64,000 bases of DNA from Elusimicrobiota bacterium (GCA_044221725.1 JBGAON010000004.1:192001-256000); one strand, 5' to 3'. Shown: positions 1 to 64,000, numbered from the stretch's first letter. The notes: generated by a model from the sequence alone, not told the origin. Program-made: numbers and translations.

Positions 1-846
1 TCCGCGCATTAGCGGATCAAGTCCAAGTCCCTGGTTCAGGCTTTCTTGAAAAATGTACTCACAATCACTCTGAGGCCATCCGTCGGAATCCAGCGTTGGA
101 CGCGCTCCTCCGTTGTACGGCTCCCATGTGTTTCTCGCACCTTGAATGATATTCGTGAAGGCGGACGTAAGATCTCCGGCCGCGTTAAATCCCACTTGCG
201 CGAACGGATCAATCACTTGTTCCGGAAGCGACGGACTTTGCCAACGAAGAGAGACCGCTCCATAACCGGTTGCCTTTCGATATTCGAGCTTCACTTCGTA
301 ACGGGTGCCGGCTGAGACATTAAAAGGACTTTCATCCATGGTGCCCGTATGGATGGTCCAATTGTCGATAAGCGTGGTCCATGCTCCGCCCATCGGTCGA
401 ATGTAAAGTCGCACGCCGCCCGTGCTCCATACTTTGAAAGTGTAAGATTCAGAAAAGCACGGAATGACCTGTCCTGCCCACCGCACCGAAAAATTGTCCG
501 CTTGAACATCGCGAAATCCGGCTCCAATAGATCCACCCGGTTTTTGGCCCGCGGCCCATTCGAAATCCACGCGCACATCTTTGCGTTGAAACGTGGGATT
601 GCCACTTAAATCGGGCGTTGAAAAGTAATCGCCATTGAGACCCGCATTCGTAAGTCCGCCTCGCACGGTCGTGCTTTGTGTGGGCGCCCCAGCCGCTCCG
701 ACGGTGCCGAGCGTGGGCTCTCCAAGAAACAGAGACCCATCCGGAGGGAGCGAAAAACCGGGATTACAAAGAAGCGCGCAGGCGAGACTGGCGGCGAGGA
801 ATTTCTTCGAAAAGCCATTCTTTCGGGATGAGAAATCTGCCCGCAT
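1..846 (-). CDS. Secreted PA14-domain protein (5' part; runs off the window start; absent from the ORF track)
   Basis: Manual translation from ATG 846 is open to position 1. It has a signal-like N-terminus (KKFLAASLACALLC) followed by the PA14 pattern GLNGDYFSTPDLSG..RKDVRVDFEW..DNFSVRWAGQV..YTFKVWSTGGVRLYI..LIDNW..YEVKLEY..LRWQSP. Confidence 0.85.
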   Translation of the reverse strand, partial: MRADFSSRKNGFSKKFLAASLACALLCNPGFSLPPDGSLFLGEPTLGTVGAAGAPTQSTTVRGGLTNAGLNGDYFSTPDLSGNPTFQRKDVRVDFEWAAGQKPGGSIGAGFRDVQADNFSVRWAGQVIPCFSESYTFKVWSTGGVRLYIRPMGGAWTTLIDNWTIHTGTMDESPFNVSAGTRYEVKLEYRKATGYGAVSLRWQSPSLPEQVIDPFAQVGFNAAGDLTSAFTNIIQGARNTWEPYNGGARPTLDSDGWPQSDCEYIFQESLNQGLGLDPLMRG

Positions 847-997
847 ATCGATCAGTATGAGGACACTTCATGGCACTCGCCAGGCCTTCTCGTCTGTCAG
901 GGGGAAAAATTCGTATCCAATAATCAATGCGAACGAACGAGTGGCAAAAATCTTAGTAGCCTCGGTGCCAGATATTATTTTTCGGAGGGGGGATTTA

Positions 998-1372
998 ATG
1001 AAAATCGCAGCAATTGTTGTTCGGACATTGATGGGTCTCATGTTTTTGTTTGCGTCGATCACATTTCTATTTAAGTTGATCACGCCGCCGCCCATGACCG
1101 GCGCAATGAAGGTGTTTAACGATGGATTGGAGGCGTCTGTCTATATGATGCCGACCGTAAAAGTGATTGAGCTGCTCTGTGGTTTGGCCTTTGTCTCTGG
1201 AAAATTCGTGCGGCTCGCGGTCGCGGTTATTTTCCCCATTATTGTGAATATTTTGGGGGTCCACTTATTCCTCGCGCCGGAGGGACTTCCGGTCGCAATT
1301 CCAATTTTTATCGGGGATTTGTTTTTGGCCTATTGCTACCGCGACTCTTATCGAGCGATGTTTCAACCGTGA
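998..1372 (+). CDS. DoxX-family membrane protein
   Basis: GGAGG RBS before ATG 998; four hydrophobic helices; RTLMGLMFLFAS and VKVIELLCG..PIIVNI..H motifs. Confidence 0.75.
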   Translation: MKIAAIVVRTLMGLMFLFASITFLFKLITPPPMTGAMKVFNDGLEASVYMMPTVKVIELLCGLAFVSGKFVRLAVAVIFPIIVNILGVHLFLAPEGLPVAIPIFIGDLFLAYCYRDSYRAMFQP

Positions 1373-1391
1373 GTATTCGTAGTTCCGAAAG

Positions 1392-3362
1392 TTAAATAAC
1401 GCGGTCGTTGCCGCCGTCGATGGGAATTTGCGCGCCGGTGGTTCGTCGAAATACCGGGCCGAGTAGAGCACTGACGAGCGCAGCCACGTCCTGAGAGGTC
1501 ACTTCCGTACCGAGCACGTTGTTCCGTTTGTACGCATCCACGGTAAGCCCGTAACTTCGCGCACGCGTGTTCAGCACCTCTTTCGTCCAGATTCCGGTGT
1601 CATAGACGGCGTTCGGATGAACCACATTAATGCGAATTCCTTTGCGCCCCAGCTCCAGCGCCGCAACACGGCAGAGTTGTGTGAGTCCAGCCTTGGCGAC
1701 CGAATACGCAGAGGCTCCCGGGCCGGGTGCAGCGACATTTTTTGACCCGATCACCACCGCGGCCGGTTCGATTCCATGCTCGAGGTAAGGAAGCGCGTAG
1801 CGAAGAAGCGTTTGATGGCTTGTGAGGTTTACATCCAAACTTTTTTTCCACAGCGCAGCGTCGAGATCAGCAACGTTGCGACTGGGCGGAAATTGTCCTG
1901 CGTTGCTCACGATAAAGTCGAGGCCGCCAAATTGTTTCACAGTGGCTTCGACAGCGGCCTTGATCGCCGATTCATCCGTAACGTCGCACCGTAAGCCCAG
2001 CACGCCGGCGTCTTGGAACACGTCGGAAATATTTTTGTGAATATCAAGCGCGGCCACAACAGCGCCCCCATGCCGCAAGGTTTCAACGCACGCTTTGCCA
2101 ATGCCGCTCGCGGCGCCGGTAACGAGCGCAATTTTCCCTTGAAACGCGGGGGCGGTTTTCTGCGTTTTGAGCTTCGCTTGCTCAAGCTCCCAATATTCAA
2201 TATCGAAAAGATCCTTTTCGTTTAATGGTTTCCAGCCGCCCAGGGCTTCCGCTTGCAGCACCGCTTTCATGGTGTGCCGCGCAATATCGAAAACAATTCG
2301 TGTGTCATTAAGTGATCGGCCAAAATAAACCGCACCGCGTTTTTTCCAAACGGCCCAGCGCGGTGCCGGGTCGAGTGGCACCATGCCGCGACGTTTGTGT
2401 TTGGCGAAATAGGACCGATAGTCGGCCACGTAGTTTGAAACCTCGCGGTCCGTGTGTTCGCCGAGAACAAGCGCTGCGCGCCTTGTGCGAATCACATGAT
2501 CGGGTGTGATGGTGCCACGCGTTGCGAGCCGGTCAATATGGGGGTGGTTGCTAAACCCGACCGCTTCGTTGCGTTCGTCCAATTTTGCCAGGACGGGTTG
2601 ACCCCACGCTTTCGAAACGGCACGGCGAATTTTTGCGAGATCGATTAAATCCACGTTTTGTTTTGTGACAGGAAGTTTGCGAATACGCGCTTGCCGGTTG
2701 ATTGCGCGTTCCGCCATTGTGACGAGTCGAATCATTTTTTCGTAGCTGCGTTGTGCGCTGCGATCAAAGGTGAACACGCCGTGGTTCATGAGAACGATAC
2801 CTTGCAATTTGTGCCACTCAATGTTCCGCGTTTGTTCAAAAACGTTCTTGGCTAAGATAAAACCGGGTTTTACGTAGGGAATGACGAGTACGCTGTCACC
2901 ATAGAGACGGTGGATGTGCGCGTGACCTTGCGGTGTGTCTGTGAGCGTCACAACAGCATCGGCATGCGTGTGATCAACAAACGTGAACGGAATGAGCGCG
3001 TGCAGCAAAACCTCGATTGACGGATTGGGCGCGGATGGCGACGTGAGATTAAGCCTCAAATTTTTCACCATATCGCTGTCGGTGAGCGCGGGAAGCGTCA
3101 GCATTTTCATGAGGGGCTCCATCTTTAGCGCAGCGAAGCCGCCCGGTCCGATGGAGGCCAAATCACCGCCGCTTCCTTTAACATAGATCAGGTGTTCGTT
3201 CTCGCCGAACACGTTTCGCTCTTGCAATTTCACCGATGTGTTTCCGCCGCCATGCAAAACGAGGTCCTCTTCCTGTCCCAGTAGACGGGACGTGTAGATC
3301 CGCATCTCGAGCGAGTCGTTCTTTATTTTTTTGGCGGTCGCGGCGCTCCAGCGGTTTTTCAT
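1392..3362 (-). CDS. Bifunctional class II aldolase / short-chain dehydrogenase (rhamnulose-1-P aldolase/ADH-like fusion)
   Basis: Aldolase part: LVLHGGGNTSVK, PSIEVLLH, HTHADA, MNHG. SDR part: TGAASGIG, NAG, YSVAK. Confidence 0.9.
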   Translation of the reverse strand: MKNRWSAATAKKIKNDSLEMRIYTSRLLGQEEDLVLHGGGNTSVKLQERNVFGENEHLIYVKGSGGDLASIGPGGFAALKMEPLMKMLTLPALTDSDMVKNLRLNLTSPSAPNPSIEVLLHALIPFTFVDHTHADAVVTLTDTPQGHAHIHRLYGDSVLVIPYVKPGFILAKNVFEQTRNIEWHKLQGIVLMNHGVFTFDRSAQRSYEKMIRLVTMAERAINRQARIRKLPVTKQNVDLIDLAKIRRAVSKAWGQPVLAKLDERNEAVGFSNHPHIDRLATRGTITPDHVIRTRRAALVLGEHTDREVSNYVADYRSYFAKHKRRGMVPLDPAPRWAVWKKRGAVYFGRSLNDTRIVFDIARHTMKAVLQAEALGGWKPLNEKDLFDIEYWELEQAKLKTQKTAPAFQGKIALVTGAASGIGKACVETLRHGGAVVAALDIHKNISDVFQDAGVLGLRCDVTDESAIKAAVEATVKQFGGLDFIVSNAGQFPPSRNVADLDAALWKKSLDVNLTSHQTLLRYALPYLEHGIEPAAVVIGSKNVAAPGPGASAYSVAKAGLTQLCRVAALELGRKGIRINVVHPNAVYDTGIWTKEVLNTRARSYGLTVDAYKRNNVLGTEVTSQDVAALVSALLGPVFRRTTGAQIPIDGGNDRVI

Positions 3363-4480
3363 CGTTTTGTTTTTTCTCCTCGTTCCGGATAAAGACGCAA
3401 GATGCTTTTTCTGTTGGCCGCGCAGACGCCTCTCTCCGTGATAAGACCGGTCACGAGCCGTGACGGCGTGGTGTCAAATCCATAGTTGGCGGCTGGACTT
3501 TCGTCCGGCGTGAGCGCTACTTCCACTACTTTATTTTTGTGACGACCTTCAATGAACCGGACCTCGCGCGGATTTCGTTCCTCAATCGGAATGTCGCTGA
3601 TGGTCCGGGTGGTCCAGTCGAACGTGGACGATGGGAAAGCGGCATAAAAGGGAATGTTGTTGTCGTGCGCGGCCACTGCTTTCAAGTATGTTCCTATTTT
3701 GTTGGTGACGTGCCCGTCCGCCGTCACGCGGTCACTGCCCACGATGACCACATCCACCATTCCGTGTTGCATCAGGTGTCCACCGGTGTTGTCAGCAATC
3801 ACTGTGTGCGGAACGCGTTCCTGGCTCAACTCCCAGGCGGTAAGTTTGCTGCCTTGGTTCCGCGGGCGTGTTTCATCCACCCATACATGAATATTCAATC
3901 CTTTCTTGTGTGCACGATAGATCGGCGACGTGGCCGTGCCATGGTCCACGAACGCAAGCCACCCCGCGTTGCAATGCGTCAGTATATTGAGCGGCTCGTT
4001 TTTCTTTTTTCGAGCGGCGAGACGTTCGAAAATCCGCAGGCCGTGACGACCAATCGCGTCGCACATCGCCATGTCTTCGTTGGCGATCCGCTCCGCTGTC
4101 GCCAGCGCCGCGCCCAGTTTCGCGTTGATCCCAATCGCCTCGCGAATGGCGGTCATTTGTTCGCCGATGGCCCATGCAAGATTGATGGCGGTGGGCCGGG
4201 TGCTCAAAAGCCGCCTTGCGCGTTTTTCGAGTTGCGTGTTGAAGCTACGAGTCTTCGCGGCTTCGCGCACAGCGAGAACCATTCCGTACGCGCCGGCCAC
4301 GCCGATGAGGCCGGCGCCTCGCACATGCATCTCCGCTATTGCGGTCGCCATTTGTTCGACGGTGCGGATATTTTCGATGACAAATTTAAACGGGAGGCTG
4401 CGTTGGTCGATTATGCGAACGACCGAAGGTGTTGTGCGTTCGGTCCAGATCGTGCGATAGTGTTTGTTTTTAACCTTCAC
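3359..4480 (-). CDS. mtnA: S-methyl-5-thioribose-1-phosphate isomerase
   Basis: IDQRSLP, MHVRGAGLIG, STRPTAINL, ILTHCNAGWLA, DETRPRNQG, NKIGTY. Probable GTG start at 4480; ATGA overlap with the downstream gene. Confidence 0.93.
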   Translation of the reverse strand: MKVKNKHYRTIWTERTTPSVVRIIDQRSLPFKFVIENIRTVEQMATAIAEMHVRGAGLIGVAGAYGMVLAVREAAKTRSFNTQLEKRARRLLSTRPTAINLAWAIGEQMTAIREAIGINAKLGAALATAERIANEDMAMCDAIGRHGLRIFERLAARKKKNEPLNILTHCNAGWLAFVDHGTATSPIYRAHKKGLNIHVWVDETRPRNQGSKLTAWELSQERVPHTVIADNTGGHLMQHGMVDVVIVGSDRVTADGHVTNKIGTYLKAVAAHDNNIPFYAAFPSSTFDWTTRTISDIPIEERNPREVRFIEGRHKNKVVEVALTPDESPAANYGFDTTPSRLVTGLITERGVCAANRKSILRLYPERGEKTKR

Positions 4481-4655
4481 AAGCGGAACGTATTCTATCT
4501 GTGAAGATTCGAATCGGCGAGAGAAGATTAATCGGGAATTTGGGGTTCCATGCGTTGCGTCATACGCGATGAAGTCTTGCTGTCCCCGGCATGGCCCCAT
4601 CTCCTTAATTTTTGAAAACGCGATATCAAACGAGGAGATGGGGTCAAGGTGCGCC

Positions 4656-4832
4656 TCAATGCGTCAATCGTTTCCCAACGGCAATGCCAGCAATCAACGC
4701 AATAAGGAACAGTGAGATAAAGATGAAGAACAGAACCTTCGCAATGCCCGCCGCCGCTACCGAAACGCCAGTGAATCCAAATCCGGCAGCGATTAGCGAA
4801 ATTACGAGGAATATCAATGCCCAGCGTAACAT
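4656..4832 (-). CDS. DUF1328 (YtjA-like) small membrane protein, 58 aa (below the ORF-track cut-off)
   Basis: Manual translation MLRWALIFLVISLIAAGFGFTGVSVAAAGIAKVLFFIF...; AAGGAGGT RBS upstream. Confidence 0.88.
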   Translation of the reverse strand: MLRWALIFLVISLIAAGFGFTGVSVAAAGIAKVLFFIFISLFLIALIAGIAVGKRLTH

Positions 4833-4921
4833 AGGTCAACCTCCTTATTATTGCTTGCCTATTTTTACGTTGAGCGAGGTTGAAAGTTGGCCAGAAAAAC
4901 TGACCGAACGCTGTTGATGGA

Positions 4922-5419
4922 TTATTTCGCGTGCGGCCGAATTTTCGGCGCTTCGGACCGATGTTTTTCCATTTCGTCGGAAAGATCGTTCAAGCGTGCC
5001 TCGCCCAACACACGCTCGGATTCGGGGAAAAGAATCTGTTCTTCGGACTTCATGTGCGCTTCGAGTCCCAATCGAAACAACGCAAACGTTTGCGGCCATG
5101 TGGGATCGGACTGCTTCACTTGTTGTTCAAGTTGCTCCATGTAGCCATCGATTGTTTTGTGCTCGTGCTCGAGATGTTTCACGTAGGCGAATGTCACTCC
5201 GCTGTTTTCGAAACGGGAAAGCTCTTTCGCGATGACGGGGTAGTAAAAATAATCCTCGAACCACGCGTGCAAAAGAAGGTGGTCCTTGAACAACTCAGCG
5301 ATCCGAATCAATTTGTTTTTGTCACGTGCGCCCGGTGCCGATTTGTAAATGGCATCGATGTCGCCGAGCATCTTGCGGAAAGTTTTGTGATCGCCGAGAA
5401 GACGATCGGTAATTCTCAT
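4922..5419 (-). CDS. Hemerythrin/HHE cation-binding domain protein
   Basis: LLGDH, HAWFEDYFYYP, EHEH, HMKSEEQILFP; GGAGG RBS before ATG 5419. Confidence 0.85.
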   Translation of the reverse strand: MRITDRLLGDHKTFRKMLGDIDAIYKSAPGARDKNKLIRIAELFKDHLLLHAWFEDYFYYPVIAKELSRFENSGVTFAYVKHLEHEHKTIDGYMEQLEQQVKQSDPTWPQTFALFRLGLEAHMKSEEQILFPESERVLGEARLNDLSDEMEKHRSEAPKIRPHAK

Positions 5420-5526
5420 AGCGCCTCCAACCCGTTTGGTATTTCTACGTCGAGCATCATACAAGGTTCCGAAAAACAAAAGAGCCAAGCCGCGCCCGCG
5501 CCTTGGCCCTCATTTAAACTCCGCGT

Positions 5527-5991
5527 TTAGCGTTTGTTATTGATAAGTTTATTAAGAGCGTGCAGGAACGGATAAAGGCGTTTGGACAAAGGCATTTCGG
5601 AGAACGACTTTTTTGCAAGCAAACTAAATTTTTTGGGATTGGATGCGTCACGGCTGCGCTGGATGTAAATCAGCGGAATATTGCGCAAATTTTCATCGGC
5701 GTTTACAATGGCCACGAGCTGCGTACTATCGATCGCTGGAACGTCCTCGGCGAGCAGGATCAAATCCGGTTTTTGGCGTGGCTGCTCGATGTTCTTGTTA
5801 CGCAGATAATCAAGGGCATCAACACCGTCGCGTACGCTAATAACGCGATATTGGTTCCGTTCCTCGCCCAGTTCCTTGCGAACCATCACCGCGTCCATTG
5901 GGTCTTTTTCCACGTACAACACACAGATGGCGGGCGTCTCCGAGAGAGTCGGAGTTTTTTCTACCGGGCGTTGTTCTTCTTCAATGAACAT
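5527..5991 (-). CDS. Atypical single-domain response regulator (receiver-like)
   Basis: VLYVEKD..DGVDALDYL..PDLILLA..LRNIPLIYI receiver pattern; the phospho-acceptor Asp is replaced by Ala. Confidence 0.65.
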   Translation of the reverse strand: MFIEEEQRPVEKTPTLSETPAICVLYVEKDPMDAVMVRKELGEERNQYRVISVRDGVDALDYLRNKNIEQPRQKPDLILLAEDVPAIDSTQLVAIVNADENLRNIPLIYIQRSRDASNPKKFSLLAKKSFSEMPLSKRLYPFLHALNKLINNKR

Positions 5992-6139
5992 GTTCCAGCG
6001 TTGAAGAAATCACCGCGAATTTACAGTGCATTGACGCGTGATTTTGGTCACGTGAGCCGGCCCGTGCCGAACACTCCACATAACGGATTTGCCGCGACAG
6101 TGCCATCAATTTGTCACGGCCTAACGCTACGATTTGGGC

Positions 6140-6733
6140 ATGAGTGAACCGTTGCCCGAAGAGCGCCGAAAGTACCCACGATTTTCCGACCGCATTCTGG
6201 CTGGCGCCAAAGTCGACATGAAGCCTTGTCCGCCCCTCTTTGGCGAGCCCGTCAGCGGTTATCTTATTGACCTTTCGGCCGGTGGAATGGCGATACTGAT
6301 TCCAGATCTAATCCCGAAGAATGTTTTCTTAAAAATGACGATGATCTTACCGGACGACTTTAAGTTGGAATCAGTGGTCACCGTTCGGCGGATTATCAAG
6401 CAGGGACGTGAGAACGATTATTTGCATGGAATTGAGTTTCTGAACCCAAGCCCGGAGATGATTGAGCACATCGAAAAAGTGTCAGCGGATATTCTCTCTT
6501 GCAACGAGCGCACAAAAAAAGACGGCAAAGAAATTTGTGTCGATGCGTGCGGATTGCGTTCCGTTTGCAAACGCCCGCAATGCGCGGTGAAAAACATCCA
6601 GTCGGCGCTTATTAAGTTCACGCAGGAGCTCAAGGAACCGCCGACGAAACCGCCGGAGCCTGTTCCCGCCATCGACCATAGCGATTGGCTTAAAGTCAGG
6701 GATCAGTTCAAAAAATTCTTCGAAGCCGCGTAG
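6140..6733 (+). CDS. PilZ-domain protein with Cys-rich C-terminal extension
   Basis: ERRKYPR (RxxxR) and DLSAGG (DxSxxG) c-di-GMP motifs; GIEF strand. Confidence 0.8.
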   Translation: MSEPLPEERRKYPRFSDRILAGAKVDMKPCPPLFGEPVSGYLIDLSAGGMAILIPDLIPKNVFLKMTMILPDDFKLESVVTVRRIIKQGRENDYLHGIEFLNPSPEMIEHIEKVSADILSCNERTKKDGKEICVDACGLRSVCKRPQCAVKNIQSALIKFTQELKEPPTKPPEPVPAIDHSDWLKVRDQFKKFFEAA

Positions 6734-6755
6734 TTGCCGGCGCCTCCGTGTTTGT

Positions 6756-7328
6756 TTATAGCTTCCACTTGGGTCGAACGTAGTGGCACGTGTAACCCCC
6801 CGGATGTTTCTGGAGATAATCCTGGTGGTATTCTTCGGCACTCCAAAAATCCGACGCCGGAACAACTTGGGTGACGACCGGTCCTGGCCATTTTTTCGAT
6901 GCATCGATTTCTTTGATCAGGTTTTCAGCCGTCTTTTTCTGCTCGTCGTTTAAATAGAAGATGGCCGAGCGATAGGACGTCCCGATATCGTTCCCTTGGC
7001 GATTCCTTGTGGTGGGATCATGAACCTGAAAAAAATATTCGAGTAGCGCCTGGTACGACGTGTTCTTCGGATCAAACGTAATCTTAATCGCTTCGGCGTG
7101 TGAGCCGTGGTTTTCATAAGTGGCATTTTTAACATCGCCCCCCGTGTACCCGACTTCGGTGTGCGTCACGCCCGGTTGCTGGCGGAACAACTCTTCGAGC
7201 CCCCAAAAACATCCACCCGCTAAAATTGCTGTTTCGGTCATCTTTTTCTCCTTGGTCTGTGCAAACGCGGTTAGCGGAAGCAACAGCGCCACAATGGCGG
7301 TAACAATAAGTGACGTTGTTTTTTTCAT
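6756..7328 (-). CDS. msrA: Peptide-methionine (S)-S-oxide reductase with signal peptide
   Basis: [32 protein letters not shown]-terminal signal ending AFA. Confidence 0.95.
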
Positions 7329-7355
7329 ATTGGAATTTCTCTACGTTGAACGAAC

Positions 7356-7775
7356 CTATTTTCGTGCCACGAAAAAAGCTCCGGTGAGCATCATCGCGAC
7401 ACCGAGCCATTGCATGGCGTTCAATCGTTCCCCAAGAAATGTGATTGATAGTCCGATCGCAACGATCATGCTCAACTTATCGATCGGACTGATGAGCGAG
7501 GCCGGGCCCAGCTGCAGCGCGCGGTAATAACACATCCACGACAACCCGGTGGCGATTCCGGACAGTGTAAGAAATGTCACCGTATGAAGCGTAAGCGATC
7601 GCACGCTCGACCATTCGCCGCGGGCGATCACGATCGCGACGAGAAACGGAAAAATGGCGGTGGTTCGAATCAATGTGGCCAAATTCGATGGGATGCCTTG
7701 TACGCCGATTTTTCCGAGAAGCGCGGTTGTTCCCGCGAAAAACGCGGAGCCAAGCGCGAGCATTCGCCAATCCAT
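7356..7775 (-). CDS. EamA-family (single-domain DMT) transporter
   Basis: ALGSAFFAG..K.G..SNLATLIRT, SW.CYYRALQLGPAS..PIDKLS, FLGE. Confidence 0.88.
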   Translation of the reverse strand: MDWRMLALGSAFFAGTTALLGKIGVQGIPSNLATLIRTTAIFPFLVAIVIARGEWSSVRSLTLHTVTFLTLSGIATGLSWMCYYRALQLGPASLISPIDKLSMIVAIGLSITFLGERLNAMQWLGVAMMLTGAFFVARK

Positions 7776-7884
7776 TATTCGCAACCCAAAATGCCGAACA
7801 AAACTAAAATCATTTCCGCATTTTTGAAAATTAAAAAGCGGAGAAGTTGAAAATTCGTCTGCCGGAAGAAGGCTTGAGGGCGCA

Positions 7885-8955
7885 TCAATATTTTTCGATG
7901 TCTCCGGCCGAGGGCAGAATGTCTTTAAACGTTGTGCCATAGATTTCCCAGATTGTGAGAAAGAGCACCGCGAGCAGGGGGCCGAGAATAAAACCGGAGA
8001 GGCCCATCATCGCCAAACCACCGACGGTGCTGATGAAGACCATGAGTTCTGGCATTTCGGTTTCTTTGCCCACGAGGATAGGGCGCAAAACATTGTCCGC
8101 GCTCCCAACGACGAGCGCGCACCACAGAAACACCAGCACGGCGGCCACCGTTTGGCCTTTCACATAGAGATAAACGCATGCCGGCAGCCAAACGAGAGCG
8201 GACCCGATGTTCGGTACCATCGACAGTACGGCCATCACGGTGCCCCAGAAAAGTGCGCTCGGCACACCGGCGACCCACAATGCGAGGCCCGCCAGCGCGC
8301 CTTGAACCACACCGATTACAAAAAGTCCTTTGATGGTCGCGCGCGCCATGGAGCGAAATCCGTTCACCAATTTTTTCTCGTCTCGGTTTTCGAGCGGCAG
8401 GTAGTAAAGAATTTTGTTGAGAATAGAGGGTCCGCTGATAAAAAAGAAAAACATCGCGTACAGCATAATCGCAAAATTCAGAAAAAATACGAGCGTGCCG
8501 GCCGTAAAAGCGGATGCGCGCCGGAAGATAAAATTTCCGAGTCCGCCCACGACCCCTGAGACCTTGGTCAAAATCGCGTCGCGGTACGGTTTGACGTATT
8601 GGTAACCAGGCAATTGAACAATGTGTTCGTTCAGCTCGTCCCTCGTTAAGTTTTCTTGAGCCCACGGCACGACGTCTTGCGTCACCTTTACCGCTTGGTT
8701 GGCCACAATCCCAACGAATCCAAAGAGCGGCAGAATGACCAGCAAAACAAAAGCCAGCAACGTCAATCCGGAAGCAATGCCGGCGCGTTTGCGCACCACT
8801 CCCAGGATTCGCAGGTAAAGAGGCCGCATCAAGCTCGAGAAAATCGCCGCAAACAAGAGCGTGATTAGGAAATCGCTGATCATCCAAACAAACGCACTGC
8901 TGATCACGAGCACAAGCAGCAACAACGCTGAACGCTGGAATTTTTCCGATGTCAT
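7885..8955 (-). CDS. AI-2E (UPF0118) family transporter
   Basis: Multi-TM protein; QGALAG, P.IGSALVW.P, DNVLRP.LVG, GFILGP motifs. Confidence 0.9.
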   Translation of the reverse strand: MTSEKFQRSALLLLVLVISSAFVWMISDFLITLLFAAIFSSLMRPLYLRILGVVRKRAGIASGLTLLAFVLLVILPLFGFVGIVANQAVKVTQDVVPWAQENLTRDELNEHIVQLPGYQYVKPYRDAILTKVSGVVGGLGNFIFRRASAFTAGTLVFFLNFAIMLYAMFFFFISGPSILNKILYYLPLENRDEKKLVNGFRSMARATIKGLFVIGVVQGALAGLALWVAGVPSALFWGTVMAVLSMVPNIGSALVWLPACVYLYVKGQTVAAVLVFLWCALVVGSADNVLRPILVGKETEMPELMVFISTVGGLAMMGLSGFILGPLLAVLFLTIWEIYGTTFKDILPSAGDIEKY

Positions 8956-9005
8956 TTACGCAGCCTCCTGTTCTATGCCGCCTTACGGGCGAAAGATGGG
9001 TTGGT

Positions 9006-9425
9006 TCATGGTTTTGGCGGGCGCTGATCGAACTTCGGAAGTGCTTCGGGATCCACGTACCATTCTCCATGCAGCGGCCAAAAAATATTTGCTTGAGGGC
9101 GGATTGGGGGAGTGGATTCGAGAAGTCCGGCTTGCACCATCCAGCGCACCCCGTCGCGCGCGAAGCGCGGCACCGGAGACCCGCAGGTTTTGCAAAACGC
9201 GCGCGGATAATTTTCGGCCTGCTTGTGGATGAACAGCGTTATGTTGTCTTCGCCGGCGATCCACCGAAAACGGTCTCGCTGCATAAAAATGTTGGCCGAA
9301 TGCGCGGAGCCCGTCGAGCGTTGGCATCGCTCGCAGTGGCAGTACCAAAATCCCAAAAATGGCGGTGTGATTTCGAATTGCACGGTGCCGCACAAACAGC
9401 TGCCAAGAGTTGATTTGTCGCTCAT
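9006..9425 (-). CDS. GFA (glutathione-dependent formaldehyde-activating/CENP-V) family protein
   Basis: GSCLCG, CHCERCQR, FCKTCGSP Zn motifs. Confidence 0.9.
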   Translation of the reverse strand: MSDKSTLGSCLCGTVQFEITPPFLGFWYCHCERCQRSTGSAHSANIFMQRDRFRWIAGEDNITLFIHKQAENYPRAFCKTCGSPVPRFARDGVRWMVQAGLLESTPPIRPQANIFWPLHGEWYVDPEALPKFDQRPPKP

Positions 9426-9532
9426 AGAAAACGAATTGTAGCACGTCCTCCGCCAAGAAGATGGCGAAGTGAACGCGCTCGGGAAACGCTGCGTAGGTTT
9501 AGGAGAGAATGTAATGAGAAAGGAACATCAAC

Positions 9533-9889
9533 ATGACGAAAAAGAAAAACACACGACTAAAAAAATCGGGCGATGAGAAAGGAATTGAGTACGCGGCGGC
9601 GCAGCCCGGAGAAAACGAAAAGCCAACGTTCACGAGCGTCTACGACGATGCAGCGCTTGCGAGCGGTCCAGACGTGAAAGACGCCGACGTGAGCAGTGGC
9701 CGTACGAAAGACGCGAATATCATCGGGGTCAGCGTGGAAGAAACGCGCGTGAATTGGAGTGAGACGCCTGATATTGAGGCAGGTCAGCAACGCGAATCAA
9801 ATGAGCAGCACAAGACTTCACGTCGCCTCACCAAACAGGAAAAAGCCGAAGGAAAAATGCGCACCGGCGCCGCGCGCCGCCACCGATAA
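9533..9889 (+). CDS. Hypothetical hydrophilic protein
   Basis: AAGGA RBS; fills the intergenic gap; no recognised motif. Confidence 0.55.
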   Translation: MTKKKNTRLKKSGDEKGIEYAAAQPGENEKPTFTSVYDDAALASGPDVKDADVSSGRTKDANIIGVSVEETRVNWSETPDIEAGQQRESNEQHKTSRRLTKQEKAEGKMRTGAARRHR

Positions 9890-10067
9890 TTACTATTCCG
9901 CTTCCGCGCGAGGGTTCGAAATCCTTTTTTCCAACATCGCTTTGTAGTCGACCGGCGTACCGTCGAACAGCCGCATCCGAGCGGTACAGGCGGCCGACGG
10001 CCGCGAGAATCCAAGTGACCGCTAGAACTGCTGTGAGGACAAATACCGTCGCTTTATTTCCCTTCAT
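9828..10067 (-). CDS. Possible small membrane-anchored protein
   Basis: N-terminal hydrophobic helix, but the 3' end overlaps the opposite-strand ORF. Confidence 0.3.
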   Translation of the reverse strand: MKGNKATVFVLTAVLAVTWILAAVGRLYRSDAAVRRYAGRLQSDVGKKDFEPSRGSGIVIIGGGARRRCAFFLRLFPVW

Positions 10068-10120
10068 TTTCGACGGGCCTTAGAACTTAAATGAAGGAAT
10101 GGAACGAAGCGGGAGTTTGA

Positions 10121-10420
10121 TTAGGCGGCGCTCTCGCGATTCATTCGGTCGTTTCCTTCGAGCTTCACGAGCTTGTTGTAAATTCCCAACAACAAGAACG
10201 TTGGGACCCACAGTCCAACGAAATTGGGCGATGTCCGGCGCCCAGCGAAAATTCTTAGTCCTGCCGAAAAGACCATGCTCGCAATACCGAGGCTCAGATA
10301 AAACACGGAAGGCACCTTTGCTGTTTGATTCTCAATCCTCTTTGTCCATTTTCCTTCGACGGGCGGGCGGTTCATCATTTCTTCGGTGGCGTTCGTGCCT
10401 TTTTCTTTTAAATCGTTCAT
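10121..10420 (-). CDS. Small conserved-type membrane protein
   Basis: AGGAGG RBS; EG..TKRIENQTAKVPS..FVGLWVPTFLLLGIYNKLVK with two hydrophobic stretches. Confidence 0.75.
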   Translation of the reverse strand: MNDLKEKGTNATEEMMNRPPVEGKWTKRIENQTAKVPSVFYLSLGIASMVFSAGLRIFAGRRTSPNFVGLWVPTFLLLGIYNKLVKLEGNDRMNRESAA

Positions 10421-10533
10421 AAATCCTCCTTGATTCGTTGTAACCCTGTTACGAACGAAGTTGGCGTGCGGTTCTAAAAAACGATTTTTCATCTCTCTCG
10501 TATGTTGTTTAACGAAACTTAGAGGAGCGTGTT

Positions 10534-11046
10534 ATGAATCGATTATTCAAGACATACGTGGGCGCAGCATTTGTGGGCGCGAGTTTGATGCCGAGGTCCT
10601 ATGGCCGGGCGGCGGATTCTCCGGCGGCGGCCCAGAAAGCCGATCAGAACGTTATTGAAAGAACGAACGACGATGTCCGCGATGCCGCGCAGGATCTCAA
10701 ACAACAAGGCGAAGATCAGCGCAAGGCTGGGCAGAAAATTGAAAACAAAGGAAGAAAAGACGCTGAAGCGTTGCGGTACGATACGCGCAGCGTTAGCGAG
10801 TTAAACGATAGCGTTGCGAGAAAAAGAAGCCAAGCAAACGATTACGAAGCGAAAGGGCGCTTGGACCTTGCCCAAAAGTTGCGCAGCGAAGCAAACGACG
10901 AAGAAAATCGCAGCCGCAGCCTGCAAAATGATCTGGTCGGAAAAGACCAAGCGGCTCAAGAGCGCCAGCAGCGTGGGCAAGAACTGCAACAGCGCGGAAG
11001 CCAAGCGGCGCAAGAAGGCGAAGCGGCGTACGAGCAGGCGCGGTAA
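10534..11046 (+). CDS. Secreted coiled-coil hydrophilic protein
   Basis: GAGGAG RBS; signal-like N-terminus; Q/E/R/A-rich helical body. Confidence 0.65.
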   Translation: MNRLFKTYVGAAFVGASLMPRSYGRAADSPAAAQKADQNVIERTNDDVRDAAQDLKQQGEDQRKAGQKIENKGRKDAEALRYDTRSVSELNDSVARKRSQANDYEAKGRLDLAQKLRSEANDEENRSRSLQNDLVGKDQAAQERQQRGQELQQRGSQAAQEGEAAYEQAR

Positions 11047-11074
11047 GCGCATTACCGCGTCCAGCGCGCTACCG

Positions 11075-12235
11075 TTAGGGTCGCGCCCAGGCGCTGCCGA
11101 CTTGGATATAGACCGCAACATTGTCAGGACCAACGGCGAAGTCCAACCCGGTGTGCAGTCCATAGCTTCGCGCAAGTTCGTAGCGGAAGCCTGTGCCACC
11201 GGTAACAATGGTTTGTGTATTTTTTCTTTGATCCAAATCGTTCCATGCCGCGCCGCCCCCGACGAATCCGATCAAGCTGAACCGCTTCCAGCATTGCCAT
11301 CGCAGCTCGGAATCGATTTGTGCCATTTCCTCGCCTTGGTAGCGCAACACCGGCGCTCCGCGAAGATTGATATAGGGGTGCAAATAGAACGGGGCGCTGC
11401 CAAAGCTCGCAGCGCCGTCGGCGCGTACGCCGAGAAAAAGTTTTGAGCTGATTGGCACGAACTGCATTGCCACGCAGCTCGCTCGCTGAAAATCTTCATC
11501 GCCCCCAAATGCTGGATCAAAAAAACCGGCGGAAGCTTCGAGATAGGTACCTTTGTTGGGTGTAAAAAAATTGTCGCGCGTATCAAACGTCAACGATGGT
11601 GTAAAACCGCCCACGGTGGATACGCGGGAAACGGCCGGTTCGCTTTGCGTTCTGGTGGTTTCCTGGAATTTCACGACCGTTTCTGCGAGCGCATAATTCA
11701 ATCCCACCCACAAACGCGAATCGCCAAACCGGTACTTTAGACGAGCTGTTCCACCTTTCGGCTCGAGGTTGTATCGCAACGGGTCGTTTTTTAACGAGGG
11801 ATCTTTACCGATACCGTAGTAGTCTAAGTTTGCTGACGCATAGACAAAGCCAACCATCGTTTGAAGGTGTTCATCAAACCAATGGCGAATGTCGCCGGCA
11901 AATGTTCCCCAGGTTCCGTTTTCAGTGCCAAATCCTCCGGCCATCGAAATGTTGGGTCGCCCGAGTCCCAGCCTTTTGGACGGCAATGGCTTACTGAGAA
12001 ACATAACGCCCAGACCGCCGCCGTAACCGACCGCGGGCTCGGTGACGACGATGGGAATAGGCACAAATCCATATTTTTCTTCCAAGAATTCGCTTGCATC
12101 GAACGCATTGTCATCGGGCGATCGAAATTTTGATTCTGCGAAAATCAACGACGCGCACAGCATTAGCGCCAGAAATAAAAATACCTCCCGCCGATGATTC
12201 CATCCATTTGGAACATTCACACTTAGTAAAAACAT
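11075..12235 (-). CDS. BamA/TamA (Omp85) family outer-membrane barrel, no POTRA domains
   Basis: P.VVTEPAVGYG, FDTRDNFFTP..G, LRGAP..RYQG, GTGFRY, terminal VGSAW. The start at 12235 forms a TAATG overlap with the upstream gene. Confidence 0.82.
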   Translation of the reverse strand: MFLLSVNVPNGWNHRREVFLFLALMLCASLIFAESKFRSPDDNAFDASEFLEEKYGFVPIPIVVTEPAVGYGGGLGVMFLSKPLPSKRLGLGRPNISMAGGFGTENGTWGTFAGDIRHWFDEHLQTMVGFVYASANLDYYGIGKDPSLKNDPLRYNLEPKGGTARLKYRFGDSRLWVGLNYALAETVVKFQETTRTQSEPAVSRVSTVGGFTPSLTFDTRDNFFTPNKGTYLEASAGFFDPAFGGDEDFQRASCVAMQFVPISSKLFLGVRADGAASFGSAPFYLHPYINLRGAPVLRYQGEEMAQIDSELRWQCWKRFSLIGFVGGGAAWNDLDQRKNTQTIVTGGTGFRYELARSYGLHTGLDFAVGPDNVAVYIQVGSAWARP

Positions 12236-13467
12236 TAGTGAAGACTCGCCATCGCGCGGCCGGCCAGCCACGACGTGGTCCACGCGTTTTGGAAATTAAA
12301 ACCTCCGGTGACCGCATCGATATCCAAGACTTCGCCGGCGAAATACAATCCGCGTTGAATGCGGCTCTCCATGGTTCGAAAATTCACTTCGTCCAATTTC
12401 ACCCCGCCGCACGTTACAAACTCTTCTTTGAATGGGTTTTGTCCGCGCACCATGTAGCGACCGCGCGTGAGGGCGTCGGCGATGCCGGTCATGTGCTCGC
12501 GTGAAAGTGCCGCCCACGTCAAATTTCCTGGAACGCCGGCGGATTCGAACAACCGTTCCCACAATCGGCGCGGCGTCCCAAACGTGGGCACCGAGGCCAC
12601 GAGTTTTTTCGCGAATTCGTTCTTAATATCTCGCAGACCCTTTTCAATAGCAGCCGGTTTCCATCCAATCCAGTCGACGGTAATCTCCACGTGATAGCCG
12701 GCGTCAAAGAATTCGCGCGCGCCCCACGCGGACAATTTCAAAACCGCCGGGCCGCTAAGCCCGTGATGCGTGATGAGAAGCGCTCCCGTTTGCTTCAGTT
12801 TTGTTCCGGCCACGCTGAGTTCGGCTTTCGGAACGGAAATACCCTCCAGTCCGCGGAGGCGTTTGTCGGGAATGTGAAACGTGAACAGCGATGGCACGGG
12901 CTTTGTTACCGTGTGGCCCAATCTTTCAGCCCACTGCCAGCCGCGCCGGCCGCTGCCGGTGGCGAGCAAAACTTTTTTTGTGTGCAACGCTTCGTCTTTT
13001 CCGATCGTCACGCGAAAACCGCCTTCTTCGGCGGTCACCGCCGACACGTCACAATGCGTGCGCAGTTCGATACCGCTCGCCCGCGCGGCGTCCATCAATG
13101 CGTTCACGATTGATTGCGAGGAATCGGTGACGGGGAACATGCGACCATCCTCTTCGGTCTTCAGCGGAACGCCGCGCTTTTCGAACCATGCCACCGTGTG
13201 TTTCGGCTGAAAATGGTGAAACGGGCCGAGCAATTCCTTCTTTCCGCGCGGATAAGCATTCACGAGAATTTTCGGATCAAAACACGCGTGCGTAACGTTG
13301 CATCGGCCGCCGCCCGAAAGTTTTACTTTGGCGAGCGGATTCTGCCCCTGTTCAAGAATAACGATGGCCTGTCCGGGTTTGGCTTCGGCGCAACTGATTG
13401 CGCCAAAAAAGCCGGCCGCTCCGCCGCCAATGACGATCACGTCATAAGATGAGGTGGTATTTTTCAC
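12235..13467 (-). CDS. HI0933/YhiN-family NAD(P)/FAD-dependent oxidoreductase
   Basis: IGGGAAG, KVKLSGGGRCNVT, GRMFP, THHGLSGP, VTCGGV, TGGFNFQNAW. Confidence 0.93.
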   Translation of the reverse strand: MKNTTSSYDVIVIGGGAAGFFGAISCAEAKPGQAIVILEQGQNPLAKVKLSGGGRCNVTHACFDPKILVNAYPRGKKELLGPFHHFQPKHTVAWFEKRGVPLKTEEDGRMFPVTDSSQSIVNALMDAARASGIELRTHCDVSAVTAEEGGFRVTIGKDEALHTKKVLLATGSGRRGWQWAERLGHTVTKPVPSLFTFHIPDKRLRGLEGISVPKAELSVAGTKLKQTGALLITHHGLSGPAVLKLSAWGAREFFDAGYHVEITVDWIGWKPAAIEKGLRDIKNEFAKKLVASVPTFGTPRRLWERLFESAGVPGNLTWAALSREHMTGIADALTRGRYMVRGQNPFKEEFVTCGGVKLDEVNFRTMESRIQRGLYFAGEVLDIDAVTGGFNFQNAWTTSWLAGRAMASLH

Positions 13468-13536
13468 TGCGCGCAGTATCGCTTATGCTCCGTCCCGACG
13501 CAAAACGTCGATCATTGTGCTATACGTCAATGCGTT

Positions 13537-15321
13537 ATGGGCATTCTGCTAAGTGGTCGCAACCTCACAAAAAGTTTTAGTTCTCGTCCGTTGTTCGAAG
13601 GGCTTTCGTTCGGTTTGTTTGAAAACGAACGAACGGGGCTTATCGGTCCGAACGGCGCGGGAAAATCCACGTTGCTAAAAATTATTGCTGGTTTGGAAAA
13701 GCCGGATGCGGGCGAGCTGTCGATGCGACGCGGCTTGCGTGTGAAATATTTGCCGCAACAAGATGTGTTCGACAATGCCACCAGTCGGACCGTGCGCGAC
13801 GAGTTGGTACACGCGCTACAAAATTTGGGTCTCGAAGATTGGGAAGTCGATGTGCGCGTTGACGAGGCTCTGGAAAACAGCGGCTTTAATCCCGATCAGA
13901 AAGTGGCCAGTTTATCGGGCGGTTGGCGCAAACGCCTCGCAATTTTGGGTCAAGTGTTGTGTCAGCCGGATTTGTTGCTATTGGATGAACCGACAAACCA
14001 TCTGGATTTGAACGGTGTCTTGTGGCTCGAGAGGTTTTTGCTCGAACAGAAATTTTCATTTCTCATGATTACGCACGACCGCCGGTTTTTGGAATCGGTT
14101 TCCAATCGCGTGATTGAACTCAACAAACGCTACGAAGACGGCCATTTCTCGAGCGTGGGCAATTACAGCGACTTCATCGAGAGCCGCGAAAAATTGTTTA
14201 GCGCACAGTCTCAGCGCGAAGACGCGACGCGCAACATCGTCCGACAAGAAATCGAATGGCTGCGCAAAGGTCCGAAGGCCCGCACAACGAAACAAAAGGC
14301 CCGCATCGATCGCGCGGGAGAGCTTATCGCGGATCTAAACGAACTTACGTATCGGAACGCGCAAGCAAAAACCGTGAACATTAATTTTTCGAGCAGCGAC
14401 CGTCGCAGCAAAAAGCTCATCGAATGCACGGGTATCGTAAAAAGCATGGGCGGAAAAAAGCTTTTTGGTCCGCTGGATTTTATGATGGGTCCCGGCGACA
14501 AGTTGGGTCTTTTGGGCGGGAACGGAAGCGGAAAGAGCACGCTGCTAAAACTTCTGGCCGGCACGTTGCCGCCCGATTCCGGCACCATCAAGCGCGCCGA
14601 TGCACTAAAGGTAATTACGTTCGATCAACACCGTGAGCAACTGAACAAAGATTGGCCTTTGCGCAAAGCGTTGTGCGAAAACGGCGAGAAAGTGGAATAC
14701 AAAGGCTCGTTCATTCATGTGGCCGGTTGGGCGGCGCGCTTTTTGTTCACAGCGGATCAGTTGGACAAGCCGCTTAGCAAACTTTCGGGCGGCGAACAGT
14801 CGCGCGTGTTGATCGCGCGCCTCATGCTTCGGCCGGCCGATATTTTGTTGCTCGACGAGCCGACGAACGATTTGGATATTAATTCGCTCGACGTGTTGGA
14901 AGCGAGCTTGAAAGATTTTCCCGGTGCGATTGTGCTCGTGACGCACGACCGTTATTTGTTGGACCGCGTCAGCAAACAAATCTTGGCATTGGACGGTAAA
15001 GGCAACGGCCGTTTTTTTGCGGATTTGGATCAATGGGAATCCTCCTTCGCAGACGAAACGGCGTCTGCTACGGAGGACAAGTCCATGCTGCCGACACCGC
15101 CGCTTAGCGAAAAACCCAAACCAGCGAAGAGTTCCAAAGAATTAAGAAAGGTGGAGGAACAGATCCAATTGTTGGAAGCGCAGTGCGAACAAGCAAAAGC
15201 CGCATTGGTTGATCCGGCGATTGCATCGAACGCGGCGGAACTTTTCTCCCGGCAGGAGGTCCTGGCCGCTCTGGAAAAGGAATTAGAAACGCTGATGCAA
15301 CACTGGGAATCGCTTAACTGA
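13537..15321 (+). CDS. uup: ABC-F family ATPase, Uup-like
   Basis: Two NBDs (GPNGAGKST/LSGG/LDEPTNHLD and GGNGSGKST/LSGGE/LDEPTNDLD); EIEWLRKGPKARTTK linker; C-terminal coil. Confidence 0.9.
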   Translation: MGILLSGRNLTKSFSSRPLFEGLSFGLFENERTGLIGPNGAGKSTLLKIIAGLEKPDAGELSMRRGLRVKYLPQQDVFDNATSRTVRDELVHALQNLGLEDWEVDVRVDEALENSGFNPDQKVASLSGGWRKRLAILGQVLCQPDLLLLDEPTNHLDLNGVLWLERFLLEQKFSFLMITHDRRFLESVSNRVIELNKRYEDGHFSSVGNYSDFIESREKLFSAQSQREDATRNIVRQEIEWLRKGPKARTTKQKARIDRAGELIADLNELTYRNAQAKTVNINFSSSDRRSKKLIECTGIVKSMGGKKLFGPLDFMMGPGDKLGLLGGNGSGKSTLLKLLAGTLPPDSGTIKRADALKVITFDQHREQLNKDWPLRKALCENGEKVEYKGSFIHVAGWAARFLFTADQLDKPLSKLSGGEQSRVLIARLMLRPADILLLDEPTNDLDINSLDVLEASLKDFPGAIVLVTHDRYLLDRVSKQILALDGKGNGRFFADLDQWESSFADETASATEDKSMLPTPPLSEKPKPAKSSKELRKVEEQIQLLEAQCEQAKAALVDPAIASNAAELFSRQEVLAALEKELETLMQHWESLN

Positions 15322-15408
15322 GATACAATCCTCAATCCGTCGAATATGCCACAATCCGATTGCTCCCTCAAAAACCCCTCCCAATAATCTTTTCATTTAG
15401 GGGGATGT

Positions 15409-17205
15409 ATGCTGCACGACTTACTCAAACGTCATTTTGGTTTTGATTCGTTTCGCCCGCTGCAGGAAGAAATCATTCGCGACACGCTCGAAGGACGCGA
15501 TGTGTTCGCGCTGTTGCCGACCGGCGGTGGAAAATCTCTCTGCTTTCAACTTCCCGCACTGGCGCGCGATGGGCTGACGCTCGTCATCTCTCCGTTAATC
15601 GCATTAATGAAAGACCAGGTTGACGCCCTTGTCGCCAACGGAATTTCCGCAACGTTTTTAAACTCCAGCGTGACGCCAGAGGAAAGCGCCAAACGTCACC
15701 GCGCCCTTAACGAAGGGAAAATTCGGCTCCTATATATGGCGCCGGAGCGACTGATGATTCCGGGCGTGCTCGACCAGGTGCGGTCATGGAACGTGAAACT
15801 CTTCGCGGTCGACGAAGCCCACTGCATCAGCGAATGGGGACACGACTTCCGTCCTGATTACCGCCAGCTTATGAATCTCCGCGCGCTTTTTCCGCAGACA
15901 CCGGTGATGGCGCTCACGGCGACCGCGACGGGTCGCGTGCGAAAAGACATTATCCGATTGCTCGGTCTTGCGAATGGGAAGTCGTACGTCGCAAGCTTTA
16001 ATCGACCGAACCTTATTTACCGCGTTCGCCCGAAGAGCAACGCCCCAGCGCAGGTGCTTTCCTTTTTGCGCGAGAGGTCCGGGGAATCTGGAATCGTTTA
16101 CTGCGCAAGTCGGCAGGGCTGTGAGGATCTAGCGGATCGGCTCGCCGAGGCCGGTATAAAAGCAAAAGCCTACCATGCGGGTTTGTCCATCGACGTGCGT
16201 TCGCGTCACCAAGAAGAATTTCTTCGCGACGACGTAACGGTGATTTGCGCGACGATCGCTTTTGGCATGGGAATTAACAAGTCAAACGTCCGGTTCGTCG
16301 TGCATTACGATTTGCCAAAGAACATCGAAGGTTATTATCAGGAAACGGGCCGCGCCGGTCGCGATGGGCTGGCGAGCGAATGCTTGCTGCTGTTCAATCC
16401 CGGCGATGTTCAGAAGCAATTGCGTTTCATCAATGAGAAGAGCGATCCGGTGGAACAACAAGTGGCGCACCGCCAGTTGCAAGATATGGTCCATTATGCC
16501 GAGACAACCCAATGCCGTCGCGCGCACCTGCTCGGTTACTTTGGCGAGGGAGCGCCGTCATCGTGTGAAGCATGCGACAACTGCCTCACACCGCGCTCGC
16601 GGTTCGACGGCACTATCGCCGCACAGAAGTTCTTGTCTTGCGTAGTTCGCATTCGTCAAAAAAGTGGTTTCTCCGTTGGGTTGAACCACGTCGTTGATGT
16701 GTTGCGCGGAGCGAAATCCGAAAAAATCGAGCGCTGGGGTCACGATACGCTGTCGACTTATGCGATCGGAAAAGAATTCGGAAAACGTGAATGGCAAGCG
16801 CTCGGTCGTGAACTTTTGCGCATGGGTTTCGTCGCACAATCGGAGGGAACGTTTGCAACACTCGACGTGACGCCCGAAGGCCGCACGCTTCTCGCCGAGC
16901 GCCGCTCCTTGCAGCTCACGCAGCCGATGCTTCCGACCGCCCGCGAACGCCGCGAAAAAATCTCAGCGACATCGCCCGTAAACGAAACGCTCTTCCAACG
17001 CCTCCGCCAACTGCGCCGCACCCTCGCTGACAGCGCCGACGTCCCCGCCTACATCGTCTTCTCCGACGCCACGCTCCGCGAAATGGCCGCCCGCGCCCCG
17101 CAAACTCTAGAAGAACTATCGCGCGTGAACGGAGTAGGAGAGAAAAAACTCAAAGCCTACGGCGAAGCGTTCTTGGAAGAGATCCGGTCGCATGGCGCGA
17201 CGTGA
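15409..17205 (+). CDS. recQ: ATP-dependent DNA helicase RecQ
   Basis: PTGGGKSLCFQ, DEAHCISEWGHDFRP, QETGRAGRDG, Zn motif CRR..CDNC, RQC and HRDC (VPAYIVFSDATL). Confidence 0.97.
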   Translation: MLHDLLKRHFGFDSFRPLQEEIIRDTLEGRDVFALLPTGGGKSLCFQLPALARDGLTLVISPLIALMKDQVDALVANGISATFLNSSVTPEESAKRHRALNEGKIRLLYMAPERLMIPGVLDQVRSWNVKLFAVDEAHCISEWGHDFRPDYRQLMNLRALFPQTPVMALTATATGRVRKDIIRLLGLANGKSYVASFNRPNLIYRVRPKSNAPAQVLSFLRERSGESGIVYCASRQGCEDLADRLAEAGIKAKAYHAGLSIDVRSRHQEEFLRDDVTVICATIAFGMGINKSNVRFVVHYDLPKNIEGYYQETGRAGRDGLASECLLLFNPGDVQKQLRFINEKSDPVEQQVAHRQLQDMVHYAETTQCRRAHLLGYFGEGAPSSCEACDNCLTPRSRFDGTIAAQKFLSCVVRIRQKSGFSVGLNHVVDVLRGAKSEKIERWGHDTLSTYAIGKEFGKREWQALGRELLRMGFVAQSEGTFATLDVTPEGRTLLAERRSLQLTQPMLPTARERREKISATSPVNETLFQRLRQLRRTLADSADVPAYIVFSDATLREMAARAPQTLEELSRVNGVGEKKLKAYGEAFLEEIRSHGAT

Positions 17206-17218
17206 TGTGGAGAAGTCG

Positions 17219-17800
17219 CTAAATTGTGAGCGAACCGCGAAATGCGCGCGCGGCGTAGTAAGACTCGGCTCCGTTGTGATACGTGAACACGGTGTTGTAG
17301 CGGCGATCACAGAAGATGGCGCCGCCTCGTTTCCGAATTTCCGCCGGCGTTTTTACCCAACTAGATGTTTTTGTGTCGAATTCGCCAAGCGTCTGCAACA
17401 TTCGATACTGATCTTCTGTTAGAACTTCGATTCCCATCGCGGTCGCCATATTTATGGCGCTATCTTTTGGTTTAAACTCTTTTCTGGCCTTAAACGCTTC
17501 ATGGTCGTAGCAGAAGCTTCTGCGGCCTTTCGGACTTTCTTCCGAGCAATCAAAAAAAATGTATTCGTCCGTCTTCTTGTCGTAACCCACAACATCCGGT
17601 TCGCTGCCGGTTCGTTCCATTTCGCTGAGCGACCACAGGCCGGGATCGTTCGCTTGAAGCCTCGCCTCTACGTCCGACCACTTGATACCGAGGTGACGAT
17701 TCTCGTTTTTTTCAAAACGTGATTTCACGACTCGTATTACCTCGTCGCGTTCTTTTGGCGACAAATCCTTTTTTTCCCTTCGCGTTGTCTGTGATTTCAT
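17219..17800 (-). CDS. DUF4256-domain protein
   Basis: MERTGSEPDV, ESPKGRRS.CYD, FDTKTSSW, YHNGAESYYAAR.FRG. Confidence 0.8.
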   Translation of the reverse strand: MKSQTTRREKKDLSPKERDEVIRVVKSRFEKNENRHLGIKWSDVEARLQANDPGLWSLSEMERTGSEPDVVGYDKKTDEYIFFDCSEESPKGRRSFCYDHEAFKARKEFKPKDSAINMATAMGIEVLTEDQYRMLQTLGEFDTKTSSWVKTPAEIRKRGGAIFCDRRYNTVFTYHNGAESYYAARAFRGSLTI

Positions 17801-17850
17801 GGCCAGGCCCCGTCCTTTGTTATTCCGACCTCGCGATAATCGGTTTCATG

Positions 17851-18345
17851 CTATCCGCGACGCGCGGCTTCGATTTTTGCAATGTCGATTTTGACCATGT
17901 CCATCATGGCGTTCATCGCACGTTTCGCGGCAGTGGTGTTCGGGTCATTGATCGCTTCGACGAGCACGCGCGGCACAATTTGCCAGCTTAAACCAAACTT
18001 ATCTCTGCACCAGCTGCAAGCGACCGCCTGACCGCCGTTCGTAACGATGGCGTCCCAGTAACGGTCGGTTTCCTCTTGGGTATCGGTGAACACTTGAAAA
18101 GAAATGGCGTTGGTGAACGCAACGCCCGGTCCGCCGTTTAAGCCAACGAAGGCTTGCCCCAAAACGGTGAATTCAACCGTGAGCACGTCGCCCGCCTTGC
18201 CGTTCGGATAGTCGGTTGGAGATTTGTGCACGGCGACAACGCGGCTGTCGGGAAATGTTTTCGCGTAAAAGTTGGCTGCTTCCTCTGCGTTTTTATTGAA
18301 CCACAGACAGGTTGCGATAGCGGTTTTGCGGGTTTCTTTTTTCAT
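17851..18345 (-). CDS. VOC family (PhnB / 3-demethylubiquinone-9 3-methyltransferase-like) protein
   Basis: CLWF..AEEAANFY, LNGGP, QEETDRYW, CSWCRDKFGLSWQIVP. Confidence 0.9.
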   Translation of the reverse strand: MKKETRKTAIATCLWFNKNAEEAANFYAKTFPDSRVVAVHKSPTDYPNGKAGDVLTVEFTVLGQAFVGLNGGPGVAFTNAISFQVFTDTQEETDRYWDAIVTNGGQAVACSWCRDKFGLSWQIVPRVLVEAINDPNTTAAKRAMNAMMDMVKIDIAKIEAARRG

Positions 18346-18465
18346 AAGCGCCTCCGAGTCGAATGTTAAAAACAATTCTACGAACTATTTTGGGCAGGCG
18401 GTTCCCAAGGCGTGGGCGGTTTCTTGAAGTTCGTCATAATGAGAACGAACCGCGTTTCCGCCTGG

Positions 18466-18870
18466 TTATGATGGGTGCGAAATTTTTTTCGCCCGAGCGA
18501 TCGATTTGCGAACGTCCACTTCACTGATGGCAATTCGTGGATCGGCCGCCAACGCTAGCGAATAATACCCGACAAATTCCTTGTTTTCGCCGTCCAACAA
18601 GTTGACAAGCTTGGCGAGCGTTGGCGCTGCATCAAGCGGTTTGTCTCTGTTGCGGACCGACAAGAGCTCATCAATTTCGGCGATGATCGAAGAAAGTCCG
18701 CGCAGCCACTGGAACCGTTCGTCTTTGATCGCTTTGTTGAGCGCCTCGTACGGATCGTATTTTCTGCCGTCTTGTTCTTGCGCGCGCTTGAGCTGATAAT
18801 CCATGAGTCCCTTGTGGTGGACAATGAGATAACGGCTCAGTTGCTGAAGTTCGTGTCGTGCGTCGTCCAT
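18466..18870 (-). CDS. Hypothetical protein
   Basis: Co-oriented ORF in a minus-strand run; helical, contains FQWLRGLSSII.EIDE. Confidence 0.6.
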   Translation of the reverse strand: MDDARHELQQLSRYLIVHHKGLMDYQLKRAQEQDGRKYDPYEALNKAIKDERFQWLRGLSSIIAEIDELLSVRNRDKPLDAAPTLAKLVNLLDGENKEFVGYYSLALAADPRIAISEVDVRKSIARAKKISHPS

Positions 18871-18892
18871 GGGTGTTCGCAGTGACGAAGTT

Positions 18893-19099
18893 TTATTTCT
18901 TTTGCTTCTTGCGCCACTCCGAGGTTGGCAAGCCAGCAAAACCCCAGTTATCCAATTCCACCTCGTCGATTACGATGTGGGTCTTTTGTGGGTCCTTGTT
19001 CAGCACGCGCACCATCGTCTCTGTGATTTCTTTGATGACCTGCGCTTTCTGTTTTTTGGTGACGTTGTCTTTCAGGATACGAACATTGATGTACGGCAT
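18893..19099 (-). CDS. 4-oxalocrotonate tautomerase family protein
   Basis: Pro-1 after Met (MPYINV); T.IVIDEV..DNWG.AG. Confidence 0.92.
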   Translation of the reverse strand: MPYINVRILKDNVTKKQKAQVIKEITETMVRVLNKDPQKTHIVIDEVELDNWGFAGLPTSEWRKKQKK

Positions 19100-19140
19100 G
19101 GGGCAATCCTCGCTCTATTAGTAATGTGCCAATCGCTATT

Positions 19141-19872
19141 CTATTGCATGTTTCGAAAGTAAAGTTCTCCCCAAAAGGGAATGGCTCTGATCCGGTTGTC
19201 GCTATTGGCGGACAACGGTGTTTCAGTAAGGCCCAGCAATTTACGGAATTCGTTTAATAAATAGATTCGCAGGTCTTCACCATAGACGATGATGTCCGAC
19301 TGATGGATAGAAAAAACGGGATTGCCGGATTGGCACGGATCAATCAGTAGGTAGCGGTGAGAAAAAATGGGTATCAGTCGCGGAGCTTTTTTGACCAACT
19401 CTTGAACACGGGTGGCTCGTGCCTCTGCATCCGACGGTTTTGGTCCCCAAGATTTCAGCCAAAAATTATTGTTTTCGACATCAAAGACGATTCCCTGCCA
19501 AAGCCAGTCCAATTTCTCTTCAATTTCTTTTTTATCCGTCAGGTAGTTATAAAAGGATGGGACGTTGACCAGTGTTGGTTCATCAGAGGAGCTGCTATAT
19601 TTTTCCACTTCGAGCGGCTTGTTCGTGGTGAAAAGCGTTTTTAAAAACAGCCGATAATCATCGGGAAACTTAACTCCCCAAATCGATTCCATTTTCAGAA
19701 TATCGGATTCCGAAGCCCCATTCAGCCATTTCGTGCCCTTCTGCCAAGGGTGCGGCTCAATCCTCTCGCCAGTAAGTGAATCGGTAACGAGATATTTTTC
19801 CCAGGCAGCTTCCGTGGCTTGTTTGAATTCGTTGAGAAACACGGCGTCAAATTTCCCGGAAAACTGTGTCAT
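19141..19872 (-). CDS. SMI1/KNR4 (SUKH) family protein
   Basis: GASESDI..ME..WGVKFPDDYRLFL; APRLIPIFSHRY; NPVFSIHQSDIIVYG.DL..YL..EF. Confidence 0.82.
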   Translation of the reverse strand: MTQFSGKFDAVFLNEFKQATEAAWEKYLVTDSLTGERIEPHPWQKGTKWLNGASESDILKMESIWGVKFPDDYRLFLKTLFTTNKPLEVEKYSSSSDEPTLVNVPSFYNYLTDKKEIEEKLDWLWQGIVFDVENNNFWLKSWGPKPSDAEARATRVQELVKKAPRLIPIFSHRYLLIDPCQSGNPVFSIHQSDIIVYGEDLRIYLLNEFRKLLGLTETPLSANSDNRIRAIPFWGELYFRNMQ

Positions 19873-19924
19873 TTAGAACCTCCATCACGTGCCCGGAATG
19901 ATCTGTAAAGCATGTAACTCGAAT

Positions 19925-20011
19925 CGGAGAGGGTGAGATTCGAACTCACGAGACCCTTGCAGGCCTGCCCGCTTTCAAGGCGGGTCCATTCGACCGCTCT
20001 GGCACCTCTCC
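19925..20011 (-). tRNA. tRNA-Ser (anticodon UGA), 87 nt, long variable arm, CCA not encoded
   Basis: Reverse complement GGAGAGGTGCCAGAGCGGTCGAATGGA-CCCGC-CTTGAAA-GCGGG-...-GTGAGTTCGAATCTCAC-CCTCTCCG. Confidence 0.96.
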
Positions 20012-20024
20012 AAAAACCATTTCG

Positions 20025-20285
20025 TTATTCGTCTATTTTTATTCCCCAAACTCCTGCTTTTGCGATTGTCTTGCCGGTGAAAGTATCTTGGATTTCAATG
20101 CGCCCCGACCCATTGGTTGCTTGCTTCCAGCCGGTTAGCATAGACGATAAAAATTGTTCCTTTTGAGTGGCGCGCAGAGCATTCCATTTCCTATTAGCCC
20201 TAAAAGAAAGCAAATTATCTTCTACCCTCGTTTCCTCAAGGCCAAGTGTCGCGAAGAGATTTCCTTCCTTTTTCAATTTTTTCAA
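20025..20285 (-). CDS. Hypothetical protein, possibly a 5'-truncated remnant
   Basis: AT-richer, protein-like sequence. Only a TTG start is available, with an in-frame TAA about 15 codons upstream. Confidence 0.35.
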   Translation of the reverse strand: MKKLKKEGNLFATLGLEETRVEDNLLSFRANRKWNALRATQKEQFLSSMLTGWKQATNGSGRIEIQDTFTGKTIAKAGVWGIKIDE

Positions 20286-20457
20286 AAATTCATCCCTTGC
20301 TTTTGAATCTGGCTGTGGGATTGGTGTTTAAAATTGTCGTGTTCTGTTTACAACTCTCTACAACCGCCGCAAGTTTCGTGCCGATTGTAGCTCATTCTCG
20401 ACACGCGATAGAGAGTGTGTTCCTTGAACCTCGCGCAATTCGCACTATAATTCGCGA

Positions 20458-21414
20458 ATGCGTCAGAAATGCTCCGTCATTGTTCTGTTCGTTTTTGCCA
20501 TGGTCTCTTTCTCCTTTGCAGAGGACCGCTTCGAAACCTTTTTTTCCCCGACAAATTCGGCTTCATTTATGTTGGTCGATGAACCCGGACGAAACAACAC
20601 GCCGGATATTGTTCAGATGTCGGCACGGGGAACGTGGATCGCGTCCAAGAGCGAAAGAAATAAGTGGACTGTGAGTGGTCTTGCAGCTCGCACACAATTT
20701 GAGCACAGTGTTCTCATTCCGCCCACCGGACCAGTTTTTCCTGACCGGCTTTCCGAACTAAGCGGAGGCATTGGATTTTTAAATAAAACGGACGATCGCC
20801 GCTTGCAAGGTGTGAATGTCGCAATCGGTTCGGCCAGCGACCAAATGTTCCAGTCGATTCGTGAAACGGAGATAAATATCACCGGAAGTGCCATGCGACC
20901 GAGTGGCCCGACGAACGCATGGATTTTTCTTTTTAATTATTCGAACAATCGTCCTTTTTTAAACAACATTCCACTCCCCGGCGTTGCGTACATGTGGTTT
21001 AAACCAAAAAAAGGTTTCCGAGCAATTGTTGGCTTTCCGTTTATGATGGTGAGATATCAAAAAGGGGCGTGGACATCGTCCGCTGCGTTGGTGGGAAGCA
21101 CGAATTATTCGGCGTCGCTCGCGCGCCGTCTGAAAGGTCCGTTTGAAACCTATTTGGGGTTCGAGCGATCCCCGCAACAGTGGCTGCGTGCCGGACGCGA
21201 CGACAACAAAAAGCGGCTTATTTACGACGAGAATAAATTTCTGTGGGGTTTCCGAGGTCCGCTGAGCAAAGCGGTAACGCTCGATGGCGCTGTCGGTCGC
21301 ACGTTCACGCGTCGTCTGTTCGAAGCGAAAGACGCCACGCATGACGCATCAAAGGTTCATCTCGATGAGGCTTGGCTCTTCGCTTTAAAGCTCAATGCCA
21401 AGTGGGGAAAATAA
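20458..21414 (+). CDS. Putative outer-membrane beta-barrel protein
   Basis: Signal peptide ending SFA; alternating amphipathic strands; IGSASD, PLPGVAY.W, IVGFP; aromatic C-terminus. Confidence 0.65.
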   Translation: MRQKCSVIVLFVFAMVSFSFAEDRFETFFSPTNSASFMLVDEPGRNNTPDIVQMSARGTWIASKSERNKWTVSGLAARTQFEHSVLIPPTGPVFPDRLSELSGGIGFLNKTDDRRLQGVNVAIGSASDQMFQSIRETEINITGSAMRPSGPTNAWIFLFNYSNNRPFLNNIPLPGVAYMWFKPKKGFRAIVGFPFMMVRYQKGAWTSSAALVGSTNYSASLARRLKGPFETYLGFERSPQQWLRAGRDDNKKRLIYDENKFLWGFRGPLSKAVTLDGAVGRTFTRRLFEAKDATHDASKVHLDEAWLFALKLNAKWGK

Positions 21415-21417
21415 AGC

Positions 21418-22281
21418 CTAGAAGCCGACCTTCCCATACAGCTGAAATCCGGTGTACGCGTAATCAATTTTCCCGCGCAAGTCGACACCGGGGAAGTGCG
21501 CGCCTTTTCCGTCCATCGAAAGTTGCATGTTGTCCATGGCCACGCCCAGCGCGAAATGTTTCACGACCGCGTACTCCACGCCGCCGCGCATTTCCATCAG
21601 CCGTCCCGCAAAACCGTCTGAGCCAAACGCAAAAATTTGCGAGCTGCTGCGGAATGTCCATTTGGGCCAAAGCGCCACGTCGAGCCGGAGCCCAGCCACC
21701 GGTAACGGCGCCGTCAAATTGAAGGAGCGCGACGTATCGAACAGTCCGCTGGACTTCAATCCAAAATCGATTGGCATCAAATAGAGTCCGCCGATCACGG
21801 CGAAGTCAACGCGTTGATCTTGGACGAACGAATAACTGTAGGCGAGTTCAATAATATCAAGGTTCAAGTGGCTGTCGACGTCGCTGCCTGTTGGGATAGT
21901 GATGACGTTTCCGTTATCGGTAGTGTATTGAATGTCTTGGCCAAGTTTTGTGTGCGCGCTGCGGCGCAGAGCGAACCAGGACGCATCCACTCGGTGCTTG
22001 TGATTTTGTGTGAACCGCCAAAAACCTTCCGTTCGGAAAACCGATGTGCGATGTTCGAGTGCCAAGGTATCTTCGAGATCAATGTCCAAACCTAAGCCAC
22101 TTCCCAAGCGAACGGAAGTGTCCGAGTCCGAAGCAAATACACCGAGGGACAAGGCGGCTGTCTCCGATGCCGGACCCTCAATCGTTTTTGCGGTTTCCGT
22201 TGCGGCGTAAGCGCGCGCAATTCCCAACGCAACCAACGTTGTCGCTATCACCAAGTATTTTCTGTTGCGCATAAACAACAT
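21418..22281 (-). CDS. Putative outer-membrane beta-barrel protein
   Basis: Signal peptide ending AYA; IDLEDTL, YSYSF, APLPVAG; terminal YTGFQLYGKVGF beta-signal. Start is 22281 or 22272. Confidence 0.75.
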   Translation of the reverse strand: MLFMRNRKYLVIATTLVALGIARAYAATETAKTIEGPASETAALSLGVFASDSDTSVRLGSGLGLDIDLEDTLALEHRTSVFRTEGFWRFTQNHKHRVDASWFALRRSAHTKLGQDIQYTTDNGNVITIPTGSDVDSHLNLDIIELAYSYSFVQDQRVDFAVIGGLYLMPIDFGLKSSGLFDTSRSFNLTAPLPVAGLRLDVALWPKWTFRSSSQIFAFGSDGFAGRLMEMRGGVEYAVVKHFALGVAMDNMQLSMDGKGAHFPGVDLRGKIDYAYTGFQLYGKVGF

Positions 22282-22325
22282 GGCCTCCTTATTTTTTTGA
22301 AATTTTCGCACTCGAAATTGTGGGC

Positions 22326-24395
22326 TCAAAGAGAAAGCGTGGTGCGTGGAAGAGCGGATTCGTCTTCATCGGCGGCTGGCGTGCACATCAACAATCGGCT
22401 TGAATCGATCGTGAAACGGTTCACAAGAAAATCTTTCACAGCGACGGAACGATCGGTGGCCAGTTTTAGGAGTTGGTCGCGTTTTTCTTGGGCAAGCAAT
22501 TCGGTTTTTTTTATTTTTTTACCGGGCGCCAAGTCCGGAAGCGTGCCGAACCCACAAACCGTCAGTTGTACGTTGGGACGTTCTTGCAGCTTTTTTCCTA
22601 CGGCCGAAAGATATTCTTCTGTTTCTTTCGTCATGTTCAAAGTCCCGGGTTCAAAGATCAGTGGTTGAAACCGCCACTTCGTAGCAAACTGAATGCCGCT
22701 CACCAACAGGTTTATGGTTTTGAGTGGGGGGAAAAAATATTCGGCGGCTTTTTCGGCGGCGATACCAATCGCGGTGGCCGTGATTTTCGCCATCAAGGAA
22801 CCGAACCCAACATCGGGGTCGCTTGCTGGACCTGTCACGGGCACGTTCAGTTCAATATTCCCGTACTTGTCTTTTATTAAAGCGAGCACGACATTGGTTG
22901 GAATTCCGATTCGCGCGGTTCGCTCATCTTCTTTTTCGCGATTGATGTACTGAAATTCAAGTTTCTTTAATACCACAAAGTTCTTTGCTTCCAATTGATC
23001 ATCGGTAATTGATGTTTCTGAGTCCATGTTGAAGACACCAGTTTGAATGCGGCTTCCAGTGTAGCGCTCCGAATATCCGGTGTAGGGCGTGAGATCAAGT
23101 TCTTTGATTCTTGCGGAAAACTTTCCGTTTAATTTTTTCGCAAACGGCGTGACATATCCTTTCGCCGAAAACCGGTCGTATTTTCCCAGAACCGCTTTAA
23201 AATCAAACGCCAGCGGCTGGTCCGGATGAATGGTCGAGATATTCGTTACGCTGAAATCGAATGGATTCATTCGAAAAACCGGCGGACGATGAAATGTTTC
23301 ATCGTGAAGTTCGAGCCGAACATTGCCGGCATTTTTTAGTTCGGCGATTTTAAATACGGACCGCGACGATTCTGATCCCGCATTTAAAAGTTGCAGGTTC
23401 ATGCCTTTCATATCGATCGGCCCGTTTATGTTGAACCGCAGCTTCTTGCCATACCCATTTTTGGTTTTTGGAGCTTTCTGGCTGAGGCCGCCCACGTCGA
23501 CGAAGTCCATTCGCGCGTCCCACTGGCCTTTGAACAAACCGTGCTTCGTCTCGTATCTCGAATCAATGTGCCCTTTAAGCGATATGTGGCCCACCAACTG
23601 CTCAATGCCAGATTTGGCAACGATAGCAGCCCAAGGCTTCAGCGGAAAATTTCTGATTGTGATCGCGGCCTGGATGTGCGGCGCGGCGCTGAACGGCGTG
23701 TAGGTGCCTTTCAGGAAAATGGGGCTTCCGTTTAAAACAAGGTCCGCTTCAATCGGTGTTGCGCTTTCGGGCCGCCACGATTCCGCCGGTCCAATATAAA
23801 GACGATTCACATGGAGCACGGAATTTATTTCGGGCGATCGGTAATCAAATTCCAAATTCTTGAAGGTCACTTTTCCGAAACCGACAGCCCACGGCTTGGA
23901 AGGCGGCGTCTGCACCGAGGTGGTCGGCTCGGCTCCGCTCTCAGCAGATCCCACTTTTGAAGTGTTCACGCCGTTAATAATCCATTCGCCCGCGGGATTT
24001 TTTTCGATCTGGAACCGCGCGTCAGCCAAGTCAATGTATCCGACGCGGATGCGATGAAAGAGAACATTCCACCAATCCAATCGTGCTTGCGCCGAGTCGA
24101 GGTGAAAGTCTTTGTTCAACAGCTGCGCGCCGCGCGCGGAGACCGTCACGCGCCCATTGGGCAGCACCACCAAAAATCCAAAGCGAAACGACCGACCTGT
24201 GAATTTCCGTGCCTGCCAAGCAACAATCCGAGGAACAACCAATCCCGTCAACAGGAATCCCAAAGCACCCAACACAACCAAACCGATGAAAATTCGGGTC
24301 CCTTTCTTGGCTCGAGATCGGGTCGCGCTAGATGTTTTTTCCTCCATGGCAGGAGTTTGTTTGGGCTCCGGAGGAGGCGCGAGTGTCGCTGTCAT
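22326..24395 (-). CDS. DUF748 / AsmA-like envelope protein with C-terminal OmpA-like segment
   Basis: N-terminal TM and beta-rich repeats; LDLTPYTGY, ALIKDKYGNIELNVPVTG..SDP, L.FEPG, LATDRS.AVK.FL. Confidence 0.8.
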   Translation of the reverse strand: MTATLAPPPEPKQTPAMEEKTSSATRSRAKKGTRIFIGLVVLGALGFLLTGLVVPRIVAWQARKFTGRSFRFGFLVVLPNGRVTVSARGAQLLNKDFHLDSAQARLDWWNVLFHRIRVGYIDLADARFQIEKNPAGEWIINGVNTSKVGSAESGAEPTTSVQTPPSKPWAVGFGKVTFKNLEFDYRSPEINSVLHVNRLYIGPAESWRPESATPIEADLVLNGSPIFLKGTYTPFSAAPHIQAAITIRNFPLKPWAAIVAKSGIEQLVGHISLKGHIDSRYETKHGLFKGQWDARMDFVDVGGLSQKAPKTKNGYGKKLRFNINGPIDMKGMNLQLLNAGSESSRSVFKIAELKNAGNVRLELHDETFHRPPVFRMNPFDFSVTNISTIHPDQPLAFDFKAVLGKYDRFSAKGYVTPFAKKLNGKFSARIKELDLTPYTGYSERYTGSRIQTGVFNMDSETSITDDQLEAKNFVVLKKLEFQYINREKEDERTARIGIPTNVVLALIKDKYGNIELNVPVTGPASDPDVGFGSLMAKITATAIGIAAEKAAEYFFPPLKTINLLVSGIQFATKWRFQPLIFEPGTLNMTKETEEYLSAVGKKLQERPNVQLTVCGFGTLPDLAPGKKIKKTELLAQEKRDQLLKLATDRSVAVKDFLVNRFTIDSSRLLMCTPAADEDESALPRTTLSL

Positions 24396-24401
24396 CGTGG
24401 T

Positions 24402-25259
24402 TTAATTTGAAACGAGTTCCGCTCCGTTCGGTTGGGTTTTGTTGATGATCACGCGATGCGGTACCGGCGCCGAAATTTTCGCGTCGTCAAAAGCAATTTT
24501 GATTTGTTCGAGAGCATCGAAATACACATTCCAGTAGTGCGCCGGTTCAACAAACGGTCGAATCGCCAACGTGACGGCACCATCGGCGACCTTTAATACG
24601 TTGATTGTTGGCGCCGGATTCTTCAATACGAGCGGATGACGCTTGAGACATTCCAATGCAACAGATTTTGATTTCGCAATGTTAGCGTCGGGAGAAATCG
24701 CCATTGTAAGGTCCACGCGAATATTTCCATGTCGCGAAAAATTCACAATGGTTCCATTGGAAACCGAAGAGTTGGCTAGGATGACCGTTTTGTTTTCAGG
24801 CGACAAAAGGATTGTGTTGAAAATTTGGATTTCTTTCACTTCGCCGAACTGTCCGGCCACTTCGATGACATCGCCCACTTTAATGGGCTTAAACACCAAA
24901 AGCAGCACGCCTCCCGCAAAATTTGAGAGAGAGCCCTGCAGCGCAAGCCCAACGGCGAGCCCCGCGGCCCCGATGACCGCGACGAACGATGTGGTTTGGA
25001 TTCCAATAATGCCTGCGACGCTCACCAACAACAAAACTTTGAGGCTTACGTTTAGCAGGCTCGATAAAAATGATTGGAGGGATTCATCGAGACGCCGCTG
25101 AAACATGATCTTGGAAACCATCTTAGTGGCAAGATTGGCGGCCCAGAGCCCCACGATAAAAACAATTAGTGCCGATACCAACTTCGGCGCGTAGAGAACA
25201 ACGACGTTTTTGAACTGATCAACGACAGAAATGGCTTGATCCATTTTTGTTACCCCCAA
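24402..25259 (-). CDS. mscS: Small-conductance mechanosensitive channel
   Basis: TTSFVAVIGAAGLAVGLALQGSLSNFAGG, KPIKVGDVI, IVNFS. Confidence 0.95.
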   Translation of the reverse strand: MGVTKMDQAISVVDQFKNVVVLYAPKLVSALIVFIVGLWAANLATKMVSKIMFQRRLDESLQSFLSSLLNVSLKVLLLVSVAGIIGIQTTSFVAVIGAAGLAVGLALQGSLSNFAGGVLLLVFKPIKVGDVIEVAGQFGEVKEIQIFNTILLSPENKTVILANSSVSNGTIVNFSRHGNIRVDLTMAISPDANIAKSKSVALECLKRHPLVLKNPAPTINVLKVADGAVTLAIRPFVEPAHYWNVYFDALEQIKIAFDDAKISAPVPHRVIINKTQPNGAELVSN

Positions 25260-25289
25260 TTACTCAATTGTGTGAAAACAGTCGCTACG

Positions 25290-25688
25290 TTACTTCGCCG
25301 TCGCCGGCACCGGTTCAACGATCTTGTTGCGCTTGTCTTTTCCGTGATACGTGACAGCGCGCGGCCCCATGTCCACGCGGTACCAAACGATGCCGGCCGC
25401 GGCGATCTCTGCGAGAAACTGAGGATAGGTCGACTCCCGTTTTTGTGAGCGTTTGAGCGCGACGTGGAACGCGGCCGCATCAAACTTTCCCGCGGACAGC
25501 GGTGTAAATCCCACCGGCGCCGGATGCGTGATGGACGTTTTTCCGCCGACGTATTTGACCGTGTACGTCAAAACGTCCACTTCGTAACGTTCGACGCCGA
25601 TGCTTTTTAAAGCGTCAAACAGTTGCGGATAGGACCATTTATTGTCGGTGGCTTGTTTATAAACCTGTTGAAGTGATTGTTCATCCAC
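25290..25688 (-). CDS. DUF1398-family protein
   Basis: Internal duplication YPQLF..L.SIGVERYEVD / YPQFL.EIAAAGI..YRVD. Confidence 0.8.
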   Translation of the reverse strand: MDEQSLQQVYKQATDNKWSYPQLFDALKSIGVERYEVDVLTYTVKYVGGKTSITHPAPVGFTPLSAGKFDAAAFHVALKRSQKRESTYPQFLAEIAAAGIVWYRVDMGPRAVTYHGKDKRNKIVEPVPATAK

Positions 25689-25724
25689 GGTCCCATGATT
25701 GTACTAGACGTGGGACCGCTTGAA

Positions 25725-26321
25725 TCAAACGCGCAGATGAGCGAGAAGGTTTAAAGAACCCCCGCCGTCCACGTCGCCCACTTTGAAGAAGAAATGTTGA
25801 TAATCCACGCTCACGCCAAACGTTGCGCCAGCGGAGACGGGCATATCAAAACCAACACCGAGCAAGAAGGTGGGGCTGATGTCCTCTTCGTTGTTGCCAC
25901 GTGTAACGGGAGCGCCCGTAGCATTTGATGCCTCAACATTCACTTGTGTCCGCGCAAATCCAAAACCGCCTTCAAAAAATGGCGATCGGTTACCTTTCGG
26001 TGCAAGATCGTGACGAACCATCGCCAGCATACTGATGATGCTTACTTCGGTGTTCACCTGGTCCATGGAATCTTTTCCAAACGAAGCGTAGCTCATGCCG
26101 ACACCATAGCTTTCGTAGGGATTAACACGATGCATGGCTTGCGCAGCGATGGCGATTCCGGGATCTGCGATATCGTCCAAGTCTCCAACCAATGGAAGTG
26201 CCAATCCAATGTGCGCGGATGTTGTTGTTTGCATTTCCGCCGCAGCAGCCACCGTCCCTAAAAACAGGCTTGAACCTAAAACGAGCGCCATCATTATTAT
26301 TTTATTGTGAGTCGTTAACAT
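25725..26321 (-). CDS. OmpA/OmpW-like 8-stranded outer-membrane beta-barrel protein
   Basis: AGGAGG RBS; signal peptide; SPFFEGGFG, LGVGFD, VDYQHFF strands. Confidence 0.7.
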   Translation of the reverse strand: MLTTHNKIIMMALVLGSSLFLGTVAAAAEMQTTTSAHIGLALPLVGDLDDIADPGIAIAAQAMHRVNPYESYGVGMSYASFGKDSMDQVNTEVSIISMLAMVRHDLAPKGNRSPFFEGGFGFARTQVNVEASNATGAPVTRGNNEEDISPTFLLGVGFDMPVSAGATFGVSVDYQHFFFKVGDVDGGGSLNLLAHLRV

Positions 26322-26369
26322 TGCGTCCTCCTGAGAGTTGTGAAAATTTTAAGCGGTTAAACATATCTA

Positions 26370-27224
26370 CTACGTGCGAGCAACCAAAATCTCCTCACCG
26401 TTGGATGGAAGAAGTCCGTCCTTGCGGTTGGCAAAATAACGTTTGCGGGTTACCTCGGCGGATACGTGTTCGGGATTCTTGAGCCCGGCGTGTTTCGCCA
26501 GCGCCACCAAATCGGCCGGAGCGTAAAAGCTGATGAACGGTGTGCCGGACATTGACGCGCCTCTTTTCGCGCGCTCGGCCATGTCGCGATCTTCCTCGTC
26601 GACGAGTTCAATCGGCAACATAAACGTCACAACAACGGTTGATCCCGGTGCCAGCGTGGCGAGCCGGCGTAACGTGGCTCTGTTCGCTTCGTCCGTTAAA
26701 TACATACTGACACCGGTCGACGCGATCACGGCCGGTTTTTTTTCATCAAAGCCGGCCTTCAGTAACGCGTCCCACCACGACATCTTTTCAAAATCAACCG
26801 ACACCATTCGTAGCCACGCCGGCACGCCGTAGCCCAGTTGGTTCAATCGTTCGCGTTTCCACGCTTGTGGACCGGGACGGTCAATTTCAAATACGCGTAA
26901 GCGCGATGCGAGTTTTGTGTTTCGCTCGGCGAACGTGTCGAGTCCCGCGCCGAGCAGAACGTATTGACCGACGCCGCGCTCCGCTTGTTCGGCCAGCAAA
27001 TCTTCGACGAAGCGTGTGCGCGCAACAATGGACGCGCGGATGCGGCGTGTCCATGCGGGGTTCATATCGGGTCGCTTGCGCCAGTCTTCGGTGGGCGCTA
27101 CAAGTTTTAAGCCTATCTCATCGTCGAGCACGAGCGGCGGTGAATCGATTTGCGCGTGCATCGCTCGCCACAGCGCTACGCGCACCGCGGTGCTGTCGGG
27201 TTGCGCGGTTTCATTCTCGGTCAC
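26370..27224 (-). CDS. SAM-dependent methyltransferase (LCM family)
   Basis: TAVRVALWRA, ARTRFVED, QYVLLGAGLDT, FEIDRP, GVSMYL. Confidence 0.9.
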   Translation of the reverse strand: MTENETAQPDSTAVRVALWRAMHAQIDSPPLVLDDEIGLKLVAPTEDWRKRPDMNPAWTRRIRASIVARTRFVEDLLAEQAERGVGQYVLLGAGLDTFAERNTKLASRLRVFEIDRPGPQAWKRERLNQLGYGVPAWLRMVSVDFEKMSWWDALLKAGFDEKKPAVIASTGVSMYLTDEANRATLRRLATLAPGSTVVVTFMLPIELVDEEDRDMAERAKRGASMSGTPFISFYAPADLVALAKHAGLKNPEHVSAEVTRKRYFANRKDGLLPSNGEEILVART

Positions 27225-27307
27225 GGGGCATTCTCCTTAGCGGTTTCTCAGGACCATTCTAACACGCGGCCTTTCGAACCAGCGTTGGAATTGAGCGTAT
27301 CTGAGAT

Positions 27308-28375
27308 ATGGTTAAACGATTCGCGCTTGTCTCTGTGTGGCTATTTGTCGGTTGCGCGCGCTGCGTTGTCGGAAAAAACGAACGCGCGGATTTTTATCCA
27401 ACGCCGAGCCGGTTTAACGAAGCGAAAAAAGCGTGGGAAGTAACACTCGAAGGTCGCATCTACGAACCGAAAGAAAATGCGGCGATCAAAGCCACGGTTG
27501 CGAGTCTTCGAATTTTAAACCTCGCCGTACAAAAAATCGACACGCGGTTTGTTGATGAGCGGCTCGCCTCGTTGTTTGCTGAAAACAAAAAAGGGCGCCG
27601 CGTGCGCCTGCAATTTTCCGACCGCGGAACGCCCGCGAAAATCGGCAAAACCAATTCTGTGGGTCAGTTTGAAAAACAAATTGAGATCCCGGCTGACCGT
27701 ATGACGCGCCCCGATGCCGATGGGTTTGCCAGTTACAGCGTGAGCGCGTGCGCGCCGCAAGAACCGTCGGGTTTTGTGCAGCTGCTCGCGTCGTCCGGAA
27801 CATCCGTGATTTCGACCGTCGATGACACGCTAAAAATTACGGGCAGCGACGCGCCGGCCGCCGCGGCTGTGAACAGTTTGTTGCGGCGCTACGAGTCCGT
27901 GCCTGGCATGGCGCGGTTGTATCAAGATTGGCATGCGAAAGGCGCCGCGTTTCATTATGTCTCTGGTATGCCGCGCGAGCTTTATCCATCGTTTGCGCGG
28001 TTTTTAGCGGAAGGAGGTTTTCCGAAAGGCTCCATTGAATTGCGAACGTGGTCGTTGCAAGGAGAGTCGCTGCTCGACAAAATGGACCAATTGGCCGCCG
28101 CATTCAACGACGAAAGCTTCAAGAACGATGTGATTTCAAAAATGCTCGAGCAGTTTCCCAATCGCCGTTTTATTTTGGTTGGGAATTCGGTATCGAACGA
28201 CCCTGAAGTGATGGGCGAGCTGGCGTACCGCTATCCATCGCGCGTGTCGGCCGTTTACATTCTCGATCCAATGCAAGCCGACACGCGCGCACGACTGGAA
28301 ACCGCGTTTCGCGAGGTGCCAAAAGAAAAGTGGCACGTGTTCCGCAAGCCCGCCGAACTCACGACCGCGCTTTAA
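27308..28375 (+). CDS. App1/DUF2183 phosphatidate-phosphatase-like lipoprotein (degenerate active site)
   Basis: Lipobox FVGC; VISTVDDTLKIT, VPGMARLY, FHYVSG.P, FP.RRFILVGNS...DPE. Confidence 0.75.
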   Translation: MVKRFALVSVWLFVGCARCVVGKNERADFYPTPSRFNEAKKAWEVTLEGRIYEPKENAAIKATVASLRILNLAVQKIDTRFVDERLASLFAENKKGRRVRLQFSDRGTPAKIGKTNSVGQFEKQIEIPADRMTRPDADGFASYSVSACAPQEPSGFVQLLASSGTSVISTVDDTLKITGSDAPAAAAVNSLLRRYESVPGMARLYQDWHAKGAAFHYVSGMPRELYPSFARFLAEGGFPKGSIELRTWSLQGESLLDKMDQLAAAFNDESFKNDVISKMLEQFPNRRFILVGNSVSNDPEVMGELAYRYPSRVSAVYILDPMQADTRARLETAFREVPKEKWHVFRKPAELTTAL

Positions 28376-28414
28376 AGTTCGCTCGTCGTGCGCAGGCTCA
28401 TGTTTTTATGGCGC

Positions 28415-30649
28415 CTATTTTTCGTTTGTTACCGGCACCGTGTTCCGAATCAGTTTTGCCGAAACCCCAAAAACAAACCACGTAAGCGCGAGCGCACCGA
28501 TGGCAAAAACCGTGTCGCCCGGCACGCGCAGCCAGCGCAACGTCTGCATCAGGGGTGTTTTCAAGAATTCGTGGCTGCGCGCATACCAGTAACCGTGGTC
28601 AACCGAGGCCCAGGTCTGTAAAAGTCCGACGGGCAACAAGCTGAACAGGATCATGGCGGCCAAACCCAAATTCATGCACCAGAACGAAAACTTGAGAATG
28701 GATTCGTTCCATTTGAGCGACGGGTTCATCGCTTTCAAGCAGAACAACATCAGGGCGATGCCGAGCATGCCGTACACGCCGAAGAGCGCTGCGTGGCCGT
28801 GCACCGGCGTCGTGTTCAAACCCTGCATGTAATAAAGAGCTATCGGCGGGTTGATCATGAAACCGAAAAGGCCGGCGCCCACCATGTTCCAAAACGCGAC
28901 CGCAAGAAAGTAATAAATCGGCCAGCGATAGTTGGCGATCCATTCGGATGCCTTGGAAAGGCGGTAATCGTCCCACGCGCTGTAGGCGACGAGCATGAGC
29001 GGCACTACCTCGAGAGCGCTGAATACCGAGCCCCACGCAATCGCTACCGTCGGCGTGCCGCTGAAATAGAGATGATGCAGCGTGCCGATGATGCCGCCCG
29101 ACAAGTAAATTGTTGCCGACAAGAGGGCCGTCTCCGCTGCGAACGCCGGTTTGATGAGATTGAGTTTCGTGAAGAAGAACGCAATCACCACGGTGGCAAA
29201 CACTTCAAAAAACCCTTCGACCCACAGATGCACAACCCACCAACGCCAATATTCCACGATCGACAGGTGTGTTTGGCGACCCCAGCTAAGTCCCGCTCCG
29301 TAAAACAAGCCGATCGCGGTTGTTGAAATAAGAAACAACGCGAGCAGCGGTTTGTGATCGCCAGGTTTTCGAAAGGCCGGCGCAATCCCGCGGATTACGA
29401 GGAACAGCCAGAGAAGGAGACCGACAAACAACGCCAACTGCCACACGCGACCGAGGTCAACGTACTCGTAGCCTTGATGTCCGAAATAAAACCACGCGTC
29501 GCCTTTCAGTTTGTTGAAGATGCTAAGCCACTGGCCTGTCATGGATCCGGCCACGACCAAAAGCAGCGCAATGAAAAGCGCGTTCACGCCCAACGCTTGG
29601 CCTTTGCGTTCTTCGCCGCTGACGGCCGGGCCAATGAAAAGACCCGCGGCGAGCCATGCCGTTGCAATCCACAGGACCCCCAGTTGCACGTGCCATGTTC
29701 GCGTCACGCTATAGGGAAGCCACTGCGCGAGGGGGAATCCATAAAACCCGCCGCCTTCCACACCGTAGTGCGCGGTTATTACGCCGGCCAGTATTTGAAC
29801 GACAATTAATAACGACACGACCCAAAAATATTTCAGCGTTGCGCGTTGGGATGCGGTGAGCGTGGAACCGATGAGCGGATCTTTCTGCGGCGCCTTTTCG
29901 GGCGCGGGCCCGCCGCGCGAGACATAGAACCACACAAGCGCTGCAATGCCGCCCAGCAGCATCAACACACTCACGCCGGTCCATACGACGGTTTCGCCGG
30001 TCGGCCGATTTCCGGTGAGCGGTTCGTGCGGCCAGTTGCTCGTGTAAGAGATTTTGTGATTCGGTCGGTTTGTGGAAGCAGCCCACGATGTCCAAAAGAA
30101 GAACGACGACAAATCGCGCAAGCGACCCGGATCGGTGACCGCTCCTTTGTGGATGGCGTATTCCTCCTTCCCGTTCAAGAAAACGTCGGAAAAATGCTGA
30201 TGATTGCTTTCAAATGCCTGCACGCGCAACGGATCGATTACGAGGGTTTTGGTTTCCGGGTTGTAGGTGTTCGTGCGGAGGAAATCCTGCAGACGGTTTT
30301 CCAATTGCCCTTTGTTCTCGTTCGGCAAAGAATCAAAATTCGTTTTGAAATCGGTCTGTGCCCAGGAATCAAGAATAAACATTGCTTCGCGGTGCAGCCA
30401 ATCGGCGGTCCAGTCGGGGGCGACGTAACTGCCGTGGCCCCACACCGACCCCACTTCCATTCCGCCCATTGCTTGCCACACATTCTGGCCGCGGGAGATT
30501 TGACCGTGGTCGATCAGGACGGTTCCATCGGTGCTGGTGACTTGTTCCGGAATCGGTGGAAGTTCTTGATAAATGCGAGAGCCCACCCATCCCAACACGC
30601 CAAATGATACAGCCAAGACGCCAACAAATAGTAACCACAGCTTCTTCAT
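28415..30649 (-). CDS. norB: Quinol-dependent nitric oxide reductase (qNOR)
   Basis: GSVWGHGSYVAPDWTADWLH, TAHYGVEG, RTWHVQ, QGYEYVDLGR, WWVVHLWVEGFFE, GTLHHLYF, HGHAALFGVYG. Confidence 0.97.
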   Translation of the reverse strand: MKKLWLLFVGVLAVSFGVLGWVGSRIYQELPPIPEQVTSTDGTVLIDHGQISRGQNVWQAMGGMEVGSVWGHGSYVAPDWTADWLHREAMFILDSWAQTDFKTNFDSLPNENKGQLENRLQDFLRTNTYNPETKTLVIDPLRVQAFESNHQHFSDVFLNGKEEYAIHKGAVTDPGRLRDLSSFFFWTSWAASTNRPNHKISYTSNWPHEPLTGNRPTGETVVWTGVSVLMLLGGIAALVWFYVSRGGPAPEKAPQKDPLIGSTLTASQRATLKYFWVVSLLIVVQILAGVITAHYGVEGGGFYGFPLAQWLPYSVTRTWHVQLGVLWIATAWLAAGLFIGPAVSGEERKGQALGVNALFIALLLVVAGSMTGQWLSIFNKLKGDAWFYFGHQGYEYVDLGRVWQLALFVGLLLWLFLVIRGIAPAFRKPGDHKPLLALFLISTTAIGLFYGAGLSWGRQTHLSIVEYWRWWVVHLWVEGFFEVFATVVIAFFFTKLNLIKPAFAAETALLSATIYLSGGIIGTLHHLYFSGTPTVAIAWGSVFSALEVVPLMLVAYSAWDDYRLSKASEWIANYRWPIYYFLAVAFWNMVGAGLFGFMINPPIALYYMQGLNTTPVHGHAALFGVYGMLGIALMLFCLKAMNPSLKWNESILKFSFWCMNLGLAAMILFSLLPVGLLQTWASVDHGYWYARSHEFLKTPLMQTLRWLRVPGDTVFAIGALALTWFVFGVSAKLIRNTVPVTNEK

Positions 30650-30725
30650 TCCATCCCCCTATATGTTCCGCATGCGATGCGGAAATCTTTCCGGCGCGCA
30701 TATTAACATGCGATTTCATATTGCG

Positions 30726-30745
30726 AATATGACGGAGCTCATATT
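30726..30745. promoter_or_regulatory. Crp/Fnr-like palindrome AATATGA-N6-TCATATT upstream of qNOR
   Basis: Perfect 7-bp arms; 18/20 identical to the copy at 32129-32148. An extended -10 (TGnTAATAT) lies on the minus strand at 30700-30708. Confidence 0.7.
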
Positions 30746-30763
30746 TGGCAGAAATATCTTGAA

Positions 30764-30785
30764 TATTTAACCAATTAGTTAAATA
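30764..30785. promoter_or_regulatory. Probable ArsR autoregulatory operator TATTTAAC-N6-GTTAAATA
   Basis: Perfect 8-bp inverted repeat 7 bp upstream of the ArsR start codon. Confidence 0.7.
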
Positions 30786-30792
30786 ATGTGGC

Positions 30793-31137
30793 ATGCTCAC
30801 CGACGACCAACTGAACCAAACTTTCAACGCCCTCGCCGATCCCACGCGCCGGGCCATGCTCGCCCGTTTATCGCGCGGCGAAGCAAACGTTTCTGATCTG
30901 GCCGCGCCCTTTCTGGACAAGATGAGCTTGCCAGCCGTCACCAAGCATTTAAAAGTACTCGAAAACGCTGGGCTTGTGCTGAAAGGCCGGGACGCGCAGT
31001 GGCGCCCGTGCGTAATAAATGGAGAAGCGCTCAAAGAAGCGTCCGACTGGATGGAGCGATACCGGGTTCATTGGGAAGCGAGTTTCGATCGGCTCGACGA
31101 ATATTTAAAGAAAGTCACAAAAGGAAAAAAATTATGA
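30793..31137 (+). CDS. ArsR/SmtB family transcriptional regulator
   Basis: FNALADPTRRAML, MSLPAVTKHLKVLENAGLV..GRDAQWRPC. Confidence 0.93.
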   Translation: MLTDDQLNQTFNALADPTRRAMLARLSRGEANVSDLAAPFLDKMSLPAVTKHLKVLENAGLVLKGRDAQWRPCVINGEALKEASDWMERYRVHWEASFDRLDEYLKKVTKGKKL

Positions 31138-32096
31138 CAACCGCGCAAGCGAAATCGAACGAATTAAAAATTACGCGTTTCTACGAGGCGCCCGTCGCCG
31201 CTGTTTGGGCCGCCTGGACCGACCCGAAACAAGTGGCGCAATGGTGGGGGCCGCGCGGTTTCTCGCTCACCACACACGCGCACGATTTGAAAACCGGTGG
31301 TCATTGGCATTACACAATGCACGGGCCCGATGGCGCCAATTACGTGAACAAAACGAAATATCACGAAGTTATTACGCACAAGAGAATGGTTTACGACCAC
31401 GGAGGAAACGACGAACGAAAACCACTTTTCCGCGTCACCGTTAATTTTGCGGCGGTCAATGGCGGGACGCTGATGGACATGACCATGGCGTGCCCAACAC
31501 CGGAGGAGGCTGAGCAGACAAAGAAGTTCGTGAAAAAAGCGGGCGGTGAAGCCACGTGGGATAGGCTTGCGGAGTACCTTATGAAAGGTTCGTCGGGAAA
31601 AGACATTTTTGTGATTAATCGTTCGTTTGATGTGCCGATCGAAACGATGTACGAGATGTGGACGAATCCGGCGCATGTAGCGCAATGGCTGCCGCCGACG
31701 GGATTCAGCATGAAATATCTCAAGGCGGATATTTGCGAGGGCGGTTCGGCATCGTATTCCATGTTCGCGGAGAACGGCGGTATGACCATGCACGGTCGCG
31801 CGTCCTATTTGAAGTTGGTCAAGCCACACACGATTGTTTACACGCAACAGTTCGTCGATGAAAAAGGGAATATTTCGCGGCATCCAATGGCGCCCACGTG
31901 GCCCGAGACGATGCTTACCACGGTCACGCTCACCGAAGAAGGCGCAAACAAAACACGCGTCAGCGTAAAATGGGAAGTCTACGGACATGCGTCCGACGCA
32001 GAAGTGCAGACGTTTGCGAATGCGCGCGCGGGAATGACGGGCGGTTGGACCGGCTCGTTCGACAAACTCGACGCCTATCTGGTGAAACGGCATTGA
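31134..32096 (+). CDS. Tandem SRPBCC (AHSA1-like) domain protein
   Basis: Two repeats of R...AP...VW.AWT.P..VAQW..P.GF; ATGA overlap with arsR. Confidence 0.9.
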   Translation: MTTAQAKSNELKITRFYEAPVAAVWAAWTDPKQVAQWWGPRGFSLTTHAHDLKTGGHWHYTMHGPDGANYVNKTKYHEVITHKRMVYDHGGNDERKPLFRVTVNFAAVNGGTLMDMTMACPTPEEAEQTKKFVKKAGGEATWDRLAEYLMKGSSGKDIFVINRSFDVPIETMYEMWTNPAHVAQWLPPTGFSMKYLKADICEGGSASYSMFAENGGMTMHGRASYLKLVKPHTIVYTQQFVDEKGNISRHPMAPTWPETMLTTVTLTEEGANKTRVSVKWEVYGHASDAEVQTFANARAGMTGGWTGSFDKLDAYLVKRH

Positions 32097-32128
32097 ATTA
32101 ACTTTGCTTTGCAAGTATTGTTGCGGCC

Positions 32129-32148
32129 AATATGACGCAGATCATATT
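32129..32148. promoter_or_regulatory. Crp/Fnr-like palindrome AATATGA-N6-TCATATT upstream of the oxidase operon
   Basis: AATATGACGCAGATCATATT; matches the copy upstream of qNOR. Candidate -10 AATAAT at 32168-32173. Confidence 0.7.
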
Positions 32149-32207
32149 CATGGCGAAATTCGTCATGAATAATTGGCACGTTGTTACTCTACTTGTGAGG
32201 TCGCCTA

Positions 32208-32981
32208 TTGTTCGCTCGTTGGTTTCCTGAAAGCATTTCTTCTGTCGCTTCCGACATCGATCAACTCTTCTGGTATTCCACCGCCTGGACCGCGGGTGTC
32301 GGCTTAATCGTCATTACCATCTTGGCTGTTTTCCTTGTGCGTTACCGTGAGCGCAACGGACGGTTCGCGTTCTATACGCACGGAGATACGAAGGGTGCGT
32401 TAACGCTCACGCTGACGCTGGCCGCGCTGGTGTTCTTGTTGCTCGATGTCAACCTCGCCTATCGCGATCACCGCGTTTGGGGCGCTATGTTTGGTCACCC
32501 TCCTATTAATATGAACGCGGTTCGCGTGGAAGTAATGCCCGAGCAGTTCGCGTGGAACATTCGTTACGCCGGCACCGATGATGTGTTTGGTACGGCGGAC
32601 GATATCGTGACAATGAACGAACTGCACGTGCCGGTGGGGCGTCCGGTGTTTGTCCAACTGAGTGCGCGCGACGTGATCCACAGTTTTTTCCTTCCAAACT
32701 TGCGCATAAAGCAAGACGCGATTCCGGGAATGGTCACCTCCATTTATTTCACGCCAGAAAAAACGGGACACTTCAATATCGCGTGCGCGCAGCATTGCGG
32801 TCTTGGTCATTACCGAATGAAAGGTGAGTTCGTTGTTGATTCGTTGGCGGATTTTGCGGCGTGGAGCGACGCGCAAGAAAAAGACGCGCTTTCCGCGACG
32901 CCGGAACAGTGGGCCTGGGATTGGAACAAGGGATTGTCCGCCGGCGGGGGCCCGAAACGAAAACAGGAGACACCTTCATGA
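32208..32981 (+). CDS. coxB: Heme-copper oxidase subunit II (CuA)
   Basis: Two TM helices; EQFAW.IRY, DVIHSFFLP..RIKQDAIPG, CAQHCGLGHYRM CuA motif. Confidence 0.92.
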   Translation: MFARWFPESISSVASDIDQLFWYSTAWTAGVGLIVITILAVFLVRYRERNGRFAFYTHGDTKGALTLTLTLAALVFLLLDVNLAYRDHRVWGAMFGHPPINMNAVRVEVMPEQFAWNIRYAGTDDVFGTADDIVTMNELHVPVGRPVFVQLSARDVIHSFFLPNLRIKQDAIPGMVTSIYFTPEKTGHFNIACAQHCGLGHYRMKGEFVVDSLADFAAWSDAQEKDALSATPEQWAWDWNKGLSAGGGPKRKQETPS

Positions 32982-34699
32982 GCACCGGTCACACGTCGTT
33001 TGTCCGCCGTTATATTTTCTCGACCAATCACAAAGTTGTTGCGCTTCAATATTTGATCAACGGACTGTTTTTTCTGGGCATGGGCGGCATTATGGCGCTT
33101 ATCATCCGTTGGCAAGTTGCTCATCCATGGCAACCGGTACCACTGCTCGGAAATTTAATTTTCCGTGAATCAAACGGCGCTGTCAGTCCCGAAGTGTACA
33201 CGATGCTTTTTACGAACCACGGAACCATCATGGTATTTTTCGCGATCACGCCGATTCTCATCGGCACGTTCGGAAATTATTTGATTCCGCTCGAAGTGGG
33301 CGCGCGCGACATGGCGTTTCCAACCGTGAACATGTTGTCCTACTGGTTCCTGTTTTTGGGAAGCGTATCGCTTTTGGCATCGTTCTTTGTTCCGGGCGGT
33401 GCGGCCGGAACTGGCTGGACGGTTTACGCTCCGCTATCGTCGAGCACGGGTGTTACGCCGGGGTGGGGGCAGGATCTTTTTATCTTGGGGCTCGCCCTGG
33501 ATGCGGTGTCCATCATGATGGGCGGTATCAATTACATCACGACAATTTTTCAATTGCGTGCGCCCGGACTTAAATTGCGGCGCCTTCCGCTGACTCTTTG
33601 GGGCCTTTTTTACAGTTCGGTCCTAAATACCATTTGGTTGCCGTTGGTAGCGGCGGCCCTCTTTATGGTTCTCGCGGACCGGCGGCTGGGTACCGCATTT
33701 TTCACAGCGGGACCGCTCGCGCCGCATTCGGGTGGGCAGGTGCTGCTTTATCAGCACTTGTTCTGGGGGTTCGGTCACCCGGAGGTGTACATTCTCATTT
33801 TGCCGGTGTGGGGAATGGTCGCCGACTTCCTGTCGATATTTTCGCGCAAACCGGCGTTCGGTTACACGGCGACCGTTATTTCGATGATGAGCGTCACAAT
33901 CTTGAGCGGTGTCGTTTGGGGACATCACATGTTCACGGCGGGAATGAATCCACTCGTCGGGAAAGTTTTCATGGTTCTTACCGTTATGGTGAGCGTACCC
34001 ACCGCGGTGTTTTTCCTGAATTGGCTGGCCACGCTCTGGCGCGGGTCGCTTCGGTTCCCAACACCCATGTTGTTTGCGCTGGGCGTTGTGTTTGTGTTCA
34101 CGATTGGCGGCCTCACGGGTCTTTTTAACGCGATGCAAGCGTTCGACGTCTATATCCACGACACGTATTTCGTCGTCGGCCACTTCCACTTCACGCTGGC
34201 GGCGAGCGTTTTGTTGGGTGTGTTCGCGCTCCTTTATTTTTGGTTTCCAAAAATGTTCGGCAAACGAATGAACGAGCCCGTCGGAAAAATTCATTTTTGG
34301 GCGAGCTTCTTAAGCCTTAATGTTCTTTTTACGTTCATGATGCTGAGCGGGTTGCACGGCCATATGCGCCGGCTCGCCGATCCGTCGGTGTACGACTTCT
34401 TAAAGCCGATTCAATGGATGCAGCCAATTTTGTGGTGGTCCGCGTTTGCGCTTGGCGCGTCGCAATTGATTTTTGTTGCGAACTTTGTCGGCTCGCTTAT
34501 ATGGGGAACGCGAACAGAAGAAAATCCGTGGCGGGCGGGGAGCTTAGCTTGGACCACGGCGTCGCCACCACCGGTTCACAACTTTGATGCAACGCCGGTG
34601 GTGACGTGCGGGACGCATGAGTTTACTGTTCCCGGTCTCACCGAAAAAGATTGGCTTGCGCAAAACGATCCGCGCGGCACGCAGCTTGGACGAAGTTAA
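32978..34699 (+). CDS. coxA: Heme-copper oxidase subunit I, A-family (K-channel Lys absent)
   Basis: TNHGTIM, GARDMAFP, GWTVY, FGHPEVY, WGHHMF, HDTYFVVGHFHF, MRR; ATGA overlap with coxB. Confidence 0.95.
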   Translation: MSTGHTSFVRRYIFSTNHKVVALQYLINGLFFLGMGGIMALIIRWQVAHPWQPVPLLGNLIFRESNGAVSPEVYTMLFTNHGTIMVFFAITPILIGTFGNYLIPLEVGARDMAFPTVNMLSYWFLFLGSVSLLASFFVPGGAAGTGWTVYAPLSSSTGVTPGWGQDLFILGLALDAVSIMMGGINYITTIFQLRAPGLKLRRLPLTLWGLFYSSVLNTIWLPLVAAALFMVLADRRLGTAFFTAGPLAPHSGGQVLLYQHLFWGFGHPEVYILILPVWGMVADFLSIFSRKPAFGYTATVISMMSVTILSGVVWGHHMFTAGMNPLVGKVFMVLTVMVSVPTAVFFLNWLATLWRGSLRFPTPMLFALGVVFVFTIGGLTGLFNAMQAFDVYIHDTYFVVGHFHFTLAASVLLGVFALLYFWFPKMFGKRMNEPVGKIHFWASFLSLNVLFTFMMLSGLHGHMRRLADPSVYDFLKPIQWMQPILWWSAFALGASQLIFVANFVGSLIWGTRTEENPWRAGSLAWTTASPPPVHNFDATPVVTCGTHEFTVPGLTEKDWLAQNDPRGTQLGRS

Positions 34700-34708
34700 G
34701 GAGGAGCA

Positions 34709-35302
34709 ATGAGTCACAATTCGATTTTGGATAGCGCGGCTCCGCCGGCCGTGCCCGACATGGCGCCCGGAAAATTCGGCATGTGGGTGTTCCTCGTGTC
34801 AGAAATTATGTTTTTCACGGGACTCGTTGGAAGTTACATCGTGCTCCGCCTTGGCAGTGCAAGTTGGCCGAATTCGTGGCAGATTCTAAATGTGCCGTTG
34901 TTGACGATTAACACCACGGTGCTCTTGACGTCGAGTCTCACGATGGTGTTGGCCGTGTCCGCCATTCAGCGCGGCGACGCGGCCGCGTGCGCGCGACATC
35001 TTCTGCTGACGGCCGTGCTCGGAAGCGTTTTCCTCGTGGTGAAAGTCATCGATTACATACATATGATCGAACATGGTTTTACAATCTCATCGAATTTGTT
35101 TGGTTCGTGTTATTACTTGCTTACCGGTTTTCATGGGCTGCACGTGCTGTCGGGGGTGATTGTGCTGCTCGTGCTGCACGCCCAAGCAAAGGCCGGGCGG
35201 TTTTCGAAAGACAGTTATGTTCGTGTAGAAAGCTCAGGGCTTTACTGGCATTTCATTGATGCCGTCTGGGTCGTTCTGTTTGCTTTCTTGTGCCTGCTAT
35301 GA
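34709..35302 (+). CDS. coxC: Heme-copper oxidase subunit III (short form)
   Basis: GMWVFLVSEIMFF, NT..LLTSS, LTGFHGLHV, GLYWHFID.VW. Confidence 0.92.
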   Translation: MSHNSILDSAAPPAVPDMAPGKFGMWVFLVSEIMFFTGLVGSYIVLRLGSASWPNSWQILNVPLLTINTTVLLTSSLTMVLAVSAIQRGDAAACARHLLLTAVLGSVFLVVKVIDYIHMIEHGFTISSNLFGSCYYLLTGFHGLHVLSGVIVLLVLHAQAKAGRFSKDSYVRVESSGLYWHFIDAVWVVLFAFLCLL

Positions 35303-35601
35303 GCGCGGAGACGACAATGCTCACCAAGAAAAGTGCGATTGTAATTTACACGTGGCTTGTTGTGCTTACGCTGGTTGAAGTGCTCATTGTTCGAGCCGGA
35401 GTGACGAAAGCCGTTGGTGCGATACTCATGGCCGGAACAACGCTCGGGAAAACATTAATGATTGGGCTTTACTTCATGCACATTAAGCACGATCGGCCCA
35501 TCGCTTGGTTGTTGCCGGCGGTGCCGCTCGTTTTGGCCGTGTTATTTGTATTAGCGCTTTTTCCCGATCTCGTTTATCACTTGCCGCTCAAATTCCAATG
35601 A
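35299..35601 (+). CDS. Cytochrome c oxidase subunit IV family protein
   Basis: L.VLT.VEV and K..MI.LYFMH.K motifs; three TM helices; ATGA overlap. Confidence 0.85.
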   Translation: MSAETTMLTKKSAIVIYTWLVVLTLVEVLIVRAGVTKAVGAILMAGTTLGKTLMIGLYFMHIKHDRPIAWLLPAVPLVLAVLFVLALFPDLVYHLPLKFQ

Positions 35602-35813
35602 CGCGCCGCAGAAATCTTGTTTTTGCGGCCGGGGTGATTCTTTTCGCTTCACGACTGTTCGCAGGGACCTGCGCGATGTGCCGGCAAAATCTTGAGTCCG
35701 GTGGATCGGCTGGACTGGTAAAAGGAATCTACTGGAGCATCGTTGTGATTCTCGGTGTTCCGCTTGTAATTCTCGCGCTTGGCGTTCGTTACGCCTGGCG
35801 CCACTACAATTAA
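35598..35813 (+). CDS. Small exported membrane protein with CxxC (CAMC), last gene of the oxidase operon
   Basis: ATGA overlap; signal-like N-terminus, CAMC, C-terminal TM helix. Confidence 0.7.
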   Translation: MTRRRNLVFAAGVILFASRLFAGTCAMCRQNLESGGSAGLVKGIYWSIVVILGVPLVILALGVRYAWRHYN

Positions 35814-35821
35814 TTATTTTT

Positions 35822-36589
35822 TTAGACGTCGGTAACGTTCGTCGTTTTCGTTTCGGCTCGGGCGGTTTCACGTAACAACTTCATGAGTTCAATAGCGTTC
35901 TTTACCGCGTAGGCTTTTTGGTCGTTATCGAAATAGAAATAAACGTCGATACCGCGCCGCAATTGCGCTCGCACCCATTTCGCCCAATCTCGCAGTTGTT
36001 CCATGGAATACCGATTGCGGTAGCGCGGTCCGGGGCCATGCAGCCGGACATACGCAAAGGTCGTTGTCACGTATCGCGGCGTGCTGCGTCCATCGAAATC
36101 GTAAATGCAAAACGCGCGTCGGTAATCGCGCAGCAAATTCAACGTGTCGTCAGCAATCCACTCGGGATCGCGCAGTTCAAACGCGCAGCGCTGATCCTCT
36201 GGTAGCGCCTCGAGGAATGCTTTCAGGCGCTCGGTGTTTTTATGCCAGCGCGGCGGCAGTTGAAAAAGAATCGGCCCACGTTTTTCTTTGAGAAATTTAA
36301 GCGCCGAGAAAAACCGTCTGAGCGCGCGCCGCGGTTTCGAAAGTCGCAAGATATGCGTGATGAAGCGGCTTCCTTTCAATGAAAAAAGAAAACCGTCGGG
36401 CGTTTGTTTGTACCATTGCTTCGTCTCGGGCGGCCGCAGCAACCGGTAGAACGATTTGTTCACCTCCACCGAATGAAACCGCTGCGCGTACAGTGGCAGA
36501 TATTTCGATGCGGCCGCCCCCCGATAAAACGGCGCGCGCCAATGCGGATAATTCCAACCGGAGGTTCCGATAAAAATTTTGCCGGGCAT
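35822..36589 (-). CDS. DUF72 (YecE-like) protein
   Basis: IGTSGW.Y..W, VEVN.SFY, LFQLPP, ELRD..W, YVRLHG, YFDND. Confidence 0.92.
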   Translation of the reverse strand: MPGKIFIGTSGWNYPHWRAPFYRGAAASKYLPLYAQRFHSVEVNKSFYRLLRPPETKQWYKQTPDGFLFSLKGSRFITHILRLSKPRRALRRFFSALKFLKEKRGPILFQLPPRWHKNTERLKAFLEALPEDQRCAFELRDPEWIADDTLNLLRDYRRAFCIYDFDGRSTPRYVTTTFAYVRLHGPGPRYRNRYSMEQLRDWAKWVRAQLRRGIDVYFYFDNDQKAYAVKNAIELMKLLRETARAETKTTNVTDV

Positions 36590-36660
36590 ACACCTTTAAT
36601 ACGAACGAGCGCGAGGGAATGACGGAGAGAGATTGCTTGGATGAGAGGGATGGCCCCGAT

Positions 36661-39600
36661 TTAGTGGAAGTTGTGACTGACCACGGGGGGTGCGGCGATG
36701 GGAGAAAGTTTTGTCACGCGCACGGAGCACAGGTCGGCGGTTTTTTGGAGGACGCCTTCGATTATGATGGCGCCGGCTTCGAGTAGCGTGGCGCGGTAGC
36801 TGTCGAACAAATCGGGGCGCACGATGCCTTGCACCATGCCGAACTCGTCTTCGAGCGTGAGAAATACAAAACCTTTCGCGGTGCCGGGACGTTGCCGAAC
36901 GATGACGGCGCCGGCCGTTTTTACGTAGGTACCGTCTTTTATTTTTAGAAGGTCGTTCGTTGCTAGCACGCCGTCGCGCGTGAGTCGTTCGCGTTCGTGC
37001 TCGAGAAAATGCGCGCCGACCGTGAGAAACGTCGTGCGGTAATCGGCTTTGGTTTTTTCGCGCGCGGACATTTCGGTGAGCGGCGAATCGTTCGGTTGTT
37101 TCAGCCGATCAAAAATGGGGCCCGGTGACCGGTTCACTTGCGCCACTTGCCACAACGCGGCGCGACGTTCGAGACCGAACGATCCGAACGCGCCCGCATG
37201 AGCGAGGTTTGTGAGCTCATCGGGCTTCGCTCCACAGCGGCGTGCCAAATCTTGCACGCCGTCAAACGGATGCTGCGCGCGTTCGTGGGCGATGTGCCGC
37301 GCCAGCGTTTCGCGCAAACCTTTTACGAAACGCAAACCGACGCGGAACGATTGATGGTCGCGCGTAGTGCCCTCGAGTTCGCATTCCCAAAACGAATAAT
37401 TCACATCGATTGGATAAACCTCCACGCCATGACGTTGCGCGTCTTTGACGAGCGTGGCCGGCGAATAAAATCCCATGGGCCACGCGTTCAAGATTGATGC
37501 GGTGAACGCGGCCGGGTGATGCGCTTTCAAATACGCGCTCGCGTACGCAATCAGCGCGAACGACGCCGCGTGCGATTCGGGAAATCCGTACAACGCGAAC
37601 GCCGTGATGAGATCGGTAATTTTGTTTTGCGCGGCCCCGGTAATGCCGTTTTTTTCCATGCCGGCGCGCACCCGCTTTTCAATCGCTTCCATGCGCTCTT
37701 CGGAACGTTTAAATCCAATCGCCCGTCGCAATTCTTCGGCTTCGCCACCGGTGAAACCGGCCGCAACCATCGCCATGCGAATTATTTGTTCTTGAAAAAG
37801 CGGCACGCCGAGCGTGCGTTTAAGAATGGGCTCCAAGCACGGATGCAAATATTCGACGGATGCTTTACCGGCACGCCGCTCAAAAAACGGGTGCACCATG
37901 CCGCCCACAATTGGCCCGGGTCGAATGATCGCCACTTGCGTCACAAGATCATAAAAGCGCGTGGGCGCCGTGCGTGGCAGGGACGCCATCTGCGCGCGGC
38001 TTTCCACTTGAAACACACCGACCGTGTCGGCCGCGCGCAACATTTCAAACACTTTCGGATCGTCTTGCGGCAAATGCGCGAGATCGACGTGCACATTTTC
38101 ATGTCGGAGAATGCGCGGTAGCGCGTCTTCAATCGCGGCCAACATGCCGAGTCCGAGCAAATCAATTTTGATGAGGCCCAAATCCGCGCAATCTTCTTTG
38201 TCCCATTGAATCACGACGCGGCCCGGCATCGTTGCTTTTTCGAGCGGAACGATCTCGTCCAATCGGTTGCGGGCGAGCACCATGCCGCCCGAGTGTTGGC
38301 CCAGATGGCGCGGCAGTCCCAACAGGCGCAACCACTGGCCGATCATGCGGCGCACGCGCGGATCGTTCGGATCCAAACCGGCGCCCACAATGCGCGACGC
38401 GAGCAGCCCCGGTCGACTTTTGATTTCGCTCGGCTCGAGCGCACCCACGAAACTCGACAGCTTGCCCACCTGTTCGAGTGAATAACCAAAAGCTTTGCTC
38501 ACATCGCGAATCGCGGATTTTCCGCGGTACGTGATCACGTTCGCGGTCATCGCCGCGCCGTGCACGCCGTACTTCTCGTACAAATGTTGAATCACGCGTT
38601 CGCGTTGATTGCCCGACGGCAAATCCAAATCGATGTCGGGCCACTCGCCGCGTTCTTCGGACAAAAATCGCTCGAACAGCAAATCCATTTTGATCGGATC
38701 AATCGCCGTGATGGAAAGCGCGTAACACACGGCGCTGTTCGCGGCCGACCCCCGTCCTTGCACAAGAATCTTTTTTTCCTGACAGAACTCGACGATGTCG
38801 CGCACGATGAGAAAGTAACCGGCCAAATTTAATTTCTCGATCACGTCCAACTCTTTCGCAATTTGCGCGCGCGCCCGCTCCGTGAGCGGTGTGAACCGTT
38901 CTTCGGCGCAGCGCCATGTGAGTCGGCGTAAATACGAGATCGGTGTGTCGCCTTTGGGTAACGGATAATCGGGGAATTCATAACCGAGGTCGGCCAGCGT
39001 GAACCGCAGCCGCTCGCCGAGTTCGGTAGTGCCGCGCAATGCTTCGGGAAGATCGGAAAAATACGCGTTCATCTCGGCCGCGCTTTTCACGTGACGTTCG
39101 CGGTTCACGGCGAGGAGAGCCCGTGATGCATCAAGCGTGGTGCCGTGACGAACGCAGGTCATCACATCGAACAATTCTTTGTTCGCGCGCCGCGCGTAAC
39201 GCGTGCCGTTCGTGGCCACGAGCGGAAGTTTTTCGTGCGCCGCGAGCGCGACCAGCGTTTGGTTGCGACGTTCTTGATCGCGCCGGTGGTGACGTTGAAT
39301 TTCCATATGCAATCGGCCTGCGTAAATGGAGGACAACCGGTCCACTAGTTTCGGGAGCGTTTCGTGCGGCGTGTTTAAGGACGGCGTGAGCAGTTGATGA
39401 AACGGTCCTTCATCGCCGCCGGTCAAACAATGAAGTCCATCGGCGTACAGCGCCAGCTGTTCCCAGGTGGCGGCCGATTTTCCTTTTTCGCTCGCGAGCG
39501 CGGCCGTGGTGAGAAGGCGGCACAAATTTTTGTAACCGGTGCGGTTTTCGACCAAAAGCGTCAGCCGCGACCGCAACGCGGACGGCCCCAGTTCTTCAAG

Positions 39601-39816
39601 ATTTAATGTGACCTCGGCGCCCACGAGCGCGCGCACGTTCGCGCGTCGCGCGGCCTGATAAAAGCGCGGCGCGCCATACACGCCGTCTTTATCGACGAGC
39701 GCAATCGCCGACAAATTTTTTTCAACCGCGGCCTCAATCAATGTTTCCGGTTCCGACGCGCCTTCGAGAAAAGAAAACGCCGATGCCGCGTGCAGTTCAA
39801 TGTACGGAGCGTTCAT
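36661..39816 (-). CDS. dnaE2: Error-prone DNA polymerase DnaE2 (ImuC)
   Basis: ELHAASAFSFLEGAS, GRGSAANS, PDIDLD, PRHLGQHSGG, FQVESRAQ, YGFPESHAASFA, RQRPGTAKG, terminal SHNFH; TGATG overlap with imuB. Confidence 0.96.
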   Translation of the reverse strand: MNAPYIELHAASAFSFLEGASEPETLIEAAVEKNLSAIALVDKDGVYGAPRFYQAARRANVRALVGAEVTLNLEELGPSALRSRLTLLVENRTGYKNLCRLLTTAALASEKGKSAATWEQLALYADGLHCLTGGDEGPFHQLLTPSLNTPHETLPKLVDRLSSIYAGRLHMEIQRHHRRDQERRNQTLVALAAHEKLPLVATNGTRYARRANKELFDVMTCVRHGTTLDASRALLAVNRERHVKSAAEMNAYFSDLPEALRGTTELGERLRFTLADLGYEFPDYPLPKGDTPISYLRRLTWRCAEERFTPLTERARAQIAKELDVIEKLNLAGYFLIVRDIVEFCQEKKILVQGRGSAANSAVCYALSITAIDPIKMDLLFERFLSEERGEWPDIDLDLPSGNQRERVIQHLYEKYGVHGAAMTANVITYRGKSAIRDVSKAFGYSLEQVGKLSSFVGALEPSEIKSRPGLLASRIVGAGLDPNDPRVRRMIGQWLRLLGLPRHLGQHSGGMVLARNRLDEIVPLEKATMPGRVVIQWDKEDCADLGLIKIDLLGLGMLAAIEDALPRILRHENVHVDLAHLPQDDPKVFEMLRAADTVGVFQVESRAQMASLPRTAPTRFYDLVTQVAIIRPGPIVGGMVHPFFERRAGKASVEYLHPCLEPILKRTLGVPLFQEQIIRMAMVAAGFTGGEAEELRRAIGFKRSEERMEAIEKRVRAGMEKNGITGAAQNKITDLITAFALYGFPESHAASFALIAYASAYLKAHHPAAFTASILNAWPMGFYSPATLVKDAQRHGVEVYPIDVNYSFWECELEGTTRDHQSFRVGLRFVKGLRETLARHIAHERAQHPFDGVQDLARRCGAKPDELTNLAHAGAFGSFGLERRAALWQVAQVNRSPGPIFDRLKQPNDSPLTEMSAREKTKADYRTTFLTVGAHFLEHERERLTRDGVLATNDLLKIKDGTYVKTAGAVIVRQRPGTAKGFVFLTLEDEFGMVQGIVRPDLFDSYRATLLEAGAIIIEGVLQKTADLCSVRVTKLSPIAAPPVVSHNFH

Positions 39817-41321
39817 CAGTCGTACATCCCGTCGACAAACCACGCGTTGCGCACGGAATCGTGATAAATGCGGTAAAGCGAACGGTCGCTGAGCGCCACG
39901 TCCCAATACGCGCGCCGTTCCAATGTTTCGGTCCACCACGCGTCTTCAATAAGCCACGGGCCGGCCGCGCGTTCCACGGTTCCTTCGATGCGGTAGCGGT
40001 CCGCGTGTTTTGTGCGCACGCGCACCGGTCGTTGCGGGGATCCGTTCACAAGCACATCAATCGGAACAGCCGGGCGGAACACACGCACTTCGGCGAGCGT
40101 GCGAGAAGAAGGAATCTTTTTTTCGTCAAAGAACAATTTTTCGGTCGGCGGCCGGAACGGTTGTAACGCGAAGCGTTCGGGGCACGGACCGTCAACCGCG
40201 CGCGGTGACCCCACGCGGTCCGCGCCGAGCATCGCGACGAGCCGCGCCGTGGCCGTGTTCAGTGCATCGTTTGACAATGCGGGCGGACCAAACAACGACA
40301 ATTGTTGCGCGCGCGGACGCTCGGGTTCAACGCTCACGCGAATCATGGAGACCGGCCCGGTCAACGGACGCCGTTCGAGCTCCGCGCGAATCAGTGTGAG
40401 CAACACCGCGCTGTCGCGTGTGGGCGCCGGCAAATCGAGCGCGCGTTGTTCGTGTCCTTGCGGTTCGATGCGCATAAAAATTTCGAGACGGCGACACGCG
40501 AGTGCTTGTAGATTCAATCGCGCCAACAAACGCTCGAGCAAACCGCGTAGCGCGATGAGAAATGGCTCCATCTCCCCGATTTCCCATTCGAGTTCGACGC
40601 CTTCCACGTACGTGAGCGTGTGCGGACGTGGTACGAGCGGCTCGGCGTCCCCGCCGCGCGCTTGTTTGTGGAGTTGCCCACCTTCTTTGCCGAGCCGCAC
40701 GAGCACATCGCGCTCGGACAATTTCGCGAAGTCACCAATCGTGCGCACGCCCCACTTTTCAAACAAATTTGACAACGCGAGCGAAAGCGGCAATTGCTCG
40801 ATCGGCAGCGCATCGAGAAACTTTCGTTCGTGGCCGGCTTCGACAACAATCACGTCGCGCGCGCGCTGCGCCGCGATGCGCGCAACGAGTTTGCTGCTGG
40901 CCGCGCCCGCGCGCACGAACAAGTCCAATTTGCGCGCGCGTCGCACCGCGTTGTCGGCCAAAAATTGTTCGTGCGAATCCTGATAGGTGTCCAAGTAAAC
41001 AATTCCGTCGCCGCCATCTTCGACGCGCGGCGAAAACGCTTCGGCCACTTCAATGAGCGCTCGTTGGCAGCCTTTCTCGGCTTCGGCATCGCGCGCGCGG
41101 AATGCTACGTGCGGCGCAATCGCTTTCGCTTGCGGAATCGAAAGTCCGACGAACAGGCCGGCGGCTTCGGCGGAGGGGGAAATAGAAGCCACACGCGCCT
41201 GAGGGGTGGTGCCACTCACCATGGCCACGGGTTCCGAGCGACGCTCCGGGTTCGCGCGCACGTACGCGGCCCACGGGAAGCACGGGATATAGAGACAAAG
41301 CAATCGTGTGGAAGATACCAT
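39816..41321 (-). CDS. imuB: Y-family polymerase-like ImuB
   Basis: FSPRVE, LPIEQL, WGVRTIGDF, QQLSLF clamp-binding motif, AGPW....WW, WFVDGMYD; lies between imuA and dnaE2. Confidence 0.9.
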   Translation of the reverse strand: MVSSTRLLCLYIPCFPWAAYVRANPERRSEPVAMVSGTTPQARVASISPSAEAAGLFVGLSIPQAKAIAPHVAFRARDAEAEKGCQRALIEVAEAFSPRVEDGGDGIVYLDTYQDSHEQFLADNAVRRARKLDLFVRAGAASSKLVARIAAQRARDVIVVEAGHERKFLDALPIEQLPLSLALSNLFEKWGVRTIGDFAKLSERDVLVRLGKEGGQLHKQARGGDAEPLVPRPHTLTYVEGVELEWEIGEMEPFLIALRGLLERLLARLNLQALACRRLEIFMRIEPQGHEQRALDLPAPTRDSAVLLTLIRAELERRPLTGPVSMIRVSVEPERPRAQQLSLFGPPALSNDALNTATARLVAMLGADRVGSPRAVDGPCPERFALQPFRPPTEKLFFDEKKIPSSRTLAEVRVFRPAVPIDVLVNGSPQRPVRVRTKHADRYRIEGTVERAAGPWLIEDAWWTETLERRAYWDVALSDRSLYRIYHDSVRNAWFVDGMYD

Positions 41322-41330
41322 CGCACGCTC

Positions 41331-42041
41331 TCACGTGTTCGGTCGAACCGCGAGCGACAAACGTTTTGGTCGCGTGAGCGCGGCGCCGCGTTGGCGGATC
41401 ATTTTCATTTGTACGGACAGCCCTTCGAGCAACTGCCACGAACTTGTGGGGTTTGTCCAATGGCTCGCGAGCGCGGACGTTTCGATGCACAGGTCGGCCG
41501 CCGTGCTCGCAATTCGGTGCGGCGAGAAAACAAACGCAATGCTGTCGTGTGTTTTCGTTTCGCGCGCGATGCGCCGCCATGCGGCGTCGTTCGTGGGGGC
41601 GAGCCTCATTGGTTTAATCCCTAAGTCCAACATCACCATGCGGAAGCCGGCGTTCAGAACAATTTCGGTGCTTTTAAGCGCGTCGGTGAATTTCATGGGT
41701 CGCACCCAAAATACGTGCTCGAGTTGCACGCCCGCGTCTTGGGCGCCCGTCGGATCAAAATGATCGCCCCAATCGATGAGCGCGGCGTTTTCTCCGCTAG
41801 AGGTGGCCGCGGCCAAAAGCGCGATCTCCAGTGAAAATTTTCCGCTGGATCCGTTGCCGGTGATTTCGACGAGAGAGCCGCGCGGCAAGCCGCCGTTCAA
41901 TTGATCGAACGCGGGCACGCGGCTTAAAAAAACCGGGCGTTGATGTTCGGTGTGGCGGGCGTTTAAGAAATAACTTCCGGTGTTCAGGACGCTCGGTTCA
42001 AACGACGCCAACAACTTTGCTAATGATTCGGCCGTGTTCAT
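41331..42041 (-). CDS. imuA: RecA-like ImuA
   Basis: GGLPRGSLVEITG..SSGK, ALID..D.FDP..A..AGV.L, MVMLD; position upstream of imuB. Confidence 0.85.
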   Translation of the reverse strand: MNTAESLAKLLASFEPSVLNTGSYFLNARHTEHQRPVFLSRVPAFDQLNGGLPRGSLVEITGNGSSGKFSLEIALLAAATSSGENAALIDWGDHFDPTGAQDAGVQLEHVFWVRPMKFTDALKSTEIVLNAGFRMVMLDLGIKPMRLAPTNDAAWRRIARETKTHDSIAFVFSPHRIASTAADLCIETSALASHWTNPTSSWQLLEGLSVQMKMIRQRGAALTRPKRLSLAVRPNT

Positions 42042-42132
42042 GCGATGATTCCTTGTGGCTCGAACCGAGGGTTTTCGAGGTGCAGAAAAGATTATCGCAA
42101 ATGAAGTCAAGTGCTGCTGCCAACGGAGCGCA

Positions 42133-42753
42133 TCAATGTTCGGTCGGAATTTTTTTGATGAGCTTTGCGATAATGCGCAAATCGTTCACGAACGCGGCGT
42201 GTTCGCGGTGGCGCGCCGCATCGTCGGGGGCGCGTAGAATGGAAGACGGGTGAACCGTCGCGATCACGACCGGTGCCCATTTTGATGCCACCGGTTTGCC
42301 GCGACTTTTCGTCACGCGAAAATCTTTTCCGAGCAACGTTTGCGCGGCGGTCGATCCCAAACACACGAGTACTTTTGGTTTGAGCGCCGCGAGTTCGGCT
42401 TCGAGCCACGGCATGCACGCTTGGATTTCAATACGGTTCGGTTTCTGGTGAATGCGACGCTGGCCGCGCGGTTCCCATTTGAAATGTTTGATGGTGTTCG
42501 TGACGTAAGCCGCGCTGCGATCAATGCCCGCTTCTTCGAGCGCTGCATCGAGCAGTGCGCCGGCCGGGCCCACAAACGGTTTGCCCGCGAGATCTTCTTT
42601 GTCGCCGGGTTGTTCGCCCACAAACATCACGGTGGCCGTGCTTTTTCCTTCACCGAAAACAGTTTGCGTTCCCGTTTTCCACAAATGACAAGCGCGGCAA
42701 CCGGCGGCCTTTTTGCGCAACGCATCAAGCGTGCCACGAACGAGCGTGTCCAT
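42133..42753 (-). CDS. udgX: UdgX-family uracil-DNA binding protein (family 4 UDG, Fe-S)
   Basis: CRAC.LW..GTQTVFGEG, VGEQPGD.ED, KHFKW..RG.RRIH.KP (R-loop), TVHPSS.LR. Confidence 0.9.
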   Translation of the reverse strand: MDTLVRGTLDALRKKAAGCRACHLWKTGTQTVFGEGKSTATVMFVGEQPGDKEDLAGKPFVGPAGALLDAALEEAGIDRSAAYVTNTIKHFKWEPRGQRRIHQKPNRIEIQACMPWLEAELAALKPKVLVCLGSTAAQTLLGKDFRVTKSRGKPVASKWAPVVIATVHPSSILRAPDDAARHREHAAFVNDLRIIAKLIKKIPTEH

Positions 42754-42801
42754 GGCTGTGTTACGAAAGAAATGTTTTTTGGTTGGCTAAGAGAGGAAAG
42801 A

Positions 42802-42960
42802 CTATTTCGTTACGAAAAGCTTGGTAACTTTTCCATTTTTCCAGACAATCATTGGAAGTCCGGCGCGCTTGTGATCTTCTTTTACTTTCACGGCCACTTC
42901 TCTTAAAGCTTTTTCCGCTTTTTTAAAGAGTAAAGGCTTGGTAATTTTCTTTTTTTTCAT
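42802..42960 (-). CDS. Small basic protein, 52 aa (not in the ORF track)
   Basis: Manual translation MKKKKITKPLLFKKAEKALREVAVKVKEDHKRAGLPMIVWKNGKVTKLFVTK; fills the intergenic gap and is co-oriented with its neighbours. Confidence 0.65.
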   Translation of the reverse strand: MKKKKITKPLLFKKAEKALREVAVKVKEDHKRAGLPMIVWKNGKVTKLFVTK

Positions 42961-43014
42961 TGTCCCACCACGTACAAATGACGTTGCGAGTCGCTAATGG
43001 TTATTGCTCCGTCA

Positions 43015-43629
43015 TCACAACTTCAGCGTTTCTGCGACGGACGTGATCGGGTTTGGTAGGATTTTTTTGAGCAGGCCGTCTTGCAGGCTATAGGCCCAGC
43101 CGTGCACGGCCAGTTTGCGTTCTTTCCACGCGCCTTCGACGATCGTTGACTCGCACACGTTGCGCACTTGTTCGATGATGTTTAGTTCGCACAAGCGTTG
43201 CGCGCGCGCGTCATCGTTTTTCAGTTTCGCGAGCTCATCGGAAAATTTGTCGCGCACGTCGGCCAAATGACGCAGCCAATTGTTCACGAGCCCCATGTCA
43301 CGTTTTTCAATGACCGCTCGCACGCCGCCGCATCCGTAATGGCCGCACACAATAATGTGCTCCACCTTCAAAACATCCACAGCGAACTGAATGACCGACA
43401 AACAGTTCAGATCGGTGTGAACCACGAGATTTGCCACGTTGCGGTGCACGAACATCTCGCCGGGCAGAAGCCCCACTATTTCGTTGGCGGGCACGCGGCT
43501 ATCGGAGCAGCCGATCCACAGATGTTTCGGCGCTTGTTGTTCGGAAAGCCGCCGAAAAAAATTCGCGTCTTGTTGCGTCATGCGCTTCGACCACGCACGG
43601 TTGTTCTCAAAAAGGTTTTCTAGTTTCAT
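43015..43629 (-). CDS. can: Beta-class carbonic anhydrase
   Basis: WIGCSDSRVP, FVHRNVAN, CGHYGCGG. Confidence 0.96.
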   Translation of the reverse strand: MKLENLFENNRAWSKRMTQQDANFFRRLSEQQAPKHLWIGCSDSRVPANEIVGLLPGEMFVHRNVANLVVHTDLNCLSVIQFAVDVLKVEHIIVCGHYGCGGVRAVIEKRDMGLVNNWLRHLADVRDKFSDELAKLKNDDARAQRLCELNIIEQVRNVCESTIVEGAWKERKLAVHGWAYSLQDGLLKKILPNPITSVAETLKL

Positions 43630-43658
43630 GGCGGCGATTCTAATTTGTTTTGGAGAGA

Positions 43659-45605
43659 TTAACGAATAACGGCGAGCGTGCCGCGTTGATGCGAGCCCAC
43701 GGCATCGGTGAGATAAAAATAAAGACCGGCGGCCACCTGTTCACCGTGATCGTTCGTGAGATCCCAGTTCGCCACGCCGGCGGCAGGTTGAACGCGGCGC
43801 ACGAATTTTCCGGCCACCGTAAAAATTTTTACTTCTTTTTCGGAGACGCCATAAAAATTAATGCCGCCCGTGTCTTTGCCGGCGGTCCATGGGTTGGGCC
43901 CCACTTTGAATTCGGAAATGGTGAGCGGGGGCGACGGTGATGCCGGCACTTCGGGAATGCTCGGCGCACCCGGTAATGAGGGGGGTGTTGGCCCTGCAAC
44001 AATTGCATAGTTTTGGCCGATGCGCGTGCCCGAGGTTGGATTGATGACGCCCATTGCGAATGTTGCGGGGCGCGCGACGAGTTCCGCCGGAATCGACGCG
44101 CGCAGTTCTTGCGCGCTGACAAACTGGGGCGTGAGGTCGCGGCCGTTAAATCGCACGAGGCTTGCCGGTTCGAATCCGTTTCCCAAAACCGCGAGCATGA
44201 ACGCCGGCGCGCCCGCCGAAACGGCCGGCGGAACCACCGACGTAAGCGTCGGGTTGCCCACCACATAAAAGTCGAGCGTTGATGACAAGCGCGCGTTCTG
44301 CACAACATTCACGCGGCGGCGTCCTTGTTTTTGCAGATGGGTCGCCGGAATCAAAACTTTGATCAGCGTGGGCTCGACCGAGATCGGCGCAAACGGGGCG
44401 CCTGCAAAGAGCACCATGTCGCTGGAGCTGAAACCGCTACCGGAAATTGAAACGATCGTGTCCCCGCTCGCTGTTTTTACCGCGGACGGTTGCAAAACGG
44501 TCAGTTGGGAACCGCTCGGCGGCGACGCGGGCACCGCGAGTCGTGGACAGTCGCCGCGCACGTGCGGTGTGAACCAATTCCATAGCGCGGCGTCGCCGGT
44601 GTTCAAGTGCCACAGATCGATGGCCGGAACATCTTTGCTCATCAACAGCTGCACGCGTTTTTGCGTGCCCATCGCGTCGTCGACCCAAATTTCGTGAACG
44701 GAGTTGTCCGGGGCCGTGTACTGAAAGTGCAACGTGTCTTCGACCGGATCGCGAACAGGAGTGATATTGCGGTCGCGAGCAATCTGCATGGCGTCTTCAA
44801 ACCGAATTAATTTCCCAGACCCTCGCGGCGAGACGGGCCAATCCCATCCGTAAAGACTTAAAAGAATGCGGGCCTTGTTCGCGGGAATCTTGTACGTGGG
44901 GTTTGTCAGGATCGTGTCGGCCAATTTTCCGAGCATCGCGTACGTGATCACCGGCCCGGGCGGGCTTGTGTTGTACGAATAGTAATAGGCCATCACGCGC
45001 AAATAGTCGACATAGGGTTCGATCCCTTTCCAATCCACGGTGTGACCCTGTTCGCCGCCGCCCGGCGTTTTTGGTTGAACCACGGCCGCCAGGCGTTTCT
45101 CTGCGGGCAGCGCCGCGCGCAGCTCTTGCATGAATTGCGTTAACAACGGCGTTGTCGCACGCAGCACATGCTCGTAATCGATTTCGATGCCTTGGCCCAA
45201 CGCGCTGATCGCCACAATTTCTTTAATGTGTTGCGCGCGTTGCACCGGATCGGACAGCACACGTTGAAGCATGGCGCTGTCCCCAAGGTCGGCACAGGGC
45301 CCCGGTGTCGCGCTTAGTTCGTTCACGATATCGATGAGAATAAGACGGTTCGGATCATTAACGAGTTCGCGGGAAATATCATCTTCCCAGGTGCTCTTTG
45401 GCTCCAAATGACAAGAGCCATTGAACTGATACGAGAAGACGTTGATCGCTTGGTAATTGGAACCTTGTTCGTTGATGGTGGATTCACCGCGAACTTGGTC
45501 TGTAATATAACTCGCCGAGCAAAACGTATCGGCCGCCCAGCCTGGCGGCAAGGCGGCCTCGAACAACCACACGCACCAAAAAAAATTCGGAAGCGAGCGG
45601 AACAC
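43659..45605 (-). CDS. Secreted GH18 glycoside hydrolase with two IPT/TIG domains, a Pro-rich linker and a T9SS-CTD/FlgD-like tail
   Basis: GIEIDYE catalytic motif, RVMAY, LYGWDW; Ig-like repeats with G.GF; tail VGPNPW..IFTVAG..VR..WD.TN..GE.VAAGLYFY....LAVIR. Confidence 0.8.
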   Translation of the reverse strand: MFRSLPNFFWCVWLFEAALPPGWAADTFCSASYITDQVRGESTINEQGSNYQAINVFSYQFNGSCHLEPKSTWEDDISRELVNDPNRLILIDIVNELSATPGPCADLGDSAMLQRVLSDPVQRAQHIKEIVAISALGQGIEIDYEHVLRATTPLLTQFMQELRAALPAEKRLAAVVQPKTPGGGEQGHTVDWKGIEPYVDYLRVMAYYYSYNTSPPGPVITYAMLGKLADTILTNPTYKIPANKARILLSLYGWDWPVSPRGSGKLIRFEDAMQIARDRNITPVRDPVEDTLHFQYTAPDNSVHEIWVDDAMGTQKRVQLLMSKDVPAIDLWHLNTGDAALWNWFTPHVRGDCPRLAVPASPPSGSQLTVLQPSAVKTASGDTIVSISGSGFSSSDMVLFAGAPFAPISVEPTLIKVLIPATHLQKQGRRRVNVVQNARLSSTLDFYVVGNPTLTSVVPPAVSAGAPAFMLAVLGNGFEPASLVRFNGRDLTPQFVSAQELRASIPAELVARPATFAMGVINPTSGTRIGQNYAIVAGPTPPSLPGAPSIPEVPASPSPPLTISEFKVGPNPWTAGKDTGGINFYGVSEKEVKIFTVAGKFVRRVQPAAGVANWDLTNDHGEQVAAGLYFYLTDAVGSHQRGTLAVIR

Positions 45606-45616
45606 GAATTCGTTGA

Positions 45617-45835
45617 TTAGCGGTTTGTGGAGCCTGAGTTCGTTGTACCGGACGGCGACCCCGTGGGGCCAGAGGTGCCGGTATCGGAACCGGTGGTTCC
45701 GCCCGACGTGGGCGCTTGAGAGGTACCACCGTACCCCTGATTTTGGGTGGCGCTACCGGTATTGTTACTCGAACTCGGTTGGCAACCGGTAATGCCGATC
45801 GCGGCCAATGCCACAATTGTTAACAGTTTATTCAT
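45617..45835 (-). CDS. Small lipoprotein with low-complexity G/S/T tail
   Basis: AAGGAG RBS; lipobox ITGC; disordered tail. Confidence 0.75.
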   Translation of the reverse strand: MNKLLTIVALAAIGITGCQPSSSNNTGSATQNQGYGGTSQAPTSGGTTGSDTGTSGPTGSPSGTTNSGSTNR

Positions 45836-45893
45836 AAGACACTCCTTCGATTGACTGCTAACACTACGGATCGCGGGAACGGTGGTTCAGCGT

Positions 45894-47954
45894 TCAGGCA
45901 ACTTTTTCCTTGTATTCGGAATCGTCCCACACAATCCGAATATCCAATGGTTCTTTGTGCGAGACGCGCAGCGCTCCCCACGCGAGCGCCAGGTGCTCCA
46001 TTTGGATGTCGGGGGAAAACTTGCCCGATTTTCCCACGATAATTTCTTTGGCCCCGATGCTGTGCGCCACTTGCGCCATCGCGTAATAAGGATCGTTTGA
46101 AGGAACCATGAGCGGAATCACCGGATGCCCCGCTTTTTCGGCCAGCGCGATGATCTGCGTGAAAAGGACTTCTTCTTCGCTGTTGGGTTTCGATACGTCG
46201 CCATCCAACTGCGCGTTCTGAAGAATTTTCGTCGTCATAACAACGACGTCGGTTTCATGATGATTGACCTGTTTGAGCGCCGCTCGCAAATGCGCAAGAT
46301 TGCGCGGATCGCGCACGGCCACGACAATGCGATTTGGTTTTGAAACTCCGCACACGTGTGGCGTCAGCGTGTCCACCTGCGTCAAATTCACCGGATCAAT
46401 GTGCCCGTGTTCGGTCAAGCCGTCAGCGTGTGCCGGCGCCGCGTGTTTCATTTTGTGTTTGTTGATTTTTTCGGAGATCGTAAACACAATGAAAAATGCG
46501 AGCGTGAAAATGGCGCCGGCGATGGTGGCCACACGTTTTGTGAACAAGTTAACGATCGCCGTCGAAAAAAGGACACCGAAGATGAGAAACAGCCCCACCG
46601 GAATTTCGTGTTTGCCGATGCGAATGTTGAACGGAACTTTGTATTCGCGCGGCGAACGGTCGTAATAGCGCAGCACGATGATCGCCATCGATTTGAACAC
46701 AAAACTCCAAATGACGCCGAACGCGTAGGCTTCGCCGAGCATGTACACATCGCCACGGCACAACAGAAGCGTAACGATCTGCAAGAACACCGTGAGATTG
46801 ATCAGCCGATACGATGTGCCATATTTTGGATGCGGCGCTCGGAGAAAATCGGGCAGCACCCCGTCTTCCCCAACACGCGCAAGAACACCGTTCGAACCCA
46901 CAATCGCCGTGTTAACGGCGCCCGCCAAAATGAGAAACCCGACGAGCACCACGAACGCTTGAAACAACAACCGAAGGCTCAGTGGGCCCACCATATACAT
47001 CGTGAGTCCACTGATGAGATTGTCCGAGTAATGCGCGAGCCGAACGTTGTCCGGAATAATCATGATCGCGAAGAAACTCACGATGGAAGTCAATAACATG
47101 CTGTACAAGAAAATAATGAAGCCCGTGCGCTTCAAGTTTTTGAGTTTCGGCGCTTCCAGCTCCCGGTAGACCTGCGCCAACGATTCTTCGCCGCTCATGG
47201 CGAGCAGCGTGTGGCCGAACGCCATGAGAATCCCAGTCATGCCGAGCGGCTTGATGCTCGCGTTGTATTTCCAAAGCCATCCCCACGCCTCGGTCGAGAA
47301 CACCGGCGTGATGGGCGGTAGGTGAAAACCGCGAACAGCGAGCGTAAGGGCGCCCCATGCAATCATGATCACGGCCATGATCGTTGTGGCGATCATTATT
47401 TTTAATGCTTTGCTGCTCGACTCCGGAACGCCCTTGATATTTTCCCACCAGAAATAAATCGTCACGCCGAGCGCGAACAACATCGCAAAAATATTTTGAT
47501 TCAAATGCCACGGCACGTGCGCTATGGGAAGCAGTGTGTTGATGAGGCCAACCATATATTGTCCGGCCGAAACCGCGCTGATCGGACCCGTCAAAACATA
47601 ATCAAACATGAGCGCCGACACCGAAAGTTTCGCCGTCACGCCACCCAGGCGGTTTCCAAAAATCGCCATTTCCGCTTGTTTGACGACGCGGTAAACACCG
47701 CCGCGCACGAAAAGCCCGCACGACTCCATGTAAAGCGAGCGAACCGCGTACGAGAAAAGCATGACACCCAGAATAAACCACGGCGCCGCTTTTCCGATCG
47801 CTTGTTCGGCAATGCCACCGATATAGTAAGCGGTCGACGCGAGATCGCACAACACGATCGCCGATGCGCGCCAAAAACTAATAAAGCTCAGCATCGCGGT
47901 CGTGACCACAATGACGTTTTGTGCGGATCGTTTGGTGGGGGCGGTTGCGGTCAT
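45894..47954 (-). CDS. APC-family permease with C-terminal USP-like domain
   Basis: About 12 TM helices; DLASTAYY, GGVYRVV, DYVLTGPIS, MSGEES, AYAFGV; tail RIVVAV..DVVVM..AKEIIVGKS. Confidence 0.88.
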   Translation of the reverse strand: MTATAPTKRSAQNVIVVTTAMLSFISFWRASAIVLCDLASTAYYIGGIAEQAIGKAAPWFILGVMLFSYAVRSLYMESCGLFVRGGVYRVVKQAEMAIFGNRLGGVTAKLSVSALMFDYVLTGPISAVSAGQYMVGLINTLLPIAHVPWHLNQNIFAMLFALGVTIYFWWENIKGVPESSSKALKIMIATTIMAVIMIAWGALTLAVRGFHLPPITPVFSTEAWGWLWKYNASIKPLGMTGILMAFGHTLLAMSGEESLAQVYRELEAPKLKNLKRTGFIIFLYSMLLTSIVSFFAIMIIPDNVRLAHYSDNLISGLTMYMVGPLSLRLLFQAFVVLVGFLILAGAVNTAIVGSNGVLARVGEDGVLPDFLRAPHPKYGTSYRLINLTVFLQIVTLLLCRGDVYMLGEAYAFGVIWSFVFKSMAIIVLRYYDRSPREYKVPFNIRIGKHEIPVGLFLIFGVLFSTAIVNLFTKRVATIAGAIFTLAFFIVFTISEKINKHKMKHAAPAHADGLTEHGHIDPVNLTQVDTLTPHVCGVSKPNRIVVAVRDPRNLAHLRAALKQVNHHETDVVVMTTKILQNAQLDGDVSKPNSEEEVLFTQIIALAEKAGHPVIPLMVPSNDPYYAMAQVAHSIGAKEIIVGKSGKFSPDIQMEHLALAWGALRVSHKEPLDIRIVWDDSEYKEKVA

Positions 47955-48481
47955 AGCGCCCTCGCATTCGTCAGCGCGCGTTCGTGGGAGCGAATGGTTT
48001 CAAGCACCCAGTTCGAATTGTTCGCGTGCAAAAGCGATTGCCGAAATTCTCGGTCTTGAAAAAGCGTGGCCGCGCCCGCGAGAAATGCGAGATGCATCTT
48101 CATGTCGTTTGCGGGTCCAACAAACAGCAAACAGAGCCGAGCCTCTTCGCTTTCGCTATTGGTTCCGTTCGACGGGGCAACGACACCGAACGCGCAGTGG
48201 ATTCCGGTCAATCCCGGCACGCGTGCGTGGGGGATCGCGATATCCTTATCCAGAATCGTTGAGCCGATTTGTTCGCGCGCAAGAACCGAACGAAGCGCAA
48301 TGTCCGGTTCGGGCAAATGAAGAACATCGATGAGTCGCGCAAAAATATCTTTCTTTGGAAGCCCGGCTGGCAAAAACAATATTTTCTCTAACGATAAAAA
48401 AGAACCAATGAGCGTCGTTTGTTCGTTCATCATCGGTACCGTGTGTGGTTCCTCTTTTTTCTGCTTAATAAACCAATTCAT
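47951..48481 (-). CDS. PTS EIIA (PtsN/fructose-mannitol type) domain protein
   Basis: AREQIGST....IAIPHAR phospho-His motif; H..FLA; ATGA overlap with the permease. Confidence 0.88.
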   Translation of the reverse strand: MNWFIKQKKEEPHTVPMMNEQTTLIGSFLSLEKILFLPAGLPKKDIFARLIDVLHLPEPDIALRSVLAREQIGSTILDKDIAIPHARVPGLTGIHCAFGVVAPSNGTNSESEEARLCLLFVGPANDMKMHLAFLAGAATLFQDREFRQSLLHANNSNWVLETIRSHERALTNARAL

Positions 48482-48487
48482 AAAGGA

Positions 48488-48796
48488 CTACTTCCTGGAG
48501 GCCGCAGGAGTTTTTTCTGTCGGTGCGGCGGAACAGCTTTTGTCGGCCACGTTTTTTATTCGCCGTTGATCTTGCTCGAGACTTTTCACGACGCTGCTCA
48601 ACAAGCGTTCTTGTTGTTCGAGTTGTTCGGTGACGCTATTAAAGCGCTGCACCGCCAGCGTGTCCGTGCGGGACGTATCGAACGCGGCTTTGGATTCGGG
48701 CGCGACGCTTGTCGATGGCGGGTACACCGCGGCCGCTGGGCGTGCAAAACCCATGGCCAATGCGCCTGCCGCGCAGATCAGAGATATTTTCTTCAT
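48488..48796 (-). CDS. Small secreted coiled-coil protein
   Basis: AAGGAGGAG RBS; signal peptide ending AAA; heptad-rich core. Confidence 0.7.
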   Translation of the reverse strand: MKKISLICAAGALAMGFARPAAAVYPPSTSVAPESKAAFDTSRTDTLAVQRFNSVTEQLEQQERLLSSVVKSLEQDQRRIKNVADKSCSAAPTEKTPAASRK

Positions 48797-48828
48797 GGCT
48801 CCTCCTTAAATATGTGGGAACGCCTATG

Positions 48829-48884
48829 AAGTTAGCGCACGTCGCCGTAAGAACTCCATTACGAGGGTGTTACGAAACCGTTAA
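48829..48884 (-). promoter_or_regulatory. Four 11-bp-phased direct-repeat boxes (candidate KdpE sites) plus -10 TAACTT
   Basis: Minus-strand hexamers TTAACG (48879-84), GTAACA (48868-73), GTAATG (48857-62) and CTTACG (48846-51); TAACTT at 48829-34. Confidence 0.6.
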
Positions 48885-48900
48885 TGCGGAGAACGGAAAT

Positions 48901-49596
48901 TTAGTCTTCGGATTCGAGACGGTAACCGACGCCGGGCTCGGTTTTGAGGATTTGCGGCCGCACCGGATCGGCTTCGATGCGCTGACGGAGTTGATGAACA
49001 ATGATGCGCACCGATTCCGGAGAGACATCGCGGCTTTCGCCCCACACGGTTTTGATCAGTTGCTGTTGGCTGACCACTTGCCCGGCGTGGCGCACGAGCG
49101 CCGCCAACAAATCAAACTGAAGCGGAGAAAGATGAATTTCCTTTTTCTTTAGAAACACGCGGTGGTTAACAAGGTCCACGCGTAGGCCCAAGTGTTCGTA
49201 AACGGGCGGAACGTCCTCCGGTTTTCGTTGCGAATGCCGCAGCGCAACGCGCAACCGCGCCATGAGTTCAGCAACACCAAACGGCTTCGTGAGATAATCA
49301 TCGGCGCCCGCGTCGAGCCCGGCAATCTTGTCGGACTCTTGTCCACGCGCCGAAACAATAATGACTGGCGCGGACGTCCATTGCCGAAGTGTTTTCAATG
49401 TTTGAAGCCCATCTTGATCCGGAAGTCCCAGATCCAAAAGAATCGCTTCCGGGCGGCAAGTGGCCGCGAGTTCGAGACCGCGTTTGGCGGTTTGCGCATC
49501 AATCATGTCCCATCCCGCTTGTTCCAACGACGACTTTAAGAATCGCAGGATCGCCGGTTCGTCTTCAATAACCAAAACGGTTTTGTCGTGTTTCAC
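48901..49596 (-). CDS. kdpE: KdpE-like OmpR-family response regulator
   Basis: LVIEDE..I.RFL, LLDLGLPD.DG, VSAR..ESDKI..LDAGADDYLTKPFG, QLR.RIE.DP.RP..L.TEPGVGYRL. Confidence 0.9.
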   Translation of the reverse strand: MKHDKTVLVIEDEPAILRFLKSSLEQAGWDMIDAQTAKRGLELAATCRPEAILLDLGLPDQDGLQTLKTLRQWTSAPVIIVSARGQESDKIAGLDAGADDYLTKPFGVAELMARLRVALRHSQRKPEDVPPVYEHLGLRVDLVNHRVFLKKKEIHLSPLQFDLLAALVRHAGQVVSQQQLIKTVWGESRDVSPESVRIIVHQLRQRIEADPVRPQILKTEPGVGYRLESED

Positions 49597-49600
49597 ACAT

Positions 49601-50647
49601 TTATTCCAACGGCAGCGTTATACGAAACATCGCTCCTCCGTTCGGATGGTTCTCTGCCCAGATACGCCCGCCGTGCGCGTTCACAATGGCGCGACAGATC
49701 GAAAGTCCAAGTCCCACGCCGGCGGAGGCCGGGTGCCGATAAAATTTGTCGAACACGCGCTCGAGATCGGTGATCGCGAGACCGTTGCCTTTGTCCATCA
49801 CCATGATGGAGGCGGATCCGTTTTCGACTTTTGCGTCGATGGAGATTGGGACGCCGGCGGCTGTGTGCCGCGCCGCGTTCTCGAGCAAGTTCACGAACAC
49901 TTGCTCCATGAGCAGGCCGTCCATTGGTACGGGCGGCAACGATTCATCGATTTGAACAGCGACCGTTCGATGGCTGAGCGTTTTTTTCAAACGTTCGAGT
50001 GCGGTGCCGATCACTTCGTCCAGCGGATAACGTTCTTTGCGTACGCGCAGCGCGCCCGATTCAAGCCGTGTTGTTTCGAGCAAGTTCTGCACTTGGCGCG
50101 AAAGATGTTCGGCTTCGTCTTCGATGGTTTCAAGAAGTTCGACCGCGGTGGTGTTTGAACGAACATCCGCGCGATCAAGCAGCGTGCTGGCCGACCCGAC
50201 AATCGCTGTGAGCGGGGTGCGGAAATCATGCGAGATGGAACTTAACAGCGAATTCCGCAGCCGTTCCGTTTCAACTTCGATTTGGGCTTTCTTCGCTTTG
50301 GCTTCTTCTTGGCGCGCGAGTTCGGTTTGCGAACGCGAATGAATCGTGAGATGGCTGATGATCATGGCCACGATCAACATTGCAACAAACGTGAACACGT
50401 ATTCGGCGTCGGCCACCGTAAGCGAGAACCGCGGCGGAACAAAAAAGAAATCGAAACACAAAACGCTGAGCACCGATGAAAAAATTGCCGGTCCGCGGTG
50501 CCCGCGCGCGGCGACGAACACCGTGCCCAACAGATACAGCATGACGAGGTTAATGATATGGAAGTGCGCAAAGATACCGAACGAAACGGCGGTCGACGCG
50601 GCCGCAACGAGCGTAGCGAATCCGTATTCGCGAAGCCGGTTTTTCAA
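49601..50647 (-). CDS. kdpD: Truncated KdpD-like sensor kinase (DUF4118 TM domain + HisKA + HATPase only)
   Basis: NLVMLYLLG, FDFFFVPPRFSL, ETERLRNSLLSSISHDFRTPL, NLLENA..H, GLGLSIC. Start uncertain (TTG at 50647 or 50704). Confidence 0.85.
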   Translation of the reverse strand: MKNRLREYGFATLVAAASTAVSFGIFAHFHIINLVMLYLLGTVFVAARGHRGPAIFSSVLSVLCFDFFFVPPRFSLTVADAEYVFTFVAMLIVAMIISHLTIHSRSQTELARQEEAKAKKAQIEVETERLRNSLLSSISHDFRTPLTAIVGSASTLLDRADVRSNTTAVELLETIEDEAEHLSRQVQNLLETTRLESGALRVRKERYPLDEVIGTALERLKKTLSHRTVAVQIDESLPPVPMDGLLMEQVFVNLLENAARHTAAGVPISIDAKVENGSASIMVMDKGNGLAITDLERVFDKFYRHPASAGVGLGLSICRAIVNAHGGRIWAENHPNGGAMFRITLPLE

Positions 50648-50660
50648 ACGGGCTTCCGCT

Positions 50661-50978
50661 TTACATGGATCCTTTCGCTGAATTTCCAGCGACCAACAAT
50701 TCAAACGTCACGATCTCCGGTGGCGCCGCAACCAGCGCGGGCACTTTCTTGAACAAGTCTTGAATGTGCGGCGTTTTGAGATGCGCGTCGAGCGCTTCTT
50801 TTGAAACCCAGCGTTCCACCACAAGAAACGAAGCAGGATCCTCAATACCGCGGTGCACCGCGTAACGCAAACAACCGTGTTCGTCGTGCGTGGGCGGAAC
50901 AACCGCGCGCAGCGCGGCCTCTAACTCTTTTTCCTTGCCGGGTTTTGCTTTTGCGCGTGCGGTGACAGTAACGTTCAT
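50661..50978 (-). CDS. Antibiotic biosynthesis monooxygenase (putative quinol monooxygenase) family
   Basis: AKPGKE, E.GCL.Y, F.VVERW.S.EAL.AH..TPH; GGAGG RBS. Confidence 0.9.
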   Translation of the reverse strand: MNVTVTARAKAKPGKEKELEAALRAVVPPTHDEHGCLRYAVHRGIEDPASFLVVERWVSKEALDAHLKTPHIQDLFKKVPALVAAPPEIVTFELLVAGNSAKGSM

Positions 50979-51105
50979 GAAGGACCTCCGAAAGGTTTTG
51001 CTCGCGAACAACCAAAAACGATTCGGCTTTATAGAAATTATTGATCGCTGTTGGATATTTCAAAATCGTGCTTGTTTTGCGAAGGTTCGCCGTTCATAAT
51101 CTCCT

Positions 51106-52386
51106 ATGTCTTTTTCCGCACGTCCCGCGCCGCACAAATACGAGACTGTTTTCTGTATTTTCCTGGTGATGTTGGCGTTTCTGTATCGGGACAATCCGCA
51201 TCTCGTTTATCCCCAAATTCTGTACTTGTTTGTGACGCTGCTCGCACTGAACCTGTTCGCAAATTTTTGTTTGAAAAAATGGGGAAGTCGCGCCAGCGTG
51301 GCCGCGCTGTTTATTCTCGGAAATTGCGCAACGATCACGGCGATTCTTAATTTCTCCGGCAAAGACGAGTCCAACTTGTGGGTGCTTTTTCTGCTGCCCA
51401 TTTACACGGTGTGCATGTTGCTGAACGGTCGTGAAGTGGTGTGGATTACGTTTGGTGTGATCAGTTTCAATTGGGCGTATCATCAATTTTCGATTGCGAA
51501 TTGGGACGCCGAAACGATGTTCTTTGTGTCGCTCAAAAGCGGCATTTTTATTTTTGCGGCCGTTGCCACGTGGTCCATCGCGAGCCGAGACCGCCGTGCG
51601 CGTGAGCGTGTGGCGCATCAGAAAGTGGAACTCATCGAACTTGAGCAGCGGCTGAAAGAACAAGGGGACCAGGTGAGCCAGATGGAAAAAATGGCCGACA
51701 TTGGGCAGCTCACGTCCGGCGTTGCGCACGATTTGAACAATCCAATCGCCGTGATTATCGGTACCGCCAAAATGTTGCTGGAAGAGGACGCGCTGGACCA
51801 CTGGTTGCGCCCGGAGCTTGAACGAATTTTGCGCTCGGCCGATTTGTGTCGCGTGATCACGCTGAACCTGCTCGGTCTTGTGAAGCAAAACGAACTGTAT
51901 TTTCAAATGCGCGACATCAACGAATTGATTGATTCCGTTCTGACATTGTACGGAAATACATTGGAACAATCGTCCATTAAAGTCGAAAAAAAATACGCGC
52001 CGGATTTGCCCGCTTTGGCCCTCAGTGAATCGCAATTGCAGCGCGTGTTCCTAAATCTTTTTGCAAACGCGCGCGCCGCCATGAAAGAGGGTGGAACGCT
52101 CACGCTCACCACGCGTTTTTTCGCGGGTCGTCGCCTGAACGAGGGGTCGATGGTGGAAATCACCGTCGAAGACACGGGGCCCGGAATTTCGGCCGATGCC
52201 ATGCCGAAACTCTTCAAGCCTTTTAATACCACGAAAGGTCCCGATGGGAATGGTTTGGGCCTCTATATCAGTCGCGAGATCGTAAACAAACACAACGGCG
52301 TGTTGCAGGCCACCAATCGGTCGCAAGGTGGTGCGCGGTTTTCTATCTTGCTGCCCGCCGAACAACTGCAAGCGCTCGCCGCTTAA
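51106..52386 (+). CDS. Membrane sensor histidine kinase (NtrB/LuxQ-like), no adjacent regulator
   Basis: About six N-terminal TM helices; EKMA.IGQL.SGVAHDLNNP, QRVFLNL..NA, DTGPGI, F.TTK...GNGLGL. Confidence 0.9.
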   Translation: MSFSARPAPHKYETVFCIFLVMLAFLYRDNPHLVYPQILYLFVTLLALNLFANFCLKKWGSRASVAALFILGNCATITAILNFSGKDESNLWVLFLLPIYTVCMLLNGREVVWITFGVISFNWAYHQFSIANWDAETMFFVSLKSGIFIFAAVATWSIASRDRRARERVAHQKVELIELEQRLKEQGDQVSQMEKMADIGQLTSGVAHDLNNPIAVIIGTAKMLLEEDALDHWLRPELERILRSADLCRVITLNLLGLVKQNELYFQMRDINELIDSVLTLYGNTLEQSSIKVEKKYAPDLPALALSESQLQRVFLNLFANARAAMKEGGTLTLTTRFFAGRRLNEGSMVEITVEDTGPGISADAMPKLFKPFNTTKGPDGNGLGLYISREIVNKHNGVLQATNRSQGGARFSILLPAEQLQALAA

Positions 52387-52395
52387 AACCTTCGA

Positions 52396-53446
52396 TAGAA
52401 GTTCGCATAGTAAGTGCAACAGTAAGTAGTTGAGGAGTTGGTTATCCCTTTAAACTGAGGGATACCATGAAATACAAGCACTTAACCGACGGCGAACGAG
52501 AAACGTTGTCGTATATGAGAGCTTGTGGCAAATCGATACGAGAGGCAGCGTTCTATTTGAATCGAGCGCCCAGTACGATTGCCAGAGAAATACGGCGCAA
52601 TAAGAGTCGAGCACGTTATCGGTCCCATCTGGCCCATCGGGCTGCTATAGATCGACGCCATCAGACGCTCCGACGTCAACATCGGTTTAAAGCTGATCCT
52701 CAGCTGAGAGATCGTGTTATCGAATGGCTTAAGGCAGGATGGTCCCCTGAGATTATCGCAGGCCGACTGAAGCGTGAAGCCCATGGCAAGTCCGTAATAC
52801 ATCATGAGACCATCTATCGTTGGATTTATCGATACGATCGATCTCTCATCAAGTGTCTCGTCCGATCACATCCTCGTCGGTATCGTCGTCATCAACGGCG
52901 CTGGCCGAATCGAATTATCCCTCGACGGATTTCAATTCTCCAGCGCCCCGATTTCATTAACCAGCGCAAACAACCAGGGCATTGGGAATCTGACTTGGTG
53001 TGGGGATCTGGACGCGCTGCTCTGCAAGTGCTTGTCGAACGAAAAACCCGTTTCGTCTTTATTCGCAGAACCCGCAATAAATCCGCTCAAGCCAATTACG
53101 ATGCGCTCTCTGAAGCATTGGAACAAATCCCAACTTCTTTACGGCGCACCATCACGTATGATAATGGAAGCGAGAACACACTGCATTGTGAACTCAATGA
53201 CCGTTTCCAACTGCAATCGTTCTTCTGTCAGCCGTATCACGCCTGGGAAAAGGGAACCGTAGAAAACACCAACGGTCTGATCCGTCGATACTTCCCCAAA
53301 CGCACCAACTTCGATACCATCTCAGTTCACCAAATCGAAGACGTTCAACGTCGCCTTAACAACAGACCTAGAAAATGTCTTCGCTTTCAAACAGCCGGGG
53401 AAGCCTATTCTTCCACCTTCCGTTGCACTTAAAACGCGAATTCAGC
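52396..53446 (+). mobile_element. IS30-family insertion sequence (~1051 bp)
   Basis: Imperfect 25-bp terminal inverted repeats (17/25 identical; core TTCGC....TAAGTGCAAC) flanked by a CGA direct repeat at 52393-95 and 53447-49; encodes an IS30 transposase. Confidence 0.9.
52467..53432 (+). CDS. IS30-family transposase
   Basis: HTH Y.HLT..ER..LNRAPSTI.RE.RRN; WSPE.IAG; HETIY; DDE residues in GHWESD / TYDNGSE / WEKGTVENTNGLIR. Confidence 0.96.
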   Translation: MKYKHLTDGERETLSYMRACGKSIREAAFYLNRAPSTIAREIRRNKSRARYRSHLAHRAAIDRRHQTLRRQHRFKADPQLRDRVIEWLKAGWSPEIIAGRLKREAHGKSVIHHETIYRWIYRYDRSLIKCLVRSHPRRYRRHQRRWPNRIIPRRISILQRPDFINQRKQPGHWESDLVWGSGRAALQVLVERKTRFVFIRRTRNKSAQANYDALSEALEQIPTSLRRTITYDNGSENTLHCELNDRFQLQSFFCQPYHAWEKGTVENTNGLIRRYFPKRTNFDTISVHQIEDVQRRLNNRPRKCLRFQTAGEAYSSTFRCT

Positions 53447-53514
53447 CGAAAACCGTTACAAGTCGTTCACGACTCCTTAAAAGATCCTTAATATATTTTA
53501 GTTGTAATGAGCGC

Positions 53515-56500
53515 ATGCGAAGGTTCTTCCCTTTCCGTCGATCTTTTACGTTTTTTTTGGCCATGGTTATGTTCGCCACAAATGTTGTTTGGGCCCACCG
53601 CTTGCCTCTGGAAGCCGTCAATTCGCGCATAACGGTGCCAAACGAAATGGGTATCGTTCGCAATGTTTTCCCAGCGCTCCGTGCCAAACCCGCCAAAGGG
53701 ATTGTTGTCCATATCCAAGATATTCACCGTCAAGCCGAAGCACAAGCAAACATCAGTCGCGCGCTCCAATATTTGTTCACGCATTCCAATGTTGGTTTCG
53801 TTGGAATCGAAGGCGCTTTTTCGGAGGTAGAGACGAAGCCATTCCGGAAACATTCGAACCAGCACGATCGGGCCATTGTCGCCGATTCTCTTTTGACCGA
53901 TCAGAAAATCGCGGGCCCGTTGCATGCGGCGTTCGTCGGTTCGCCCGATATCCCGTTTATTGGCATTGATAACAGTGCGCTGTACGAAAGGAATCGGCGC
54001 GCGTTTCTCATCGCGTCACGGCATAAATGCGTTTTGCAAGCCGAGGTTCGCGCGCAGCAAGCAAAGCTCGAGATTCAAAAGCGTCTGACGTTTAACCGGA
54101 AGATGCGGGAATTCGATGCAGCGGTTTCAACATACGACAACGGCCACATGTCGGCGGCGCAGTTCGTTCGCGTGCTCCAGCGAGCGCGCGCGCCGCTCAC
54201 ACCGTTGTTAAATAATTTTCTCAAAGGAGTATATCTCGAAACCGTTTTGCCGTTGGACGGCGTCACGAAAGATCGCGCCATGGCACTGGCCTATATCAAT
54301 TACCGCCGCTCCGCGCAGGGCATCGACATTCGCCAACTTATGTCCGACATCGAATCCGCCAAAAAATCCACCTACGCCGCGTTGTGCAAATCTCAGCGCG
54401 AGCACAAAATGCTGGCGGTCCATCGGCGACTCTATTTGTTGAGGAAACTGGTTGACTTTTCGTTATCACGGGAAGAGTGGAAGGAATGGCAAAAGGTGCA
54501 GCGCACTTCGTGCGGTCTCCTACGAAAGCGTTCCGAAGCCAATCTGAGTTCTTTTGAGGATTTTTACCGGCAGGCCGAATCCCGGGACAATGCCATGGCG
54601 GAAAAATTTCTGGAAGAGATACAGCGTACGAAGCACGCGGTACGCGGTACCTTTGTCTTAGTGACAGGAGGTTTCCATGCCGATGGCATTGACGCGGTCT
54701 TGCGCGACGCGGGTTACGAAGTCGTTGCATTCGTGCCGCGTGTTTCCAAACCAGATATAAGCGCGTCGTACTTGAACGCATTTCTCCGCGAGCAAACGCC
54801 GCTTGAAAAGCTCTTCCACGGTGAAAGGTTGTTCCTTGCTGAACGGGTCGCCACAACCGAACAGAATGTTGAAGCGGGAATGTTGCTCATGGCGCAAGCT
54901 GTTTTCTCGCGTCGGTTGTCCTTTGTGCAGGCGTCGCAGCTTTTTGAACGAATCATGCGTTCGTTCCGGCAACCTATTGAAGTAAAGCTCCGCGTTCTTC
55001 ATTCCGATTCAACGGCGATCGCCGGACAAATCGAGCGAACCGGCTGGTTGTCCGCTCGTTTTCGAATTTCGCGAGATGAAAATATGCTTCACCTGGATTG
55101 GGTGAAACGCTCTGCGGTTGTTGGCGTTGTGACGCTTTTCGCTTTTGCTGTTGGGCGTCGACTGGTATTAACGATCGATGGCGCCACGCTCGCACAAATT
55201 TCCTGCGTCGTGCTGCTGGCGGCCGCCGTCCTTGTCCTGACCATAATGGTGGTGTGGTTTCCACCGCGCGGACCGCAAATGGCATTGGCCGGAGCGAGTA
55301 AGCTATTGCCAGTACGAATTTCCGATTTGGTTGGAAAGACCAGTGAAGAGCTGGCAACAACGTGGGCGTCTGTTTTTGGTGAAAGTGACAAACAAGACAC
55401 ATCACGATCGCGAGAAACATCGACCCAGTCTGCGTGGCACGACATTCAAATCGATAACGCCGCAATCCAACAACATCTGAAGCGGTACCGTGCAATTGTC
55501 ACGACGTTGGAAAATTATCTTAAGCAACATACCGCAAAAAAAATGCCGGATTTGGAGCAAGCCTTAAAAGACGCTGGCGTTAATGAACACTATCCGGATT
55601 TTCATCTCAGCGAATGGACGGCCGCGCTGCCGACGCTCGATGTTGATCGAATTCTCGCAAACGTCTTTGACGATCTTGAAGAGCAAATCTGCTATCCACG
55701 CGGGTTTTCGGTGGATGGGCCAACGAACATGTTTCGGCTGTCGCGTTGGAAAGAGATTGTCACGCCGCTCGGACGTAAGATTCGCCTTTATGAAGTCGAC
55801 TTGGGTTCGTTGCAAATTGGCTCGACGCTCACGAACCGATACCGCGCGCATTCGATTATCGCGGTTTCCGGTCTGCGCAACGAGTTCTTAAGAAAAATGC
55901 GTACGAATCGATCGCCTTACATTGACACGTTAAAGAACACAAGTGGGTTCGAGGACTATGACCCGGATGCTGTTATCAACGATGCGTACGGAAACAGTTC
56001 CGATATGGAGGCCATTTTGCAAATGCATCCTTATCTGCGGACTGGCAACTGGCGTGGAGCGGTGCTAAAAGATTCCGGCGTCTTGAAAAGCGCGGCGATC
56101 GGAGACCCGTCGTTATGGACGGTCGCGGCCCGCGTGCTGTTCCATGTCTTCTCGCAACCGCGCAAATTCAATCTGGCGCTCCTGCTCGATGGCTTGAATA
56201 ACATGCGGTCCATTCTGCCGCGCGATTATCTTTTCGCCGAGCCGTTGTTGAGAATTATGTGGCCGGACTGGGATGGAAAAGGCAATGCGATTGATGTGTT
56301 GGAAGAGCACTTTCGTCGAAATCCGCCCGCGTTCGCGATGGTCGTTAAAGAGGCGATTCTGGATTACTACAGACAAGAACTTCCGTCTGAAGAAGAGCTG
56401 GCCAGATTGGTTACCACCACCGAGCGCGTGTATTTTCCTCGACTTCAACGTGCTTATGAGCAGATGGTCCTGATGGCGTCCCACCCGAAACCGGACCCCG

Positions 56501-59500
56501 CGCGGCAATTGGCTTCCGAGAATGAATTCCTGCCAGCGTTGCTGGATTCGTTGCGAATGGTGGCCGCGAATAACACCATCCAGCCATTGGAAAATCTTTT
56601 GCCGATGGACGAGACTCTGATGTCTCCGTGGGACAAGGTGCAGTGGCAACGAACCCTCACTTTGCTCCGACGAGCGATTAATTGGTGGAGCGGCCGAGAG
56701 GCGGATGGCTATCAGGCCATCTATTCGTTTCGTGTGTTGCTGGCCACGATCAACGAATTGTGGTTAATCCCGCGACGCGAGTTGCTTGTCGGAATCGACA
56801 CAAACGGTTCTATTGATATCCCCAACGAGCGGTTTGCCGTCGGTGCTATCGTTGGTGATGAGTTGCCGAGCACAACGGTCGACAATTTTTCGTTACGCAC
56901 GTTTCTTGTCGATTTGCCCGACGCGCTTGCGAATACTTTATCGTACGGCGTATTCGTGGTGGATCTGCGGCCGGCTCCGTCGTACGTGGTCGCTGATCGG
57001 AAGTCCGCTGCAAAATTTATTCGTGATTTTCAGTCCGATCCCGAAGTGATTGCCATTGCTACTCGGTGGGCGACGGAACGTGGTCTCGTGGTGGACAATG
57101 CGGCAACAGTTTATCTGGTTGCGCTTCAGCAATTCTATTTCCTGAACTATTTGTTTGTGTGGTGGCTTCAGCAGGCACACAATCGATATCTCCATCACTG
57201 GGCCGTGTTGCCCGCCGCAGCGCTGTGCGCTATTCCGTCGAATATCGTTTTGGCGTTGCCAACCCTCTGGGCGTTGGAGAAAAACCGTGCATTCGACCAA
57301 GTGCGCGGATACACAAGCCCAGAATTTATCCTGGGTTTGGAAAGGATTTATGCGGCGTTTGCCGACGCGTTCGGAATAAAGGTGGATATTCGACGAGATG
57401 GTCCGGCAGAAGTGACCCGGGCTTTGGAAGCAAGCAAAGAAAACCCGTTGCGAAGGATGACGCAGGCCGCCGCGCTGAAATTAGCCGAAATCGGTCACCT
57501 ACCAAAAATAGGATTTTCTGCCTGGCCTGCCGTGGTGGCGGCATTCGCCCCCCTATCGCCAACAATAGTTAAGGTCCATTTGCAGATTGTGAATGAGCGG
57601 GATATTCCGGCGCCCACACCGCCGACCCGAATTTACGCGATGGCGGCGGCGTCTCGTTCCGCTCCGGAGCTGGAGACAGTGTCGCGCTCGCAGGTCCATT
57701 CGCAGGGGGTCACCATGCGTATCGTTGATGAGCTAAGCTTTCTTCTGAACGATATTGCGACCGTCGGTGATGTCGACGTCGACATCGCAAAAAAAGAGGA
57801 TAAGGCATCCGAAAAAAATCAGGTTGCCTATATCACGGACGAACACGGAAGCGACAGGCTCGTGATCAAAGTGGGCACTGCGTTCGCAAGCAAAAACGAC
57901 GACGAGACCGTGTTGGCGGTTCTTACCCGGGTTCGAACACAAATATCAAACGCGCTCCAATCCCCCTATCAGCAATTGCCCGTTTTGCTGCACGGTGCCA
58001 TCAATAGGCTTTTCGAAAATGCGGACCAACCGTTTGAGGTTTTTGGACCAGCGATAAATACGTTCCCATCCGGAGAAAGAAAAAAACTTCGATGGTTGGA
58101 TAAAGAGCTGGGAAAAGCATGCGCTGTGTGGATGCCGCAAACAAAACAAAATAGATTTTTGTTGGCATCGTTTGCCGCGCGTTGGCTCAATGAAAACCAC
58201 CTGCTCGATCGTGCGCATATTCTTGTTCCATTGGGCGAAAAGCGTGCAGGCGTTCCGCATTTTCTTTATTTGCCTGTTGCGTACGCCGCCGGCCATTTTG
58301 CCGGGCGGCCTGTCTGTTACGTTTCTAATCTTGAAACAGGTGTGGCGGTGAATGCCACGCTAAATTCCGCGTTGCATCTGATCATTATTTCGACGGATCA
58401 GATTCCAATCGAACGCGATGAGTACCATCGCAAAATAAAGGAACTTCCGGTGAAGCCCGATAATCGCCTGGCCGCGGTGAGTTTCATTCTTGCGGGCGTT
58501 CTTCTAAAAGATGCAACAGAAAAAATGTCATCGCTGGAAAAGCGCCGGTTTTATGATGAAGCTTTTTACTCACTGAGCACCGGTCGGCACGGTCTGGCCG
58601 GCATCGATGACGCGCAGGCCAATTTCGCGCTTTCATACTTCTTGATCCCTTCGTTGGGCCAAAACAAAAGTCTGCTCGGTTATTCTCTCGTTATTTGGTC
58701 GCTGGTGTTGCTTCATCATGTGGTACACAAAGAGGATCAGTCGATTCACACGTTTGCAAAGCAGATCGGCTCTGTCGCGCAAATATTGAATGAAATGCTC
58801 GGTGGGGTCGTCGCTGGTACGTCCTCGGCGGAATCGATGCTGCACGCGATGGGCCACGTCGATGACGGTGCCCTCGTCGCGCTCGGTGATAAACTGGCTG
58901 CGAAATTGGATCCGTTGTTGCAACGGTACGGAATGCACGCCGACGTCGCTGAAGCGCAAGCTTTGTTCGCGAAAACAACCGTCGTCAAAATTGCCGGTGC
59001 CGATAACAAGTCGTTGCCGGTTGTGGGCTTCGCGCCGATTCTTTCCCCGGCGGCCCCGTCGTTGCACACAACGCAGCACGATTATAAGAAGGATCAGGAC
59101 CCGGAAAAGAAAAAGAAGAAACAGCCGGAGAGTAAAATTACCGACCGGGTTTTACCGGAAAAGATATCTGAGGATATTCAGGCACTTGCGATGTTCGCAG
59201 GTCCGAACGAATCGGATTGGCCGGCCGTCGCAATTGATTATGGTCTCGATTATTCGGCTCAAGACCTCCACGAGTTGTACGGACTTTACACAGAAGATCA
59301 CCGCTTCGAAGGCTTGCGTTCGGAGTATCCTGGGCACGAAACGATTGCAGCGTTGATTGGTGTGTTTGGATTCAATGCCGAAGAAATTGGAAAACACCGG
59401 CACGTTGCAGCAGGAACTGCTCATACGTGGTTCACTGATTTTGTGCGAAATATTTACCGCAAAAATCCCAACGTCACAACTTGGACCAATGATGAATGCG

Positions 59501-62500
59501 GCGGGCACGCAGCGGAGGCTCAAGAGATTTTCCGCACGGAACCCAATCTCGAATCGCTTCGGTACGAAGCGCCTGGCGCGAGAGATTTGGTGGCGCTGGC
59601 AAAGGCATCCGAATTCGATGCCGATAAATTCGCCGTGCTGCGAGGAAAAGGAGTATCGACAAAAAAGGCTCATCGATGGCTTCGCGAATACGTGGAGGAC
59701 CGGTACAACCGAGACGGTCACAATATATTGCCGTGGGAGACGGATCCTGATTTTGGCAAGCCAGCCATAAAATTCTTTCTTAACGATCCTGAATTGGCGC
59801 TCGCGCGTGTTCTGCAACCCGGTAATAAAGATATGTTGGCACTGCTGATGCAAACGAAAGCCAACGCGAACGCAATCGCAACGCTCCGTGGAGCCAATGT
59901 CAAAGACGTTCGTGGTTGGATCACAAATTTTTTGATCAACGATCCGGTTTGCCGCGGTCGCGTGAAAGAAATGGCTCTGAAATGCGGCCTCACCGTGGAT
60001 GAAATAAGCCAAGGTCTCCTTGATTCAAAATTGGAAGACGTCGCGCTAAAAGTGCGCCAGCAACGCCCCACCGAGGACCAATTGAGGTCGATCATTCAAT
60101 TGCTGAAAGGGAGTCTCGTCGCGGTAGCCGATGCGTACGACGTGGAACCGATTGTTGTGTACAAATGGGTTCACGATCCGGCGTTCTCGAATTGCGCGGC
60201 GAATTATCGGGATAAATATTTCAATGACGACAAAGTTGTCGGCCGTTGGCGAACCTTTTATCGCGGAAATCTCAAGCCGGTGGCTCACGCGTTGGGTTGG
60301 TCCGAAGCGCAGATTGATCACCTCAACAAAAAGAAAATGGCATCCCTCGCGCTTCGCCGCGCCCAAGGGCTTGGGCTCGACATGTTGCGGATTTTGGATG
60401 CTCTGTATAACAACGCTGAATTGCGTAACGATCGAGCAGAGATTCTTACCTGGCTCGCTGCTCACTGCGACGATTTGTTTAGACGAAACGAATTGGGGCA
60501 ACCGGAAATTCACCAACAAGTCGGAAGTATTGTTGCGCCTATCGCGTGGCCAGACGAACGCCACAAAATTGAACGCGCTTACAAAATAACCGCTTTTTCG
60601 GTGGCCGGTTACAAAGACGCACCGAACTTTTCAATCGCGGCCGACAACGTTGCGTTTGATTTCGTCGTTGAATCCAATGCGTTTCCATTTTTGCATTGGA
60701 CTCGGCTCATCGTACAAGGCGGCGTTCCGTCCACAATTGAAGTCGAGGCGTTGCCCGACAACAAATGGCGTATCAGTGGGTCGGTGCTTCTTACGGATCG
60801 TAAGCCCGGCGCGGTGAGCGACCTTCGATTTTGTCTCGTCGACGATTCCATTGACGCATCGGGCCCGGTGTTCGGTCCGATTGCTTCAGCAACAGTACGA
60901 TACGTCGGCGAGGACAAGTTGAACCGCACAAGCGCGCGCGTGCAATTGGAGTTCTGGCAAGACCGGCTTGTGCCGCGCACAGAGAACGATCGTTCTCGCG
61001 TGATCCGAAAACTAAAAGAAAACGTCGAGCGTATCCTCATGGCCGATTTTCAAGAAGACCGCACCAGGGGTTTCGCCGAATTGGATCGGCTTATCGAAAT
61101 TCAACGCGCGGACGTTCGGCTCTACATGGATGAAAACAACGTGCTTGGCCCCAATCGAGATCATGTGAATTATTTTTATATCGAAGGTAATGAAACAGTG
61201 GGACGGCTTAAAGCTGTTGAGCCGGACACCGCATTGGGTTTCGATCGTAACTTTGAAGCGCTGGTGGACGCGTTGCGCATCCTGCTGGAAATTCGTTCAG
61301 AATGGATTGATGTGGAATCTTTCAAATTACCGGAATTGAAAGCGGGCATTGAGCATAGTTATCCGCAAAGAGTGGCGGCCGTAAAACTGTTTAAAAAAGT
61401 GACCGGCGCGATGGTGGACGTCAATGTGGGCGAAGAGCTCGTGGTCGCTGGCCTTGCTGTTGATCGTATGGCGCATGGTTTGTCCGCGATGGACATCCCA
61501 GCCGGTGGACACGCGGTCATTGTCGTTAACCCGTTGCACAAAAACAAATGGATCAAAGCATTTGAATCTTATGAGCGGCCTACGAGATTTCTCGATTTAA
61601 CCGGAAAAACAGCCGAGCGCACAAAGGCGTTAAAGAAATTTGAGAGCGATGCGACAACGCCGCACGTTATTTTCGTTACCCAAGATTATTTGAGATCGCT
61701 TGAAAAGGGCCGCACGTCTCATCCCGCGGTGTCGTTGATTCGCACCAATTTATGCGTCGTTGTTATTACGGGCGCGCAAACGTTGGGCGCATCGGATTCC
61801 ACTCTCGCCGAGTCTGTCCGCAAATTTGTGCCGACAGATAAGCGCGTGCCGGTGGTTATTGTCGCCTCTCCAGCGGCGCAGCACGAACTTGGGGCGCTTG
61901 ACCGCGTGTTGGCTTTTATTCGCGAGATGACGGGACTTACAGTCGGGCGTAGAAGCATTAAAGCGGCGTCCGATATTTTGAAGCCGCAGCGCCTGGCGGG
62001 CTTGCAAGATTTGCTGAACGAACGGCTCGTTTATCTCGATCCGCAAAAAATCTTTAAACCGTTCTCGTCGGAACATCCACACGAAGCGGATCGAATGCCC
62101 GAGATTGTCTACGAAACCAAAACTTACGAGATGCCGTTGTCATTGATGACACGATTGCTTGGTGTGCGCGCCGATCCTGCCAACAAAAAAAGCTACGTGC
62201 TCGGAGAAAACAAGCTGCGCGATGTGCTCGGCGATTTGTCCATTGAAAATTTAAAAATAGGATTGCTTCGTGATGTGATCGAAGAAGAGCGGCAGCACCA
62301 CGGTCAAGCCAAAGTGGCGGTCGTTACACGCCGTCAAGATACAGTGGCGCACATCCTCGCCACGTTTGGCGATGCTGCGGTAGGGCTCGCCGAAGAAGCG
62401 ACAATTCGGAAGGTTCAGCGGAGTTATATTGTTGCAGCAAAGAACTCTCAATTGGAAGCAAACATAGATGTATTTAAAACCCGTCCGAATGTTCACGTGA

Positions 62501-63714
62501 TCGCTATGACAATGGACACAGGGACAAAACATGGCAATTTGGAAATGCCAAACGCGACCTGTGTGGTGTATTGGGATCCGCCCCGTTCCGCAAACGACCT
62601 CGCCGCGGTGTTGCATGGTGTGTCTCCCGGCGCGCCAACACTGCGTTTTCGTATTGTTAATTTCGCGGCAACTTACAATGAGCAAGCCATCGCAAACCAT
62701 GGCGTTGGGTTGGGTCCGCTTGCGTTCCGAACATTCTTCGACGCATACGAGCGCGTGCGGTTTCAACGCGTTCGCAATTTGATGCGCATCGCGGCCGAAT
62801 TGCTTGATTTGCATTTTACCGAAGGCGAAGCGGGCGGTTGGGTGCAAGACAAACTGGATCTTTTGAAAATGCTTGTTGAGCAGTTAAAAGATAGCGGCGC
62901 GGTCCCCGACGTGCCCGTGGAGCAAGTGGATCACAGTGCCGGATTGACGCGGTCTCAGAAGGACGAGGTGTACGCCGAAGTGGCGCGGCTGTTCGAATAT
63001 CAGCGAACACACACAAACAAGCCGAACTTGGTGGAAGTGCGAAATGAGGCAACCAATGCTCTGCGAGAAGTTTTCATGTCCGCGGATAACAAAGAGTTGT
63101 CATTCCTCACGCACATTCAGCAAGAAATTGATGAGGGAAGCGTGGATTTCGATGCGATACCGTTGCTGCGAAACTGGACAGCTTTTTTTAAGAGCTTGGT
63201 TGAATCCGGGTTTGACGTGAACGATCGGCTGGCCGTTTTGCATCACATGCACGAAGAAAAACAGTTGCAATGGGGGCAGCTGATCCCTTCGCAAAAATTC
63301 AGCAGTGGGAAGAAATCATTCGAATTTGCGTACGATCAGCGGCACGAAATCAGAAAGTTGGGGGGTGCCGATGTTTTGTTGCATTTGTTCAACCAAGCCT
63401 ATCCGCACCTGAAAGTGAGTGAATTGAATGCGAAGGCGCTTCAACTGTTGATGCAGCATGCGGATCGGTTCTGGACGTCCGGCGATTGGCCAGAATTCAT
63501 TAGGCATCTCATTGAAGTTACGAGCCGTATGTTGGAGAAAAAACGGATTGTCGAACAGTTGAATCAATCAGCGGATGGAAATGGTAACGATCACGCGACC
63601 GATAATGGCGCGGAGAACGGAAACGGTTTGTCGATCAACGATCTGGTTGCGCCGGCCACAAAAGCGCCAATTATTTCTGTCCATGACGACCAACAAGTCC
63701 GTGCCGCCGCATAA
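53515..63714 (+). CDS. Giant (3399 aa) exported multidomain protein: TraB/TIKI/ChaN-like N-domain, TM helices, HTH-like repeats, degenerate SNF2-like helicase
   Basis: Uninterrupted 10.2-kb ORF with a signal peptide; motifs HIQDIH, GIEGA, RDNAM, TGGFH; hydrophobic hairpin at about 55111-55263; degenerate SF2 motif order at 61351-62680. Confidence 0.85.
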   Translation: MRRFFPFRRSFTFFLAMVMFATNVVWAHRLPLEAVNSRITVPNEMGIVRNVFPALRAKPAKGIVVHIQDIHRQAEAQANISRALQYLFTHSNVGFVGIEGAFSEVETKPFRKHSNQHDRAIVADSLLTDQKIAGPLHAAFVGSPDIPFIGIDNSALYERNRRAFLIASRHKCVLQAEVRAQQAKLEIQKRLTFNRKMREFDAAVSTYDNGHMSAAQFVRVLQRARAPLTPLLNNFLKGVYLETVLPLDGVTKDRAMALAYINYRRSAQGIDIRQLMSDIESAKKSTYAALCKSQREHKMLAVHRRLYLLRKLVDFSLSREEWKEWQKVQRTSCGLLRKRSEANLSSFEDFYRQAESRDNAMAEKFLEEIQRTKHAVRGTFVLVTGGFHADGIDAVLRDAGYEVVAFVPRVSKPDISASYLNAFLREQTPLEKLFHGERLFLAERVATTEQNVEAGMLLMAQAVFSRRLSFVQASQLFERIMRSFRQPIEVKLRVLHSDSTAIAGQIERTGWLSARFRISRDENMLHLDWVKRSAVVGVVTLFAFAVGRRLVLTIDGATLAQISCVVLLAAAVLVLTIMVVWFPPRGPQMALAGASKLLPVRISDLVGKTSEELATTWASVFGESDKQDTSRSRETSTQSAWHDIQIDNAAIQQHLKRYRAIVTTLENYLKQHTAKKMPDLEQALKDAGVNEHYPDFHLSEWTAALPTLDVDRILANVFDDLEEQICYPRGFSVDGPTNMFRLSRWKEIVTPLGRKIRLYEVDLGSLQIGSTLTNRYRAHSIIAVSGLRNEFLRKMRTNRSPYIDTLKNTSGFEDYDPDAVINDAYGNSSDMEAILQMHPYLRTGNWRGAVLKDSGVLKSAAIGDPSLWTVAARVLFHVFSQPRKFNLALLLDGLNNMRSILPRDYLFAEPLLRIMWPDWDGKGNAIDVLEEHFRRNPPAFAMVVKEAILDYYRQELPSEEELARLVTTTERVYFPRLQRAYEQMVLMASHPKPDPARQLASENEFLPALLDSLRMVAANNTIQPLENLLPMDETLMSPWDKVQWQRTLTLLRRAINWWSGREADGYQAIYSFRVLLATINELWLIPRRELLVGIDTNGSIDIPNERFAVGAIVGDELPSTTVDNFSLRTFLVDLPDALANTLSYGVFVVDLRPAPSYVVADRKSAAKFIRDFQSDPEVIAIATRWATERGLVVDNAATVYLVALQQFYFLNYLFVWWLQQAHNRYLHHWAVLPAAALCAIPSNIVLALPTLWALEKNRAFDQVRGYTSPEFILGLERIYAAFADAFGIKVDIRRDGPAEVTRALEASKENPLRRMTQAAALKLAEIGHLPKIGFSAWPAVVAAFAPLSPTIVKVHLQIVNERDIPAPTPPTRIYAMAAASRSAPELETVSRSQVHSQGVTMRIVDELSFLLNDIATVGDVDVDIAKKEDKASEKNQVAYITDEHGSDRLVIKVGTAFASKNDDETVLAVLTRVRTQISNALQSPYQQLPVLLHGAINRLFENADQPFEVFGPAINTFPSGERKKLRWLDKELGKACAVWMPQTKQNRFLLASFAARWLNENHLLDRAHILVPLGEKRAGVPHFLYLPVAYAAGHFAGRPVCYVSNLETGVAVNATLNSALHLIIISTDQIPIERDEYHRKIKELPVKPDNRLAAVSFILAGVLLKDATEKMSSLEKRRFYDEAFYSLSTGRHGLAGIDDAQANFALSYFLIPSLGQNKSLLGYSLVIWSLVLLHHVVHKEDQSIHTFAKQIGSVAQILNEMLGGVVAGTSSAESMLHAMGHVDDGALVALGDKLAAKLDPLLQRYGMHADVAEAQALFAKTTVVKIAGADNKSLPVVGFAPILSPAAPSLHTTQHDYKKDQDPEKKKKKQPESKITDRVLPEKISEDIQALAMFAGPNESDWPAVAIDYGLDYSAQDLHELYGLYTEDHRFEGLRSEYPGHETIAALIGVFGFNAEEIGKHRHVAAGTAHTWFTDFVRNIYRKNPNVTTWTNDECGGHAAEAQEIFRTEPNLESLRYEAPGARDLVALAKASEFDADKFAVLRGKGVSTKKAHRWLREYVEDRYNRDGHNILPWETDPDFGKPAIKFFLNDPELALARVLQPGNKDMLALLMQTKANANAIATLRGANVKDVRGWITNFLINDPVCRGRVKEMALKCGLTVDEISQGLLDSKLEDVALKVRQQRPTEDQLRSIIQLLKGSLVAVADAYDVEPIVVYKWVHDPAFSNCAANYRDKYFNDDKVVGRWRTFYRGNLKPVAHALGWSEAQIDHLNKKKMASLALRRAQGLGLDMLRILDALYNNAELRNDRAEILTWLAAHCDDLFRRNELGQPEIHQQVGSIVAPIAWPDERHKIERAYKITAFSVAGYKDAPNFSIAADNVAFDFVVESNAFPFLHWTRLIVQGGVPSTIEVEALPDNKWRISGSVLLTDRKPGAVSDLRFCLVDDSIDASGPVFGPIASATVRYVGEDKLNRTSARVQLEFWQDRLVPRTENDRSRVIRKLKENVERILMADFQEDRTRGFAELDRLIEIQRADVRLYMDENNVLGPNRDHVNYFYIEGNETVGRLKAVEPDTALGFDRNFEALVDALRILLEIRSEWIDVESFKLPELKAGIEHSYPQRVAAVKLFKKVTGAMVDVNVGEELVVAGLAVDRMAHGLSAMDIPAGGHAVIVVNPLHKNKWIKAFESYERPTRFLDLTGKTAERTKALKKFESDATTPHVIFVTQDYLRSLEKGRTSHPAVSLIRTNLCVVVITGAQTLGASDSTLAESVRKFVPTDKRVPVVIVASPAAQHELGALDRVLAFIREMTGLTVGRRSIKAASDILKPQRLAGLQDLLNERLVYLDPQKIFKPFSSEHPHEADRMPEIVYETKTYEMPLSLMTRLLGVRADPANKKSYVLGENKLRDVLGDLSIENLKIGLLRDVIEEERQHHGQAKVAVVTRRQDTVAHILATFGDAAVGLAEEATIRKVQRSYIVAAKNSQLEANIDVFKTRPNVHVIAMTMDTGTKHGNLEMPNATCVVYWDPPRSANDLAAVLHGVSPGAPTLRFRIVNFAATYNEQAIANHGVGLGPLAFRTFFDAYERVRFQRVRNLMRIAAELLDLHFTEGEAGGWVQDKLDLLKMLVEQLKDSGAVPDVPVEQVDHSAGLTRSQKDEVYAEVARLFEYQRTHTNKPNLVEVRNEATNALREVFMSADNKELSFLTHIQQEIDEGSVDFDAIPLLRNWTAFFKSLVESGFDVNDRLAVLHHMHEEKQLQWGQLIPSQKFSSGKKSFEFAYDQRHEIRKLGGADVLLHLFNQAYPHLKVSELNAKALQLLMQHADRFWTSGDWPEFIRHLIEVTSRMLEKKRIVEQLNQSADGNGNDHATDNGAENGNGLSINDLVAPATKAPIISVHDDQQVRAAA
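59305..60190 (+). repeat. Four ~82-aa protein-level repeats inside the giant ORF
   Basis: Units start at 59305, 59548, 59794 and 60043 (FEGLRSEYPG / LESLRYEAPG / LALARVLQPG / ALKVRQQRPT), each followed by a helix-turn-helix-like segment ending in W. Confidence 0.65.
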
Positions 63715-63743
63715 ATTCCGATTGGCTGTTGTAAAATAACGGC

Positions 63744-64000
63744 ATGAAAAAAGATGTTTCTTTTTTGCTCGTCGCGCTTTTCTTGCCGATGCTTGCGAGC
63801 GCCATCGACAAAAGCAAAACAGACCAGCCAAATGCCGCCGTGGAGTCGAAAATGGAAATCGAAAACAAAGCAAAACTCGAAGAATTGAAGCGTGCGCTTA
63901 CCCCCGAGCAATACGAGATATGTTTCCGTAAAGGAACCGAACGCGCGTTTACTGGAAAATATTGGGACAATCACGAAAAGGGTGCGTATCACTGCACGGT
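63744..64000 (+). CDS. msrB: Peptide-methionine (R)-S-oxide reductase with signal peptide (partial, runs off the window)
   Basis: Manual translation MKKDVSFLLVALFLPMLASA...LTPEQYEICFRKGTERAFTGKYWDNHEKGAYHC. Confidence 0.9.
   Translation, partial: MKKDVSFLLVALFLPMLASAIDKSKTDQPNAAVESKMEIENKAKLEELKRALTPEQYEICFRKGTERAFTGKYWDNHEKGAYHCT

Follow-up and report, generated by a model that had tools for sequence, protein, structure and literature searches.

The window analysed here is a stretch of 64,000 nt (JBGAON010000004.1:192001-256000) of the Elusimicrobiota bacterium genome GCA_044221725.1 (2.82 Mb, 5 contigs), in which a forward-strand open reading frame (ORF; nt 53515-63714) encodes a protein of 3,399 aa with no internal stop codon. 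An insertion element and a promoter array precede the gene, and the protein comprises a signal-like N-terminus, a head shared with other proteins of the genome, a hydrophobic hairpin, and a long series of modules. The features, with the basis on which each was called in brackets, are as follows.

52396..53446, + strand: IS30-family element with imperfect terminal inverted repeats and a 321-aa transposase at 52467-53432 (Pfam HTH_38 and rve)
53456..53491, + strand: promoter array TTAC-N7-TCAC-N6-TTAA-N7-TTAA, 15/16 consensus bases (matrix scan)
53503..53508, + strand: -10-like hexamer TGTAAT, 11 nt past the array, with 6 nt between it and the ATG (one mismatch to TAnnnT)
53515..53595, + strand: signal-peptide-like N-terminus, aa 1-27 (sequence and hydropathy test)
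53626..54849, + strand: shared head, aa 38-445, putatively Tiki/ChaN-like, with a helical insert (iterated profile)
55114..55260, + strand: hydrophobic hairpin, aa 534-582 (hydropathy, relatives)
55273..55296, + strand: motif P-Q-x-x-L/F-A-x-A-G just past the hairpin (pattern comparison)
55372..57594, + strand: middle region, aa 620-1360, with a stretch (aa 1071-1156) similar to a repeat found in relatives (pairwise comparison)
57667..58404, + strand: module B, aa 1385-1630, alpha/beta (leave-one-out E 4e-5)
59086..59127, + strand: lysine-rich linker, aa 1858-1871 (sequence)
59266..60384, + strand: helix-turn-helix (HTH)-like array, three ~80-aa repeats (aa 1918-2156) plus shorter degenerate units to ~aa 2290 (profile)
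60580..61320, + strand: Ig-like beta-sandwich (aa 2356-2463) and helical adapter (to ~aa 2602) (model, HHalign)
61312..62814, + strand: predicted SNF2-fold pseudo-ATPase, aa 2600-3100 (profile, model, motif loss)
62842..63714, + strand: C-terminal helical region (L-L-R-N-W unit, W-x-x-G-D unit) and low-complexity tail (relatives)

The reading frame and its head family

The 3,399-aa ORF is real and is not a chimera. A chimeric assembly is unsupported because the domain order is kept, collinearly, in relatives from three other genomes and in two further proteins, the G+C content is flat over the modules (0.50-0.54), and run X4 of a different study (wastewater, per its record) covers all 30 bins of the ORF with no joint inside it, 33 of the 34 contigs on it reaching at least 99%. 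No single contig of that run spans the gene in full, and one low-depth contig carries a single-base gap; set against the points above and a family promoter sitting at the expected distance, this leaves the chance of an assembly chimera or spurious ORF practically negligible. RNA libraries cover 24/30 and 22/30 bins, a coverage that is no demonstration of transcription.

The initial annotation had described a 3,399-aa ORF with a signal peptide, a ~450-aa N-terminal domain, a transmembrane hairpin and low-complexity linkers, an outline that our analysis bears out. The N-terminus is signal-like by a crude test, with a basic n-region, a hydrophobic core and V-W-A↓H, and 25 of the 26 head paralogues pass the same test. 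The N-terminal domain corresponds to the head, the linker to the lysine-rich stretch, and the hairpin to two hydrophobic segments (aa 534-552 and aa 562-580) that recur in all three close relatives with an intact N-terminus (4/4 proteins when the 3,399-aa protein is included). The first segment is marginal in the 3,399-aa protein (hydropathy mean 1.95), and the flanking charges give no consistent orientation; the protein has three hydrophobic segments in total, membrane segments being called throughout from hydropathy alone. The motif just past the hairpin, P-Q-x-x-L/F-A-x-A-G, is shared with the orthologues L039 and L041 and is found in 0/25 paralogues, nor is it present in the cassette relative P0005; it is a candidate processing or insertion signal. 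By k-mer and gapped-pattern counts, no common cleavage motif was enriched across the paralogue cargo. The next ORF after this gene presumably encodes MsrB, and examination of that ORF gave no immunity gene directly downstream.

An iterated profile finds the head in 26 ORFs of the genome (775-8,862 aa, 6.4% of the genome), and across 41 genomes its presence is all-or-none, with 15-41 matches in 22 and none in 19. The residues D69, H71, E99 and G-G-F-H388 are invariant in 26/26 heads (D-x-H, E, H), a tetrad of acidic-x-His, a Glu 30 residues on, and a late His, in which the first three residues are spaced exactly as in RRSP, whose tetrad is described as E3900, H3902, E3930 and H4030 (PMC6254334). 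Matches to PF04187 occur in 14/26 heads at weak E values (up to 0.1), with one paralogue over the cut-off. In HHalign against 14 ChaN-family rows, the C-half of the head matches weakly (31%, E 5e-4; 15 shuffles ≤1.6%), and the N-half is not significant (0.2%), its motifs nonetheless falling in register; scans of the N-half against PDB and Pfam gave no Tiki-family matches of note. Tetrad spacing, the weak Pfam matches and the weak C-half alignment tentatively suggest that the head is Tiki/ChaN-like.

Outside the head, five paralogue pairs are alignable, and the 3,399-aa protein is in none of them. The initial annotation had anticipated paralogues with the same N-terminal domain and different cargo, and the genome search found 25. 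A Pfam scan of all 25 recognised cargo in 14 and none in the other 11: GH18 with hexokinase, phosphorylase, glycogen synthase, 2-hydroxyacid dehydrogenase, metallophosphoesterase, adenylate kinase, PP2C with FHA, WD40, HD with dehydroquinate synthase, beta-CASP, sigma70 with a protein kinase, a uridine-kinase-like domain, and GGDEF. Most of this recognisable cargo is of cytoplasmic type (hexokinase, sigma70, kinase, PP2C, beta-CASP). A hydrophobic segment after the signal is absent in 4/26 paralogues, one of which carries a kinase domain. The expected setting in Elusimicrobiota and Omnitrophota was also found: the close kin of the genome are Elusimicrobiota, and two cassette relatives are labelled Candidatus Omnitrophota. 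As to the three outcomes that the initial annotation had named as telling against its reading, paralogues with variable cargo do exist, the modules do not map to a known single-function protein, and the ORF is not an assembly chimera.

The C-terminal cassette and its SNF2 unit

The middle region displayed no Pfam match (aa 620-1360) and no usable Atlas match (aa 620-1380). Since repeat profiles seeded with the 3,399-aa protein are circular, leave-one-out profiles were used instead. Residues 1071-1156 match L039 pairwise at E 8e-7 and, marginally, by leave-one-out profile at E 0.057; the unit at aa 1072-1135 was likewise marginal. The idea that the middle consists of three copies of one domain was dropped because the leave-one-out test recovers module B and does not recover aa 700-770. 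Repeat numbers in the middle vary among relatives. Module B occurs in one to two copies in close relatives and in 4/301 genomes of the class; its structure model was unusable (pLDDT 46.6; best Z 6.8, to helical bundles).

The modules had been taken to be unrelated to one another, a view that does not hold: aa 1900-3340 form a single conserved cassette of HTH-like repeats, Ig-like adapter and SNF2 fold, and part of the middle resembles repeats of relatives. The same C-terminal half is found in G001 (two), G007 and G009, as well as in P0004 and P0005, and the order is fixed as module B, HTH-like repeats, Ig-like domain, helical adapter, SNF2 fold, and helical end. This cassette, in the dead form set out below, is present in 4/12 family genomes, the host genome included. 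Within its helical end (aa 3110-3340), we found no Pfam match and no C-terminal toxin domain recognised in Pfam.

The three ~80-aa repeats are real, being recovered at E 2e-11 to 1e-8 by a profile built without the 3,399-aa protein. Their HTH nature, proposed in the initial annotation, is weakly suggested: matches to HTH_40, HTH_Tnp, Cro, RacA and the homeodomain are all sub-threshold, with none at the curated cut-off, and the Atlas gives 0.76 with 10/10 matches in one clan, which is a lead only. The array is not basic but charge-neutral (51 K+R vs 50 D+E).

The SNF2-like unit of the initial annotation fared well as a fold and poorly as an enzyme. Modelling from an alignment of 25 rows, 19 of them intact-clade SNF2s, confirmed a predicted two-lobe SNF2 fold for aa 2600-3100 (pLDDT 74.7, Foldseek E 2e-15), which superposes on INO80 and ISWI with Z 23.7 and an rmsd of about 3.0 Å over 410-423 residues (INO80: 410). 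A profile of the dead copies alone finds superfamily-2 (SF2) structures (Hef at E 0.003, ISWI at 0.015) and reaches SNF2 proteins at E down to 1e-19; searched against 1.84 billion representatives, it gave 45 matches, comprising 3 dead-type and 42 others (36 with Walker A). Single-sequence Pfam and PDB searches with the 3,399-aa protein gave nothing above threshold, a word-indexed search with aa 1900-3300 returned the protein itself only (among proteins of 1,869-5,949 aa), and the metagenome-contig scan returned no dead-clade relative. The Walker A Lys, the Walker B Asp-Glu and the motif VI Gln/Arg are present in 0/7 dead rows; among intact-type rows, the Walker A Lys, Asp-Glu and Gln are present in 17/17 and both motif VI Arg in 16/17. 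Because every ATPase motif is gone, the SNF2 unit of the 3,399-aa protein, as judged from its motifs, cannot be an active DNA motor. The dead rows retain the motif Ia Trp (7/7), the motif V Thr/Ser (6/7) and the motif IV Arg (4/7), the latter two being positions that touch the nucleic-acid backbone in SF2 helicases. All dead copies have open frames (1,900-4,900 aa); the 3,399-aa protein shares 18-25% identity with the other dead copies, and four dead copies share 40-47% mutually.

The cassette has relatives with complete motifs. Polyprotein-type SNF2 modules occur in 7 of the 301 class genomes, the other 18 matches reading as stand-alone SNF2s. A tree of 35 rows, picked from a first quick tree and later genome matches, splits the 25 polyprotein-type rows from 10 stand-alone SNF2s with support of 100/99. 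All 7 dead rows cluster together (100/100), on long branches that blur their exact parent within the polyprotein clade. The Ig-like and helical adapter of the dead clade aligns with that of the intact clade in HHalign at 97.3% (E 2.7e-11; 20 column shuffles ≤0.7%), by which the adapter is homologous in the two clades; Glucodextran_B matches were noted in adapters of intact relatives. In L102, of the same genus, the ~80-aa repeat type (E 3e-5) and the adapter (E 1.5e-23) accompany an SNF2 with Walker A, Walker B and motif VI, together with a second, partly degenerate SNF2, and its C-terminus matches that of the 3,399-aa protein weakly (one unit at E 0.002, the other without a match). We take these comparisons to show that the cassette descends from an ATPase-competent SNF2 module of exported giants. 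The nucleic-acid cargo proposed in the initial annotation is in this way retained as motor ancestry, and not as an active DNA motor or, given the neutral charge, as a basic HTH-like array.

Intact modules stand behind the shared head (P0023, P0026, L054, L104) and behind at least one other common N-terminus (P0009, P0014, P0030, P0035). Tandem repeats of several unrelated types precede them, more basic than those of the 3,399-aa protein in the three counted. Of 30 intact-clade rows, 10 have a signal-like start, and 8 of those 10 have no hydrophobic segment ahead of the ATPase; the 20 rows without such a start include two 5′-open fragments, and others may be fragments. Those 8 signal-bearing intact relatives would leave their own cytoplasm yet need ATP and DNA, because Walker A and B are kept and no membrane segment intervenes. 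The intact cassette had no match in 50,697 phage records.

The shared promoter array and the adjacent IS30 element

The consensus array TTAC-N7-TTAC-N6-TTAA-N7-TTAA lies before 25/26 head genes; 22 of the 26 upstream regions match at least 14/16 bases, and 25 score 15-46 bits (leave-one-out). The window holds a single match (0 in 100 shuffles), and the genome holds 31 sites of at least 25 bits (0 in three shuffles), of which 23 precede head genes. A TAnnnT hexamer occurs at +11/+12 past the array in 16/25 promoters, and the start codon at +22 to +24 in 19/25. From this hexamer and spacing we infer that the TTAA pair lies over the -35 position and that transcripts are mostly leaderless; the array-to-start geometry likewise favours 53515 as the start codon, rather than the later Met given in the protein collection. 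Neither the array nor the IS30 element figures in the initial annotation.

The exact array was found in 15/41 genomes, namely 12/12 of the family and 3/3 of family f10 (reversed control 0); in family f4 a variant array turns up, with a high control too in two of its four genomes, and in f5 there is no excess. In G005, the array lies 200-385 nt before the head match in 15/16 heads, among the matches listed (150 of 589 overall). Upstream of the orthologues L039 and L041, the promoter matrix finds no site of at least 15 bits; by direct reading, both have TTAA-N7-TTAA together with a -10 hexamer, and their start codons fall at +23/+24. The TTAC pair is displaced by roughly one turn in one orthologue, and in the other it is truncated by the contig end.

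Elsewhere the array stands before a signal-bearing giant (8,369 aa), a TPR protein and a UPF0164 barrel. Arrays in reversed order, or made up of TTAA alone, are found upstream of giants (8,766 and 18,006 aa), PorV/UPF0164 barrels, proteins with T9SS tails (adhesins) and a HAMP histidine kinase. Direct repeats 10-11 bp apart typify OmpR-family regulators. The genome encodes nine OmpR-family genes, among which none could be assigned as the regulator of the array; the sensor kinase at G000:C2:23207, which has four TTAA half-sites, is the leading candidate for their partner. Three secretins are also encoded, and a search for SprA gave no match, as did its control. The array resembles CtrA promoters of Caulobacter, as described in PMC11264516, in TTAA-N7-TTAA at -35 (here placed from the hexamer), in extra upstream sites, and in presumed surface-structure control. 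It differs in the TTAC-N7-TTAC directly upstream, in the mostly leaderless-looking transcripts, and in belonging to another phylum.

The IS30 element ends 9 nt before the promoter array and has one identical second copy, directly upstream of the promoter of another head gene. IS30-like ends occur at one fixed offset upstream in 6/25 head promoters, one of them belonging to a frameshifted relative; loose matches to the end pattern number 72 genome-wide. In run X7, one contig corresponds to the empty site, and another joins the IS end to a different paralogue's promoter. IS30 elements seem to home in on the array yet leave it undamaged, because of the fixed offset in 6/25 promoters, the empty site and the second joint into a paralogue promoter.

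Possible roles and comparison with known systems

Comparison across the family establishes a common head with a signal-like start, swappable cargo, a common array, a private SNF2 clade and, as read from the motifs, loss of catalysis in this member. The reading that we cautiously prefer, while giving it somewhat less than an even chance, is that of a co-regulated arsenal of exported polyproteins delivered into another cell, in which the dead copy serves as a binder or decoy that uses no ATP; the inferred parts are delivery, processing and target. Delivery is preferred because intact ATPases and other enzymes follow signals, accompanied by either a pair of membrane segments or none, and need ATP and cytoplasmic substrates. 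The initial annotation, which had proposed an anchored or delivered multi-cargo protein acting on DNA or transcription, is partly supported. The transfer of giant proteins between bacteria has precedent (10.64898/2026.03.19.712371).

On the delivery reading, OmpR-type regulators would bind the two direct-repeat boxes and switch on the head genes along with those for adhesins and outer-membrane barrels, as might suit a stage of contact or attack. Sec would export the chain, the head would act as a hydrolase that cuts or addresses it, and the hydrophobic hairpin would anchor it or insert into the target membrane, with the cargo entering the cytoplasm of a partner or prey cell. There, intact relatives could work as ATP-driven DNA translocases steered by their variable repeat arrays. 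The dead copy, with its fold and several backbone-contact positions kept and ATP hydrolysis lost, would most likely sit on DNA, or on a protein bound to it, as a clamp or decoy that needs no ATP. A broader proposal, which we regard as doubtful, is that uncultured Elusimicrobiota and Omnitrophota have a one-promoter arsenal of head-addressed polyproteins that bring enzymes and regulators into another cell, in which repeat-guided SNF2 DNA motors of a private clade are delivered, dead copies serve as decoys, and site-specific IS30 elements tune individual members.

It is unlikely, though worth weighing, that the family acts as a membrane scaffold in the producing cell, with one true inner-membrane segment or an uncleaved N-terminus, the head in the periplasm and the cargo in the producer's own cytoplasm. 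The family would then consist of co-regulated, membrane-tethered enzymes and regulators, and the dead copy would tether DNA without using ATP. Such a topology suits the mostly cytoplasmic cargo types, the marginal first hairpin segment and the inconsistent flanking charges, and predicted locations of such domains may be wrong (West-Roberts 2023, 10.1101/2023.11.21.568195). It sits poorly with the paired segments in 4/4 proteins, with the four paralogues that have no segment after the signal (one of them carrying the kinase), with the 8/10 signal-bearing intact relatives that have none ahead of the ATPase, and with the separation of the polyprotein SNF2 clade from housekeeping SNF2s.

A surface or periplasmic structure, in which the cargo stays outside without ATP and its folds are reused as spacers or binders, seems improbable; it leaves unexplained both the signal-bearing relatives with complete ATPase motifs and the sigma70, kinase and phosphatase cargo of the paralogues. 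Possible ligands would be extracellular DNA or the surface of a partner, and this idea applies especially to the dead copy with its non-basic repeats, where it explains the lost ATP motifs and retained fold, the neutral HTH-like array, the variable repeat numbers in the middle and the related arrays at adhesin genes. Near-neutral accretion, with the head and promoter selected and downstream domains captured and then decaying, is very improbable, since the long branches, 18-25% identity and patchy presence (4/12 family genomes) that speak for it are met by open frames of 1,900-4,900 aa in every dead copy, an unchanging domain order, conservation at non-catalytic positions, and four dead copies that are 40-47% identical to one another.

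If the delivery reading is right and the motors do reach another cytoplasm, giant proteins would be carriers of effectors, beyond weapons against the cell wall; an ATP-dependent DNA motor behind a signal peptide is hard to explain otherwise. Sheer size has hindered experiments on what giant proteins do in Elusimicrobiota and Omnitrophota. The family offers smaller, testable handles on this: a 36-bp promoter array that defines a regulon and finds members from DNA alone, secretion parts included; a ~850-aa cassette in matched intact and dead forms; and a constant head with a candidate catalytic tetrad.

Among known systems, the archaeovorins and "multi-enzyme" giants of Omnitrophota, as presented in the main texts of 10.1101/2023.11.21.568195 and 10.64898/2026.06.07.730766, resemble the 3,399-aa protein in combining a signal and membrane segments with strings of cytoplasmic-type enzymes, in carrying a divergent superfamily-2 helicase module (SecA there), and in their proposed self-processing. 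Archaeovorins reach at least 30,000 aa, with many membrane segments and a SecA DEAD domain, whereas the 3,399-aa protein has three segments and an SNF2-type module, and the head family spans about 0.8-8.9 kaa with few membrane segments, 26 one-head paralogues and a common promoter. The main texts of these two sources do not mention Tiki, SNF2 or helix-turn-helix (supplements may list SNF2), the word "promoter" does not occur in the text of the first, and "Elusimicrobi" does not occur in that of the second. Our literature search on Elusimicrobia SNF2 proteins, leaderless promoter motifs, IS30 at regulator sites and inactive SNF2 effectors, which for the most part did not extend to subscription papers, returned nothing relevant.

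Polymorphic toxin systems have a constant N-terminal part, variable C-terminal cargo, many paralogues and lineage-restricted expansion. The head family shares the constant N-terminus, variable cargo, numerous paralogues and an expansion confined to certain lineages, and differs in having several cargo modules per chain and, at the 3,399-aa gene, neither a downstream immunity gene nor a recognised toxin domain. With SNF2/SWI2 translocases (INO80, ISWI, CSB, ZorD, SSO1653), the predicted fold shares two RecA lobes with SNF2 insertions, and differs in that all ATP motifs are lost and an Ig-like adapter and repeats are fused to it inside an exported chain. MARTX toxins use RTX repeats and type I export. 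The likeness to MARTX and RRSP lies in several cargo domains per exported chain and in the spacing of the head tetrad (PMC6254334). In contrast to MARTX, the signal here is of Sec type, the Tiki-like unit forms the constant head instead of one of the cargo domains, and the cargo is mostly not toxin-like. The type of family is already known in outline, and what the 3,399-aa protein and its relatives add is an SNF2 cassette in intact and dead forms, a conserved regulon signal, and an apparently targeted IS30.

Array sites and candidate regulators

The array, the TTAC/TTAA promoter signal of the head genes, was also found in two copies (one scoring 46 bits) at a signal-bearing giant that lacks the common head and has no Pfam match anywhere along its length. 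A perfect array also lies immediately past a head gene (G000:C3:793564), with neither the -10 hexamer nor a leaderless start, and is possibly the leftover of a vanished paralogue. OmpR-family regulator genes adjoin the 8,766-aa and 18,006-aa giants of the host genome (G000) and are candidate regulators of the array.

G000:C5:256705-281814, headless giant, 8,369 aa, signal-bearing
G000:C5:212300-212992, OmpR-family regulator gene
G000:C2:273275-273979, OmpR-family regulator gene

At five host sites (G000:C5:215634, C5:243221, C2:219103, C3:580984, and C5:497246), the box order is inverted, with the TTAA repeats upstream and the TTAC pair second. The genes behind these promoters encode T9SS-tail proteins, PorV-like barrels, and giant adhesins, and the inverted order suggests a two-regulator logic with two output classes.

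Head-family relatives and an IS30 relative

The head-family giant L054 (G007:C29) carries two dissimilar tandem repeat arrays (aa ~520-1090 and ~2770-3090 of the frame), the first preceding an intact SNF2 module and the second, farther along, HTH-like (weak KfrA_N match). L104 (G020:C12), also head-family, combines HTH-like repeats and a DUF488 domain with an SNF2 module from which the Ig adapter is missing. A frameshifted IS30 relative (55% identity) lies upstream of a head gene other than the focal gene.

G000:C3:448423-449363, reverse orientation, IS30 relative

Neighboring genes

A putative acetyl-CoA synthetase-like gene (L038:1-804 and L027:5349-7349) occurs immediately past the G001 relative of the focal gene and about 5 kb past the focal gene itself, a loose positional link. 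Within the window, genes we take from their translations to be uracil-DNA glycosylase-like, ImuA-like, and ImuB-like lie consecutively, resembling a mutagenesis cassette. The GH18 + TIG protein is T9SS-type cargo encoded by a non-Bacteroidota genome.

Window 39816-42753 (-), mutagenesis-like gene row
Window 43659-45605 (-), secreted GH18 + TIG protein with FlgD/CHU_C-like tail
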